From contig NC_134032.1 in NCBI RefSeq assembly GCF_964204645.1, forward strand, positions 7,738,275 to 7,802,274: a DNA stretch of 64,000 bases, read 5' to 3'. Shown piece by piece: positions 1 to 64,000 of this stretch (position 1 is its first letter; each line of letters starts with the position of its first letter). This DNA comes from Tubulanus polymorphus. Lineage: Eukaryota > Animalia > Nemertea. The position numbers were made by a program, and so were the translations under genes. The notes beneath the pieces are model-generated. The model was not told the origin of the DNA. It searched no databases and worked only from the letters and a program-made list of their open reading frames with translations.

Positions 1-1001
1 CTGTTTCTTCATAATGGCAATGTTCTTGCCATTGGTTGGGTCGACAAACAACCGGTGTCCCTATTATCAACCGTGGACACAGCCGAATCAGGGGAAAAGC
101 GGGTTCGTGATAGAAAGGAGATGGCTATAGAACTGTCCGCAAGCCATCGGCTATATGCAACTAGAACAAATTTATGAGTGGGGTCGATAGAAATGATCAG
201 ATGAATTCATATTTTACTATAGATCACAGTGAAGTTTGAAATGGTGGAAAAAGGTGTTTATGCACCTTGTGACTACCACTGTTACGAATGCATACATATT
301 GTATAAATCGGTGACAGATAAGCCTATGGAAGATCGGGACTTCCGCCTACAACTTGCCCATCAGCTGATTGAAGGTTACAAACGCCCTACGAATAATGCG
401 GGTCGACCAAGGGCATCAATGGACAATGAGCAGAGACTAACTGGTAGACACTTTCTGGAAAAGGCACAGGGTAGGCCAGATTGTAGTGTGCACCCTAAGG
501 ACGAATGGGAAATATATAAGACGGCATCAGACACAATTCAAATGTGAACAATGTAAAGTCGGATTATGTGTTGTTCCATGCAATGAAATTTACCATTGCC
601 AAACCGATTATCAACGATTCTACAGGGAACATTACCTTGATGTATAAGGTAGGAACACTTAATATTGCTTTTAATTCCCAGTAACTGTACTCTGTGGGTG
701 TTGATACAGTGTCATTTGAAAAAAAAATGTTTACTTTTCAGAAATTTGTTGAAAATTCCCAAAATTTTGGGGGTTTGTCAGATATTACCACCTGCATATA
801 TACCCTTTGTCAATGTTTTTAAATAGAATATTAAACTTCAGAATGTTTCCTACAGCCAGCTTTTTACAATGAAGGTCTATCACTAATACTTTTGGAATTA
901 TAGAAATTATAGAAATTTAGACATCGAATTTGGGGATTTTTCAACGGGAAATCCGGGTATGTCGGGATACAATTTCAATAGGAAACTTGGTCAAGTAAGA
1001 G
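1..1001 (+). mobile_element. piggyBac transposon, 3' part (decayed transposase C-terminus and right end)
   Basis: Translated pieces WVDKQPVSLLST, MSGVDRNDQ, KWWKKVFMHL...NAYILY and a Cys-rich tail CEQCKVGLCVVPC; stops and frameshifts present; ends ...AGAG followed by TTAA at 1002-1005. Confidence 0.85.
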
Positions 1002-2439
1002 TTAAAGTCATGAAACTCGTCATGGATCTGTGTATTTTCCATTGCAAATTTGTAGACATGTTATGACATGCTCTGTGATGGAGGCGAAATTCAATGTCAT
1101 TTGTTTGTGTGCATTTCTGCCCACTTTTCCAATTGGTTTAGTGTCCCTGGAGTCTTAGTTATATTTGATTTTTAGTTTTTCAGAAATATCAGTGATCGTG
1201 ATCATGGTACTGTTGCTGATCGTGTCGAGTTGTGTAATCTTCAAACTATCATATCAAATACTAGCCGTAGTAAACCAACCAATTTTGAGGAATTGACTGA
1301 GGTAAAGAGTACTTCATAAATGATCACAATTTTGCCTAAGATAGCTTTGAATATTTCATATATTTTTGGCATAAATGTGATATATTTAAATACTTAAATT
1401 TAAGCAACCTAAAATAAAATTGGTTCCGACCAAAGATCTGAGGAACAAGGAAAATGTTTTCTGTACTTATGTTCGTAAAGAAAACAGGTAGGCCCATACA
1501 TCATTTATCTATTTTCAGTTTTATGTTAATCCAACTAGCTACATGGCGAGCTATCGCAATTTTAGTCCATTTGTCATCAAGTAATTTTGGAAATTTTTGA
1601 AGACGTAGGATTTTCTATGTTCACTATGCATCCTCTAATTTAGTATTAATGAACTCTTAATTTGTAGTATGTTTTAATTCAAATAGTATATACTTAGTTT
1701 GTATGCTCATGATAACTTTATGGTGTTCCACGTTAAAATATGAATAAATTGGATATATGTATCAGTAATATGAATTAATTGTCCTTAAGATTGTATCTAC
1801 TCACACTACATTCATGAGGGGGATTTTTACCTACCTTGAAGAATTGGGGATTACCAAGGGGATTTTTACCGCCAACCGTTTGGCCTAACCAGAAACCTCA
1901 GACCAGACTCGCGCCAAATTTTAGCGAAGGCCATATCATTGTGTGTGAATTGTTTCAGATTCCAGAAGTCACTCACTTCACTTTAAGCACTGTTTAGAAT
2001 CAATTGAGTGGTTTATGTGTCTCTGATTAGGCACAGGCTAAATTTGGCTTGGGTTAGTTAGCCCAAAATCCTCTCTGTGTGATTGCAGCTTTTACTTAAA
2101 CGGAGCCATTTTTAAATATACCATACAAGCACTTACTTGGCTTAAGAGGGGATGGATTCATTGAGTCATTATAGGTGCAAATTTAGTTCTAAATGATGAA
2201 TGATCAGGAAACTGACTTTTGAATACCAAAATAACAACAAACCAATATTGTGTTTTTTTCTCCAGTTGACTTCATGAATATTTTTATTTTTATTATAACT
2301 GTTAGGGGCACTTGAAAATTCTCTTGATGAGGGGTGCTTTATGATACATGTTTAAAGCTAATGCATAGAAAGAACCTTTATCTATTATCTAATGTTGAGA
2401 TATGTATTATTTACATTCAAGTCCATTCTTTTTGAAGGA

Positions 2440-3240
2440 TAACGCTCCAGATTATGACCCAATATCTGGAGCAGATGCTGAGAACTCCGTGAATGGTGAA
2501 AATAACTAAAGTAAAATGGCTATCCAAAAAACAACATCTAAACTGATTCATTTATGAGAAGATGCTGGTACACACGTTTATTACATATCGCAGAAGAAGA
2601 GGGAATTGTCAAGGTTCTTGATTGAGGCTCGGAAAGAAGATAATTCAATTGTTTCCATGCCTGATTGCCTTTTTCCAACAAAATACTCATCCATCTTAGA
2701 AGCTGTCTGAATGGTACGTGGATTTGATAATGCTAGTCATACAGGCATTCACTTAAAAAATGTTGTAGTATAGTTGAAAGCGAGTTTATACAGTGTTCAG
2801 GTGACAAAACGATCAAGTTAGTTGGAGAATTAAAATGAATGCTGGAATACGAATCGTCTGATGAGATATTATCTCATGCACTTAGGACTTCAAAACATAA
2901 TAAACTAAACAAACCCAAACTCATTCCATTAGCGTCAGATGTGAAACAACTTTAAGGTTATATAAATGAAAATATGGAGAAGATTGCAAAAATGCTAAAG
3001 GAAAACAATTTCACCAGGGATGACTGGGGCAAATTGTGCAAATTAGCCCTACTATCGTTGTACTATTCAATCGTAGAAGAGGGGGAAGGCTTCGAGTCTT
3101 TTTGATAAAACATATAATGATGCATAACTCAATCAAAATTAACGGGACTTCGAGCTTAAAAGCCTTCCATTGTTTGAACAGAAGTTGTGCAAAAGTCTGC
3201 TAAGGATCGAAAAAATTGGCCAAAAAAACAGAATCGATGT
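2440..3240 (+). pseudogene. Decayed tyrosine-recombinase-like (Crypton-like) transposase fragment
   Basis: Manual translation gives ELSRFLIEARK...GIHLKKCC and KPKLIPLASDVKQL...W.KLCKLAL/VLFNRRRG, a motif series I recall from metazoan YR-like elements; many stops. Confidence 0.5.
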
Positions 3241-4797
3241 TTCATTTTGGACAGTATATCTATGCCATAGTGAACCAGTTGATGTCATGTATATATTATA
3301 GAGTGGCCATAGTCTTGAAGCCCTGCCCTGCTTTCTTTTGGAAGCGATCTTTGTCGCCTCTTTAAATTTAACCCAGACGAGGAAAATACTACACAGACTA
3401 TATTTTTGATGATGTGTGAGAATATTGCTTATTTTCTAGATTTTTATTTTCTCACGACTCACAGGTCGGCCAATCTCGGTTTCATAACTTATTTGGCAGT
3501 TCTAACTCCAACTCTCTGTCTCTTTCTCAAATGTTTACTAAACATTTATAATGAAACATAAGCATTTAACTGACATGTGACAGACTGCCAAATTTACATT
3601 AAATATTCAAAAGTATGATGATACATCCAACTCTACCAATTTAATGGCCACCCTCAACCAGTTGATGATTTTGCCATTGAGAGAGATGAATGAAAAACTT
3701 TTTTTTTTGAATCAATTACCTTTCCCCAAAGCCTGCTATACTTGTTAGAGGTCCTCAGTTTATAGTCCATACACACTATTTGCTCATGTCCTACTTTACT
3801 AGAGGTCCTCAGTTGTTTGTCTAAGTCCTTGCACTTATTTTATGTAGTCTCACAATAGTAGTGAAGACTGTCCTCATTTGGTTGTGTGAGTCCACACCTT
3901 TCCATACAGACCCTCGCTCATAAGTGTAGCAAGGTAAACACAGGTGGTTTACACAAATCCTCGGAAGTCACCTTTGTGCATGCCCCTGGTCTAGTCTCGA
4001 AAGTCTAGTTAAACCCGTATGTGTACGTGCGTGCATGTGTGTGTGAAGAACGAATATATGTTACTACGCATGTGCTCTTCCCAAAAGAAATGTAGTTCCA
4101 ACAAAAAATTAATAACTACATCAACAAATAACCAATGCTTTTCGACGAAATTCAATGGGGGTAGAGATTTATAACTGCATGGGATATTTTGAAAGTTCTG
4201 AACAGAAACCAAGCCTCTGTCGCAAGTTACTTTGTACCAAAGGAAGAAAGTGTCATTTGTGAAAATGGACTTAGCAAAAAGTTTTTTTACAATAAAGTTC
4301 AAGATGTCCAACTTGTATGATATTTTTTAAATCCAATTGTGCCTGTACTCTTACGTATGGCCAGCGGGTCATGGGTGAAGGGCCCTGTTTTCAGCCGAGT
4401 GACTTTGGAATTTTCTCCCAAAGACTTTTGTTTAGAAAATCCTCTGATTGGTTAGCTTACTTCACAGCAGTTTAAATAAACGCACGTGCGAAGCATTACT
4501 GTTGCAGAAAAACTCTCTGATTCTTAATACAATAGTGCTCGGAAAATGAATATCAAGAAATTTGCGCTTGTATTCTCAAAGATGTTAAGGAAATGAGAAA
4601 CTTTAACGGAGATTAGAACAATTACACTCTTGAGACGATCTATGAATGCGATATTCATGATATATTTCGAATCCGACTTCTGACCAAAATTCTAGCTCAT
4701 CCACTGACAGTTTCTAGCTCATCCACTTGTCAGGATAACGCCCGGTTATGGAATATTGCTGATGTCGTCTTTATGTATGTTATTCAGAGCAATAAGA

Positions 4798-4978
4798 TTT
4801 ATTTGAAATTATTACTCAACTTCAAGTGCTGCTGCCACGTCCCAACCAACCATAGCTAACATGGCAGATGAGATGCCCTGGTGAACATTTATTTGAAATT
4901 ATTACTCAACTTCAAGTGCTGCTGCCACGTCCCAACCAACCATAGCTAACATGGCAGATGAGATGCCCTGGTGAACAT
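4798..4978. repeat. Perfect tandem duplication, 2 x 90 bp
   Basis: tttatttgaaattattactcaac...gtgaaca starts at 4798 and again at 4888. Confidence 0.95.
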
Positions 4979-6544
4979 ATTGAGGCGCGATGAAATCCAT
5001 CTTCCATACTGGTGGACACCTTACCTGTTTTAATCCTAAAAGCAAGTTTCATGTAAGTCCATCAAGAATTGTAGGCTCGTGTTAACATGATAATTCAAAC
5101 TGGTACTGTACTGGTGGCCATATTTGATATCAGATAACCTATACTTATAATAGGGGTGGACATCTCACCTGCCTCAATCCTCAAACTGAGTTTCATGAAA
5201 ATCAATCAAGAATTTTAGGTTGTACTCTGCTAACAAAACAATTCAAGATGTATGCCCTGGCAGCTATATTTGATGGCCAATGGTCTCTATTTTCAAAGAA
5301 GGAGCACATGTTTCCCGCCAAAAATCCATCGAGAATAAATGGCTGTAAAATGCGCAAACTCAAGATGACCACCCTGGTGGCCATATTCATCACCTCCATT
5401 TCCAATAGGGTGGAAATCTCACGTGCCCCAATCCCCACCAGGAAGACATAATGAAATATGATTCATTTTCAAGGTGATCCGAAATTGTCACTTTTCATGC
5501 ATTCAGTATGGTGGCCAAATGGAATATCATGTGACATTGAAACACACAGGGGCTTATCAATCCACCAACTACATATTTGCTTCACATATCCTGACTCCAG
5601 GATGCCCCCCTACACTTTGTTGTGTTAAGTATGGAAGAATTAAAAGATGGTTCAGTGTTGAGTATATATAATAAATTATGTATGCACTTGACATTTAAAC
5701 TCTTCGCTACCATGCGTGACGTATATTTACGTCGCAAATATATTCATTTACAACAATTGCTGGTGTGGTGAGTCACTACGCCACTGGTGTATAGACGTAC
5801 TAAATGATCGTCTGCTTCAATTTAGTTACACTATTACTCATAGATGGCGAATCAGTGCCTCAAATACTGAACTGAATCGAATTGAATTTATGTTTGAGTG
5901 ACAACATGCACCACTTTGCACGCGAAACAAGAAGGCATGTGCATGAGTTTTTTGTCTGTATCTTTTAGCTGTTTCTTTTATAAAATGTCATCCTGGTCCA
6001 GATTTAGTAGACAGTCAATCACTACACGATAAGAATACAAAAAACTTGCTGGAAATGGATCATCACAAGTTATTCGATCAAAATCCATTGATCGATCCAC
6101 AAATCAATCAAAAAATCGATTAATAATTATTGGTGATCAATTTCTGATTTAATCGATTTAATTCTAAACAATACCATCTGATAGCTGAGGACCTTAGCTT
6201 TACAAATATATTTGGTTTGTAGGGGTGATTATTAGTATTTTCTGAGATCTAAATAAAAACACAAAAATATGTCAAAATATGGGAAATGCTCTGGTGAGGG
6301 GCGTTACATTACCTATGTTAGAGAAGAGGATAAAGATTCATGTAATATACCTTGTCCTTAATTATCATAAGGCTATTTACCACCATGACGTCAAAAATTA
6401 ATACTTTCATCCAAATATCCATGAAAAGGCTGGTCATGTATGAGGACATGAACAGCATTAGGAAGTTGATTCGTTAAAATTCAAAGAACTATTTGAAATC
6501 AGATGGCTGTCTCTTGGTGAATATGAGATTTTTTATTCGTCATT

Positions 6545-6830
6545 TTGAACCTTGCTCCCAATAAAAGAATCAAATTCGATAATTTGCTATATGTTGCTGC
6601 AGTTTATGATAGAGGATGGTTCATAGGAATAAATTACAACATATCTGAAGAGAACGCAGATGCCCAAATACATTTTATTTACATACAGCTGGCCGCAACA
6701 AAGCGACATATGTTGGGTGCCATTCCAACATATTTCAATTTCTAATAGCAGGATGTAGAGCTCGACAGTACGAAATAGATCAAGAGGAACTGTTGAAAGT
6801 TCAAAGGAGTTATTCCCAATTTTTGAAAAC
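6545..6830 (+). pseudogene. Decayed DNA-transposon protein C-terminal fragment, family uncertain
   Basis: YVAAVYDRGWFIG then, in a shifted frame, WPQQSDICWVP; this pattern recurs at the ends of invertebrate transposon ORFs. Confidence 0.3.
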
Positions 6831-9039
6831 TATTGCGGTAAGTAAACGGTATTGGAAACGATTTCAAAACATTGAAAAGCGCTGGAGAGGCGAATACCTA
6901 CCGACGTTGAATGAATCACATGCAAATTGCTGTAATTAAGGACAAACCTAGATTGTAATTCGAAGTGATTCCGAAGTTTGCACAGCCAAAACATCTTGTG
7001 ACAATACGATAAATACAAATGTAGGTAAAAATCGCCCGTGTATGTGTATCACCACGCCCCATGAGGAAAATCACACACAGTAAAAGTCTCCTCAATTTCA
7101 GTTTTCTATCAAAGTATAAAACCTAAGTGAAAAAGATATTACTTTTTATATTAATATTAAGGGTACACAAGTATTTTACTAATACTTTTAAACTAGATTT
7201 CTTGATAGACATTTTCAAAGCTACGATAATATCATTTTTATGCATGTTGCTTGCTAAAAGTCACAGAATGATGTAATTTTCATGCACGTAGCTAGGTAAA
7301 AGTCACAGATTATACAAGGTGAATATCATGAAAAGCACCACTGAAAATTTGAAATTTTTGAAAACTATTTATGTTTTTCTAGAAAAGAATATTGAAGTAT
7401 TTTATTATATTTTTAAAAGATAAAATATTTCAATGAAAGATAAACATTACATAAAGGCCTGATAATCAACACCCCCCATCTTCTTGTTCTAGTTTTACAA
7501 GGCCGGCAATAAGTAGGCCACATCATCCCCCCTCCAGTTTCATCCATATCGCCGCGGCCGTAGAAGTACTACTAGTACTACAAATGCAAGTAGTTGTCGA
7601 AGAAGTAAGTTGGTGTTTCTTTCATGAAATGCCATTCGTAGTAGTCAATACCAGTTACGCTTACCAGTATTTCAAAATGTAAGAACCAACCCGTCCACAT
7701 GAACACCTCTGGACACCCGGACCTAGTATACTCGCATTACGTTGGATCATGTATATAAGTTATTTGCCGCCCGGACATTGTCCCCAGGTTTATCACATAT
7801 TGATGTCCAGCCCGCGGTCGACGTTGTCCCCGGCGGATATGGTTGTCCCTGGGCGCCGTGTTTGTTTCGGACCCCGCGTTGTCCGGGAGCCTAGTGTATA
7901 TAGTTGCAATGTGGAACGACCGTGACTATGTAAATAATAAAAGTATATTAGAAATTATTCCGAGGTACCCCGTTGGATTTAATCTGTTGAAGCTGCAAAA
8001 TAAATTTTTATACATACAGTTAATTTTCCAAATTATGAATGCCATTTTTGAGTTATCGGGGATCTGCCGAGTGAGGAAGTGAGTCAGACTCATAACTTTT
8101 TAGGACACGATGAATCTGGTCAGCTGAGGAGAGGCCGGAGTCACGCTACCGACATTTTATCCGGCAGAGGGTTCCAGCTCAATTACTCGCCTCCAAGAAG
8201 AGGACGAGCAGACCTGGACGTACCCATCAACAGTGAAGAGGTACAAAGAGATAGGGGTGCCCCAAGAAGATCCTGGCCGGAGCTCCAAAGGGGGCGCCCG
8301 AGAGGATCCGGGCTGTATGGAGGCCCAAGTTCGGTGGAGGCAGGACAAGCACAGCTGGGCAGGAGTTGCTTGTACCTCACCAAATCCAAACGTTATGGAG
8401 AAGCTATTTTGGTTACCGTGCCCACGTTATCCGTTACAGGTCTCTATGGCACAGGTGACCACACCACATAATAGGTCACTCAATTCCTACATAATTCAGG
8501 TGCAATGAACTAATAAGTCGAAAGTTCTAGGTTTGAAAATCACTCTCCACTAGTATTTAATAAATCTACCTACCGGGGACCCTAATCGGTCTACGGCCTT
8601 GACTACAGTAGTCTCAATTCAATCCATTCGTTAACCAGTCCAATGTCATGCGCAGCAACCCACGATGCTTGTGAATTAGTGACGTCTGTAACCAGTATAG
8701 TGCCGTCTATAACAAGTATAGCCTCTATATGTATACTGTATTTCATAAATGTATATTGTATACTGGCGCCTCTATATGTATAATGTATTTCATAAATGTA
8801 TATTGTATAATAGGAAATACTGACAAATATAATATAGAAAAACATGTTTATAAATATTGTCCCGAATTTCATGCCATAGTCTAAGAGAAAATCCATGTAC
8901 ATAATATCCAGTATATCTCTACTGCGCGTGCTGGTACCACAAGATTATTTCAGATGGAACAATGTGTTTACTCTGGTGGAGTATCGATTATAAAGCTGTT
9001 CAGCGGAAAGTGGTGTTTGCTGTAATTTAGACGATAAAC

Positions 9040-9980
9040 GGAGAATAAATACAGCGATGTTGAATCAGAGGCAACAGATGACATTTTCCCGACCAAATGG
9101 GTATTTGATGGGAAAATGAAGTGCTTTTAATCACCTTCTGGTACAAATGAATCCGTGTCGCAAATGGTGAAGGACTGTGACTGCGCACACATAAGATCCT
9201 GGAATGAATCTTATGGAAGAGTACTGGGCATAACGGGTAAGTAAATCAAGATTGGGGATCAATGAAATGACGTGTTTACTCTGATACTAGAATAATTTCT
9301 TCAATGTAATGTTTTTGGTTTGCAGGTGACAGCAAAGGCCAGAAAAATGATCCAAAAAGCTGAACATCAATCTGATGTCTATAGTACAGACATTGATGGT
9401 CCACCAAAAAAGGCTGCAAAAAGTTATTTTCAATTTTACAAAATGATAGTTCACATATTGTTTTTCTCGTCCATCACTGAGGGTTATTAGCCTTATTTCA
9501 GACCTTATCCTAGTGATTTTTCAGACCCAGAAGTCAGTTCTAGTGATGAATCCCCAACTTGCCACCACGAGTTGATCGTCAACACCCAAAAATCGCCGCT
9601 CCTTACCACACCCTCTATCACCTCCTACTACGTTGAATTTATGTGTAACTCGGTGATACCAGTACAAGTTCTGTACTAGTTGGTGGGTAAGCTGATTTTT
9701 TCTCATTTGATTGATCATACACCGATGGAATCAATTACATTTTAACAAACATCTAGTTCTTTTAGAGAGGAAACTTGATAAAATTTTGGAGTTGCTAGTT
9801 GAGGTCAAATCGGAACAAAAGCATTAAAGTAAGGCACACCCTACACTAACATAAAATGGTCGAACGGAAGTTGCTTAGTTACCGGATGATATAGAATTAC
9901 CTCTTGATGAAAAAGAGCACTTTGATAGGCTTGCAGGGAGACTTGGCGACCAGGCCATCAGCGAAGGGCTAGTAAGTAAT
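9040..9980 (+). pseudogene. Decayed spliced DUF4806-like accessory gene (CACTA/EnSpm-associated)
   Basis: IFPTKWV, a Ser/Pro-rich middle, and KLDKILELL...ELPLDEKEHF; GT..AG intron-like breaks near 9237-9325 and 9688. Confidence 0.35.
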
Positions 9981-11836
9981 CATTATTATTATCAACATAA
10001 AGTTTAAGGTTTTATATCAAAAAAGGAGCTGCTCAGAAATGAAGAACAAGAGGCCCATGGGCCTTGAAGCATTGGTTGATTATACTGTGGTAAGGTATTA
10101 AGCCGTTAACGCTTTACATCTGCCAGAAAATGTTCTATGACAATGTTCATTGGGAGGACCAAAGACTTAAGAATTGAATGAATTTCGTAATTCTGCCGAA
10201 CGATTTAGCCTACACTATTTGTATTTGTAAACCTCATTAATGCGATTTTGTTAAAGAAGGAACTAGTTTATTCTAGCAAAGAAAAATTTATATCAATCAG
10301 GATTTGTATACAAAAACCAATTTAACAACAATTTCGCACTTTTGCCTACACAAGATTCGCATTTAAAGTACAACTGTAAGGGTAATCATGACTGACTGTG
10401 GTTTTCCTAGCATGAACTGTTAGACCCTATTGCGGAATAATGAAAACAAAAACAGAAAGATTTTTCTGAATGCAAAATACATGCATAATGATGCATTAAG
10501 GTAGATCAACCGGACAAACGTACGCATCAAAACATCGCACAGAGTGCAATGCCGGCATTGATGTCACTATCGAGGCAGGCTGATGATTGCTTGTATATCT
10601 TTTTGTTTATTTACGTCGTACGGACCTGGTTTTTTTTACCCTATTGGATTGGTCATTTTCACGACGAAACGGGCTTTGGTGTTGCCTGCACACTGTAAGC
10701 TGTCAGCAGGACTTGACCCACTTGTCACTCAGCACTAATAGTGGATGCAACAGCATCACGCCTTATCTCACTGAGCTCTACCGAGGCTGTTCAATTCAAT
10801 TCCAAAAAACTACAGCAGCGGCAAATAACCATCGCAATATTGCATTTTACGACAAACAACGTGTAAATTTAATCACTGTTGTGGAGTTCAACACGTGGAA
10901 ATGATAAAAGTTATTTTTCCCGTCATGCATTACAAAGCGAATCTATCTGCCGAGTGTGTAAGGGGCTAATAACAGTGATATTCAAACACTATGATATCTA
11001 TAAATCGGAGGTACATGATTTATGTTTTTCTATTCAGATGAGGTCGTTCCAAATTCTTTAATGCCCATGTCACTGCGGACATATCACTACGCGATGCTTA
11101 ACCCCCGTTCATCCACCCGATGACTAACGAGAAAAATGCGATCGAATAACTTTTTGGGCCATTAAATCAGAAATCTGGCGACGCTATCTTGTAGGGAATA
11201 ATTGAAACATTATTTTGAGTTATTTGTGTCAGCTGTGTCCACTGTTTTACGAGAACGGAGTAACAATTTGAAGTTACTATGAAAATGAGAAGTCGGCATT
11301 TTTTTTCGACTAGGACTTTCAATCCATTTTACTAGCATTGGCATGACCTCGTAGACGTCAACCAATGCTAAAAATCAAGCCTACTTAGGTATATTCAATG
11401 TTCTAGATAAGGTACCTGCACAAACTAAAAAGAATGAAGATCCTCCTTTCTAATTAACTGGCAGCAGAATTCCACTGGCTGGGGAAAGCACCGAAAACAA
11501 TCTTCAACTCAACAAGGCTATCCAAGGTCAAAAAGGTATGTAGTTGTGTATTTCCCAATTCTTTAATTCTTATATTTCATTATACAGATGTATGAACCAA
11601 ATTTTTTTCAATTCAGATACAGTACAGTGCAGTGGAACCCAGGACACTAGGATTGATATCGAGTATTAAGTAGGAAAGCACACGTATATGTTACCGACAT
11701 ATGCAACAAAATTCTATATAGACCCAAAATTAATGACATTGACAAAACATGTATACCCCTTGTTCTCTCTTACAAGGAATATAATGTGAAGGTAGCTCAA
11801 GTCATCCGCGATAACTTAAGCTTATTTCAAGCTTAT

Positions 11837-12433
11837 TAGTTTATTTCAACATTTTGACTATATCCTAATAGTCATCTTCAGGAATAATGAGATACTACAG
11901 AAATTATGAGATATATATACAATCCAGAGACAAAGAGACTAATTCAAGTAATCAGAGATGATACAAACTAAAGGAAAATTAACGTAGAAACAGTTACACG
12001 CTAAAAAAGATTAAAGGGAAGCAAACTAAGGGGTAATTATAAACAACAATAGTCAGTATAAATATAAATGATTGATTATTTGATTATTTGTTATTTGTTC
12101 TCTCATCAATTTCGTCTCTGACTTAACTTGTATTCACCTTTGTTTTAATTTAAGTGCCCCCTAGTTTGTCTTTCTTTTTACTACTGACTTTAAGTTTCAT
12201 TTATATTTATACTGACTATTGTTGTTTGTAATTACCCCTTAGTTTGCTTCCCTTTAATCTATTTTAGCGTGTAACTGTTTCTACGTTAATTTTCCTTTAG
12301 TTTGTATCATCTCTGATTACCTGAATTAGTCTCTTTGTCTCTGGATTGTATATATATATCTCATAATTTCTGTAGTATCTCATTATTCCCGAAGATGACT
12401 ATTAGGATATAGTCGAAACGTTGAAATAAACTA
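11837..12433. mobile_element. Penelope-like element terminal repeats (pLTR) in inverted orientation
   Basis: ~235-bp near-identical inverted arms 11837-12071 and 12197-12433, each carrying a hammerhead-type core; inverted pLTRs are typical of Penelope insertions. Confidence 0.7.
12389..12423 (+). ncRNA. Minimal hammerhead ribozyme core (second copy on the minus strand at ~11845-11882)
   Basis: Consensus of the two arms is CTGAAGA-TGACTAT-TAGG-ATATAGTC-GAAAC-GTT: CUGANGA box, stem II, GAAA box and palindromic AACGTT. Each copy has one core mutation. Confidence 0.6.
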
Positions 12434-13999
12434 CTATCTCGAAGTTTCATTTTCGGACTTTTTATTATCATTGTGGGATTCTCTCCTCATTGCGTCAACA
12501 CGGATATAGTGTTCTACCAATCGTGGTCACTGCAACGTTTCCGAGGATCCGCGGGGGGATTTTTCAGCATTACATGAGCGTATGCTGGGTAAACTATCGC
12601 TCATAAATGAAAACGAAAACAACTTTAGTAAAAATTGTTGTTTATTTCTGAATGCAAAGTCCTCACTGAACAAATTGATGCTTAATAAAGGTAGATAAAC
12701 TGTTTATTAATGAAATTACGGAACAAAACGTCGCACGGAGAGCAGGTGTGACAGACAGTTGGCAGATTTTGTTACCACAATCAGTTGCAAAATTGTTCCA
12801 CGTGACATGTTCCATGATTGTGGTGAGTTTCAATGTTATTGGTTTCAGTATATGTTGTGTTCACCAGAGGGCATTGAATGTTAGAATTGTCAGATTTTCT
12901 AACCCAAGTGGGCACGGTGTCCCTGGACCCCTAGTTTCAGATAAATGGTTATTTGTTGTGTATAGTTCTTAATCTGAATATTTCTTACTAAAAGTACTTC
13001 AATCGAACTTCATTCGATGTTTCTGTTTGGGTTGATTTAACATTTGATTATTTCACAGATTCCTAAAATTATAAGCTAAATTATCAGTGCGAAGATTTCA
13101 ACATTTTTCCAAAATACTGAAATGTCTCAAATTGAGCAAAGGGATTGCTTAGCTCCATGCATTAAAATTGCATTATGGTAGAAGATTTGTTATATAAGCA
13201 GCAATTTTTAGGTCTGATAAAACATTTTCCTCTTTTTTAGTTTGAATAATGAGTTTCCTTTTTTACGATGTACAATTCATTGTTGTAGTATAATAACAAA
13301 ATTAATGGGAAGTTCAAAAATTATCCAAAACTTCATACAATGAAATTTAGTTAGGCACCACAATTTGAAATCTGCATACCGTATATATTCTGCTCTTATA
13401 AATGTAAAATGCATTATTCAATGTATGTGGTTTATGGCATTTGTCTTTCCAATTATGTGGTGCAGTGGTATATATACACATCCACAATTAAGAAACCAAC
13501 AAACAAGACATGAACATTAGTCTAAACGGCAACTTATAAACGGCATTCTGTAAGATTAGAGCAACATCAAGGACAAGGTAAACTTACAATTGAGTGTTAT
13601 TTGAATAGACTTACCTTCACACATATCCTTGACAAAAGGAGGGTTCACTGACAGAGATAATAGGTAAATACCAGTTTCAACCACTGAAGCTCTTCACTGC
13701 TCCATGGGTTCAGAGATACTGCCATGTCTGACACATGATTGCTCTTTTATACTGGACATCGGCCTTTAATTAACCTATTCTTTATATATAAGTAAAATCT
13801 CAATGGCCTTTTCTTTTAGTGTTTAACATAACCCAAAAGTATCTCTAGTACTGCCTTGACGTGAAAAATGCAAGATGTTTCAATACAATTGGTCAGACAC
13901 CTCTGAAGCTCGTATTAAATTTTCTGAAATCCGATTGCCTGAATTCGTCGCATTGCGATGAGAAGCACGATGTCATCATAGTAGAAATAAATGCATTGT

Positions 14000-14460
14000 C
14001 AGCCGAGTTGCTGAATCAGATGAGTCCATGGAAATGATGAAAGACTATAAGAATTTCCTCCAAGAGGCAATTGTAGCAAAAAAAGGGGGAGATACAACTG
14101 CTTTTTGGGGAATCTATGTCTACCTTATCAACTGTTTTTATCGTAAAATGCAGCGTGCAATAAAAACAAATGATATGGAACTATACATCAATATTCTACC
14201 CGCAGTGGTGGAGGTATTCTTCAGTCCCAATAACCCGAATTATGCCAGATGGGATACCTGTGTTTTGAAAAACTGAAAACTCTGCCCTATGCTGGTTTTG
14301 ATATCTTGAAAGCAGGTGGATTCAATAAGAATACTCAATCACACGTACTAACAAATCACACTCAAGAACACCCATCAACTTTACAGCAGACAGTGAACAG
14401 AGGTGCAGCCTCATCTGCCACTGGAATAGACCATCTTACAGCTTTTGTATTTAGAACAGT
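14000..14460 (+). pseudogene. Academ-like transposase fragment
   Basis: FWGIYV...RAIKTNDMELY...FFSPNNPNYARW, then LQQTVNRGAAS in another frame; family assigned from recalled motif. Confidence 0.45.
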
Positions 14461-14789
14461 ATACTGATGGTAAGGCGAATAAAATTGTCTGCGGATACAG
14501 TCACCTGCCAGCGCATATAGGGTTTCCAGCGGCCTTGCATGAACTCGACTCCTGTTATGGGGATAAAGCTACGGTAGCTTTATTACTGTAATAATATTGT
14601 TGAATATTGTAGATTCTCTGAAAAAGGTTTATGCCATAGACAAAAGATCCTTCTACAAAACGGCAGCATTGATAAATCAGGACCAAAATTCACTGGCTCC
14701 AGCCCTTCCAGAACTTCAGCACTAAGTAGACATAGAAAGGCATGTTAGTACCCTTGTAAGAAGGTACCATTGTAAGAAGGATTAGTAAC

Positions 14790-15600
14790 AAATCATAGAA
14801 ATATGGGTTTTCCCAGTAGAGCAACCCAAGCCATCGAAATCCCAAAACAGGGTAGGGTGTTCATATCATTAATGATTGTAGTCTTTCACTCAGATAGAAC
14901 ATCAAGAGAAAATTGAGAGATCTAGCCCACAGATCATTGGGAACAAGTTTTAAATTGATTAAATCTGTAGGACTGGTAGCGATTCATAGAAATATGGGCC
15001 CTAGCCTCTGGAGCACCCCTTGGCTACAAATCCAAAAAAAACTATATTTTTTAGAGCTTGGGCCACAGATCAGTGGTACCTAGTTTTATGTGCATCTGAT
15101 ATAAACTGTAGGACTAGTAGCGATTCATATCGCTATGGGTCGAATTAAATTCGAATGGCTCTATTTTGTTTTAGGCCTTGGCCCATAGATCATTGGTATT
15201 AAGTTTTATTTTGATCCAACTAAAACAGTAAGACTAGTAGCGATTCATAAAAATATGGGCCCCAGGCCATAGGGCACCCCCTAGGGGTAGAATAAAAAAT
15301 GGCTCTATATTGTTTTAGGCCTTAGCCAAAAGATCAATGGTACCAAGTTTTATCTTAATCCAAGTAAAACGAGTGATTCATAAAATATGGGTCCCAGGCC
15401 CTAGGGCACCCCTGTGGATCAAATCCAAAAATCGGCTCTATATTGTTTTAGGCCTCAGACCATAGATCATTGGTACAAAGTCATATAGTGATCTCATCAA
15501 AACTGTAGGACAAGTAGCGATTCATAGAAATATGGGCCCCAGGCCCTAGGCCACCCCTGTATGTGTCAAATCGAAAAAACGGCTCTAGGCTATATTGTTT
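14790..15600. repeat. Degenerate tandem array, ~120-bp unit, about 6-7 copies
   Basis: Recurring aggactagtagcgattcatagaaatatgggccc...ggctctatattgttttaggcc...agatcattggtac. Confidence 0.85.
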
Positions 15601-15767
15601 TATTTCGACCATCTCACCGATGCGGACATTGCTGCTGGAAAGAAAATGGACTTGACGCTCGAACTGCAGCAAATCGTCCCAAACTTACAAAGTGTGCACT
15701 TTTATCAGAATTTGAAAGCGAAATAATCTGAAATACCACCGATCACGATCAGCTGCAGACCGTAATC

Positions 15768-17153
15768 GTGAAAGCTGATGATTATATGCATGACATTAAG
15801 ACGAAGATACTCAAAGTTGGTCACCTGCTAAAGGAACCTGCGGCCAGTCCATCCGATGCCATTAGTTCTATTACCCTGTCTGCCCCACCCAAAAGGAAAG
15901 CTACTCATCAAAGTTGCAACTGCCAATGTACGCAGAGCATATCTTGCAATGGTAGATATTTCACGACTCTTCAATTCGGCAGCTGGCAACGACGACAACC
16001 TCACTGAAGTTAAAAAATTCTATTAAAATTATCTACGGGCGCAGCTAAGGGACGAAGCAATGTCTCACAATGTCCACCATGTATCAAAAAGGATCGGTAA
16101 CATCGACAGCGTCTAATGCCGTAAAACCAAAACTGCGTTCGAAAGCCACGATAACCGAAAAACCAAACACTCGTGATGTTGGTGCGTATTATAAAGTAAG
16201 CGGAAACGAGGCTGGTAAAATGACAATGAGCTACAACACAGATAGGGTAGCTCATACTCCGAGTATGGATGCCATTCAAGATCTACAAAGTAAATATGTG
16301 GACAAAATACTTAATCTAATGTCCCAGTTCGATGCGTTACGGCTTGAAGCAAGTGAGGAGCTTCGTGCGGCTTGGAAAACAATCAATGAACTTAATTCCG
16401 TCAATAAAACACAATCGGCACAAATGGAAAATATACAGAACAGTTTAGTTTCTCTGACCGAAAAAGTTCTAACAGTATTACCTACTAATTATGCGATCAA
16501 GAACCGTTAAGCTGTAATAAATGTGCTACTCTCAATGACATGATTGAGAAACACCAGTCTTGCCAAACGTCATTACATGATACAAAGGGACAACTAGTGA
16601 CAGCGCATAGTTAACTGGATACTGCTCACAAATTACTCGACGTGGCAGAAGCTGACGTAGATGCACATCAGAAACGTCTTGCAACTGTATTTGACGAACT
16701 AAAGCGTGCATGTAGATGAGCTTAACAGCGAGTTACTCTCTCCAAAGACCACAAACTCTGCCCTGCTTGACAGTAGGCTGTTTCATCTGGTTTATGGGAA
16801 TACATCTACTGTAAAGGTTAACAAACGTCTGATCGAACATGCTGCAGATACAATGAATGGTCACAACTCTACCAAAACTGATAGAAGTGTCTCCGTTAAC
16901 CAGTCTGTTAAGATCTCTCAGATACCGGAGGACGATACCGGAGGACTCTGAGGTGCTGGTAATTTATAATTCTATCTCCAAATATCTGCGTCATAGGTTC
17001 TTATTTAATGGCGTTTGGACTACCATCAGAAAGTTAGATGGTGGTGATAAGAATATTCTGGGCACCTGTAAATTCCTGCAGTCAGTAAACGCGAATAGGA
17101 ACATTCATACGGTACTCTTACAAGTTATCGATAATTCGATAGCCAGACGTTAA
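15768..17153 (+). pseudogene. Probable decayed LINE ORF1 (coiled coil followed by esterase-like remnant)
   Basis: Heptad-rich segment in 16070-16510; VLVIYNSI and TVLLQVIDNSI resemble degenerate GDSL blocks I and III. Confidence 0.3.
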
Positions 17154-18865
17154 AAGCTGCCAAACTCAGTGTTCAGAAATTGCTTTTGTTTTGTGTTACC
17201 AAATTTCTATGTGCTCCTCCAGCGGTATCTCAGGCGATCACTCGTTAACGCGCCAAAAAGCTGACAAGTGATCGAGTGGCCCGAGAAGTAGAGGTGGTGG
17301 CCCATCATACCTGTCCCTTTTTACAATAGCCAGGTATATACAATGTTATTTTGTTGTTACTCGTTGGCAAAGTTGAATTGAATTGTTCTCAATTGATCAC
17401 TTCAGCAGGGATTCACAGTTGTACAGTAGTGACATAAGGGCCCCTGCGTGTAGAAAGACACCTAGCTTCAAACTCTCAACAGATGTTGAAAGACAGATTA
17501 CAGAATTAAAGTGGCTGTTGATTAGATTACCGACAGCGTTCCACTGCCCACTATTGCCTACTGACTATTTATCAATAAATTTAATCGTCCTACAGGGGTT
17601 TAGGAGAATGGGAGTTGAATGAAAAGTAGTTCCTAATCCTTAAAGAAGTAAAAACAATTGGTCTTCCATCGATCATATTTAGCAGAAAACTAAAGGGATT
17701 ATTCCAATCTGGATGAAATGGTACTTTCAAACATCCAACGTATAGCCCATGATCTATTCCCATATCACAGAAATATCCGGGGCCACTCTTCATAGAATTT
17801 TGAGAGAAATCGTATTCAGTAAACTGGAAAACATAAAGCAGTTTTAGAATATAGCTGTCCTGGTTGCAAGCATCTTGGGCAACGCATGGTTGCTGGGAAT
17901 CATGCATATCCTAGAAGTAACATTACCAGCACCTCCCAATCATGCGCAAACAACTCACTATGCAATTAATACAAGTGAAAGGCTTAAGTGATCTTATGCT
18001 TCTTCCTTCATTTAATATCGTTCATAGTCTTACTGACGAATATCATCACAATGTGTGTTTGGGGGTTGTTCGTAGGATGGTTGGGCATTGGTGTGATGAC
18101 ACTAGGATTTCATAGTGTAACATTAAGAGTAAGATTGACCAGATCTGTTGCAGTAATAAAAACACCTTGTGAAGTTAACAGAAAACCAAGATCTCCATCA
18201 ATTTTGGAAAGGAAATGAATGGAGATTTTTTAACCCGTTAGCACTCAAGCTGCTCTTGTCCGCCCCGCCTATTACTCCTCAAGCCGCCGGAATCCCCCCA
18301 GCACTTTTTTCGTATGCTGCACGAAAATGGAATGGTTAGAGTGGGATTCGAACCAATAGCTTATGATAAATAACACACATAAGTCCTATTTCAAATTCTC
18401 GAGTATTTCGAGTTTGAACATGACACATCTGAGCGCTCACATCAAATCCAAGCAAATGTGGGGGAGGGCAAAAGATATACATCATATGAAAGCCTTGACT
18501 ATTCACAAAATAACACTAACTTGTAATGCGTGGAAATAAACAGCAAATGAGTTATTCGCTATCTTGAATTTTCTGTAGAGTATTTGACGATACATAGTGC
18601 AATTCCTGAGTCCAGCAGTTACAGACGAAAAGCTCAAGCCAATCAATTTGAAATTAAAGAGATTTGTCTTTGAAATGCAAGATAAATTTATGGTATCCAA
18701 AACTGCACTTACAGTTCCCCTTTGTTATTGCATTGAGCTGAATGGGTGATGAGAAGTAATTAAAAGTTAAGCTTAAAAGTAAACAAAATATATGTATTAT
18801 CTGACAGTACAGAAATTTATAGTCTAGGAATGAAGTCTCCCGTAACAATTTACAGTGATCCTGAA

Positions 18866-19456
18866 ACAAGAAAGAAATTCTTAAAATGGGCTTGCTGACA
18901 TGGTTGTACTGAAAGCTTGCCTGGTTGTTATTTCTGTAGCAGAATTATTCGAACTTTGAACTGATTACTTGTGAAAAGAGAGGTGTTGTCTTACATCGTT
19001 ACATATGTTACACACGGGGACTGTATATCGGAATGGTTTTATTGTAGACATGGACCAAGTTAGTGCAAGCTTTTGGATCATTGTTATTTGAATATTGTAG
19101 TGTCTTAACAGAATCTATCATCACGTTGATGTTTGCTAGATTACTTATCGGATTGTGTGGAAATGATTTTGCATAGAAAAATTTACAGCTGAAAGAAAAA
19201 ATGTGACTAACTTGAGTGACTTCAGGTGAAGGGAAGCGAACACGAAAATAGTTAAGAGCCACGATTTGTCTTTTTGAAATAATAAAGACATTAAGCAAGA
19301 TTAAAATACATTTCCTTCAAATGACAATCCACTACGATCATCCAATAAAGTTTATTGCCACCATAGACTACCGTCCCCTGGCTCTTTGAAGAGACAGGGA
19401 ATCAGTCTTCAATTCAATTCAGAATTTATTTTACAGAAAAGCGGTTTTTAAGTTTT
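18866..19456 (-). repeat. Dispersed ~590-bp repeat, copy 1 (probably a retroelement 3' fragment)
   Basis: Colinear with 27855-28456; begins with an (AAGA)n-like run on the plus strand. Confidence 0.75.
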
Positions 19457-20407
19457 AGATATTTAAACTGAAAAATATAAATGTTCATACATAGATTTTA
19501 CGAATGGCTGCTAACGCAAGCACCCGAAGAAAGTAAAAGAAAATTAAAAGAGTTTTTTTAAAAAGTGAAAGTAAATGTTTCATTGTGAAATTTTGTGTCA
19601 ATAAAGAATTAATTGAATTGCCAGCAGGACTATGCCGCGCATGAATATCTATTTCAAGCCTGTACACGCACAACCAAGGTTGGTAAGCGCTGCTGAAATA
19701 ACAACAAGAGAACCACGGATCTTAATATCTTGGGCGCAGAATGTTATCTTTGTAATGTATAGGCGCCATCTGATTGATGCATCTGTAAGGTTTTCCTTGA
19801 ACACTTCATGGATGTGTAAAATCTGCTGATTTCATCGAAATCTAATCAGCAATCATCGCAGCAATACACGAGGTTTGGGCCTATTCGATTGTCTGCGCAT
19901 AATCTTCCGTGAAGTAGCATATCGATTGAATCTTCGGTTATTTGCATAATGAAATAGAGAGTTACATATGAACTTGACATGCAGCAACTGACACCGAGTA
20001 GCTCCCACACTGCGCGCGTAGTACACAATCCGGAGCACTCCTCCTGGGAAACATATTAGTCATGTGATTGCACAAAATGGTGGCAGTTCGGATGATTAGT
20101 TGATTAGTTCTGGTGGTTAAAGATGTCAACTTTTTACCGTGATATTGAGGAGATTCACGCTCAGCTTGAACTATGTAGTGGTTTATGTTGTGCTGAAAAA
20201 TACAAGAGTGAGCGCTACCATTACCCACTTTGTCCATTGACAAAGTTCAAATCGAACAAGATTTCACATGTTCAAAGTCTTGTTTTGAGAAGTCACGCAT
20301 CTAGATTCCAAGAAGGCGTGTCGATGATAATGTTGACGATGGTATCCCTTCAGCCAGGTAAATTTCTCCTAATATTGGGCCCTGTCTCTGTATTTCTCTG
20401 TCCCTAC

Positions 20408-21039
20408 ATTAGCCCTGTGTAGACCCCCGCGGCCCCAGCCAGTCTCTATGCTATAGGCCTATATAGGCCCTGTGTAGCTGGCACCCAAACCCTATATTAG
20501 CCCTGTGTAGCTGGCACCCAGTCCCTATAATATGCCCTGTGTAGCTGGCACCCAGTCCCTATCTTATGCCCTGTGTAACTGATACCTAGTCCCTATATTA
20601 GCCCTGTGTAGCTGGCACCCAATCCCTATATTAGCCCTGTGTAGATGGCACCCAGTCATTATTATGCCCTGTGTAGCTGGCACCTAGTCCCTATATTATG
20701 CCCTGTGAAACTGACACCTAGTCCCTATATAAGCCCTGTGTAGCTGGCACCCAGCCCTATATTAGGCCCTGTGTAACCGACACCCAGTCCCTGTATTAGG
20801 TCCTGTGTAGCTGACACCCAGTCCCTATATTAGGTCCTGTGTAACTGGCACCCAGTCCCTATATTAGGCCCTGTGTAATTGACACCCAGTCCCTGTATAT
20901 AGGTCCTGTGTAGCTGACACCCAGTCCCTATATTAGGTCCTGTGTAGCTGACACCCAGTCCCTATATTAGGTCCTATGTAACTGACACCCAGTCTCTGTA
21001 TTAGGTCCTATGTAACTGACACCCAGTCTCTGTATTAGG
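20408..21039. repeat. Minisatellite, ~31-33-bp unit, about 19 copies
   Basis: Unit ccctatattag(g)ccctgtgtagctggcacccagt. Confidence 0.95.
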
Positions 21040-21103
21040 ACTTTTGACATCAATATCAGGCACTCCTTTATCCTGACTCAATTAGCATTGCGTTATTCGC
21101 GGT

Positions 21104-21629
21104 ATGAAATGTAAGCGCAATGTTATTGGGAAAGAATATGGTAGTCGCCATAAACAACGCACCCAGTCATACTTTTCAGCAGAATGTATTTCTAGTTATA
21201 ACGACATGCTTTGGAGTTCATTTCCTTTCTTTGGTAGGTTCAGTATCAAATGTTTCAAAGATTGCGCAGCAAGAACACACTACCATTACTATTACTGCCC
21301 ATATCAATCATCTGAAAAAGCAAGGATATTGAAACATGTGAATACTGGTGACTGTGGGTCGAAAAAACCAAGATCTGTTCATTTAAAGCAAGTGAATGAT
21401 AGCAGTGATGTGCAGCCAGTTGGTTGTCCATTATGCGGTAAGAAGTTTAGCCGTCAGTGGGAAAAACAACACATTGCAACTTGCCGCATGCAACAATGCC
21501 CATCCAGTGAAGCAATATCAAAGTTATATCACCACAAATCTGTTGAAGTTGACACAAACAATGGTATATTCGCTGTTGATAGGGAATGATATACAAAAAC
21601 TTGTTCTCCCTGTACCGATATATGGTTAA
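21104..21629 (+). pseudogene. Cys/His-rich zinc-finger exon, probably a KDZ (HMGXB3-like) transposon remnant
   Basis: C..C....HYH.YCPY, CPLCGKKF....H...C and HHKSVEVDTNNGIFAV..P.PI. Confidence 0.35.
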
Positions 21630-22916
21630 ATATATTCAAATATCTTATTATTGTGTCTCCTTATCTACCAGGACACTCTCAATCATTACGCTTTGGTTGC
21701 ACTTGTTTTCTGTCTTTCACTGGATTCAATGTTACATGTACGTAAGTATATATGTATTATATGTCAAATGTATTATGTATTCTTCATGGTGTAATTTCAC
21801 TAAGGTTTGAAATCCATGTGCTTTGAAAAAAGACACTGCAGGTCACCTGGAAATATTTCGTAACATGCATAGAGACCATCAGCACTCGCCCATACTCAAT
21901 TATTAGGTACACGCACTCCAATTTTCCTATACAGAACCAAGCACCGGGTAATATTTGTCAAGTGTTCATGTGTTAAGCAGCACCCATCAGAGGCAAGTCA
22001 ACTCCTGATATTTTGACTTTATTTGTAATGTTGACATTTTGCAATATTGTCTAAAAAAATTGTACCCTGCATATAGCGTTTGGGCGGTGGTTGATCGGAG
22101 TTGACAGCATTTTGATAGTGAGTGGATATTAATTCATAAAAATTGTCTATAAAGAATTTATTGAAACAGTCTTTGGATCGGCTGCAAACACCTATCGACG
22201 GAAGCAATGAGGGGCCACTAGTTCTCACGTGTGTCGATCGACTTGACGCGATATGTCGACATTATGGCGACTTGTTGAGTTGGAACACGACAACTAGAGG
22301 CCCCTTATCGCTTCCGTACCACCTTGTGAATTTTATTCATTTCACCGTTTTATGGGCAATATTTTTTAGTTTTTAATTTTTTGGTGTACGTGGACCAGGT
22401 GACCAACTGATTAGTTGCGTATTCAGAATCTCTCTTGATTGTTGGTTGTGTAATTTCCGTTGTTGTTACCGTGTAGCCTATTTGCTTCGTGACTAAATTC
22501 TTAGGTAACAAATAAAGATCCTTTATATAGAAATATATTTGAGCATTTTTGTTTCATTTTCTGTTATGCATTATTCTTTCTTACAAAACTTTCAAAACAA
22601 ATTTTTGCCTACATGCATGAAGTGTGAATCATCCCATATGAAACCTTTTCTTTTTAGTTCAAACATCTTTTTAATCTGGTCCTACTAAAAAAATTCAAGA
22701 TCAAACATAATATTATTCCGATTTAAGTATAGAGAAATTCTGATTAATATCAAACTCAATGTTCTTTAGAGAGGGTTGCATGTAACACCGAAGACTAATT
22801 AGTGTGACTTAAACATTCATTACAATTAATTCCAAAAAAGAAAGATTAAACTTAACACCATTTAGATTTAAAAGTATAACTGAAGAACTATCTGGTAGTT
22901 TTAGACTATCCCTTAA

Positions 22917-23204
22917 CCCTTTCAGTGCTGGCTAATTAATACCCTTTAGTGCTGAAGATAATTTGAAAATTCTGAAAAATTCCACCCTAGTATGTTGAAT
23001 AACGGGAATAGCACTATAGTGCGTCTACACCCTGGCGCGGTATATCGTTAGTTACTAATATTTCACTATGTTTGACAGGTGCTGCCATCTTTCAAGAGAG
23101 ATAATTAGTAATTACTAATTAAATCAATACACCACAGTGCGGTGTACTAGCAAAATCCATCACTGATTCGTACACTGCATTGCGGTGTAGACGCACTGAA
23201 AGGG
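22917..23204. mobile_element. piggyBac-type MITE
   Basis: 12-bp TIR CCCTTTCAGTGC at both ends; TTAA at 22913-22916 and 23205-23208. Confidence 0.9.
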
Positions 23205-24989
23205 TTAATCCGAACTTCAAAATAGGAAATTAAAATGATACTCGATTCAAATTTTTCTGACTATCGTCACGGATGCACTTCATGCTTTGATTTTCCAGGC
23301 TGCAAAACGATTTTCATTTTGATTTTTGGATTGTTTGGAAATCTTTTAGATAATCCACCTATTAAAATCGAACAGGTTTAAAGAATCATTTCATAAACAT
23401 GAGCCACTGATCACACCCGAAATTTATGTATGTATCTGAAAGTACCGATTGTGTTTGGTAGTAACATATTCTGGGATTTGAACCTAGTAGCAATAATTTG
23501 CCTAAAACTATGCTATTGAAGCCACCTTTGGCAAGAGAGGTACTACTTGGTGTCAGTTACCACACAGTGTGGCAGCTACTCGGTGTCAGTTGCTACATGG
23601 TGAGTGGATACTGTTGGAAATAGATATGGGGAGACGGAATCGATACTACGGCTATCAAATTAAAAATAAACATATAAGACTCTCCCATGGCTGGGAAATA
23701 AGAAACTAGAACCGAGCAGATTAATAGATGAGAAGATTAAAAGACCGGTTTGTCTGCATCAATCGAATATGGCCTTACATTGATTCATTTTTTATGAAAC
23801 AAAATGCTCCTTGAAATTTCTTTAAAAATCGCCATAAATTCGTCGATTTCTCTTAAATGAACGCGATATTCAAAATTCCATTTCCAACAGATTTTAGCCG
23901 CATGACAAGGTACATGTTGCACATAAACATAGTAGATTGCATGACTTTGGGTCAAAGTTATAACCTCATTTGTTAGCAAAAATTCGATTTTTGGACCCAT
24001 TACAACATCTAGATAAAAACGATTAAACAAAATCATAAAACAATGAAAACGACAACCGTTATAGCCATTATACCAAAGGAACCTAGATTTTGTTACTGCA
24101 TTAAATGTGTGTAAATATCAGGCCCAAGAAAGGTTCTAACGAAAGTAATCGACGCCTAAGCAAGTTATCAAACTGTGTGATAGCAATATAGGCTTGCAAG
24201 CATGCAAGCCCATGAAAAAACACAGAAATACTGTCGCCATAACTAGAATAGCTATAATATTTTGTAAAATTACGTCAGTCGATCTTATAATTGTCAAAAC
24301 TTTATAGATATAAAGCAAAATAAAACAGAAAATAGCAATATCATAGTAAAGGAAGTGTTGATTCAAATTGTATGGATATACGGACAGAACATTTTCCACG
24401 ATGGGTTAGAAACTGTGGACCTTTATAGGCCTCATCAGCATTCATCAAGATCATCAGGCATCACATGTACAACATTTTGCTGAGAGGGCTATCACAGTGC
24501 GGAATTTATTTCAAGCCACCCCTGCAATGGTAGTTGTTGGCGCAGATTGTAGTTGTGGAATGAAGAGTAGCAAATCTTTAACATGCATGACGAAACGAAA
24601 ATCCATCAAACAGTGAAAACTATGCCGATGCTGAAAAACATGATAACATCATCTCTTCATCAGATAATCGCATCGACTTTTGTAAATAATACCCCATTAC
24701 ACTATCCGCTAGAAGGAACCTTAGCCCCAGCAGCAGTTTCATACGTTTAATAATTTTTAGTCCCACAATCAGTGGATTCCAGATCAAGGAGCCTGAAAAA
24801 TGATCCAGTCCACTGATCTGGCTAATTTTGATTACAAATACCTCAGCCAGGTTTCAGATATTCAAGGTGGGGAGGAGGAAAGAGCAATGTATATGCAAGT
24901 AAAATAATAATAATTTGACAATATCCATGAGTACCGATGTGCAATGAGAACCAATGATGATGCTTCAGTCTTTGGCTATTGTAAGTAAT

Positions 24990-27215
24990 TTTGAATGATC
25001 TGCCACCTAATTTATGCAAGAAAAGTCACATAGCAGCTTGGGTGGGGTTTGTTTGTTCACACACACAACTAGTTTACACAACTCCAGATAAAGTTAGTGC
25101 ATAGGCTACACTCAGAGAGTAAGAGATAGACGAAGAAGAAATCTTATGCATGATGATAATCATTGCAGCAGCAATCAAAAAGAAAAAAGATTACAAAAAA
25201 GAAAAATAAACATCAATGGGAGCGACCATGGATATCACGCCGTGTGTCAGATGGTATATATCACCGCTTGATTCCAGAAATTTTGGAAGAGGATCCACTC
25301 TCATATAAAAACTATCTGAGAATCACAAATTTGCAAGTTTGATGAGATCTTATCGAAGATTTCTCCCCTCATTGAAAAAAAGATACTCATATGAGAAGAG
25401 CAATTCCCGCAGACGAAAGGCTTGCTGTAACATTGCATTTTCTAGCAACAGGTAAGATATTGGATATCAGTTATTGCATGGAACTTCCACTAAAATTTAC
25501 CTACAACTATTGATTTTCTACATTAACAGCGTATCATTTTCATTTCAAGGTGAATCCTTGCAGTACAGTTTTCGAATCCCCAAAAACACACTGTCTACTA
25601 TCATTCAAATCTGATTGATTCTTAATTTTGTGAGCTCTTTCATTAGCTCATTTTCTATTTTTGATAATTGCAAAGCTAAGTCCTTTGCAGTTAATATCGT
25701 CTTCCGTTTCAATTTTTCCGTTTTAATTTTGATTGATCTGCCACCTAATTTATGCAAGAAAAGTCAAATAGCAGCTTGGTTGGGGTTTGTTTGTTCACAT
25801 TGTTCACACATACAACTAGTTTACACAACTCCAGATAAAGTTGTGGTCAGTGCATAGGCTACACTCAGAGAGTACGAGATGGACGAAGAAGAAATCTTAT
25901 GCATGATGATAATCATTGCAGCAGCAATCAAAAAGAAAAAAAAATTACAAAAAAGAAAAATAAACATCAATGGGAGCGACCATGGATATCAGGCGTGTGT
26001 CAGATGGTATATATCACCGCTTGATTCCAGAAATTTTGGAAGAGGATCCACTCTCATATAAAAACTATCTGAGAATCAAAAATTTGCAGTTTGATGAGAT
26101 CTTATCGAAGATTTCTCCCCTCATTGAAAAAAAGATACTCATATGAGAAGAGCAATTCCTGCAGACGAAAGGCTTGCTGTAACATTGCATTTTCTAGCAA
26201 CAGGTAAGATATTGGATATCAGTTATTGCATGGAACTTCCACTAAAATTTACCTACAACTATTGATTTTCTACTAACAGCTTATCATTTTCATTTCAAGG
26301 TGAATCCTTGCAGTACAGTTTTCGAATCCCCAAAAACACACTGTCTACTATCATTCAAATCTGATTGATTCTTAATTTTGTGAGCTCTTTCATTAGCTCA
26401 TTTTCTATTTTTGATAATTGCAAAGCTAAGTCCTTTGCAGTTAATATCGTCTTCCGTTTCAATTTTTCCATTTTAATTTTGATTGATCGGCCACCTAATT
26501 TATGCAAGAAAAGTCACATAGCAGCTTAGTTGGGGTTTGTTTGTTCACACACACACACACACACACAACTAGTTTACACAACTCCAGATAAAGTTAGTGC
26601 ATAGGCTACACTCAGTGAGTAAGAGATGGACGAAGAAGAAATCTTATGCATGATGATAATCATTGCAGCAGCAATCAAAAAGAAAAACAAATTACAAAAA
26701 AGAAAAATAAACATCAATGGGAGCGACCATGGATATCACGCCGTGTGTCAGATGGTATATATCACCGCTTGATTCCAGAAATTTTGGAAGAGGATCCACT
26801 CTCATATAAAAACTATCTGAGAATCACAAATTTGCAGTTTGATGAGATCTAATCAAAGATTTCTCCCCTCATTGAAAAAAGATACTCATATGAGAAGAGC
26901 AATTCCTGCAGACGAAAGGCTTGCTGTAACATTGCATTTTCTAGCAACAGGTAAGATTTTGGATATCAGATATTGCATGGAACTTCCACTAAAATTTACC
27001 TACAACTATTGATTTTCTACATTAACAGCTTATTATTTTCATTTCAAGGTGAATCCTTGCAGTACAGTTTTCGAATCCCCAAAAACACACTGTCTACTAT
27101 CATTCAAATCTGATTGATTCTTAATTTTGCGAGCTTTTTCATTCGCTCATTTTCTATTTTTGATAATTGCAAAGCTAAGTCCTTTGCTGTTAATATCGTC
27201 TTCCGTTTCAATTTT
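24990..27215. repeat. Tandem triplication of a ~740-750-bp unit holding the 5' part of a Harbinger transposase
   Basis: Units start near 24990, 25728 and 26478 (gatctgccacctaatttatgcaag...); near-identical, differing mainly in a (CA)n tract and A runs. Confidence 0.95.
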
Positions 27216-28946
27216 TTTCAGGTTCATTTTTTCTCTCTCTGACTTCCTTCAAAGTCACGATTGCCTGCCTCATCACATTGTCCTCTGGTTTCGATAGTTT
27301 GTTTTTTGGCAGTAGAACATTTTTGAGTTTTCTTTTTTTTCCGTTTCAATGTGTCTAGTTGAAGTAGGTGGGGTTGGCGACATTGACACCCTGCTAAACT
27401 GCGACTCATTCACATATTGATCATCATCTTCACTCTCAACCTCATCGCATTCCTCATTCTCTTGTGTGTCCTGAGTTGTCAAATTCAATTCTAACTCTTG
27501 ACTTATAGACTGATTCTACGAAACAATAAATAACATCATTATTACTTAAATGAAATGCGATGTTAATTTCTTATCTTGTTCAAAATACAAGTGAAGATGG
27601 CAGATAATCGCTGATAAATTTGAAACAATATGGAATTTTCCGAACTGTATTGGTAGCCTCGATGGAAAACATATCAGAATACGACTTCCAAAGAAATCTG
27701 GCTCTTTGTATTATAATAACAAAGGTTTGAAAAGCATTGTGCTTCTTGGCTTGGTCGATCCAAATTACAAGTTTATATATGTTGACGATGGAAGTTCGGG
27801 CAGAGCTAGTGATGGAGGCATCTTCAGAAATTCTTCTCTCTGCGATGCAATAAAGAAGAAGAAAGAAATTCTAAAAATGGGCTTGCTGACATGGCTGTAC
27901 TGAAAGCTTGCTTGGTGGTTTTGTATTTCTGTAGAATTAATCGATCTTTGAACTGATTACTTGTTAAAGAGCTAAGAGATCGGTGTTGTCTTACATCATT
28001 ACATAAAATGTTACACACGGGGACTGGGAATCGGAATGGTTTTATTGTAGACGCGGATCAAGTTAGTGCAAGCTTTTAGATAGTTGTTATTTGGATATCG
28101 TAGTGTCTTAACAGAATCGATCATCATGTTGATGTTTGCTAGATTACTTATCGGATTGTGTAGAAATGATTTTGCATAAATAAATTTACAGCTGAAAGAA
28201 AAAACGTGACTAACTCGAGTGACTTCAGGTGAAGATAAGCGAAATGCGAAAATAGATGAGCCACGATTTTTCTTTTTAAAATAATAAAGACATTAAGCAA
28301 GATTAAGTTACATTTCCTTCAAATGACAATGCACTACGATCATCGATAAAGTTTATTGCCACCATAGGCTACAGCCCCCTGGCTCTTTGAAGAGGCAGGG
28401 AACCAGTCTTCAATTCAATTCAGAATTTATTTTGCAGAAAAGCGGTTTTTAAGTTTCATGGGCCTGAATTTTCCTAGAGGAAACGCAATGAGTCCAGGAA
28501 CAAGGACAAGTCTCATGACAATTGTTGCAGATGACGCATTTCCTCTTAAGAATTCTATCAAGAAGCCCTATCCTGGATGTAGCTCAACAAGAAATAGACG
28601 AATTTACAACTACCGTCTTTCCCGTGCACGAAGAGTAGTGGAGAATGTATTTGGGATATTGGCCAATCGTTTCATGATTTTTCATACAGCAATATCTTTG
28701 TCACTGGACAAAAATGAGCTTGTAACACTCGCAACAGTTGTGTTACATAATTATCTAATTGGGGAGAATGTTGATGCAACATTTGACTGAGAAGACCCAG
28801 TTACTTGGAACTTGGAGTCAGGCATTCAGATGAGCCAGATTGAGCGGCAAAATACTAATATGAGTTCAAACAGCGCTCAAGCTGTCCTGTGTAAATATTT
28901 CTTGAGTGATAATGGCCAGGTTTCATGGCAGTGGAATATTGAATGA
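26626..28946 (+). pseudogene. Harbinger/PIF DDE transposase (spliced, disrupted)
   Basis: WERPWI, YKNYLR, ERLAVTLHFLATG then GT..AG intron, FRIPK; WNFPNCIGSLDGKH, GRASDGGIF, ADDAFPL, RLSRARRVVENVFGILANRF, ending GQVSWQWNIE-stop at 28944-28946; interrupted by an insertion at 27855-28456. Confidence 0.9.
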
Positions 28947-29790
28947 TTAAATGAACTCACCAGATTAGATATCGTCTTCTGCTTCTGGGCAAACGGCTCC
29001 AAGAAGAATAACATTTCAAAGTAGGCCCACTTGGACTTTGCACCAGCCCCCGACTTAACATTTATTTTTTGGAACTCCCTGTTGAAGTATGTTCGAAGAT
29101 TCCAAAACTTCTTTTGGCTTCCTCAGCATTAAAGAAAAAGATGGATTGAATGAATAGAACTCTGATGATTTGACATCTTCACCCGTCAAGGGATTCGAAC
29201 CCACTACGCTAAAGCTGTTTCTCGAATCCCTTGACCTCACGAGTCGTTGGACCCAGTCATACCAATCACAGCGCTTGTAACAAACGACATTGGGCTTCTG
29301 TTGGTTTTCCCGTTAAATGGACCAATCAGCGAACGTTTTACCGAACAAGGAAGTATTTTGCAAATCGAGGTATGACGTCATGTGCAACAGCGACCAGTAA
29401 TGAAATCACGCTTCGTAAGCCAGGGGGCTGGTGGAAGCGAGTTCGGGAGTGATACCGGACCCCTGGCAAGCGAGGTTGATGATTTGTAATGAGCAGTGAT
29501 AATTGAAATTTTTTTTGTAGAAGATACGACGATGAATGTAAAATAATAAATAAGCCTACTAATAATATTTAACTTGAATTTGAATTTGTTATTATTGCGC
29601 TCATAAACCGTAGCATTGTTTGATAATTACCTGTCCAATTTGACTCAGCGGCTGTTTCAGTTGGTGCCTTCCATTTTAGACCTCTATTTCAATATTCCAG
29701 GGACTCCACTCACCACAAACATTCAGGTTTTTCATAAAGATGAATCAAAATCTCTATTTTATCACTGTTCTCTATGGAGGTAGCCTTGTT
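27100..29790 (-). pseudogene. Harbinger partner DNA-binding gene (MADF/Myb-SANT with BESS-like C-terminus), three exons
   Basis: Exon 1 ILIHLYEKPECLW (~29632-29790); exon 2 NLRTYFNRE...GAGAKSKWAYFEMLFFL...TISNL with donor GTGAGT at 28960; exon 3 from 27515, acidic linker then LALQLSKIENERMKKLAKLRINQI. Confidence 0.75.
27855..28456 (-). repeat. Dispersed ~600-bp repeat, copy 2, inserted in the Harbinger transposase
   Basis: Matches 18866-19456; transposase motifs resume on both sides. Confidence 0.8.
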
Positions 29791-32659
29791 GAAATATATT
29801 GCCCTCTCTTACCAGAAAGGAAAACTACTAAAAGTACGCGAATTTACTGCACGTTGATTGGCTAGATTTCATAGACTGGGACTAAAGTCCAAAGTGGGCT
29901 AACAAGAGCCCCATGGGGCTTGAAGTGGCAGCTTCAATTCCAATCAATCAATTCCATATTTCAAATATGCTAGAAGAGCGTATCTAGAAATGGATCCACG
30001 GATGCATGGACATTGAAAAGGGCAAGTTATGTATCCACGCAGACAAAACAAGAGTTTAAAAACATGAAATTTCAGTGCAATTTTATACAATTGCTAGGTA
30101 CTGAGACGTCTTATTAGTTGCTGGTGGAAAAAGTGCTCTGAAAAATATTGCCGTCGTATTGTTCAAAAAGGCATAGGAAAATATATTGTGCGTGTTGTGT
30201 TCGCGTCTGAATCTGCCACCAAGGTCTTTATTAGATCATTTCCATGACTTTTTGTGCAGAAACTTCGTTCGGAAAGAAAGGAATTACCTTAAAAAGTGAT
30301 GGAAACACATCATGTTCAGGGGCATCAATATTCAAGAAAGTAACTTTAATCATGTTAATAGTTGAACCAAGTAAACTTTTGCATGACTCACGAATATAAA
30401 AGTAGTAGTGGGTTTTCCCCAATGACTCAATGACTCAAATAGACATACTCCGTACAGCATAAACCGCTGATGCGGAATGATTTCATTTAGGCCTATGTAT
30501 AACATACATTGTGTATAGAATTAAAACGAAGTTTGTTAGACAATTTATAGTTATACATGGAAAAATTGTCAAGAGTCATTGACTCTTTTTAGATTTCAAC
30601 ATATTTTGTTTATTTAGCCAATCAGCGCGTATTAAAAAATATTTAGCCCGGGTGCGCTTGGTGGCGGAGGCTTTCTCTAACACACTTCACAGAGGTTCAT
30701 ATGCAGAGAAATAGGCCGCCAAAAATATTTCCTCAATCAACAATTTTTTTCACTTTCACATGTGGAACCTGGGCAATTTTACCTTCAATCATCAGGGTCT
30801 AGCCAACCAATGTTTGCTTCTGATGTGTCTGTTAGATGCGTGTTCTTTGATCACAGGTGCGTAGACATGTATCACATTTACATTTACACGTTTGACATGT
30901 ACATGTTACAATTTAAAAACCACCATGTTACATGATAAAAATCACTCACAGTGAAGACTGCAATTTTTGCTATTTTGAGAATTGCATAAACGCGGCTCAT
31001 TAATCGGGCTTATCGAATTGAGGCAAACTTTTGTCGGAAGATCTAAAGGAACGCTAGATAAAGATGATAATGCGTGTTTGAAATTAAATATCTCTCAGCT
31101 GTTTTAACAGCAGCTTAGCGAAATTTCGCTGATAGCATTTTATCTTAGTGCAAAGCCATGCTGTCAGCAGCAGAGCTACCGCTAATGAAAAATAGTGAAC
31201 ATTTTCATGCGGACTCAGCGATCAACGTGGGCGGGTGACGGTACTGATACCTTAAGTCCATATGTCTAACCTTTATGACACATTTATTCTAACCAAAAAT
31301 ATGATCTATTGACGAAACGTTAATTTTTGGCACTTACTTTCAACAGTTTCCGTCCGGTAGTCATCAGAATCGAAATGTGCCTCACAAACAGTTGTCCATG
31401 GTTTCGAACTCTACCAATGTTCACCGCGTTTGACGGCCTGTATCCATTTGCTTTTTAATGATTTATCGGCTGGAAAGCAATGGCCTCCTTTCCCAATGCA
31501 TTTTGGAACACAAAAGTGACCGGGTATTGAAGAAATTTCCCAATAAAAGCTTATTGTCAACGGGCATTCAAGTTAATTCAAGCAAAAAACAATAACACTT
31601 CCTGCTTCTCGAGTCTTATACAACGCATGTGCCACCTCACGACTGCGGTGTTGTGCCAGTTCCCCATTTTGATTTAGTTTCAAAATAGTTATGCCAAGGT
31701 GATCAAACTTAACATTATTATGATAATAAAATCAACACACAATTATACTTATCATAGAAATATTAGCATAATCATGACAAAATAAAAACAAATATGGTTA
31801 TTACATAATCATTTAAAAATGATTAAATACAGTCATTTTTTTTCAATGCAGTAATGATTAGAGGTGAATAAATTGATCAATCCACAAGATAGTTATCAAT
31901 AAAAGATTTGAATGTAGCTAATGAATCAATAATATATAATTCATGTTTATTAAGAACAATATAAAATGATATTCGTGGCAGATCATACACAATTATTTGG
32001 TGTATACCCAACCAAAACTATAGCTCATGAAATGCAAGGCCTCTATATCAATTCTTCGTGGCTCACGTGGTAAAGCCGTAGGTTTTGATTATGGTGTCAG
32101 AAGCCTCGAATTCCACGCGTTCCTCTCGTTTCCAGAGAAGCGGTTGGTCACTTGATCAATTTCTACATGAAATAGAACCGGGTTCCTACTAACTGGCAGA
32201 GCTCGTAGAAGCTTCTACACGAAATACAACCAGCGGCGAACGACAAATACAACCATCTGATTGGTCAAGGATAATTGACCTGGTTCTAATGGCATTTTAA
32301 AGTGTCTTACTAGACTGAAATCCTCCGAGGAATCCAATGGTCCACTTTATTTTAGGATTCGGCCATCCGAAATATGTTTTATAGTCAATTTTATGGCTCA
32401 AAATCCTTCCGTTTGTTACGCGGACTCAATCTTGGATTGGGTAATTCTTAAGTGAAAACTCTTCCCCTATCCTCGCTGAAACGACCTTGATTATCAATTC
32501 AATATAATTTCATTGTGAAAACTTTGGTCTGGAAGTGTGCAGACGCAAAAGGTCCACATATGAAGACACGCCCTTTGCTGTCAACTATGACAGCTGACAA
32601 GGTCAGCCAATGCGCCTGTCACTCATCTGGAGCCGATCGAAAGCACAATTGAAGCATAA

Positions 32660-33878
32660 ACTAAGGGTCCAGGGACACCATGCCCACTTGGGAAGTGGTT
32701 TCAAATGCTCAACAATCTAACAATTTCAATATTCAATGCCCCCTGGTGACCATATACAAAAACCAATGACCTTGAAACTCACCACAATCATAGAACATGT
32801 CAGCAGCTACAATTTTGTAATTGATTGTGATAACAAAATACCTTGTTACCAATTTAATATGGAAATACTAAGTTATTCTACTATTCAACGCCCCCTGGTG
32901 ACCATTCAAAACCCAATAACCTTGTTACTCACCACATGTCATGCACTACAACTTTGCAATCGATCATGGTAACAAAATATGCCTAGGTACCAATGTAATA
33001 AGGAAATACTAGGTTATTCTACTATTCAACACCCCCTGGTGACCATATAGAATAACTAATTTCCTTAAAACTCACCACAATCATGGACAAAGTCATGAGC
33101 TACAACTTTGCAATTGATTGTGGTAACAAAATATGTATGCGTTAAAATATAATATTGAAATACTAAGATATTGTATTATTCAACGCCCCCTGGTTATCAT
33201 ATACAAAAACCAATGAACTTGAAACTCACCACAATCATATACGTTATACGCTACAACTATATATACGTTATAAGCTACAACTTTCTTATTCATTGTCGTA
33301 ACAAAATATGCCTAGGTATCAATATAATGTCGAAAAACTTTTTCCCACCTATGAATGAGTACTGATGACACCAAGATGGCCGCCAATTGCATCATAATTG
33401 GCTGGGGGGGTTGTTTTCAAACGAAAGATCAAGGTAATTGATCAATTCAGGACTCAGAATTTGGGCCAAAATTGACATTTTTGGGCATAAAAAAGGTCAT
33501 AGGACCGTCATCTTGAGTCCGATCGACCCAATTTTTGTTAAGCTGATGGGCCCTGGGGGAATTCTCATACATACGAAAGATAAAGGTAATTGATCATAGC
33601 GTCTTCAAAATTTCCCTCAAAAAGTTCAAAAATGTGTAAAAAGTGTTGATTTTGGCGAACAACAATGGCTGCCAGTCGGCCATCTTGATTCTGACAGGGC
33701 CAGATTTTGGGCTGAAGATGTGTCTAGGGTAGATACATGTGTAACCCAAATATCAAGACATTACATTTAAGCGTCTTCAAAACTTCCCAAAATAACTGGA
33801 TTCCGTCTAAGGACGGACGACAGACGAAAAGTGAACGCAATAGCCCGCTGGGACTAAAGTCCCAAGTGGGCTAAAAAT
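32660..33878. mobile_element. Helentron/HINE-like non-autonomous element with internal ~140-bp tandem repeats
   Basis: 4-5 units ccccctggtgaccat...aaactcaccacaatc...agctacaa (32730-33330), a GACG microsatellite near 33812-33826 and a terminal palindrome tagcccgctgggact-aa-agtcccaagtgggcta; end fragments recur at ~29878, ~34870 and, inverted, ~12903-12930. Confidence 0.6.
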
Positions 33879-35041
33879 GAAAAGAAGAAAGTAAATGTGC
33901 CCGTTCTGGCTATAGTGAAAGTATAATAAGCATATGGGCGGAGTTGATTTGGCCGATATGGCCATTGCCTTATTTCGTACACCTCTGCGTACAAAGCGAT
34001 GGTATCTTAGGGTGTTCGCTTATCTTTGAGACCTATGTGTGGTAAACGCATGGCTCGTAGCACGCAGAGATGCCAAGTTGTTGTATCAAAAGTACCCAAA
34101 GGGTCTGAAAGTTTCGACTGGATATCAGCAATAGTTTGAAACTGGTAGAAAGAGAGGCCCCAAGGCGTGGGCGAAAAAAATCTGTCGCCCAGTGGTTCCA
34201 AGGCCAGTCGAAGATATACGATTTGACCTAGTTGGTCACTGGCCTGTAGGCTATATGAAATCAAGGTGCAGAAATTGTAAGTCTGGTAAGAGTCGAATAA
34301 AATGTGCAAAATGAGATGTGACCTTGTGTCTCAATAAAGATCGTAATTGTTTTTACGATTTTCATCGGGGATGAGTAGACCAGATAGGAGAAAAAATTTC
34401 AGTATTGATGAATTGTTTGTTTGGTGTTAATTTTGAGAATTTTATATGACTGCGTCAGCTATCCCTAAGAGTTACATGATCAGTGTTTATAGTTGCATGC
34501 ATGGTCGGTTTTTTGCTTGTTTTATGAACCTAGTCCATGCTTAGAAAGCATGGACTAGATTCATGTAGCCTACATATTTATGGTAAATGAATTGGTTTTA
34601 TAATGTTTGTTGAAATTAATGAATAGTTTTTTGAATGTTTCTTTTAATAAAATTGATTTTAGAGTTTTATAATACATTGCCTTAGGCCTATCATCATTGT
34701 GAACCAGTTCCGACCGATGTGTCCATATAGATACAACACCCAGATTCCACCAAAATGGACCAAAATTTTTTTTCTCCATAGGAAATCACTATTTGACACC
34801 TATAGAACTTCTGGGGGCATGGAAACAATTTTTCTTTAATAAATTCATGGTTTGGAACAAAAAGGGTTAAGTCCCAAGTGGGCTAAAAATGAAATAGGCT
34901 AGTGCATAAACAAATCACACTTTATCTAACAGTGAAATATATGTGGAAGATGAAATAAAACTCAATGCCTATGCATGCCAAAAAATAATCATATGTTCAT
35001 AAAAGATTTATACAAGTTGAGATCAGTCTACTGTAAGATAA

Positions 35042-35756
35042 GGCGCGTTCACACGACGAAATTTAGACCGGTCTAAATTTGGTCCGGTCCAATTTAGACC
35101 GGACCAAGCATTCACACGGGCAAAAATACCGTTCCAAATTAGACCAGTCTAGTTTAGGCGGGTCTAATTTGGCACGGTCTAAAAGAACGAACCAGGTCCG
35201 GACCAAATTTTGGACCGGTCTAAACATGTGTGTGTGAACAGAAACTGGTACCAGGTCCGGTCTAAATCGTAATTCTGGATCTCTGCCGTATAGATGTTGC
35301 GACCTCTGCGGCAGAGTGCGAGTCCAGTTTATTAAGTTTTAAATGCTATTATTACCGTTTATGTAATCATTCTTAAGAACTGTTTTTCCTCCCTATACTA
35401 TGGAAATGTTTGGAGCGTAATTCGTATTCGTATATCGCGATCACCATCCATTTTACTACCGTGCTTTGAACCGAGTTTCAGCGTGATAGAATAAAATCAA
35501 ATTTGCAAAAATGTCTAAACCTGACAAGAGGATCGAATAGGTCAAATGAAGAATGTCTTGCTATACATCGAATCTGGAAGCAAGACTTCATCCAGGCGCA
35601 ATTAATTATTTAGCAGATGGCGACATCTTGTGGGTCCGGTGACAAGCGATTTTATCACCGCGTTTCAAAACGCCCTGTAAACGCTCACCAAAATTTGGTC
35701 CGGACCAGGTACGGACCCATTTAGACCGCTCAAACTAGTTGTCATGTGAACGCGGC
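35042..35756. mobile_element. Harbinger-type MITE
   Basis: Imperfect TIR GGCGCGTTCACACGAC / GTCATGTGAACGCGGC, TAA and TAT flanks, many subterminal GACCGGTC/GGACC motifs. Confidence 0.75.
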
Positions 35757-36173
35757 TATAATTCGACCACACATTTTTAAACGAATACATGTGTATCAAA
35801 TAATGCAAAAATAAAGAATTTTTTCCTATCAAACAATTAGTTTCTAATATGTTTAGAACCATTCCCACACACCTGTGGAGGAAGAAATGAGGTCACGAAA
35901 AAATTTCCCAGGAAAGAATTCTACCAGTCTCTTTGATGTTACTTTTCCCATACACCTGCAACTGTCATATTTGCCAGGCCTGGCCATCATGCAACCGCAC
36001 CTAAACCACTTACTCAAGAGTATAAATATCTCAAACCCGCAATGTTTCCGCAGTGTCCTGACAATTTCCAGATGTTAACTCAATGACGATCATTGAGTTG
36101 ATACATGCTGTAACCAGATTCACGGTCTGCTTAGGAGAAATGATATGTCATTGCGGAGCTCAAATGGTGACCC

Positions 36174-36741
36174 GTGTTCAAAATAAGAGACAGCTGTGGC
36201 TATGTATGGCAGAGCCCGGAGAACCGGATCCATTCAACTAAGAGTGTGAAAGAAGGCAGCTTTTTCCAAGGGGCACATGTGCCCCTCGAAAAACTTATAG
36301 GCCTACTGATTGCCTATTTCTGGGCTCACAACGATGTGAGCAACGCTACCACAGAATCCGGGATTTCAAAACACACAGCTATTATCTGGAGCAATTTCTT
36401 GCGGGACTTCTGCGTAACAGCATAAGAGCTTAATCCTCCAGTGATTGGTGGACCAGGACTTCATATGGAGTTGGATGAGACTCTAATCGCCAGAGCGCGA
36501 CATGCCACCAATCAGCAAGTGCAACAAGTACCACAGCGATGGGTGATTAGTGGCGTGTGTAACGAAACGGGTGTCGCATTTCTCATCGAATGTCCGGATC
36601 GGAGGAGGGATTTCCGCTACCCTTCTCCCCATCATCGAAGCCCATGTCGCAAATGGGTCAACAATATACACGGATGGCTGGCGTGCATATCAACAATTAC
36701 CGAACGTGGGTCATGGCTATGTGCTAGGTTGTGTAAACTAA
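36174..36741 (+). pseudogene. Merlin (IS1595/ISXO2-like) transposase, frameshifted and truncated
   Basis: SVKEGSFF, W.NFLRDFC, IGGPG..MELDETLI, QRWVISG, TLLPII..HV..GSTIYTDGWRAY across three frames. Confidence 0.85.
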
Positions 36742-37119
36742 ATCAGGGTGGCGTAGGCATGGTAACAATGTTCAAATCCAAGAAATTTGACAAAATGGAG
36801 GATTTTCTCTCTCATTCAACTGGACTTAAGGGGTCTTTTTGCCAATCCATCTAATCGGTACAGAACTGGAAATATATCGGATATTCAGTTGTTGTCCGCG
36901 ATTTTTGGCATTCTGTTAAGACATAAATGAGGTATGTACCCCAAAAAGTAAGCAAAATATCCCAGAAAAACAGGTCTCATCAATTAATAAATAGACATTA
37001 GCTCAGTCAGTTTTGGTAGTACATACTTGATAGAAGTCTTATTGGAATGGAAACAGAATGCATTGGCAGCTGACCTAATTATTAGGCTAATTATCGTTTT
37101 TTAATCCACTTAAATCCAC

Positions 37120-37324
37120 GATAAACAATTGGCTGTTAAGGATCAGTATCAGCGGGCGCGACACCTTACTATATTAAAATAACAAGGGATGAAACGGCTT
37201 CGCTTTTGCCTGTGACCGTATTGATGCGGCGGAAACCACCGAGCGTTCATCCCTTGCCTTGTTATTTTAATAAAGTAAGGTGTCGCGCTTGCTGATACTG
37301 ATCCTTAACAGCCAATTGTTTATC
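37120..37324. repeat. Palindromic foldback MITE (~75-bp arms)
   Basis: gataaacaattggctgttaaggatcagtatcagc... and its reverse complement ...gctgatactgatccttaacagccaattgtttatc. Confidence 0.85.
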
Positions 37325-38707
37325 GGAACTGTATAGTGGATAAATAAACAACATCAACAAGAGGTATTTCTGTGATATTTTGAATTTATTTGCAGTTTAA
37401 ATTTAGCGCCATTCTCGCGAGATTATCAACAACCCGGAAGTAAAATCCAAGCCAGTTTACACAAGCCCCTGTGTTGAAATAGACATTACGCCAAACCCGC
37501 TCCCGAGTCCCGTCCCGAACCTGTCCAAATTTTTCAAAGATTCACTCACTCACCCAAGAAAAACTCACTCACCTTTTAGATTTTTTCTAAACAACGAGTA
37601 TAACAGCGATTTGGTCAAGCTGTAATGCTGCAACTTTAGGGCCAAGAACAAAATGAACTGGACTTTTTAGGCCATAAGGCCTACTAAATGTCGATTTCGA
37701 TCGTCGCTCCATTTTGGCTTAATCATGTACGGTGGGGGTTGTGGCTACGTGGAAGCGCAGTACGGCCTTATAGGCTCGAATCCCGTTAACAATTTAATTT
37801 TTTGCGACGCTCGAGTAGTTTTTTTTTCTGTTGTATATTATGTGGAGTTATTGTCAATTGTCTGTCCTAAATTTTACATTTAAAGGTAGGCCTACACGAG
37901 CGGGTGTCCTGTTCGTTGAATTGAAACATAATAAATCCAATTTAGCTACAGTTTAAGCACACGAGCCGGCCATACGCTACGGTGATTTTCGATTGTGTGC
38001 CTCTAATTCTAAATCCTTTATACCCAGAAATGCCGCTCTATTGTTGTTATGTAGTTAGCATGCAAAGGTTCCATGAGACGACTACCGTATATTAGAGTAG
38101 AGGCTACTGGAAGCCCACTAAGATCCTGGTAAGAGAAATAGTGCGCGAACCACAACCCACATGCTGAAGTTCCACAATTTGCTAATCTTGAGCCACTACT
38201 AGTAGAACGGAGGTGAGACTTTTAACTCCATGGATGAATCATTTATTCCTGAGACCGATCTAACAAATAGCTTTCTATCACAAATAATATAGGCTGAATC
38301 AAAACCCCTTTAATGTGTTCGAACAGAATCCAGGTAATAATGCCAGAGGTAGGCCTATGCCATAATAATGCCGAAGTAAAAAATGCCAGAGGTAAAAAAT
38401 GCCAGAGGAAATATGAGGAAAAATAAGCGAAGAATTCATTAACATTGGACCTAGCCTATTCTTATGTGCACTAGATTTTACGTAATGAATGCACAGTTTA
38501 GATTACCGTACATATATTCCGATAAAACCTAAAAAATGAATGACAAATTAGTGAAATAGGCCTATTGAGAATCACAAATTTATTGAATAAAGTCTGACAT
38601 AGGCCTACGCAAGAAATTCATTAAAATTATTGATATTCTTATTTGCACAAGATGATATTGAGATACAATTTTTTCGGTTCATTGGAAATCAAAAAATTAA
38701 TGCACCT

Positions 38708-38858
38708 AAGTAAATAGGAACAAGTTGGTTCAGGCCAATGGTCGAAGGGTCGAGCTCATAAAAAATGAAAATAAATTCTCGCACACTCGAATTTATTTTT
38801 AGTTTTTACTCACACACCCCTTCAACCTTTAACCTGAACCAACTTATTCCTATTTACT
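38708..38858. repeat. Small palindromic MITE
   Basis: agtaaataggaacaagttggttcagg ... cctgaaccaacttattcctatttact. Confidence 0.75.
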
Positions 38859-39165
38859 CTTAAGTATAAGTATAAGTATATAAGTATTTATTCACATAAT
38901 AGATTGATACAAAGCATTTAGGTATACATGTATAATAAAAACAGTGTAGCAATAAATTATGCGAGGGGTTAGGAAAAGCCAAATCAACGGCTTAAACAAG
39001 TCCTTTCCCCTCTACAACATACACACCTCACACCCTCTCACAGCAATCATTCACTCGTTACACAATCATACTGAAAAAGTAGCATAATAAATCTAATCAA
39101 AAGTAATTAGATATATTATGATTAAAAAAAACGAACAAAAACCAAAGGCTAACATGCTGATGGGC

Positions 39166-40095
39166 TCAGTTATTACTAATTAGATAAGATTTAAGGGATT
39201 TGGTGAAAGTATTTAGTTGACTTATAGATTTTAGTTTATTTGGCAGTGCATTCCAATGTTTAGGTCCTTGAATTTTGATAGAGTTAATTCTGAGATTCAG
39301 TTTAGCAAACTCGATGTGCAGGTTTTTGGGTCGACGTGAGGACCACCTATTACAAGTAACATTGCGAAAATAGAAAAACTCTTTAAAAACTGAGGGCAAC
39401 AAATTATGTAACTGTGAAAAAACAAATGTGACCAATTGAAGTTTATAAATATCATGCAGTTTTGGAATACCCAATTTCTTAAAGATCGGCGAGGTATGCT
39501 CGAGCCAATCCAAGCGTGTTATAATCCTAATTGCCTTCTTTTGAAGTACAAGTAAAGGTTGTAAATTCGAAATACAAGCGTTCCCCCAAATGATATTGGA
39601 ATATTGCAAATGTGAATGAACAAAACAAAAGTAAAGATTTTTTAACACATCAGAAGGGACGAAATGCTTGAGCCTGTTGAGGACCCCAATACCCCGTGAT
39701 ACTGTTTTACATATATGGATGATATGGTCTTTCCATGTTAGTCTCTGATCGAAAATTACTCCAAAAAATTTTGCGTTATCAACACGTTTTATTTTTTGTC
39801 CACCGAGGAAAAGATTGAGATGGATATGGGGTTTAGAACCGAAAATAATAAATTGTGTTTTGCAAATATTAACAGAAAGCCTATTGGCTCTGAACCATTG
39901 TAGTAGTTTATCTAATTCCGAGTTCAATAAAAGTTCTAATTCGTGTGGCTTTTTACCACTTACAAAAAAATTACTGTCATCTGCAAATAATATAGATTCC
40001 AGTAGTTTACATGAAGATGGGCAGTCGTTTATATAAAATAAGAAAAGCAAAGGTCTTAAAATTGAACCCTGGGGAACCCCTGAAATTAAATTAGC
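39166..40095 (-). pseudogene. LINE ORF2, RT C-terminal half
   Basis: GVPQGS, LFLFYIND, FADDS, KFFGVIFD, LQKKAIRII, HTSPIFKKL. The listed ORF 39166-40308 runs on into Polinton TIR sequence. Confidence 0.95.
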
Positions 40096-40101
40096 AGTGT
40101 T

Positions 40102-40325
40102 AGTAGTATAGCTATAAGGGGGTTCTGGCACAGTAGGCAAACTAGGCAAACTTTTAGGCAAATTTGGCAAACATTTATGCAAATTGTGCAAACTTTTTAT
40201 GCAAATCCGGCAAAGTTTTTGGCAAACATTTAGGTGAATCCGGCAAATTTGGCAAACGTTTAGGCAAAGTGACATGTGATTTCGGCAAACATTGGGTGAT
40301 GTCGGCACACTTTCTGGGAAACTCG
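40102..40325 (+). repeat. Polinton left TIR with GGCAAA iterons
   Basis: Reverse-complement match to 53854-54044, with iteron copy-number differences. Confidence 0.95.
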
Positions 40326-40418
40326 TTGGAATTCTGGATAAGATTTTAGGTAGTATTTTGTGTTATTTCCTTTTGTGATGTATTTATCGTTATTGTTTTA
40401 TTTGCTTGAAATCAGCTG

Positions 40419-40578
40419 GTCACGTGAGGTAATTTTAAAATGTCTATTGTTTTATTGATTTTCTGCGGTTTTCGCGGTAAAAATTCTATGAACTGAGTAA
40501 TTAATCTCCAGATGTGGGTCAGATGTGACGTCATTTTAGGGTATATAACGTGGGATCTTTAGGGGTTGGGTATCATTC
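40419..40578 (+). promoter_or_regulatory. Left-end Pol II promoter (E-box, CRE, TATA, Inr-like)
   Basis: CACGTG ~40421, TGACGTCA 40526-40533, TATATAA 40542-40548, TCATT ~40573, ATG at 40591. Confidence 0.65.
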
Positions 40579-40590
40579 CTTCGCTTGGCC

Positions 40591-41354
40591 ATGGATGACT
40601 TCAGTACTCCGCTCCTGACGAGAACTATGACGACTCCTAGTGCTCCGGCAAAGAGACCGCGTAAACTCAATTTTAAGAATTTAAAGTTGGATGTTGATAT
40701 TACGAAAATTCAAGGTACGTGTGTGAAAATTTCTTTTTCCGGATTTATTTCGAGTTATGTTATGAAGTGATTTTTAATTTAGTTTTTGTTTATTTAGATG
40801 TACAAAAGAATGACGTTTACGTGAAAACTGATGACGGTCATCACTACTTGGGAAATTCAATTTTCGCGAAGTCGACTGAATGGGAGGGTATCAAACGAAT
40901 TGATATACGAGCGCATGAACTCAGTGATGATTTCAGGATCTATCCGATGAAACGTGGTATCAGCTTACATCTCCAGGAATGGGTTCATCTTGTGTGGAAT
41001 AGGGAAGGAATAAATAGTGCGATCCAGTCATTTGTCAATAACAATACGGTGGAACATTTCCAAGTTCACATTGGTAGGAACCGTTATGTAACTGTTTTCA
41101 AGCGTTTCAATGAGATAATCGTTGATATACGTTATTTCTGTTATGACACTGAGTCTGCGCGTAAAATCCACACGAAAACTGGGATAGAATTATCCGATAA
41201 ACAGTGGGAAAAATTGTCGACTATTCCTTTCGCCAATTTCGAACCCGAGCTTGCTGAGATGCGTCCATGTATGTTCAATGAAGATCATCAGAATCAATTA
41301 GGAGCTTTGGAGTGCGTATACTGTAATCCTCAACCGGTGTTTCAAGTGGAATAG
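40591..41354 (+). CDS. Tandem PC4-domain ssDNA-binding/coactivator-like protein; exons 40591-40714 and 40798-41354
   Basis: Two PC4 repeats (RIDIR...KRGISL.LQEW and IGRNRYVTV...VDIRYF...KTGIELSDKQWEKL); in-frame GT..AG intron 40715-40797; NLS-like PAKRPRK; C-terminal C/H/CxxC cluster. Confidence 0.85.
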
Positions 41355-41812
41355 TGAAAATATAACAAAGTAATATTTTAGTTTTTAAAATCGAAAAATG
41401 TAAAATTTATTAAATGCATATGGGAATACAGTAAAAATATGGGTTACGTGTCTTATCGTCGGGATGGGGGGGGGGGGGGTATGTACGCACACGCATATTA
41501 GATACCAACTCTGGAAGATAATATTGAAATTGATTTTTCAAAAAATGTATACGAGTGAAGTAAAACCGAAATTAAATGGTTCGCCGAAAAAATAAAATGA
41601 AAATATCGTTGAAAATTTAATGTTTTTAAACGAAAACTAAAGTTTGAATTATTATGTTAAAACTTTTTTCATGAAGGAGAGTATATATTACAGCTTTGGA
41701 AAACTTTTATAAATATTAATACAATGAAAGTGATGTAAAACCAACTTTGAATGTTTCGACGGAAAATTAAAGATTTTGATAGGTTTATGTTATGAAATAA
41801 TTAAAATAAACG

Positions 41813-41817
<5 letters not shown>

Positions 41818-41878
<61 letters not shown>
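41818..41878. repeat. (TA)n microsatellite
   Basis: About 30 TA units between the convergent PC4 and pPolB 3' ends. Confidence 0.98.
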
Positions 41879-41879
<1 letters not shown>

Positions 41880-41910
41880 CATAAGTTTGTTGTCTGTTCT
41901 AATTATCTAT

Positions 41911-44900
41911 TTAATCTATGGGAATTTCACGATGGCCATAAGCAAGAGTGCTTACGCCATCGTCTAAAATGTACCGCTTATCGTCGTAAGGTGATAAACC
42001 GACTTTATTCAGATGGACGGAATGAATTTTATGATTAAAGCTCCGTATGGAACGCATGCCGGTCATGAGGATAGATTTCTCCGTTATACATCTAATATAA
42101 TTATCATGCGACACGGACTGTTTGACAACGTATTTCGCAACGCCTTTTGCTGTCTTCTTCTCCACAAGAGTTCCGTCGTTATCCGGAGAAAGATATACCA
42201 TCGAGTACATCTTACTCCGCAAACCACAGAACTCTTTGATGGGGGAAGAATTGGTTTCATCCTTGAATTTGCCCAGAACATTTTTGTTGTTGTCCGAAAA
42301 CAAAGGATGACCAGTGGGATAGGCTGAGAAGTCGAACTGGTCGGAAATCTCCGCCATATCCGCGTACAAATCGTCGGTGCGAATAGCGTATGTCAAGCTG
42401 TCCGTATCGGTGAATAGGAGTTTGGCATTATCGCCATAAATTGCTTTAATTGACCCGTAATGAAATTGGTACATCAAAGTTTTACTAATGTCTAGAATAG
42501 CGAAACCAAGATACACGGGTTTATCGAGGGTGATCTGTATTTTTTGCTTTTTAACCCCCACAACATTTTCTGAAATTACATTCCATGAAATTGTAGATGG
42601 CTTCGCTAAAGCTCTTCTCAATTTATTGGGATCATTTATAATTTGGTAATTTAGCCTATGGCGAATATTCTCCATAGTCTTACCGAAACTGGCATTGTTC
42701 AAAAGTTTGTATAGATCCCTCTCAAAATTGGTTTTCGCCAGTTTTCGGTAATGGGTATTCAAACGAATGTATGGGGCCATCCATGCCGACTGAGTGAAAT
42801 ACAAAACCCGGTGAATTTGTGTCAATTTCATACCAAGTTTCAGATAAAGTTTGAGGTTCCTGTAATGAATAATATAGTTTTTCTTATTTCCAAGATTGGG
42901 AATAAGCTTGTGTATCTTGGTTTCGCTTAAATACAAAGATTGAAATAATTCTTTTTGATATGGTGAGAGCATATCCTCACTCACCGGCATGCGTTTCGGA
43001 GCTAGGGGAAAGTCATTGTGCAGGTCATGAAGCTCGGCACCGTATTCAAGGTCAACCTCGAGGACCATACCAAAAGGGGCGTCATCAGCCAAACCAATAA
43101 TACTCAGGGCAGTGGGCCAAAGAGGGTCAACGGGTTCCAACCACCTAAATCCGCTCACAGGTAGGGCCTGTGACATAGCCCAACCGTATAAATTATTCGC
43201 ATCCAAATACATAATATAGGATGATTCCATTGAAGGGTCATAATCGGCGAAATACTTGTTGTTAGCCTCGAAATATCGATGGGTAACAACAGAAATCCCG
43301 CCTCTTATGCCCTGTTCGATAAAAAGATACATGTTAATATCTGTGAACAATTCGAGTTCGACCTTGGTTAATTTTAGACACGCGTCCCACGAATAGCCGG
43401 GGAGAGTATAGTAGTGGGTGGGGTCTAGTTTATAACTTGCATGGGCGAAGGTTCTGAATTCCTCAAAAATATCGGCTAATAAAAGTACGTCCGTGCGCAA
43501 ATAGATATCGTGATATTCGCCCATGTCGGCAATACTGAATTGTTCCCAGATATTACGCGCATGTTGATAATCGCTATCAGAAATTTTGGTATCACCAAAT
43601 TTCTCAGCACCGGTCATGTATTCATATGGATATACCCCCTTGCGTAACAAAAGTTCAATTCGATTCCTGGGAAATTCCGAGTTTAAATTAATGGACTTTT
43701 CCCTCCCAGATTTCACCAAATTATCAGTAAGTGTACCGAGGGCGCTGTTTAGGAATGCCAGCGAATCGATGAAGCGCAGGGGGCCAAGAGTAAATGAAAT
43801 AAATTTCTCGGTGTTGGTCGGGATAATTGAAATCTTTTTACCCCGAAATTCCACATCACCGAGTGATCTTATTATCTCGTGACTGTCGTAACCTTTAAGG
43901 TTATGAAAAACAACAGGCACGAAATTTGGTACTTTGTAGGCTAAATTACACGTATTACAAGCGGGACCTCTATATTTGCCGGTTATGTGATCGTGATCCC
44001 TAAATTTTTTCCCGATAAAGATGACCTAAAATGCGCTTCATCTTCATCGCTCATGATCAAAGGTTGGGGATTTTTGTACTCGTTCAAGATGTCCTCAGCC
44101 GTTTCGAGGAGGTTTTGGAGGAATGTCCTCATAACATTTCCCCCCCTATACAACACTGAAGGTTTCGAATAAGGGGTTTCTGGTCCGACCACTTTATAAC
44201 AAAAACCCGATGGTTCATGTACCTGATAGCGTGAAGTCCAAGATTGGGTCTGGTCCCGGGAACATCCTTGAATGGGAGATAAAAACATTTCGAAATCAGC
44301 GTATATGATATAAGGGACTTTATGCTGTTTAGCGACATTACCAAATTTCAAAATATTCTCATTTTCATCAGGGAGTACAGTCCTCTGGATTCCATGAATA
44401 CAGTACTGGTGATGAGTGTTTAGAATATCTCGACTTGAAAAAGTGTTTAAACACTTAAAACACCAGTATGACCGAGCCTTATGCCTGTTTATATGGTATA
44501 AAAATCGATTCAAATCTTTTATCAGGCAATAATGGGAATCATCGCCCAATGAAAGCTTTAAAAGGTTTACATGTTTCTCAAGTGGTTTATCACTCAAACG
44601 ACGAGGGAAAATATTACCATCTTCTTGGACGAAAACGTTAACTGATATATCGTTCTGTCTTTCGAATATCGGTATTTGCTCTTCGGTCATCGGATAATTG
44701 ATACCATTCATGTCCAATTCATCCTCATACCGTTTATACTGTGATACCCGTTGGGGGTTCGCATCCGCCGGGTGAAGGTGGGCGAGAATACACCAAAGAA
44801 AACACTTGTTGTCGCGATTTTTTATGTTTATCACCCCACCTCTAGAAATAATTATACGAGGTGAAGGGATAAACAAACCTCCACCCAGTGGAGCATAAAT

Positions 44901-45794
44901 ACCAGTGTGGAGATCTAGTGCAACCACGTGGTCGAACACCCAACCGGAACCATTAGTATTATACTGTTCCATTAGTTGGATTAACCTAATTTTCGCGTGT
45001 TCTATTTGCTCATCAAAGTGTATTTCGTTGAGAGCAGTTTGACATTCGAGGGTGAAAAAAACTCTTTTCACTTCGGGGTTGTCCCCGACATGCTTCTCGA
45101 GTACGACTCGAAGACTGGCGAACCATTTAATACCCCCATGCAAGCTTAAATCTTGCTTAAGCAGATGGAGGATGTTCGGTTTTAAATCATTAAAAAATTT
45201 CAAAAGATCAAATTTATTATCTTCCGAAGCTGGTATCTGATAGCGAGATACATACCCCTGCAACACATCGCCGACCTGTACGTCCATCCACCCTCGAATA
45301 GTTTCATCCAGTTCCAACTCTTCCCACTCGAATTCCTGTGGGATTGCTAGACCTGGTTGGGGGTGGATGTTTACGTTTCCAACCCCCGGTGGTGGTGGTG
45401 GAGGGGGTACATCGCCAGCTTCTGCTACCACTGGTTGGGGGGCGGCGGCGGGAGGTGCCCCAGGTTCAGCAGATTCTTGTTGGGGGGCGACGGGAAGTAT
45501 CCCAGGTCCAGCAGCCTCTGGTTGGGGAGCGGCGGGGGGTTCCTCGTCATCTCCATGTCCCCCTCGACACCTCGGGAAATGATCCCTTCTTATATACACT
45601 TCCGAAGCAAACTCCCGACCGCACTTCGGGCACGCCGGTTTCGGCCCTCGGTGATTATCGCGCATGTGCTTCGAGCGCGAACACGAATGCCGGAAAACTT
45701 TGTCACACTCGAAGCACTGGTAGAGCCTGCCCGAAGGCAGGCCGGGAGCCGAACCCTCCTCCGCAATTCGTTCGGTTATCTGTTGTTGGGCCAT
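41911..45794 (-). pseudogene. pPolB: Protein-primed family B DNA polymerase with N-terminal C2H2 fingers and an EndoVII-like insert; frameshifted near 44010
   Basis: IYADFE, FHNLKGYD, YLDANNLYG, KLLNNASFGK, FTDTDS, K..AKGV; RDHDHITGKYRGPACNTCNL bridges the two listed ORFs; an apparent in-frame deletion at FGDTK/ISDSDY. Confidence 0.95.
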
Positions 45795-45884
45795 CTGAAA
45801 ATGAAAAAAAAAGTAAGAACCCTTTAAGTGTGTATTGATAGTGGAACGATTTCGCTTTAATCATTTTTTCACCCGAAATCAAGG

Positions 45885-46506
45885 ATGGAGGTTATTGATT
45901 TACCGCCGATCCAGTTGCAAGGATGGTTTACATCGATAATAAATGGGATGACAGGTATTGGGAAAACTGTATTTACTAGAAGATTGATCGAGGAGAAAAT
46001 GTTTGACCCATTCCCCGATCGTATAGTTTGGGTATACGTTGAGGACCAGGAATTATATCACGATTTGAAAGGCGTTGAATTTGTTAGAGGATTAACCGAG
46101 GAACTCTATGAAAGCTTATCCGGTTCCGATACGACAAAATTACTCATATTAGATGACATCCTAAACGACTGTGATCCGAAATTATTGGAAACTATTTTCA
46201 CTCGTGGAAGTCATCATTCTAATATCGCAGACTCTTTTCCCGAAAGGGCCCCACTTTAGGACCATTTCGCTAAATACGCATTACATAGTTCTATTCAAAC
46301 ACCCAAGAGATCGACTTCAAGTAAAAACTTTGGCCATGCAATCAGGGTTAGAAAAATCGCTCGAGGAGGCTTTTGCCGATGCGACTTCTATTTCGCCACG
46401 CGGGTATTTGTTTTGTGATTTTAAACCGCAAACACCCGATAAGTGGAGATTACGTACACGAATATTTCCGAGTGATCATATCTATTATCGAATTAAAAAT
46501 CATTAA
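45885..46506 (+). pseudogene. A32-like (FtsK-HerA) packaging ATPase, frameshifted near 46225
   Basis: Walker A GMTGIGKT, Walker B LLILDD, FTRGSHH, then RTISLNTHYIVLFKHPRD in the next frame. Confidence 0.92.
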
Positions 46507-46567
46507 ACGTTTGGTTGGTGGCGTCATGAATCTGATAAATGAGATGAAAGAAAACGTGTGTACTACA

Positions 46568-46888
46568 ATGGGAAAGCATTCACACGTGCGAGATTTTGCG
46601 CCTCACCTAAAATTGCTGTGCGAGGGAAATAAAAAGATGCGTATCGCTATAATATCTTCTTCCCCGAATAAACTAAGCAATGTTATATGCGAAATTTGCA
46701 TTAATTCATTAAGAGGAAATATTAATCACAGCGAATCGGATAAAAAGAAATTGAAGCGACATAAAAAGTGGATCAGAATTCTCGCTAATAAACGCGTTCC
46801 GATTAAATCGAAGAAACCTTTAATAATACAGAAAGGCGGATTTCTAGGGTTGATACTGAAAGGTCTAGGACGTCTACTGGGCTTATAA
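46568..46888 (+). CDS. Small basic Polinton virion protein with C-terminal amphipathic peptide
   Basis: ICEICINSLRGN, Lys/Arg-rich, ends QKGGFLGLILKGLGRLLGL. Confidence 0.75.
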   Translation: MGKHSHVRDFAPHLKLLCEGNKKMRIAIISSSPNKLSNVICEICINSLRGNINHSESDKKKLKRHKKWIRILANKRVPIKSKKPLIIQKGGFLGLILKGLGRLLGL

Positions 46889-46889
46889 A

Positions 46890-47627
46890 ATGAAGAATGT
46901 CGATAAACTTTTCGTGGTTCCAGAGTCATTCATCCCGATAATCGAGAGATTATCCTCAAATACGCGAGGAAAAACCGATTCTTCGAGTACACCAAAGTCG
47001 AGCGATGATAGAGCACGAACCGTCGAAAGTCATATGACCGACGTTCTACAAATGAATGGTATTGGAGATGACGTAATACTAAAACTTTACAATAATTCGC
47101 TAAATAAACTAATGAAAATCGAGGAATTGGCAAGGGATTCAATAGCGAATAAAGTCATACCGTCGGCTGAGGATACATCGCGTTCCGAGAGAATTGTCGA
47201 AAATAAAACGAGTATTGATCGAGAGATTCTGAATAATGTTCCGAAAAACTATAGAAGGAAGGCAGAGCAGTTGCTGCAACGAATCAAACGGTTTCCGGAT
47301 ATACTTTCTTGGACTGACAAGGGCGAAATTATTTTCAGGGGGGTAAAACAGAATGATAGTAATATTTTTGATTTAATGAATCTGTGTATGTCGCCGAATA
47401 AAGATGTTCAACTGAGTGGTATCGAAGATTTCATCTCGGCATTGCGGGAGATAAGCGTCCCACAGACATATATCCCTAATAAAGTTATTAGGAATATGTT
47501 AACGAATAATCAACGTACCTTATTTAGTTCACCGCCTTCAGAGAGAAAAAGAAGAAAGATAACTGTGAAACGTGGATCCGATGTTGAATCTGAAAATGTA
47601 GATATTGAGAACTGGATATATTTCTGA
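46890..47627 (+). CDS. Conserved Polinton protein of unknown function, 245 aa
   Basis: Intact ORF with VP..Y..KA..LL...SW..KGEI...SNI.DL and a C-terminal W..F, recalled from other Polintons; NLS-like RKRRK; AATAAA near 47820. Confidence 0.7.
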   Translation: MKNVDKLFVVPESFIPIIERLSSNTRGKTDSSSTPKSSDDRARTVESHMTDVLQMNGIGDDVILKLYNNSLNKLMKIEELARDSIANKVIPSAEDTSRSERIVENKTSIDREILNNVPKNYRRKAEQLLQRIKRFPDILSWTDKGEIIFRGVKQNDSNIFDLMNLCMSPNKDVQLSGIEDFISALREISVPQTYIPNKVIRNMLTNNQRTLFSSPPSERKRRKITVKRGSDVESENVDIENWIYF

Positions 47628-47911
47628 CCATCGAAAAGTCGGGTGAAAAGGATAAGTTTTCAATTTGTTTACAACCTACCTCAAATCAGTAATGACTACG
47701 TAGGTTGTTTGTTTGTTTGTTTGTTTTTGAAGCCGAACAGCACTTTTGATTTGATACTGTCTGAACCTGAAAAGAAATGTAATTCCTCATTTATTTTCCC
47801 GTTGTACATTTTGTGAAACAATAAAAATATATCAGATAAATTTATGGGGTTTATTTTTCAATTTCTACATCGTTCATTAAGCCTTTATCCCTCGGGCACT
47901 GAACATCGAAA

Positions 47912-48436
47912 ATGATTGAGGTGGTTAATGTAGTAGCGACGGCAAACCTAAATTCAAACTTGAATCTCGATGAATTGGCTAAAACGATGCACAATGTCAT
48001 TCATAATCCACTTAAATTTAGCGCGCTCACTATGAGACATAGGCGTATCAAAGGTACTTGTCTATTCTTCACTACTGGGAAAATGGTCTGCAATGGAACA
48101 AGATCTATAGCGGAGTGTTATACCAGCGTGCGACGATTTGCTAGGCTAATACAGAAAAAGGATATCGCTGTGAAGTTAACTGACTTCAAAATTCAGACTA
48201 TGACCGGTGTTGCGAAAACAGGGGTGAAAGTAAATCTAACTCTTTTGAATTCATTAATTGGCGGAAGTTATAATCCGGAGATCACTCCTAGCCTCATTTA
48301 TCGTCGTGGAAGTATTTCGTTCATAATTCAACATAAAGGGAGTGTAATTATAAGCGGGTGTAAATCATTAAATGAAATAATATCGGCACTACCGGATATT
48401 TTGTTTAATATGCACGTGTGTGAATATACAGCATGA
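47912..48436 (+). CDS. TBP: Divergent TATA-box-binding protein homologue (core domain only), Polinton-encoded
   Basis: Colinear with the TBP core: NVVATANL, NP.KFSAL.MR, FTTGKMVCNG, RRFARLIQK, DFKIQTMTG, YNPE..PSLIYR, G.VIISG.K; intact and intronless. Confidence 0.93.
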   Translation: MIEVVNVVATANLNSNLNLDELAKTMHNVIHNPLKFSALTMRHRRIKGTCLFFTTGKMVCNGTRSIAECYTSVRRFARLIQKKDIAVKLTDFKIQTMTGVAKTGVKVNLTLLNSLIGGSYNPEITPSLIYRRGSISFIIQHKGSVIISGCKSLNEIISALPDILFNMHVCEYTA

Positions 48437-48523
48437 GCTCGTGCTTTCCACGCTCGCAATCAATGATTACTGTGGACTGTAAAGGGATGAAAATCTCTTG
48501 CTGTCAATCGAAAATAGAGGATA

Positions 48524-49606
48524 ATGTCGACTCACGTGAGCCCCCGCGTGGAAAAGATATTGACGGAACTGTATTACAACCCCGAAAATCCAAGTGCATT
48601 CGGTGGCATAAATGCTTTGTATCGTGCTGCAAGGCTAACCGGGGAGAAGATCAACATTGAAACTATCAAAGTCACAAGAAGCATATACTCTACATCGTCC
48701 AACTCGTAAACGTTTCAAAAGGAATAAAACAATAGTTTCCGGTATTAATCAACAACATCAAATCGATTTGTGTGATCTATCGAATTTATCTAGATGGAAT
48801 AAAGGGTATAGATATTTGCTCATGTCAATCGACGGTTTTTCTAAAATTGCCTATGCTATCCTCATCAAAACGAAAAATAGTCGAGAAGTTTGTTCGGCGT
48901 TCGAGAAAGTTATAATTCAAAGTCGTATGAAGAAAGTACAGAGCGATAAAGGTACCGAGTTTTTAAACGTTCATTTCGCTAAACTGATGAAAAAGTACGG
49001 AATACCTCACTTTACAAGTGAAGATACAGTAAAATGCAGCATTGTGGAAAGACTTATACGAACGATAAAGGGGAGGTTATTTCGCTATATGACAGCACAT
49101 ACCTCGAAAACTTACATTAACGTTCTTCCACAAATAATGAAAGCTTATAACGAATCGTATCATCGATCGATTAAAATGTCACCGAACCAAGTAAACGAAT
49201 CTAATGAGAAATTAGTCTGGGAGAATTTATACGGAAGCGAATCTCTTATTAATAAACAATTCAAGTACTCTGTCGGCGATGCGGTTAGAATCGCGAGATA
49301 TAAGAAGGATTTCGATAAGGGGTATTTGCCCGGTTGGTCACACGAAATATTTACAATCACTAAACAGGTTGCACACAATCCACCGACCTACCACATAGTG
49401 GATCAAATGGGCGAGCGAGTTCAGGGCCAATTCTATTCCCATGAATTGCAAAAAGTAATTAAAAGGTGGATGACGTCTATCGAATAGAAAAGATTATCCG
49501 TAGTCGGGGGCGAGGAAACAATCGCGAGCTGTTCATTAAGTGGTTGGGATACCCATCGAAATTTAATTCTTGGATTCCAGCGCGTGACCTAAAGAAAGAT
49601 GCGTGA
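48524..49606 (+). pseudogene. Retroviral-type DDE integrase with C-terminal chromodomain; frameshifts near 48670 and 49465
   Basis: LYYNPENPSAFGG, AYTLH, QIDLCDL, QSDKGTEF, IVERLIRT; tail YRIEKII...FIKWLGYPSKFNSWI. Confidence 0.93.
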
Positions 49607-50406
49607 CTTTTATTTAACATTGTTAAGCGATGGAAGCATGGATGAATTTCCCGATAATTCTCAAAAGAAGTTTAAAGTGAAACTTAGGGGGACGATTAAT
49701 CTGGATGGAAACTGGGAAGTTGCGCTAGTGCACATAAATTTCAACTGCGAATTCGATAATATAACAACCGGTGAATTCTACGTCGACTCTGGAAAAGGAG
49801 AATGGAGCGAGGCGTATAACGTTAGCGGCGGGATATATAAAAATATCGAATCACTGATAAATCAAGTGAACTCTGCTTTAATACGCACATCGGCAACGAA
49901 TAGAATAAAACTATTTCTATAATGAAATAAGTCAGCGAGTCTCGATCAGATTATTCGCAAATGCAAAAATTAAGTTCAAAAACGATCTAGCTTGGGTGTT
50001 TGGATTCCCTTCGATGCACGTTCTCGACGCTAATATTTTCAACGAAAATGATACGGACACTAAAATCGTACGAAAATCAAATACAAACTCGAGCTATGTC
50101 GAAGTTATAGCGTCTAGACCCGTTGACCTCATGGCTGATAACCACAACATCTTGATCTATTCAGAGTTAATTCAACATCAACAAGTCGGGCATGATAGCG
50201 CACCATTATTAAGGATTGTAGGTGTAAACGATATAAATCAAACAGTTATAGATCGAGAATTCAGAAGACCTTATTATCTACCTCTCAGGAGTAATCGACT
50301 GGATGTTATTGAAATCTATATGAACAAAGATAGCGGATCCCCGCCCATCTTTAAAAGGGGAAAAGTCTCCCTCGTATTACATTTTAGACGGAAATTGCAA
50401 ATATGA
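49599..50406 (+). pseudogene. Minor capsid (penton) protein; 1-bp frameshift near 49915
   Basis: FYLTL.SD.SM..FPDN, WEVAL, IYSELIQ.Q.VG...APLLRIV, LVLHFR. Confidence 0.85.
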
Positions 50407-50750
50407 AGACTGAATGCACAATAGATCAAGACGCGTGTTGTGATTATTATTTACGACAGGCAGGCGGCGGGAATGATTTCTACCACGGTCGACCGGTACA
50501 AAGAGGGGCCGGTATCGGCTCTATCCTCAGCGGATTATTCAGGGGGGCGATCCCATTGTTTAAGACGATTGCAAAGAAAGCAGCACCACATATAATTAAA
50601 GCCGGTGTTAACACTATAGGTGACGTCATCGAAGGAAGAGACTTAGGAGCCCCAATAAACCGAGGAAACGTAAAGTCAGATCAAAGACGCATAAACCACG
50701 GCAGGCAAAACGTCAGCGCAGATTTAACGAGACTTTGGAAGCGTATTAAT
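50403..50750 (+). CDS. Polinton core/virion protein with Gly-rich candidate protease sites; C-terminus probably disrupted
   Basis: YYLRQAGGG...QRGAGIGSILSGLFRGAIPLFK; a basic tail RKRKVRSK... appears in a shifted frame. Confidence 0.7.
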
Positions 50751-50776
50751 TGTTCATTATTTACACCATTGGCAAC

Positions 50777-52096
50777 ATGAGTTTGAAAGTTCACAAAGAC
50801 TCGCAACCCGCTTTGAAGAGTGAATTGGACATCTTCTCACTACCGATGACTAATATTACGATGGAATCTGCGCATTACGCCAAATATCAACCGTTAGCTA
50901 CGATCACCGACAGTGGAAATATCGATTTTCTCATAACCGGGAACTCTCAACATTATCTAGATTTGAATCACACGTGGTTAGATGTCGCATTCAAAATTGT
51001 AAAGGGTGACGGCAGTCCAATGATTAATGGTAAAGCCGACGATCCGGTGGCTCCATTAATAAATTCCGGTCAATCACTATTCAGTGATGTCGAGGTTCGA
51101 TTCAACGATAAATTAGTTAGCAATGGAATGGACCTACACCCGATTAGAGCCGCTATTGAGAATTTGATATTCTGTCAATCATCGTCGAAACCGGGGTGGA
51201 TGGAAAGCGCTATGATATATAAAGACGAAGCCGGGCGTATGAACGATACAGATCCTAGAAACGCAGACTGTAATTACGGGCTAAAAGAACGCTATGATTT
51301 ACTGAAAAATTCAAACCATCTTACACAAGTACAACTACGATTACACAGCGATGCGTTCGGATTAGATAAACTATTGCTATCAAATGTAACGGTAAAAGTT
51401 AAATTGATAAGGAGTAAGGATGCGTTTTGTATTATGTCTCCGAATCCCGAAGTGAAATTTAAAGTAAAAATTGAAAACGCCACATTAAATGTGAGACGAG
51501 TTCAGCTGAGTCCTTCAGTTCAACTTGCCCATGAAAAAGCTTTGTCTACTAGCAATGCAAAGTATCATTTCGTAAAAACAAGTATTTTTCCGGTGAATAT
51601 CCCACGCGGAGTACGTAGTGTTATAAGAGATAATCTGATAATTGGCAATATACCAAGGAATATAATTATCGCTTTCTGTTCGGACGAATCGCTGAGTGGA
51701 AGCTATGGCAAAAACCCGTTCGACTTTAAACACTATGATATCACTAGAATTGTGGTTTCCCTCAATGGTTCGCAAGTTGAATCAAAGGTTATAAATTTCG
51801 AGTCGAAAGACTTGTGCGAAGGTTATTTCTCGTTATTCACGGGAACCGGTATTCTATACCAAGATAAAACAATTGGAATAACTAGAAAAGATTACGCTCG
51901 CGGCTATTTCTTAACTGCGTTTGATTTGACACCCGACTTTGGGTTCACTGACCTGGCTATCAGCAAAAAAGGATCGCTTCGAGTAGAACTGGAATTTTCA
52001 AAGCCTCTCCCCGAAAATATTAATCTATTGTTATACGCTAACTTCGATGAGGTTTTAGAAATTACGAAAGATCGAACAGTTGTAACAGATTTTTAG
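50777..52096 (+). CDS. Double jelly-roll major capsid protein, 439 aa, intact
   Basis: KSELDIFS.P.T, YLDL..T.L, SLFS.V.V, G.Y.KNPF.F, AFDLTPD, LRVEL.F; position between penton/core genes and protease. Confidence 0.9.
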   Translation: MSLKVHKDSQPALKSELDIFSLPMTNITMESAHYAKYQPLATITDSGNIDFLITGNSQHYLDLNHTWLDVAFKIVKGDGSPMINGKADDPVAPLINSGQSLFSDVEVRFNDKLVSNGMDLHPIRAAIENLIFCQSSSKPGWMESAMIYKDEAGRMNDTDPRNADCNYGLKERYDLLKNSNHLTQVQLRLHSDAFGLDKLLLSNVTVKVKLIRSKDAFCIMSPNPEVKFKVKIENATLNVRRVQLSPSVQLAHEKALSTSNAKYHFVKTSIFPVNIPRGVRSVIRDNLIIGNIPRNIIIAFCSDESLSGSYGKNPFDFKHYDITRIVVSLNGSQVESKVINFESKDLCEGYFSLFTGTGILYQDKTIGITRKDYARGYFLTAFDLTPDFGFTDLAISKKGSLRVELEFSKPLPENINLLLYANFDEVLEITKDRTVVTDF

Positions 52097-52105
52097 ATAA
52101 AAAGA

Positions 52106-52573
52106 ATGTTGTATACCGATGAATTAATGAATATTTGAAGTAATGATACGTGCGTAAGTAAATTGTTTAAAGGTGTTTATCCGGCTAATCGTCTGCCCGT
52201 AAATCCTGTATACCCTAGTATTTTCATTGTTAACTCCCAAAATAGTGATAAGAGCGGTGAACATTGGATTTGTTTGATATTATTCGCAAATAAACGGGGA
52301 TATTACGTAGACAGTTACGGACAAAAACCAGAATTCTATAATATCTTATTGAGAAACTATTTAGATACGCACTGTCATTGCTGGGAATATTCTCGAATTA
52401 GAGTCCAAAGTTTGTTTAGTACGAATTGCGGTTACTATTGCATTTATTTCATAACACTTCTTTCACACGGAATCAGTTTCCCCGAAATATTCAGTATTTT
52501 CAGTAAAAACGATTATGAATATAACGATTACTACGTTAAAAATTTCGCCAATAAGTATTTCATTAGAATGTGA
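52106..52573 (+). CDS. Adenain-like cysteine maturation protease (N-terminal frameshift)
   Basis: GEHW, VDSYG and Q.....NCGYYC catalytic motifs; ATG at 52106 is out of frame with the listed ORF; AATAAA near 52644. Confidence 0.9.
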
Positions 52574-52940
52574 AATTCAATTTGTTTTTAAATTTCAAAC
52601 TATGTACAACAATTTGTAAACGATCAGTCATTGGGAACATTCAAATAAAAACAATGTAGATTTAGATTTGAAAAAAAAACAAGAATTTACCTTATAGTTG
52701 ATTAATCGATCCGATGGATTCCTCGTGTTAGTTCGATGTCTAGGGCTCGCTGAAGCGGTTGATACCAGGAGTGCAAACGGAAAAGGTCGAGTCGAGGTGC
52801 TTCGCATTTTTAAAAACCCTCACAACAATGGAATGAACAAATCATCCCGTAATCCAGTCAAAATACTCTCCAAAAATGCGCGAACACATTTCATTGGGTT
52901 ACACTCACCACGTGATGAGACCCCAACGATTCTTGAAACG

Positions 52941-53131
52941 TGATCGATGTTATCCTTTCCCTCCGTTACGGAGGGCAGAAGATTTTCCCAACCTCAGTTT
53001 TACACAGGGACCGTCATCAAAGCTTTTGTCATATTGATCGATGTTATTTATCCCTTCCCTCCGTTACGGGGGCAGAAAATTTTCCCAACCTCAGTTTTAT
53101 TACAGGGACCGTCATCAAAGCTTTTGTCATA
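52941..53131. repeat. Imperfect tandem duplication, 2 x ~94 bp
   Basis: tgatcgatgttat...cagggaccgtcatcaaagcttttgtcata occurs twice. Confidence 0.95.
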
Positions 53132-53722
53132 CACACCGCAATTCAGCTGATCGTTGCATTATCCAGAAACATACAACGCGTCCTGTAGCATACTTTTGAA
53201 AATAAAATTCAGGTGACCACCAATCGTACTCTCCGAACCGAAGGTCAACAATACGTTAATGAGACCATAATAATCAATCACGGATACAAATAAAAGATAG
53301 TGGAAATACGCATCTCGTATCAATACCATCGAAGGAGAGACCTGTACTTAGAAAAAATGCGATAACCGTGAGAAAATATAGTTTCTCATCACGATATCAA
53401 TTTATCAAAGTAATTCATTCTAATCATTATATTCAAATCATTACCCTCTCAAATTACCACCGGACGCACCTTACTCAGCACAATTACAATTCATACATTC
53501 AGATAATTATATTTAACCCGTTAACCTTTAACTTCATTACTACACACAAATCACCGCTGTGTTACCATATTTCATAGATAACCCTCATTGTACATCTTTT
53601 CCCCCTCCTTAAATTCACAGTAACTAATCAATTATTATTACTTTTTATACATTGTTTTATCAGTACTTCCATTACAATCCCTTACCCCTACCATATGATG
53701 ATAATAATAAAGACAGCTCCCC

Positions 53723-53840
53723 AATACACCCTTAAATTACGCAACATCTGACTCCAGAACAAACATTTTTACCCAAGTCTAAAGAAATTTTTCCACGAAA
53801 ACACAAAAAACAATACAAATTTTGTCACCTCACATAACCA
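53723..53840 (-). promoter_or_regulatory. Right-end inward-facing promoter-like block related to the left one
   Basis: Minus strand gtcagatgttgcgtaatttaagggtgtatt versus left gtcagatgtgacgtcattttagggtatata (24/30 identical). Confidence 0.55.
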
Positions 53841-53853
53841 ACCGGTTCTTGTC

Positions 53854-54044
53854 CGAGTTTCCCAGAAAGTTTGCCGACATCACCCAATGTTTGCCGAAAT
53901 CACATGTCACTTTGCCTTAACGTTTGCCAGATTTGTTGAAAACTTTGCCGGTTTCACCTAAATGTTTGCCAAAAACTTTGCCGGATTTGGAAAAGTTTGC
54001 CTAGTTTGCCTACTGTGCCAGAACCCCCTTATAGCTATACTACT
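53854..54044 (-). repeat. Polinton right TIR
   Basis: Ends ...CCCCCTTATAGCTATACTACT, followed by the TSD AGTGTT. Confidence 0.95.
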
Positions 54045-55810
54045 AGTGTTGGAAATATGTTTATTATATTTTACGGCCTGTTTTCGTGCTGATAGATAAT
54101 TTTTGAACCAAATTAAAGATTGGCCGCGTATTCCATAATGCTCCAATTTAGCTAAAAGGATTTGATGGTTAAGCGTTAAGACCCAAACAGTTGTCTTTTT
54201 CCAGGTAGTTTGATATTTTGTCTAGAATATAGGACAAAGCCGAAGAAGTGGAGTGCTTCTTCCTGAAACCAAACTGATGATTACTTAGAATATTAAATTT
54301 TTATAGGAAAGACGACAGCCGATTGTAAACAAGTTTTTCAAGGATTTTTGAAACCGACGGAAGAACCGATATTGGCCGGTAGTTACTAAAAAGTGATTTG
54401 TCACCATCCTTATAGATAGGAGTGACGAGGGCAATTTTAATTGGCTAGGCACAATGCCCGTTAAAAGGCTGCAATTGAAGATATGAAGTGGTTGCGATAT
54501 TATTTCTATAATAGATTTTAGTAGTTTCATACTTATCTTGCAACTGCCACAGGAGGATTTATTTTTCATTTTTGAAACTAAAGTTACAATTTCTCACCCA
54601 GAAAATCATTGAAATCATGCGTGGAACTAGGAATATTGGATTCGAGCTTCGACACAATATTTACAAAGTAATCATTGAAATGATTGGCAATATCCTGTTC
54701 ATCGGATAAAATCTCATTATCATATTTAAAATCAGCATCAAGCCTGTCTTTTTTACCCTTTTTAAGTAATGAATTTACAAGTTTCCAGGTTTCTCTTTGA
54801 TTATGCTTACATGAGAAAAATTTTTCTCTGTTGTAACCATCTTTACATTTCTTAATTACAGAATTTAAAATATTACGATATTTACAGTAATTTTCTTTGC
54901 TTTGTAAAGACCTGGACTTTGTATACTCTCTGTATAATTTTTCCTTACGTTTTATAGAACATTTAATTCCAGACGTGATCCAAGGTTTACTAATGCTACC
55001 GGATTTTGGAGAAATATACTTATAAGGAAAACAAGCTTCATAACAACTATCTACAATATTATAGAACTCATTGTATGAGATTTCGGGGTCGTTACTATTG
55101 TAAACACACTGCCAGTTACTAGTTAAAAGACAGCGTGAAAAATGGTCGATCGATCTAGGGTTTGTATTACGGATCTGAATTTTAGGCGTCGATGACTAGC
55201 CTCATGTAAAATTCCAGTGATAATAGCAAAAACGGGGCAGTGATCCGTGATATCAACCAAAAATACACCGCTAGATATCTGGAATTCTACATGGAAATTT
55301 ACTAAAATGTTATCAATAATGGTCGCTGAGTGGTCAGTGACCCGAGTAGGTAGCGGAGCAAAAGAATTAGAAATTGCTTCGTTTATAAATGAGTCACACA
55401 TAGCACTATTCCCATAATTACCAAAGTCTATATTGTAATCACCCATCAAAATAACATTGAGTTTCTCATTTGAAATTGTTACCATAAAGGATTCAAACTC
55501 ACTTAAAAATTCATTAAGATCTGATTCTGGTGGTCGGTAGATCACACCTATTAACATCTTTCTAGAATTTTGACCACTGATCTCTATGAATAAGTTTTCA
55601 GCTATAGATAGATCTTCCCTAATTTTGAAGGGAATTGAGTCGTTGATCAAAAGACCAACTCCGCCCCCTCCTTTGTTAGATCTGCTACAGAAAATACTAG
55701 CGTAATTAGGAAGGTGGTACAGAGACTCGTTAGGAACATTGCCGTCGGTCCATGTTTCTGTTAATCCAATAACAGAAAATGTATAGTTTAATAAATTTTC
55801 GCTTCTTTGG
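54045..55810 (-). pseudogene. LINE ORF2, APE endonuclease and RT N-terminal half (frameshifted)
   Basis: IGLTETW, GGGVG, IYRPP, MGDYNID, PTRVT..SATIIDNI, DITDH; then YRPISVLP and YGIRG....WFKNYLS.RKQ. Confidence 0.92.
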
Positions 55811-57100
55811 AGTAACGAAAACATCTGCATCCGATTCAGACTTCCATGCATCCACGAAGTTTTTGGAGAGTGCAGATTTCCCAAGGTCGTTTAGATGTAT
55901 ACCAGTGTTGTCACTGATATTATAGAAACGCTCTCTTATCGCTCCCAACGGTTTGAAAACGATATCATTGTTTATATACACGATGTTCTGTTTAGAACAG
56001 AAATTGTCCATAAATGTATTCACCGTTTCAGATGCAGCATTGAAATCTGCAGCAGCAGCAGTGACAGCTTTCCTAGGTATTATGCTAGAAAGAGCTATTT
56101 TTGCATTTAGATAATGTTCGTGTACTTTAGCCATCGCGACTGTCAAATTCATTTTCGCGGTGTCGATTTCTGACTTATAACGGTTAACGTCATTGGTACC
56201 GAGGTGAACCACGACGTAAGTAACGGAGTCGGGCTCAGGGATCTGAGAGTCGGCTTTGTCGAATAGCTGCTCGACGTTCTCTGCCGGTGCTCCAGATTGA
56301 TGTATCACGATTCCGTCAGGATACTTTAAGTTTCTCATGTTAGAATCTCCGATTATAACGTTTATGGAAGATTGTTTACTCGGTTCCGGTGCTGTCGGTT
56401 CCGGCACTGGTTCCGATTGCATTGTTGGTGATTTTTCGACTGATTCCGTATTATTACCCTCATCGGGATTTAATTGGCTGTCACGAGGTTTACAATTTAA
56501 CTGACAGTCACGAGCTTTATGGTCTAATGCTCCACATTTGAAGCATTCGATTGATCTTGTTCTTTATTTCAGGTGACATTCGTATGAGCTGTGATCACCT
56601 AGGCAATGTTGGCAACATATACCTGTACAGTACAAACGAACTTTAAAGCCATGTATATTTGTATACGTCGGTATTACATCGGTGACTTTTTTAAGTTTAA
56701 GATACCGCGTACCGGTGAAAATATCAGTACCTTTTATGGTACCTTTCTGATTGATCCGTCAACTTACTCACCGAATTTACTTATAAAGTTCGCTATGGTT
56801 TTATCATCCATTTCTATCGGTGCATCCACTAACTTAACAGTCATATAATTCTCATCAACATCCATAAAGTTAATAGACACTCCATTAATAATTAATCCCG
56901 ACAATCTCAAACTGTTTTTACTTTCCAAATTTGCTGTTGTTATAACACAGTCTTTTGCGGTTATTTGGACAGAGTAAATTAAACCTACGTCCATTTTGTG
57001 TCTTATTGCCTCGATAATTTGCTGGTGGGATATTTTATTTTCACTTCCTAACTCCTGTTATCCAAATTTGATGGACATATCTCTTGTTAATCAACTCATA
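55730..57100 (-). pseudogene. LINE ORF1: RRM-like N-terminus, two CCHC knuckles and SGNH/GDSL esterase
   Basis: TVKLVDAPIEMDDK.I..F.SKFG; CQHCLGDHSSYEC and CFKCGALDHKARDC (~56500-56615); IGDSN, HLGTND, GIHLN..G. Confidence 0.8.
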
Positions 57101-57316
57101 TTTGATTTTAGACGTTGAAAATAAACGTAAATAAACGTAAACTGACTAATTAAAGATTTACGACGGAGAGCTCCTTAAACACGACTGCTCATATCCGCCA
57201 TTATATTCCTCAATGTTAACTCTTAAAATATTCATGTTTTAAAAGTGAGAGTAAAATGTTAGCATAATAATCTAGAAAAATAAGATCAAATATAGATTTC
57301 GAATAATAAAAAATCA

Positions 57317-57572
57317 ATTTTCAATATAAAAAGTAACGAGTAATTAACGAGTGAAATAATTCATATTTAAATCATTGAATATTTATATTTATATGCGTTA
57401 AATTCTTATTTTCAATATAAAAAGTAATGAGTAAAGTGTGAGTGAAATGATTCATATTTAAAATATTGAATATTTATATTTATATGCTTGAGATTCTTAT
57501 TTTTAAACATAAAAATTGTGAGTAAAGTGTGAGTGAAATAATCCATATTCGAAACATTGAATATTTATATTT
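57317..57572. repeat. Three ~91-bp AT-rich tandem repeats
   Basis: gagtaa....gagtgaaat.at.catatt.aaa..attgaatatttatattt at ~57338, ~57429 and ~57520. Confidence 0.85.
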
Positions 57573-57604
57573 GAATGAGTTTTAATAAAAGTTTTGCTAT
57601 AAAA

Positions 57605-58227
57605 ATGAAGAAAGAAGAAGAAGAACCTAAATTCAAAATTGAAATAAAAGAAACTAATAACTTATTTTCACAGTTTAACCTTAAAAATTATATCTCAGCA
57701 ACAAATTTAGTGTATGCAAGACATTATAAAATTGATAATATTACTGTAATTAATCAAATATTATCAAATGGAAAATATTTAATTACTGAACTAGTAGATA
57801 CTTTTGATGATGGTGCTAAAAATCCTAAAATATTTATACAGTTTTAAATTATAAAAGTAATTTAGATGAAAACATAATAAATATTCTTAAAACTCCTTTT
57901 AATGAAAGAGATCGTGATATAATAATTTCTAAAGATTACAATGATTTGATTAACTAAAGAATTGAAAAAAGACAATTATGTTATTTAAATTTTGATGATA
58001 AACAAATTATCTATAATGAAAATTCATCAAATATTGGAATTCAATGTGAATTAGATAATGAAAAATTATTTAAAGATATAGGAATTCAATGTAACTTAGA
58101 TAATGAAATCAATATACGTCATATGAAATATGAACCTAATGAAAAAGTGTTATGTAGTTGTGGAAAATATTATACTCGAAGCAATAAATCACACGATCTT
58201 AAATCAAAATATCATAACTCAAAGTAA
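57605..58227 (+). pseudogene. AT-rich ORF with C-terminal CxCG...H...H motif (virus-like), disrupted
   Basis: TATAAAAATG start; after a frameshift reads IGIQCELDNE twice (imperfect) and EKVLCSCGKYYTRSNKSHDLKSKYH. Confidence 0.4.
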
Positions 58228-58285
58228 TAATTCAACTCTAAATATTCAAAATAGGATATTTCAAATTACTTTTTTTCTTAAATAA

Positions 58286-58492
58286 ATGTATAATTTCAAC
58301 ATTCCAACCGGAAGTAGTGATTCAAAACATTATTTAGTTGCTGGAGGTTTAATATTGGCTGCGCTTTACTTCTACTATGAAAATATCAGTAAAGATCTAA
58401 TGAATGAAAATATGAAATTGAGTAAAAAGTTAAAGAAGTTAAATGGAAACAATAATAAAAAAGTTAATGATTTAAAAGAATTAGAGGATTAA
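58286..58492 (+). CDS. Small transmembrane plus coiled-coil ORF, unknown function
   Basis: TAAATAAATG start; hydrophobic YLVAGGLILAALYFYY followed by heptads. Confidence 0.35.
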   Translation: MYNFNIPTGSSDSKHYLVAGGLILAALYFYYENISKDLMNENMKLSKKLKKLNGNNNKKVNDLKELED

Positions 58493-60074
58493 AACAACAT
58501 CTTTTAATCTAATTTATTTTATATATTTTAACTATAAAAATGAGTGAGAGTAAGGTATTAGAAATATTACATCTAATATATAAAAATCAACAGAATATTA
58601 AATCAATTATTATGCTTTCAGGATTAGTTTCATTTTCAGTTTATTCATTAAAACAGCTGTTAGATTTCTATGATAATTGCAAAATTAGATAAGCCGAATT
58701 AAAAGATAACATTAATTATCTATCAGATAAATTGAATAATATTGTTGTGAAATATGCAATAAAAAGTATAGAAATAAAAAGAGTTTGAGAAATCATAGAT
58801 ATATTCATGAATTAAATGATAAATTGTATAATTCAAATTGAAATATGATATTTCAATTAATACCCCCTGTGTCTTTATTGTCTTTAGTAGTCTTAGTACT
58901 TTTAGTACATAAAGAATAAATCTTTATTCTATTAGTATTTTAAAGATAAAAAGAGTTTGAGAAATCATAAATACATTCATGATTTAAATGATAAATTATA
59001 TAATTCAAATTAAGTGATTCATATATGATATTTTAATTCTTTACATAAACTAGAATAATACAAGATGATACATACTTATTCAACGTAAAGTTTTTCTAGT
59101 TGAATTCTAGTAAAATGTAAAGAAATTTAAGTAAACAAGAATTGAATAGATTCAACAAGAATTATAATAAGATTCTTTAATAATACTAACCTATTCAATT
59201 CTAATGTCTTTCTATTTGAATCTATTCAAAATATTATTTAATCCAGTGAGCAAATAGAAACAATAACTAGTCTTAATTTAAAGAATTATATCATAATCTA
59301 GTGCTGCGTAAAGAATATGATATTCATCATTACTGAATCAAATTTATATGATGAAATTTAAAAATATTATATAATTCAAATTATAAAACTAATTTATATA
59401 TCTAAGTACTAGATGTACGGGTAAGAATCCAAGAAAGTAAGACAGGTACGAGAGGTGCGAGTAAGAATCCAAGAATTCTTACTTTCTTACTCGTACCTCT
59501 AGTACATAGATATATAAATTAGTTTTTATGAAAATTATACATATAAATAGTTATAATATAATCTATTTTTTATTTTCATTAAGTGAAAACATATAATTTA
59601 TTCATTTTTATATTCACATAGTGTGCGCCTCCAAAAATTTGGTTATTTTGTGTCATTGGCTGTAACTTTTTCATTTTTTAAATACAATTTAGAATTTTTC
59701 ACTGAAGATATAGTTTTATCTGAGGATATTGTTGATACTGCATTCGTAAAAATACATTCTTAGAATCGCGCGTGGCCACCGGTTGATCTTGAGTCTCGCG
59801 CAAAGCGCACGCGAGTGGTTGACCGTCGATTTTCTACAGTAGACTCATATCAACTCGAGTTCATCGGGACCAGAACTAATTTGCCACCGGCTAAGTGGTT
59901 TATTACCTTCCTATTCTAGGTATGTACCAGTATCGTGGTTCAAGTCCAGAATAAGTCAAAATAGTTCCGTGGAGGGTTTTCTTAAATGAGGTGAGTGGTT
60001 CGGTTTCAAATTGCTGTCAGAAACCTGATTTTCGACCATTTGTCGAGTTGACAATCGGCAATCAGAAACCAATC

Positions 60075-60380
60075 ACCCATAGCATCAATATCACCCTCAC
60101 AATCGCGGCATCTATATCACTCTCACAATCACATCTATATCACCCTCACAATCACATAATCTATATCACCCTCACAATCACAGCATCTATATCACCCTCA
60201 CAATCGTAGCACAATCACAGTATCTATTTCACCCTCACAATCACAGCATCTATATCACCCTCACAATCACAGTATTTATATCACCTTCACAATGACAGCA
60301 TCTATATCGCCTTCACAATCACAGCATATATTTCACCCTCGCAATCACAGTATCTATATCACCCTCATAATCACAGCACT
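60075..60380. repeat. Minisatellite, ~26-bp unit, inside an inverted-repeat element (~60004-60505)
   Basis: Unit tctatatcaccctcacaatcacagca; flanks gaaacctgat..tcgaccattt and aaatggtcgactatcaggtttc. Confidence 0.9.
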
Positions 60381-62582
60381 GGATAATATGAAAGTCAATA
60401 AAGGGAAACGGTCGACTAATCAAGTTTCTGATTGCCAATTGCCCATTGTCGACCCGAGAAATGGTCGACTATCAGGTTTCCGATTGCCGATTGTCGACTT
60501 CTGAAAATTACTGCACGTGCCTCCTTCTATCGATCTGTGCGTATTAATACTTTCCTCAGTGCAAATGTTGGACCCGAAGATCTACTTTTACCTGTTCTGG
60601 AGTTGATCCACAATCATTACCACTTAGAGTTGGGTTTGAAAATGACCAGGTACCGGCAACTGTAAATAGGCTCTGCGAAGCTAAGGTACGGAATTTGATT
60701 TTAGCTCCATGCTTGCAATTCTTTTGTATTTCGCAAGCCAAATAATTCTTATTTTACCAGCTTATTTTCTTCATGATCGCCATAAGCTAGTGATCTTTGC
60801 AACTTTCCTATAAAAGTATTGGTCTTAGATAATGTTCGATGCTCGCTATCCAATCATTCTAGTTTTAAACGGCCCCTTGAAAGGAGATAAAAATCTAAAC
60901 GGCCAATACATACTCATCAGAGAAGATATTTGAATAACTTCGGAAAATTTATTGAATATCTTTTATACATATTGCCATACAAAATCTTTTCATAGCAAAT
61001 AGATAAACAAATATTTTGTATGGCAATGACAGGTAAAATGTCACAAAAAAACAAAGTTCCGAGTTCTTTTTGTCGAACCTTGTTAGTACCATTCGGCTTA
61101 CCACGCAAATTCTCGCATCCACGATATCGCATGGATATGGGCCTTATATCATAAAAGCGCTCAAAATTTGCTACCGAAAAGAAATAATAGATCGTAGAAT
61201 GCAAGCCATCTAGAAAACGGACCAACCACCGATATTTTTGCCGGTGCTTACCATAAAATATACCACGGAATATATCATACGCATAAAAATGCGTCCGGGT
61301 GTCTGAATCTAGTGTCGTACGTGCACGATGAGGCCATCCCGAAAGTGATGGCGAGGAAATTGGCACTGAAGACCGGAATACCTTTGATTCCCTACAGAGA
61401 TTATTACGTACAACAGCTGCTGATTATTTTTGTCACCGACGATGATGCCCTCATAGCCACAGATGACCCACTGATGAAGACATAACTTAACGATAAAAGG
61501 ACAAACCCGTACGTCTGCTTGTAAGTTTAAAACTCCACCAACATTATGGTAAACGTTCCAAGGTTTTGCATCAATTTTGCTTGCTTTACGATAAAGGAAC
61601 AACCCCGTAGTTATTACTTTTATGTCAGTTGAAATTTCCACCAGTGTTGTGGTAAACGTTCACCCGTGTTATACGGTCGGATCTTCTGGTCACTATGGTT
61701 CCTCAACCTGCTGTTTCCTAGAAGTTAGATATTTAACTCAACAATTCTTTCTCGTATTGATCCGTATTATTGCTCTTGCCTTTCCGCCTACACTACTCAC
61801 TCCAAAGCTAAACTAAAGCTCATCTCTACCTTTCCTCTTCTATATCTTTTTATTATTTAGTAAGGTGTGCAGGCCCTTTACCTCGGTGCTCACGATGCCC
61901 TAGTCATACGGCACAAATTTCACGACCCATGTATGGAGTGTTTACGTACCTACTTACGTCACAATATTCTAAATGTTTTTGCACTCGCCAGAGAGCTCAT
62001 GGCCGCTATTTAGTTTTCCTACGCATATACGTACGTCACATCCCGATAATATGGTTATTTACATAACTTCTATTTATTTTTAATTGTATCAGCAATTTTT
62101 ACACATTATTTTCTAATTTTCAAGGGAAATTTTGAAGCCGTGCTTTGATCAATCAATCAGCTTATGAAATGGGTCTGTCGGACACAAGTCGGCTGTGTTT
62201 TACCTTTTTTGTTCCCAAAAAGGTCGACTGATTTTGGCTTCACCTTTTCGCTCTATACGAACCTTATCGCAGACACTAAGGTACGTGATGTAATTCATGC
62301 AAGAATTCAGAGACCTTCATCCATTCCTTGCAAGGGTTTGATTCCCTACCGCTAATATAAACCCTTCAATGGTCAACCCTTCGATGGTCTAATTATTGCC
62401 CAAGGTTTCTTTGGACAGGTTGCTGCTACTAAAGCGGCCACCAGTCTGTAATGTATATTTTGTAACAATAATACATTAGGCGTTTTTATTTAAGCAACTC
62501 GTATCAAATCGCTTTGCTCCGTCGATTACTGTCACGTGGTACAAATCGAATCGCCTTAAATAAACACTGCAGCGTATCAAAC

Positions 62583-63904
62583 ATGGCGGCGGCGGACGCG
62601 GAAGTCAGACGAAATCGTCTGAAGAATGTTGTCTTCAATTCAGTTTTGCAGCAGTCTTTAACGCGTCCAACGGACACGGGTATATAAGTTCTGAAGAGAA
62701 AAATAAGTGACTGTGACGCCGATTTTTTTCGATGATTTGAAACTGCGAGGAATTGAGATATTTGAAAGATGGGCGGAAACCTCGTATATACAGAATTATC
62801 TGTCAACGGTTGCGAGTTTGTACTCACCTGGTGACTTCAAATCACGGTTCAGGATAAGCAGACAGACATTTGCCGTACTAGAAAATCACATTACGCCTAT
62901 TCTTGCTGCATCTCGGACAAGAAATTCGGATATATCGTATCAGAAGCAAATACTCATTTTCATATATTACTGTAGTACCCAGGATCCATTGATTAGAAAT
63001 GCTGATATATTTGGCTGTTGTGAAGCATCAGTGTTTAGTATTATTGGTAAGTCAAATGATCACGTTATGTACAATATGAATAGCAGACAAAGTTACATCA
63101 ATTCCTGTAAGCAGTAGGCTATGTTCCATCTCTTTGTCATTTCAGCTAAGTTGAGTCAGATCATCAACAAGTATTTGCTGAAGAAGTTTATTAAATGGCC
63201 AACTGGTGATTATGTTCAACAGGTGTTCAATGGTTTCGAAGAGAAACAGCATTTTCCAAAAGTGATTAGGAGCACTGGACGGTACTCACATCCCTATCAA
63301 AACACCAAAAAAAGATGGCGAAGTCTACATTTAGAGGAAAAAGTTTCATTCAATCAATGCCACTGCTGTTTGCGATCATCAAATGCTGTTCAGGTTTGTG
63401 TTTGTGGGCTGGCCAGGATCCACACATGATTCGAGGGTGTTCAAAAATTCAAAACTAGGAACTGCTTGTGAGGACTTAGAAAAAAGAAGTGGTTTGTTTC
63501 CTAACAATAGCCATATACTCGGTGACTCAGCATATGAGTTGAATGATTACCTCTTGACTCCATTTAAAGATAATGGGGCTCTCTCTCAAATCGAGAGAGA
63601 CTATGATTTCTACCATAGTTCGACAAGAATGAAAATCGAGAACACTTTCGGTTGTCTTAAAGGTCGCTTCCGTCGCCTTGAATATATTGACATGCATGAT
63701 CAACAGAGACTTGTTGACTTGATACTAAGTTGTTTTGTGTTACACAACATCTGTTTGCTGAACCATGATGCTGTAGAAGAACAACTCAATGAAGACGTCG
63801 AGATGGAGGAACAGGCTCATAACGAAATTGAAAATGATGATGAAAATGTTTCAGCTGTTGCCAAGCGCAGAGCCATTTCTGTCATGTTGTCATTGTACAA
63901 TTGA
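62583..63904 (+). pseudogene. Harbinger (HARBI1-like) transposase, second family; intron 63047-63145
   Basis: FKSRFRISRQTF, GALDGTHIPI, GWPGSTHDSRVF, LGDSAY, R..IENTFG.LKGRF; internal stops and a frameshift. Confidence 0.9.
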
Positions 63905-64000
63905 TTTTTGGAGTATGGTTAAATATCGGTAAGTTGTGTTCTACTGTGAAATCAAGGGCAGATCCAGGGGAGGGGGTTCTGAGGGTTCTGGAATACCGGT

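Follow-up and report, generated by a model that had tools for sequence, protein, structure and literature searches.

A conserved mini-TBP of animal Polintons as a candidate early-to-late switch of host RNA polymerase II, examined from a decayed copy in Tubulanus polymorphus

We analysed a 64,000-nucleotide stretch of the Tubulanus polymorphus genome (the window) and found that positions 40102-54044 are a 13.9-kb Polinton element with ends AGTAGT/ACTACT. This copy is recently inserted, decayed and insertion-polymorphic. It encodes a small TATA-binding protein (mini-TBP) whose gene is conserved across many Polintons. In our main reading, to which we give a probability of about one half, the mini-TBP family replaces host TBP at non-canonical boxes of the virion gene block and so switches Pol II from early to late genes. 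On sequence evidence such a swap is likely for the family; it is unproven for this copy.

The mechanism that we propose would run as follows. Host factors would fire the left CRE/TATA promoter and express PC4, which TBP follows directly in many relatives. The mini-TBP, with its saddle, its helix-2 arginines and mostly its TFIIB-binding glutamates retained and its DNA face altered, would then bring in TFIIB and Pol II of the host where a TATA box is altered at positions 1-2 (CATAAGAR, CGTAAGAA). It would prefer this family box over TATAAAAG, and the few transcripts started there would serve the overlapping genes downstream.

Polinton/Maverick ends are recognised by terminal inverted repeats (TIRs) that begin with AG and by a 6-bp target duplication, and both were found here (Table 1). 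The earlier note on this DNA had described an element bounded by target-site duplications, and this description holds: AGTGTT lies on both sides, the TIRs are identical in 174 of 179 alignment columns, and an empty-site joint, in which the element is absent and the six letters are in common, occurs in one contig (run X1) and three reads (run X4). A faint similarity of the left end to the right end extends to about position 40550. The copy further resembles Polintons/Mavericks (adintoviruses) in its integrase with chromodomain, ATPase, adenain and presumed penton and capsid genes and in a putative family B DNA polymerase (PolB). An Rfam scan gave 0 matches.

Table 1. Features of the Polinton copy, in positions of the window
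Feature	Position	Strand	Basis
Left target-site duplication AGTGTT	40096..40101	.	sequence and empty-site joint
Left TIR, GGCAAA repeats inside	40102..40325	+	sequence
Predicted early promoter: CACGTG 40421, CRE TGACGTCA 40526, TATATAA 40542	40421..40580	+	motifs
Tandem PC4 with C-terminal Cys-His-Cys-Cys tail, intact	40591..41354	+	Pfam PF02229 x2, family alignment
Putative family B DNA polymerase gene, break near 44000	41911..45794	-	two frames against a single L084 ORF
AGTAAGAA, candidate TAAGAR box, 71-73 nt before ATPase ATG	45813..45820	+	motif
Packaging ATPase, frameshift near 46230	45885..46506	+	Adeno_IVa2/AAA, under Pfam cut-off
Small basic conserved ORF, amphipathic peptide at end, intact	46544..46888	+	relatives
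245-aa ORF, intact	46890..47627	+	relatives in L032, L047
Mini-TBP, 174 aa, intact	47912..48436	+	Pfam PF00352, structure model
Retroviral-type integrase with chromodomain, two frameshifts	48524..49606	+	Pfam rve (above cut-off), Chromo
Presumed penton (minor capsid) gene, frameshifted	49599..50406	+	conserved in relatives
pX/PZ-position gene, shortened relative to another copy	50403..50780	+	copy comparison
Presumed major capsid protein, 439 aa, intact	50777..52096	+	position, conservation in relatives
Adenain-type protease, early stop near start	52106..52573	+	Pfam Peptidase_C5, above cut-off
98-bp tandem duplication, gene-free right arm	52950..53131	+	sequence; single-unit form in other copies
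Degenerate counterpart of left promoter	53690..53760	-	TTGCGTAA replaces CRE; TATA absent (alignment)
Right TIR	53854..54044	-	sequence
Right target-site duplication AGTGTT	54045..54050	.	sequence

Six of the 11 genes are broken, and the TBP, tandem PC4 and presumed capsid genes are whole. The genes of the polymerase, penton, retroviral-type integrase, packaging ATPase and adenain protease are broken, and the pX-position gene is shorter than in another copy; the earlier note does not mention these defects. Assembly error is an unlikely source of the breaks: two X1 contigs cover 44681-46756 and 46735-50184 with zero differences from the window, although X1 is possibly the source sample itself. 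The copy is dead and a poor object for testing. Polintons are marked by a protein-primed family B polymerase; the putative polymerase gene here gave no Pfam match, but it shares 40% identity with the polymerase of a complete relative, L084, and its motifs were recognised by eye. The presumed major capsid protein also had no Pfam match and is 36% identical to that of L084 over 429 columns; it and the presumed penton would correspond to the double and single jelly-roll capsid proteins of Polintons. We take the gene at 49599..50406 to be the penton from its position and from general knowledge of such elements, and the small basic ORF is likely a virion core protein. The earlier statement that TBP and PC4 are intact and accompanied by no RNA polymerase agrees with our Pfam scan (PF00352, PF02229), in which neither RNA polymerase nor TFIIB was matched among 20 ORF pieces.

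The mini-TBP of this copy matches PF00352 in two stretches (E 3.5e-33). A model built with the family alignment (pLDDT 97) superseded a two-sequence model (pLDDT 52); it gives the two-lobed saddle of this fold, with TM-scores of 0.94-0.96 to the top human, plant and yeast TBP chains. The family alignment holds 147 mini-TBP members of about 170 aa, and a branch with support 99/95 in a 43-row tree separates 24 mini-TBPs from the other rows. The tree and the Polinton gene context led us to reject a passenger copy of host TBP. Among the 51 top-ranked metagenome TBP loci, 47 carry Polinton core genes or PC4; these loci were retrieved with a 63-sequence subclade that excludes this copy, and none comes from its sub-lineage. 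A 35-sequence TBP alignment spanned too much diversity to be of use in scanning for loci, and viral-contig scans with TBP or the capsid protein as single queries gave no match. The earlier note had named a TBP confined to this copy as a finding that would refute its reading, and the metagenome loci do not bear that out.

Canonical TBP has four intercalating phenylalanines and paired Asn/Thr/Val contacts, as tabulated in the available part of PMC12529657 (Table 1). The DNA face of the mini-TBP family is altered: N257 is T in 142/147 members, V259 is S or T in 146/147, T222 is N in 102/147, and L303 is absent from all six of the commonest states. The N-lobe DNA contacts are almost invariant (F214 in 142/147, N167 in 144/147), and the partner faces are retained, with E284 in 127, E286 in 142, R235 in 146 and R239 in 145 of the 147 members.

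We then compared gene upstreams in the relatives. TAAGAR was found in 17 of 45 de-duplicated upstreams of ATPase, ORFX, integrase and penton genes and in 1 of 54 upstreams of TBP and PC4 (Fisher P 2e-6), in loci that are related and many of which come from few datasets. It lies about 30-40 nt before the virion-block genes (15 sites at 30-39 nt) and occurs in 10 of 16 TBP groups (null mean 1.8, maximum 7 in 5000). The motif is more than a TAA stop, because GAR tracks a co-oriented gene behind the TBP stop: it follows the stop in 14/18 loci with such a gene, in 0/11 loci without one, and at 0/11 protease stops. TAAGAR is absent from the other six TBP groups, including the most divergent (L045, L051, L077, L080), from 28 of the 45 late upstreams and from all nine protease upstreams; its matches at 6/11 capsid genes all lie within Lys/Arg-rich coding sequence. 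Relative to TATA, the box of TBP-positive elements is altered at positions 1-2 (C in 10/15, G in 6/15). The TBP-negative control, which consists of the complete L084 and one partial locus (L116), differs: L084 has canonical TATA before the corresponding four genes, at -44, -79, -52 and -45.

This copy gave a different picture. Canonical TATA[AT]A was found at -90..-15 of 0/9 plus-strand block genes, in accordance with the earlier remark that the virion block has no clear TATA boxes, and TAAGAR was found in one of the nine late upstreams. A de novo search of these upstreams returned no common word (best 5-, 6- and 7-mers, P 0.52, 0.94 and 0.42). TCATTAA, before 3/9 genes, was rejected as chance. 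GTAAR before the ATPase and integrase genes is a post hoc lead that is present in 14% of windows. The relatives' box may not apply here, because the TBP of this copy lacks F288, F305 and E284. Thus, the proposed early-to-late promoter split is seen in relatives, where canonical TATA/CRE precedes PC4 and TBP and TAAGAR precedes late genes, and not in this copy. The suggested comparison of TBP-positive with TBP-negative elements separated TAAGAR from canonical TATA among the relatives.

The box also bears on the best-surviving rival, in which mini-TBP is a decoy for host transcription or a non-promoter DNA-binding factor, tying up TFIIB, TFIIA, TAF1 or Mot1 or binding the element ends, and host TBP/TFIID reads the late boxes. 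Such a decoy would agree with partner-binding residues that are better retained than DNA contacts, with the loss of both C-lobe phenylalanines in this lineage and with the finding of no late box in this copy. Wild-type TBP has moreover been solved on several TATA variants; one of them is G(-26) (1qn5), so that part of the box is legible to host TBP. However, we consider the decoy unlikely, since the box is altered in TBP-positive elements and canonical in the TBP-negative one, and since the N-lobe DNA contacts hardly vary.

PC4 was examined as a possible partner of TBP. The element protein matches PF02229 in two stretches (E 2.5e-15), and the gene probably has an extra first exon at 40591-40714 (ATG 40591), followed by a frame-compatible GT..AG intron at 40715-40797. 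A word-based search with exon 2 gave no match. PC4/Sub1 and its phage T5 homologue share the PC4 domain and the ssDNA-binding fold with this protein, as far as described in the available parts of PMC7549692 and PMC4350104. The element protein differs in having two domains per chain and a Cys-His-Cys-Cys tail, and the W89 position, whose Trp (or Tyr) is the stacking residue of PC4/Sub1 (PMC4350104, available part), is non-aromatic in repeat 1 and C in repeat 2. In 11 of 12 aligned relatives repeat 2 has Trp there. PC4/Sub1 is a coactivator that works in the Pol II pre-initiation complex. The PC4 of the element is likely a single-chain, pseudo-dimeric ssDNA-binding protein that serves replication or promoter opening.

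PC4 lies behind a canonical CRE/TATA promoter, as had been claimed; 20,000 dinucleotide-Markov simulations of the stretch never produced the pairing of TGACGTCA with TATATAA, and relatives also have TATA with CRE or CCAAT upstream of PC4/TBP. The claim of paired terminal promoters is not confirmed at the right end, where the copy of the promoter has TTGCGTAA and no TATA. In the 1.3 kb behind it we found no ORF with a relative among 85 loci.

In the second rival, TBP and PC4 are the two obligate halves of one basal transcription module, with PC4 as coactivator of the viral TBP. Of the 35 loci with at least 1 kb upstream, 22 have PC4 immediately before TBP, the two genes abut in L027, L030 and L031, and 36 polymerase-selected loci yielded no TBP and one weak PC4 match. 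However, the complete L084 carries an orthologous PC4 (hhalign probability 99.7) and no TBP, the two genes are 6.5 kb apart in this copy, common early timing explains their adjacency, and phage T5 and bacteria use proteins of the PC4 fold in replication and repair (PMC7549692, available part). We therefore regard the module as improbable. Because PC4 is found without TBP, it is a separable early gene with no proven TBP partner, and the earlier grouping of TBP, PC4 and paired promoters into one module was overstated, the right promoter being degenerate as well.

The TBP of this copy differs from most mini-TBPs. On the canonical DNA-contact list its N-lobe is identical at 7/8 positions and its C-lobe at 1/8; F288, F305, N257, V259 and K309 are all changed, and both DNA-kinking phenylalanines of the C-lobe are missing. 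Of the two acidic TFIIB-binding stirrup residues (PMC7221094, available part), E286 is kept and E284 is N. That the gene is whole says little, because roughly 7 breaks over 10.9 kb of coding sequence would spare a 525-bp gene about 70% of the time. Another TBP, P0002, is 53% identical to the C-lobe of this copy (40/75 positions), and it has the same five losses; around the F305 site the two proteins agree at every residue of a 9-residue run. The odd C-lobe is therefore not decay of this copy, and the common losses point to selection. The last rival, that the sub-lineage TBP is a relic without DNA binding and that late genes use ordinary or spliced transcripts, fits the five changes, the six broken genes and the need of KSHV ORF24 for its TBP-like phenylalanines (PMC12529657, available part), but it is very improbable given the losses shared with P0002 and the confident family-alignment model.

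Viral TBPs of beta- and gammaherpesviruses, on which the late genes of these viruses depend, include EBV BcRF1 and HCMV UL87. In KSHV, as described in the available part of PMC12529657, ORF24 combines a virus-encoded TBP fold with host Pol II and a non-canonical late box, and its T124-to-N change (Table 1 there) has its match in T222 to N, found in this copy and in 102 of the 147 mini-TBPs. At 752 aa, ORF24 also carries an N-terminal domain that binds Pol II and another that binds ORF34; it recognises TATT as part of a six-protein complex, and a fit with TFIIB is predicted to be impossible, whereas mini-TBP is a bare 170-aa core with mostly retained TFIIB glutamates. Among the element ORFs there are no genes for herpesvirus pre-initiation complex partners, and the TBP is a 174-aa core only. 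TATT was not among the enriched words in relatives, and this copy has no common word. The herpesvirus comparison in the earlier note is thus apt in its logic and not in its architecture.

The TBPs of large DNA viruses share the TBP fold with mini-TBP. Ravarani et al. (2020, PMC7221094) have reported, in the available part, that both the TFIIB signature and the N-lobe regulatory signature are gone from these proteins, whose partner is a viral TFIIB. In contrast, both are still present in the mini-TBP family, and neither TFIIB nor polymerase was found in the element. Mini-TBP is about 35% identical to cellular TBP and 10-23% to large DNA virus TBPs. Starrett et al. (2021) labelled a TBP gene in MELD viruses, in a figure of the non-animal dataset section, and the available part of their paper gives no function, promoter motif or PC4 for it (PMC8502044). 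Our search found no paper on the role of a Polinton TBP; subscription journals were mostly outside it, and prior art may exist.

Among known viral TBPs, those of giant viruses are accompanied by a polymerase and a TFIIB of the virus and those of herpesviruses by a six-protein complex; a bare TBP that retains its contacts to host TFIIB would add a third and minimal type. We tentatively suggest, at somewhat less than even odds, that a large clade of animal Polintons has the smallest viral early-to-late switch known so far, a single re-specified 170-aa TBP used with host TFIIB/Pol II and a private TATA variant, and that the present sub-lineage, having dropped both C-lobe phenylalanines, would read only a half box. 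If true, this would show directly that Polintons regulate a virion programme, and their TBPs and promoters would be naturally occurring orthogonal pairs. With a conserved viral TBP and a box confined to virion-block genes, the question whether endogenous animal Polintons run a regulated virus cycle becomes testable with one small protein and short promoter pieces taken from the elements.

Mini-TBP genes are annotated as 'TBP-like 1' in animals and also occur inside bacterial genome bins from bivalve hosts; they are open to being mistaken for host paralogues or bacterial genes.

The TBP of this Polinton copy is a two-lobed TBP core of 174 aa. Its predicted model, from a 35-sequence alignment, had a pLDDT of 97 and a TM score of 0.94–0.96 to the top cellular TBP chains. 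Profile searches recovered a family of similar ~170-aa proteins (mini-TBPs), with named members in the bivalves Mercenaria and Pinctada and in symbiont bins. A set of 147 members, chosen by length and divergence from best-match lists, was aligned, so the family is larger than this. In a 43-row tree, which contained no named TBPL1/TRF2 sequence, all 24 sampled mini-TBPs lay on one side of one branch (support 99/95), and this copy paired with family protein P0002 (53% identity), outside a large bivalve-containing group. The earlier note's refuting condition that TBP occurs only in this copy does not hold. Mini-TBP and Polinton polymerase genes were also seen in bacterial genome bins labelled bivalve or sediment symbionts (P0241, P0266, P0279, P0283; L105, L117), where they are most likely host contamination.

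Residues were numbered as in human TBP through the alignment. I292, V301 and L303, the positions of the TBPm3 mutant, which reads TGTAAA, were altered in most of the 147 mini-TBPs. The contact list was taken from Table 1 of PMC12529657 (yeast numbering plus 98). The DNA-contact residue N257 was T in 142/147 members, V259 was S or T in 146/147, and T222 was altered, mostly to N (102/147). F214, F288 and F305 were retained in 142, 131 and 103 members, E284 and E286 in 127 and 142, and R235 and R239 in 146 and 145. PMC7221094 names E284 and E286 as TFIIB contacts and states that large-virus TBPs have lost both, together with a basic patch on the N-lobe. This copy and P0002 have lost both F288 and F305 and carry N in place of E284.

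An unbiased 6-mer count ranked TAAGAA first before late (virion-block) genes (19/65) and TATAAA first before TBP and PC4 (12/54). After near-duplicates were removed (late upstreams from 66 to 45, TBP/PC4 upstreams from 83 to 54), TAAGAR was present in 17/45 ATPase, ORFX, integrase and penton upstreams versus 1/54 TBP/PC4 upstreams, some PC4 starts being uncertain; 15 sites lay at 30–39 nt. When TBPs were grouped at 70% identity, 10 of 16 groups had TAAGAR (null mean 1.8). The motif frequently overlaps a TAA stop. In our own tally, excluding three internal fragments, GAR followed the TBP stop in 14/18 loci with a co-oriented gene behind and in 0/11 without, and the protease stop in 0/11. The two preceding bases were mostly C, then A or G; judged from sequence, the candidate late box of the family is a TATA octamer altered at positions 1–2. 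L084, a complete TBP-negative Polinton, carries a canonical TATA before each of these four late genes (at −44, −79, −52 and −45).

Canonical TATA was found in 0/9 late upstreams of this copy, like TBP-positive relatives and unlike L084, which agrees with the earlier note, where no clear TATA boxes were seen in the virion block. TAAGAR occurred before the ATPase only (at −71, top 5% of windows), and no word shared among the nine upstreams passed a shuffle test. This test is weak here and few promoters are expected, because the presumed penton, pX-position gene and presumed capsid each overlap the preceding gene, while the 245-aa ORF and the protease begin within 1 and 9 nt of theirs. The box of this sub-lineage may also differ from TAAGAR, since both C-lobe phenylalanines are gone. 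The proposed comparison of TBP-positive and TBP-negative late genes separated the relatives from L084 but gave no shared box in this copy; the promoter pattern predicted by an early-to-late switch is seen in relatives and not here.

We propose, with a probability of about 0.5, that the mini-TBP takes the place of host TBP at altered boxes, where it would recruit TFIIB and Pol II of the host to the virion block. This would work like the herpesvirus late switch without belonging to that system. That the mini-TBP is instead a decoy or non-promoter factor seems rather unlikely. In Starrett 2021 (PMC8502044), a figure on MELD viruses labels one gene as TBP, and the passages found assign it no function. 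No paper on a TBP, PC4 or late box of animal Polintons turned up in our literature search, which was limited in coverage, so prior work may exist.

For genomic context, a 63-sequence subclade without this copy was used as query, and 80 of 102 metagenome loci were obtained. Polinton core genes or PC4 were present in 47 of the 51 top-ranked loci and in 8 of the remaining 29, which were added; the other 21 were discarded as other TBPs. Three other loci, taken from viral or genome contigs, showed no Polinton gene. PC4 lay immediately upstream of TBP in 22/35 loci with at least 1 kb of upstream sequence, and resembled the PC4 of this copy in having two domains and a Cys-His-Cys-Cys tail. This adjacency suits an obligate TBP–PC4 module, as the earlier note had grouped them. 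However, L084, a TIR-bounded 12.3-kb element whose backbone came closest among those found (45% for integrase, 36% for capsid), carries PC4 and no TBP, so PC4 is separable and we regard such a module as unlikely. PC4 is more likely an ssDNA-binding early protein; passages of PMC7549692 describe PC4-fold proteins elsewhere that serve replication and repair. Among 36 polymerase-selected loci, most distant or partial, mini-TBP was found in none and a weak PC4 in one. As many as three PC4-like genes precede TBP in some relatives (L014, L016, L020, L021); in others, a hydrophobic segment is followed by a lone PC4 domain within the virion block (L024:4682-5212, L034, L051). In L001–L004, L008, L012 and L013 the small basic ORF occurs twice: the additional copy directly follows TBP, and a TAAGAA box lies on the TBP stop.

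From left to right, this copy carries tandem PC4 (plus strand), polymerase (minus) and a plus-strand block of ATPase, small basic ORF, 245-aa ORF, TBP, integrase-chromodomain, penton, pX-position gene, capsid and protease; the names penton, pX and capsid are presumptive, given mainly from position. Frame changes affect the polymerase, ATPase, penton and integrase (two in the last). The protease carries a premature stop near its start, and another copy has a longer pX-position gene. PC4, the small basic ORF, the 245-aa ORF, TBP and capsid are intact. With ~7 breaks in the 10.9 kb of coding DNA, TBP would be whole by chance in ~70% of cases (arithmetic), so its intactness is no evidence of selection. 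That TBP is a relic in this sub-lineage is improbable.

The element begins with AGTAGT, ends with ACTACT and has AGTGTT on either flank; its terminal repeats are identical in 174/179 aligned columns. It interrupts the reverse-transcriptase region of a LINE. In two sequencing runs, X1 (one contig) and X4 (three reads), sequence crosses the site without the element, with 6 shared letters at the joint; the site therefore has an empty allele, which makes the insertion polymorphic. Both runs also contain diverged and internally deleted copies, so an element family exists within Tubulanus polymorphus.

Positions of the element and of neighbouring features in the window
Feature	Position	Strand	Remark
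Polinton	40102-54044		
Region of diverged and internally deleted copies	40930-53048		several joints
Polymerase ORF start	45302-45794	minus	two C2H2-like zinc-finger motifs and Pro/Ala-rich repeat, read by eye; no Pfam match for the motifs
Flank of polymerase ATG	45795-45815	minus	ATG directly after pyrimidine tract and CAG (splice acceptor)
Sequence behind right-end promoter copy	53686-53700	minus	ATG and GT donor follow the promoter copy
LINE halves	39166-40095; 54051-56563	minus	endonuclease and zinc-knuckle/GDSL-esterase ORF1
Short inverted-repeat elements	38700-38860; 37119-37325		the one near 38780 very high-copy in reads
DDE_Tnp_4 (Harbinger-type) transposase fragment	63335-63904		

The claim that PC4 stands behind a CRE/TATA promoter was borne out: CACGTG, a perfect CRE and TATATAA precede its start at the left end, and the CRE-then-TATA pairing arose in 0/20,000 simulations. 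The claimed pairing of terminal promoters stands only in part, as the right end holds a degenerate counterpart without TATA; the sequence behind it had no match among the collected loci. Such promoters are not peculiar to TBP carriers, because TBP-negative L084 has genes behind both of its ends. If a long leader were spliced from the right end, as in adenovirus E2B, the right promoter copy would have a function. Another acceptor-like site lies ~30 nt upstream of TBP.

Follow-up and report, generated by a model that had tools for sequence, protein, structure and literature searches.

The open reading frame (ORF) at 47912-48436 (+ strand) of the window, the whole 64,000-nucleotide stretch of Tubulanus polymorphus DNA analysed here, encodes an intronless TATA-binding protein (TBP) core that is borne by a Polinton. 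This Polinton TBP is real and conserved, and it is a variant of the virus-encoded TBP strategy. It belongs to a widespread family of short TBPs in which the DNA-binding face of the second repeat has been remodelled, and a putative role of that family at late promoters is well supported by sequence comparison. The reading preferred for this copy, somewhat likelier to be true than false, is that it works with the RNA polymerase II machinery of the host as a late-gene promoter factor and that it reads the 5' half of the box less strictly.

The 174-residue product matches the Pfam TBP family (PF00352) over two stretches with an E-value of 3.5e-33 and aligns to solved TBPs over residues 4-163. It has no N-terminal extension, an in-frame stop lying just before 47903, and its alignment to TBP cores shows no intron-like gap. 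An AlphaFold2 model built from a 37-sequence alignment reached a mean pLDDT of 97.3, with TM-scores of 0.95 against human TBP (1cdw) and 0.94-0.97 against eukaryotic TBPs. Equivalent residues are numbered as in yeast TBP. Alignment to TBPs in the PDB agrees at every residue with the sequence-only reading that preceded this work, which had also described the missing extension and intron. Specifically, repeat 1 retains N6, F36 and F53 (yeast N69, F99 and F116), repeat 2 carries T96, T125 and Q140 in place of N159, F190 and F207, and the TFIIB stirrup YEPELF reads YNPEIT, with N121 replacing E186 and E123 preserving E188. Repeat 2 shows the further changes V161T (T98), V203S (S136) and L205I (I138) and keeps I194; its DNA face is made up of T96, T98, T125, S136, I138 and Q140. 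Repeat 1 is near-canonical, with T49, L51 and V59 preserving T112, L114 and V122. Measured against a canonical TATA-binding TBP, a protein that binds and bends TATAWAWR, it retains two of the four intercalating phenylalanines and one of the two central asparagines.

The TBP ORF is enclosed by a 13,943-bp Polinton at 40102-54044, which is bounded by terminal inverted repeats (TIRs) and a target site duplication (TSD). The left TIR (40102-40325, + strand) begins with AGTAGT and is preceded by the TSD AGTGTT at 40096-40101, and the right TIR (53854-54044, - strand) is followed by the same TSD at 54045-54050. The two TIRs are identical at 176 of 179 aligned bases. The AGTAGT termini and the 6-bp duplication AGTGTT on both sides are the hallmark of a Polinton/Maverick (adintovirus-like) element, on the family definition that we assume. 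The element interrupts a LINE on the - strand (39166-40101 and 54045-56422), presumably CR1/L2-like. This LINE encodes a GDSL esterase in its ORF1 as well as an APE endonuclease and a reverse transcriptase, and its ORF2 is split by the Polinton. Other copies of the element were observed through reads and contigs of samples X1 and X4. An empty-site allele, in which 40095 is joined to 54045, is present in three reads of X4 and one contig of X1; the insertion is therefore polymorphic and probably young. X1 also contains the TBP region identical letter for letter and may be the sample from which the window derives. A segment of about 98 nt is duplicated between the protease gene and the right TIR (window 52900-53100), and one unit is missing in some reads and a contig (joint 52949/53048). 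Elsewhere in the window (63121-63904, 20367-21069, 24986-27174 and 60057-60404) there are a Harbinger-type DDE transposase fragment, 34-nt and 26-nt tandem arrays and a 750-nt triplication.

The gene set expected of a Polinton/Maverick is present, with the DNA polymerase recognised by motifs, the integrase, ATPase and protease by Pfam, and the capsid proteins by position and homology only. A double PC4-domain gene lies at 40591-41354 (+ strand; PF02229, E 4e-15, two stretches). It has a canonical TATATAA about 49 nt upstream, and GT/AG sites indicate that it is probably spliced with a short intron. The protein-primed family-B DNA polymerase (PolB) occupies 41911-45794 on the - strand in two overlapping frames with a break near 43983-44025; its ORFs have zero polymerase-family matches in the family library, and the name rests on the motifs YLDANNLYG, NNASFGK and TDTDS. 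A polypyrimidine tract and CAG immediately before the PolB ATG (45795-45825, - strand) suggest a spliced 5' leader. The PolB start faces that of the packaging ATPase head to head, with 90 nt between them. The ATPase (45885-46506, + strand; Pfam) is frameshifted near 46213-46238 and is followed at 46526-47627 (+ strand) by a pair of ORFs, roughly 120 and 245 aa long, that are conserved in Polintons; they have tblastn matches in the related locus L006 and no assigned function. The first of these, ORFa (46526-46888), has a GGFL motif near its end and then an amphipathic-looking tail, an arrangement that we take to resemble a protease-cleaved, membrane-active virion protein.

Beyond the TBP gene lies the rve integrase (48524-49594, + strand; Pfam), with two frame breaks near 48642-48670 and 49460-49472. 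The region 49599-52096 (+ strand) holds a putative minor capsid gene, split near 49909-49922, a small core-like ORF and an intact major capsid gene of 439 aa; these ORFs have no match in the library, and their names are inferred from order, size and homology to the ORFs of relatives. An adenovirus-type maturation protease (52106-52573, + strand; PF00770, E 1e-4) contains an early in-frame stop. In total, PolB, the ATPase, the integrase (twice), the minor capsid gene and the protease are broken. TFIIB had no match in about 35 of the 101 stop-to-stop frames of at least 50 aa in the element, a search that a very divergent TFIIB could escape.

The Polinton-borne short TBP family met here has a recognisable signature, consisting of a length of 160-190 aa, N159 changed to Thr or Ser, V161 changed to Ser or Thr, loss of L205 and Polinton neighbours. 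A first set comprised 157 trimmed matches and this protein; 42 carried Thr, Ser or Cys at position 96 and were 162-210 aa long. A quick tree of 93 of the 158 rows (all family rows, rows shorter than 200 aa and every third longer TBP), built without TRF2, TRF3 or giant-virus TBPs, placed 41 of 41 T/S/C96 rows on one branch (SH-aLRT 95). Enlargement of the set by profile search gave 149 non-Asn-96 sequences among 158 aligned. T96 (N159 to Thr) occurs in 145 of the 149, a frequency that is partly built in, since position 96 served to delimit the set and the seeds of the search were themselves proteins of this kind. Ser, Thr or Ala stands at V161 in all 149, and L205 is kept in only 3. The repeat-1 phenylalanines are widely retained (F99 in 137, F116 in 144), and an aromatic residue is lost at F190 in 21 and at F207 in 33. 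Both repeat-2 phenylalanines are lost in only four members, namely this protein, P0001, P0152 and P0163. P0001 is the closest protein, 53-54% identical over an alignment without breaks, and has T96, S125 and Q140; the Phe losses are thus shared beyond this copy. In a five-row subclade F207 is gone from all five rows and F190 from two, a pattern consistent with stepwise loss in which F207 went first. The asymmetric saddle proposed by the sequence-only reading therefore holds in one sense, as remodelling of repeat 2 is family-wide (N159 to Thr in 145/149), but the double Phe loss is the extreme of a subclade (4/149).

The same data dispose of a recent retrocopy of host TBP that happened to land in the Polinton. 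Such an origin would fit an intronless ORF with about 38% identity to cellular TBP, but the quick tree groups the protein with Polinton-borne TBPs and about 150 relatives share its signature. The retrocopy is refuted by the tree, by the family signature and by the Polinton gene context of the relatives, and its remaining probability is negligible.

The family extends beyond this genome. One metagenome scan found 18 TBP loci, all from other subclades. An integrase match accompanies TBP in 15 of them and capsid matches do so in 1 further locus, which makes 16 of 18; in the other 2, PC4 is the sole such neighbour. Among nine relative loci tested, PC4 stood beside TBP above the Pfam cut-off in eight, and this adjacency suggests an early transcription module. 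Viral contigs queried with this TBP, the major capsid protein, A4, the integrase alignment and A1 yielded no confirmed locus; queries A3 and A5 returned only five distant loci at 23-33% identity, and a search of genome contigs for the DNA of close relatives found none. In molluscs, family members are filed as host 'TATA-box-binding protein-like 1' or as uncharacterized (six Mercenaria and three Pinctada records). Multi-copy members (P0220, P0296-P0302 and P0262) occur in Mercenaria mercenaria and Pinctada imbricata under such host TBP-like or uncharacterized annotations. Outside the T96 branch, P0030, P0070, P0129, P0130, P0135, P0149 and P0161 are short divergent TBPs that keep N159, and they possibly form a second viral TBP group.

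The TBP ORF is intact beside the frameshifted ATPase and integrase, as had been pointed out from the sequence, but as evidence of selection this observation fails. The coding DNA of the element, about 10.4 kb, has 5-7 breaks; at that rate a 525-nt ORF would stay unbroken in 70-78% of cases, and in sample X4 a stop is found at codon 140 in 12 of 16 reads. Because intactness is about 74% likely by chance and because of the X4 stop, it is uninformative on selection. Near-identical X4 copies differ by four nonsynonymous changes, one stop and no synonymous change. Taken with the stepwise loss on the tree (F207 in 5/5 rows, F190 in 2) and the absence of a box from the element, they could mark a degenerating remnant, with the Phe losses reflecting relaxed selection in a lineage already losing function. 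These changes are probably ordinary decay after insertion, as in the other genes of the element, and a remnant appears very unlikely in view of the more diverged copies. Three diverged X1 contigs match parts of the TBP gene. Among the 16 differences listed for them, 10 are synonymous, where 21.5% would be expected (P 5e-4), with differences near the ends of the pieces unlisted (14/19 in the longest piece). The same ratio answers the dN/dS test proposed earlier for a retrocopy. No listed change falls in the codons for T96 and Q140, the T125 codon lying outside this comparison. Judged by these sequences, selection is visible in the diverged sister copies rather than in the intactness of the ORF.

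The comparison with P0001 also argues against a remnant, in that 53% identity has been kept with zero breaks. Conservation is concentrated where DNA would be touched, as P0001 has the same residue at 23 of 31 DNA-face positions but at 68 of the 143 others (P 0.009); the 23 include 12 of the 16 positions of the remodelled repeat-2 face. The DNA-facing positions are those of TBP-DNA structures.

In relatives the Polinton genes carry a variant box, C[AG]TAAGA[AG], the canonical TATA counterpart of which is TATAAAAG. Of 18 integrase, minor-capsid, ATPase and ORFa genes, 11 have TAAGA at -32 to -46, against a background of 8%, and the motif stands at that distance from none of 18 TBP and PC4 genes and none of 10 pX, major-capsid and ORFb genes; these counts cover 12 loci, after exclusion of 6 near-duplicate or fragmentary ones, with gene groups that were picked after the data had been viewed. 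Extra boxes are found 76-124 nt before the major-capsid starts in L006 and L017. C[AG]TAAGA[AG] is strongly biased in strand: across 15 loci with a total of 49,765 nt, the coding strand has 40 occurrences and the opposite strand has 1. A blind motif search recovers the box in L006 (0/40 shuffles as strong) and ranks it first without significance in L019 (0.25); it was not recovered in three shorter loci. The packaging ATPase of L006 (5016-6172) has a C2H2-like zinc-finger N-terminus and is preceded by a similar small zinc-finger ORF, and each of the two has its own CATAAGAG box upstream. In 12 of the 15 loci of relatives, an Initiator-like TCA[GT]T lies no more than 60 nt from the start of the TBP gene, against a background of 10%.

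The position of this box bears on whether the protein acts in transcription at all. The TBP gene sits among integrase and virion genes both here and in L017-L020, as would suit a DNA-binding role at the termini or in genome packaging. The relatives' box, 32-46 nt before start codons and on the coding strand, has the geometry of a promoter, and the TFIIB-side and TFIIA-side residues are kept in the family; a non-transcriptional role is considered extremely unlikely.

The sequence of the box appears to track residues of the saddle in the relatives. The residue facing box position 6 is, as we assume, V122. Where this position is polar, 13 of 13 loci carry a G6 box, and where it is Val, 0 of 3 do so (L012, of only 1.1 kb; L020; and this element); the L020 integrase has CTTAAAAA at the box position. 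At box position 2, all 16 boxes that go with a TBP having H203 and N/M205 carry A, and 21 of the 24 that go with T203 and S/C205 carry G. The C-terminal repeat of TBP reads the 5' half of the box, and the yeast mutant TBPm3 (I194F/V203T/L205V) accepts G at position 2 (PMC1636458). The covariation is suggestive and falls short of statistical proof because the 15 loci amount to about three lineages with several near-duplicates. Host TBP excludes G at position 2 through its L205 equivalent, and any base is tolerated at positions 1 and 6 (PMC13566119). On structural grounds host TBP could accommodate the CATAAGAG form; therefore only the CGTAAGAA form is clearly private.

Altered promoter specificity, as proposed from the sequence alone, is thus upheld for the family, where the box is strand-biased, positioned and associated with saddle residues, but not for this copy, in which the box was not found. 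C.TAAGA[AG] does not occur on the coding strand of the 13.9-kb element, although its density in relatives predicts about five in the gene block. A profile of the box scored at most 3.4 upstream of the element's genes versus 6.9-14.6 for the training sites. De novo motif searches gave no significant motif after correction (0.38-0.78; gene block 0.43-0.50; whole element 0.075-0.63). The candidates ATCGAA, C[AT]TTAA, TTAAG, TAAAGGG and ATCAAAG did not survive correction, and a TAAGA at -71 of the ATPase was rejected because it overlaps a likely PolB splice branch site on the other strand. TAAA[AG][AG] is present at -32, -44 and -51 of three of eight genes (P 0.046, post hoc). A low-information NN-TAAA-RR site is predicted for this TBP because repeat 1 is close to cellular TBP and both phenylalanines of the 5' kink are gone. 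The box of this element is the weakest step in the argument. The TBP gene itself is preceded by an Initiator-like TCATT (47874-47878, + strand), 38 nt before its start and within the 284 nt that separate it from the preceding gene, with AATAAA farther upstream at 47820. The TCATT suggests that the TBP gene has an early promoter of host type.

An element without the box could also point to a protein that has mostly lost base reading and is placed on promoters by host Initiator or TFIID parts or by an element protein such as PC4, in the manner of TRF2. TRF2, without three of the four phenylalanines, works on TATA-less promoters (PMC8461331), and PC4 adjoins TBP in 8/9 relative loci. In this element PC4 lies 6.5 kb from TBP and repeat 1 is near-canonical, and such dependence on a partner is regarded as decidedly unlikely.

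The surfaces that contact host factors are largely preserved. In cellular TBP a basic patch on helix 2 of the N-terminal lobe is common to TFIIA, Mot1, TAF1 and Brf1, and two glutamates are defined for TFIIB; viral TBPs lose this patch and are usually accompanied by their own TFIIB (PMC7221094). The patch is kept here (R74, R78 and K82), as is N28. Across the 149 members Arg is present at R137 in 147 and at R141 in 146; Glu is present at E188 in 140 and at E186 in 126, and both of the latter positions are acidic in 126. Because these residues are mostly kept and the scanned ORFs of the element gave no TFIIB match, the family seems tied into the host machinery rather than orthogonal to it. On the TFIIA side, the equivalents of E93 and R90 are changed in this TBP.

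Such surfaces would also serve a decoy. A protein without stable promoter binding could sequester Mot1/BTAF1, NC2, TAF1, TFIIA and Brf1 through its intact N-terminal lobe and thereby dampen or redirect host transcription. The retained N28, R74, R78 and K82, together with the near-invariant R137/R141, form the shared factor site (PMC7221094), and the loss of both 5'-kink phenylalanines and of E186, with no box in the element, would suit this reading. A working promoter factor needs the same basic patch, however, so that the kept partner surfaces fit both equally. The altered E93/R90 equivalents speak against a decoy, and a pure decoy would have no need of a remodelled repeat-2 face conserved with P0001 (12/16) or of the cognate-looking box in relatives. 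The conserved face and the box favour a promoter factor, and the decoy is judged unlikely.

As a late-gene promoter factor, the TBP would be made early from a host-type promoter, would bind the variant box and would turn on the late genes for integrase, capsid and packaging by recruiting the host RNA polymerase II machinery to them. In this subclade its reading would be confined to the downstream half of the box, at a site of the NN-TAAA-RR type with a weaker or one-sided bend, and host TFIIA and TFIIB would probably stabilise a TBP lacking two phenylalanines on DNA. All four phenylalanines of KSHV ORF24 are needed for late transcription (PMC12529657), and a two-Phe TBP may for that reason not activate. 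The Asn at the E186 position likewise speaks against the late-factor reading. A broader proposal, possible though on balance doubtful, is that Polintons run a one-protein early-to-late switch in which the TBP and a private TATA variant co-evolve in each lineage under a natural specificity code, V203/L205 setting position 2 and V122 position 6. The TBP of this subclade would then be a natural one-kink form, able to start transcription although it has two wedge residues instead of four.

Polintons have no RNA polymerase, and the papers searched do not explain how the expression of their capsid genes is timed. If the late-promoter reading is true, a TBP of their own and a private box would give Polintons a minimal means of late transcription and would strengthen the case for a true viral cycle. 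In effect, the family offers a natural collection of TBP saddles matched to candidate boxes, in which long-debated questions of specificity and of the need for two kinks become testable, and it could yield orthogonal TBP-promoter pairs. In practical terms, TBPs of this Polinton family are filed as host TBP-like 1 or uncharacterized genes in mollusc genomes, where a Polinton context is presumed from family membership. In a literature search on TBPs or late promoters of Polintons, adintoviruses or Mavericks, with subscription papers and Repbase reports outside its scope, the one mention found was a 'TBP' gene label in MELD viruses with adintovirus-like PolB, in the legend of Fig. 5, in a part of the paper devoted to non-animal datasets (Starrett et al., 2021, PMC8502044). 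The text accompanying that legend contains no residue, family or promoter analysis of this TBP, and a supplement to the paper has no mention of TBP or TATA.

Compared with cellular TBP (PF00352; 1cdw, 1ytb), the Polinton TBP shares the fold (TM 0.95), N69, F99, F116, the helix-2 basic patch, E188 and P191. It differs in lacking an N-terminal extension, in the changes N159T, V161T, F190T, V203S, L205I, F207Q and E186N, and in being carried by a mobile, virus-like element. The TBPs of giant viruses are likewise virus-encoded and divergent (BFVD matches at 10-23% identity). They lose the N-lobe signature, usually alongside a viral TFIIB (PMC7221094), whereas the Polinton family keeps R137/R141 and mostly E186/E188. 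TRF2/TBPL1 is also a short TBP-like protein that has lost intercalating phenylalanines. The analogy is loose because three of the four are missing from TRF2 (PMC8461331), in which Trp takes the place of F116 (PMC7221094), whereas the Polinton TBP keeps F99 and F116 and is stripped in repeat 2 alone. No TRF2-like sequence was present among the fetched proteins and PDB matches, and a single ESM Atlas feature match named TBP-like 1 serves as a lead only; by its residue pattern the protein is not a TRF2.

The system that it would most resemble in its working is KSHV ORF24, the TBP mimic of beta- and gammaherpesviruses, which acts at TATTWAA late promoters (PMC12529657). Both are virus-encoded TBPs with a more polar saddle, and in the proposed model both use a variant late-gene box and host RNA polymerase II; the variant box is seen in relatives, and a search of this element did not find it. 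ORF24, a large multidomain protein, binds RNA polymerase II directly as part of a six-protein complex and has no TFIIB glutamates (PMC12529657); proteins of the ORF24 type have an N-terminal domain for RNA polymerase II and an additional DNA-binding domain at the C-terminus. In contrast, the Polinton TBP is a bare core of 174 aa, most of its family retains the glutamates, and no complex of partners came to light. Finally, the Polinton family varies the same three positions as yeast TBPm3 (PMC1636458), and its T203 lineage has G at box position 2. TBPm3 was engineered and retains all four phenylalanines, whereas this copy carries I194, S203 and I205 and has no repeat-2 Phe.
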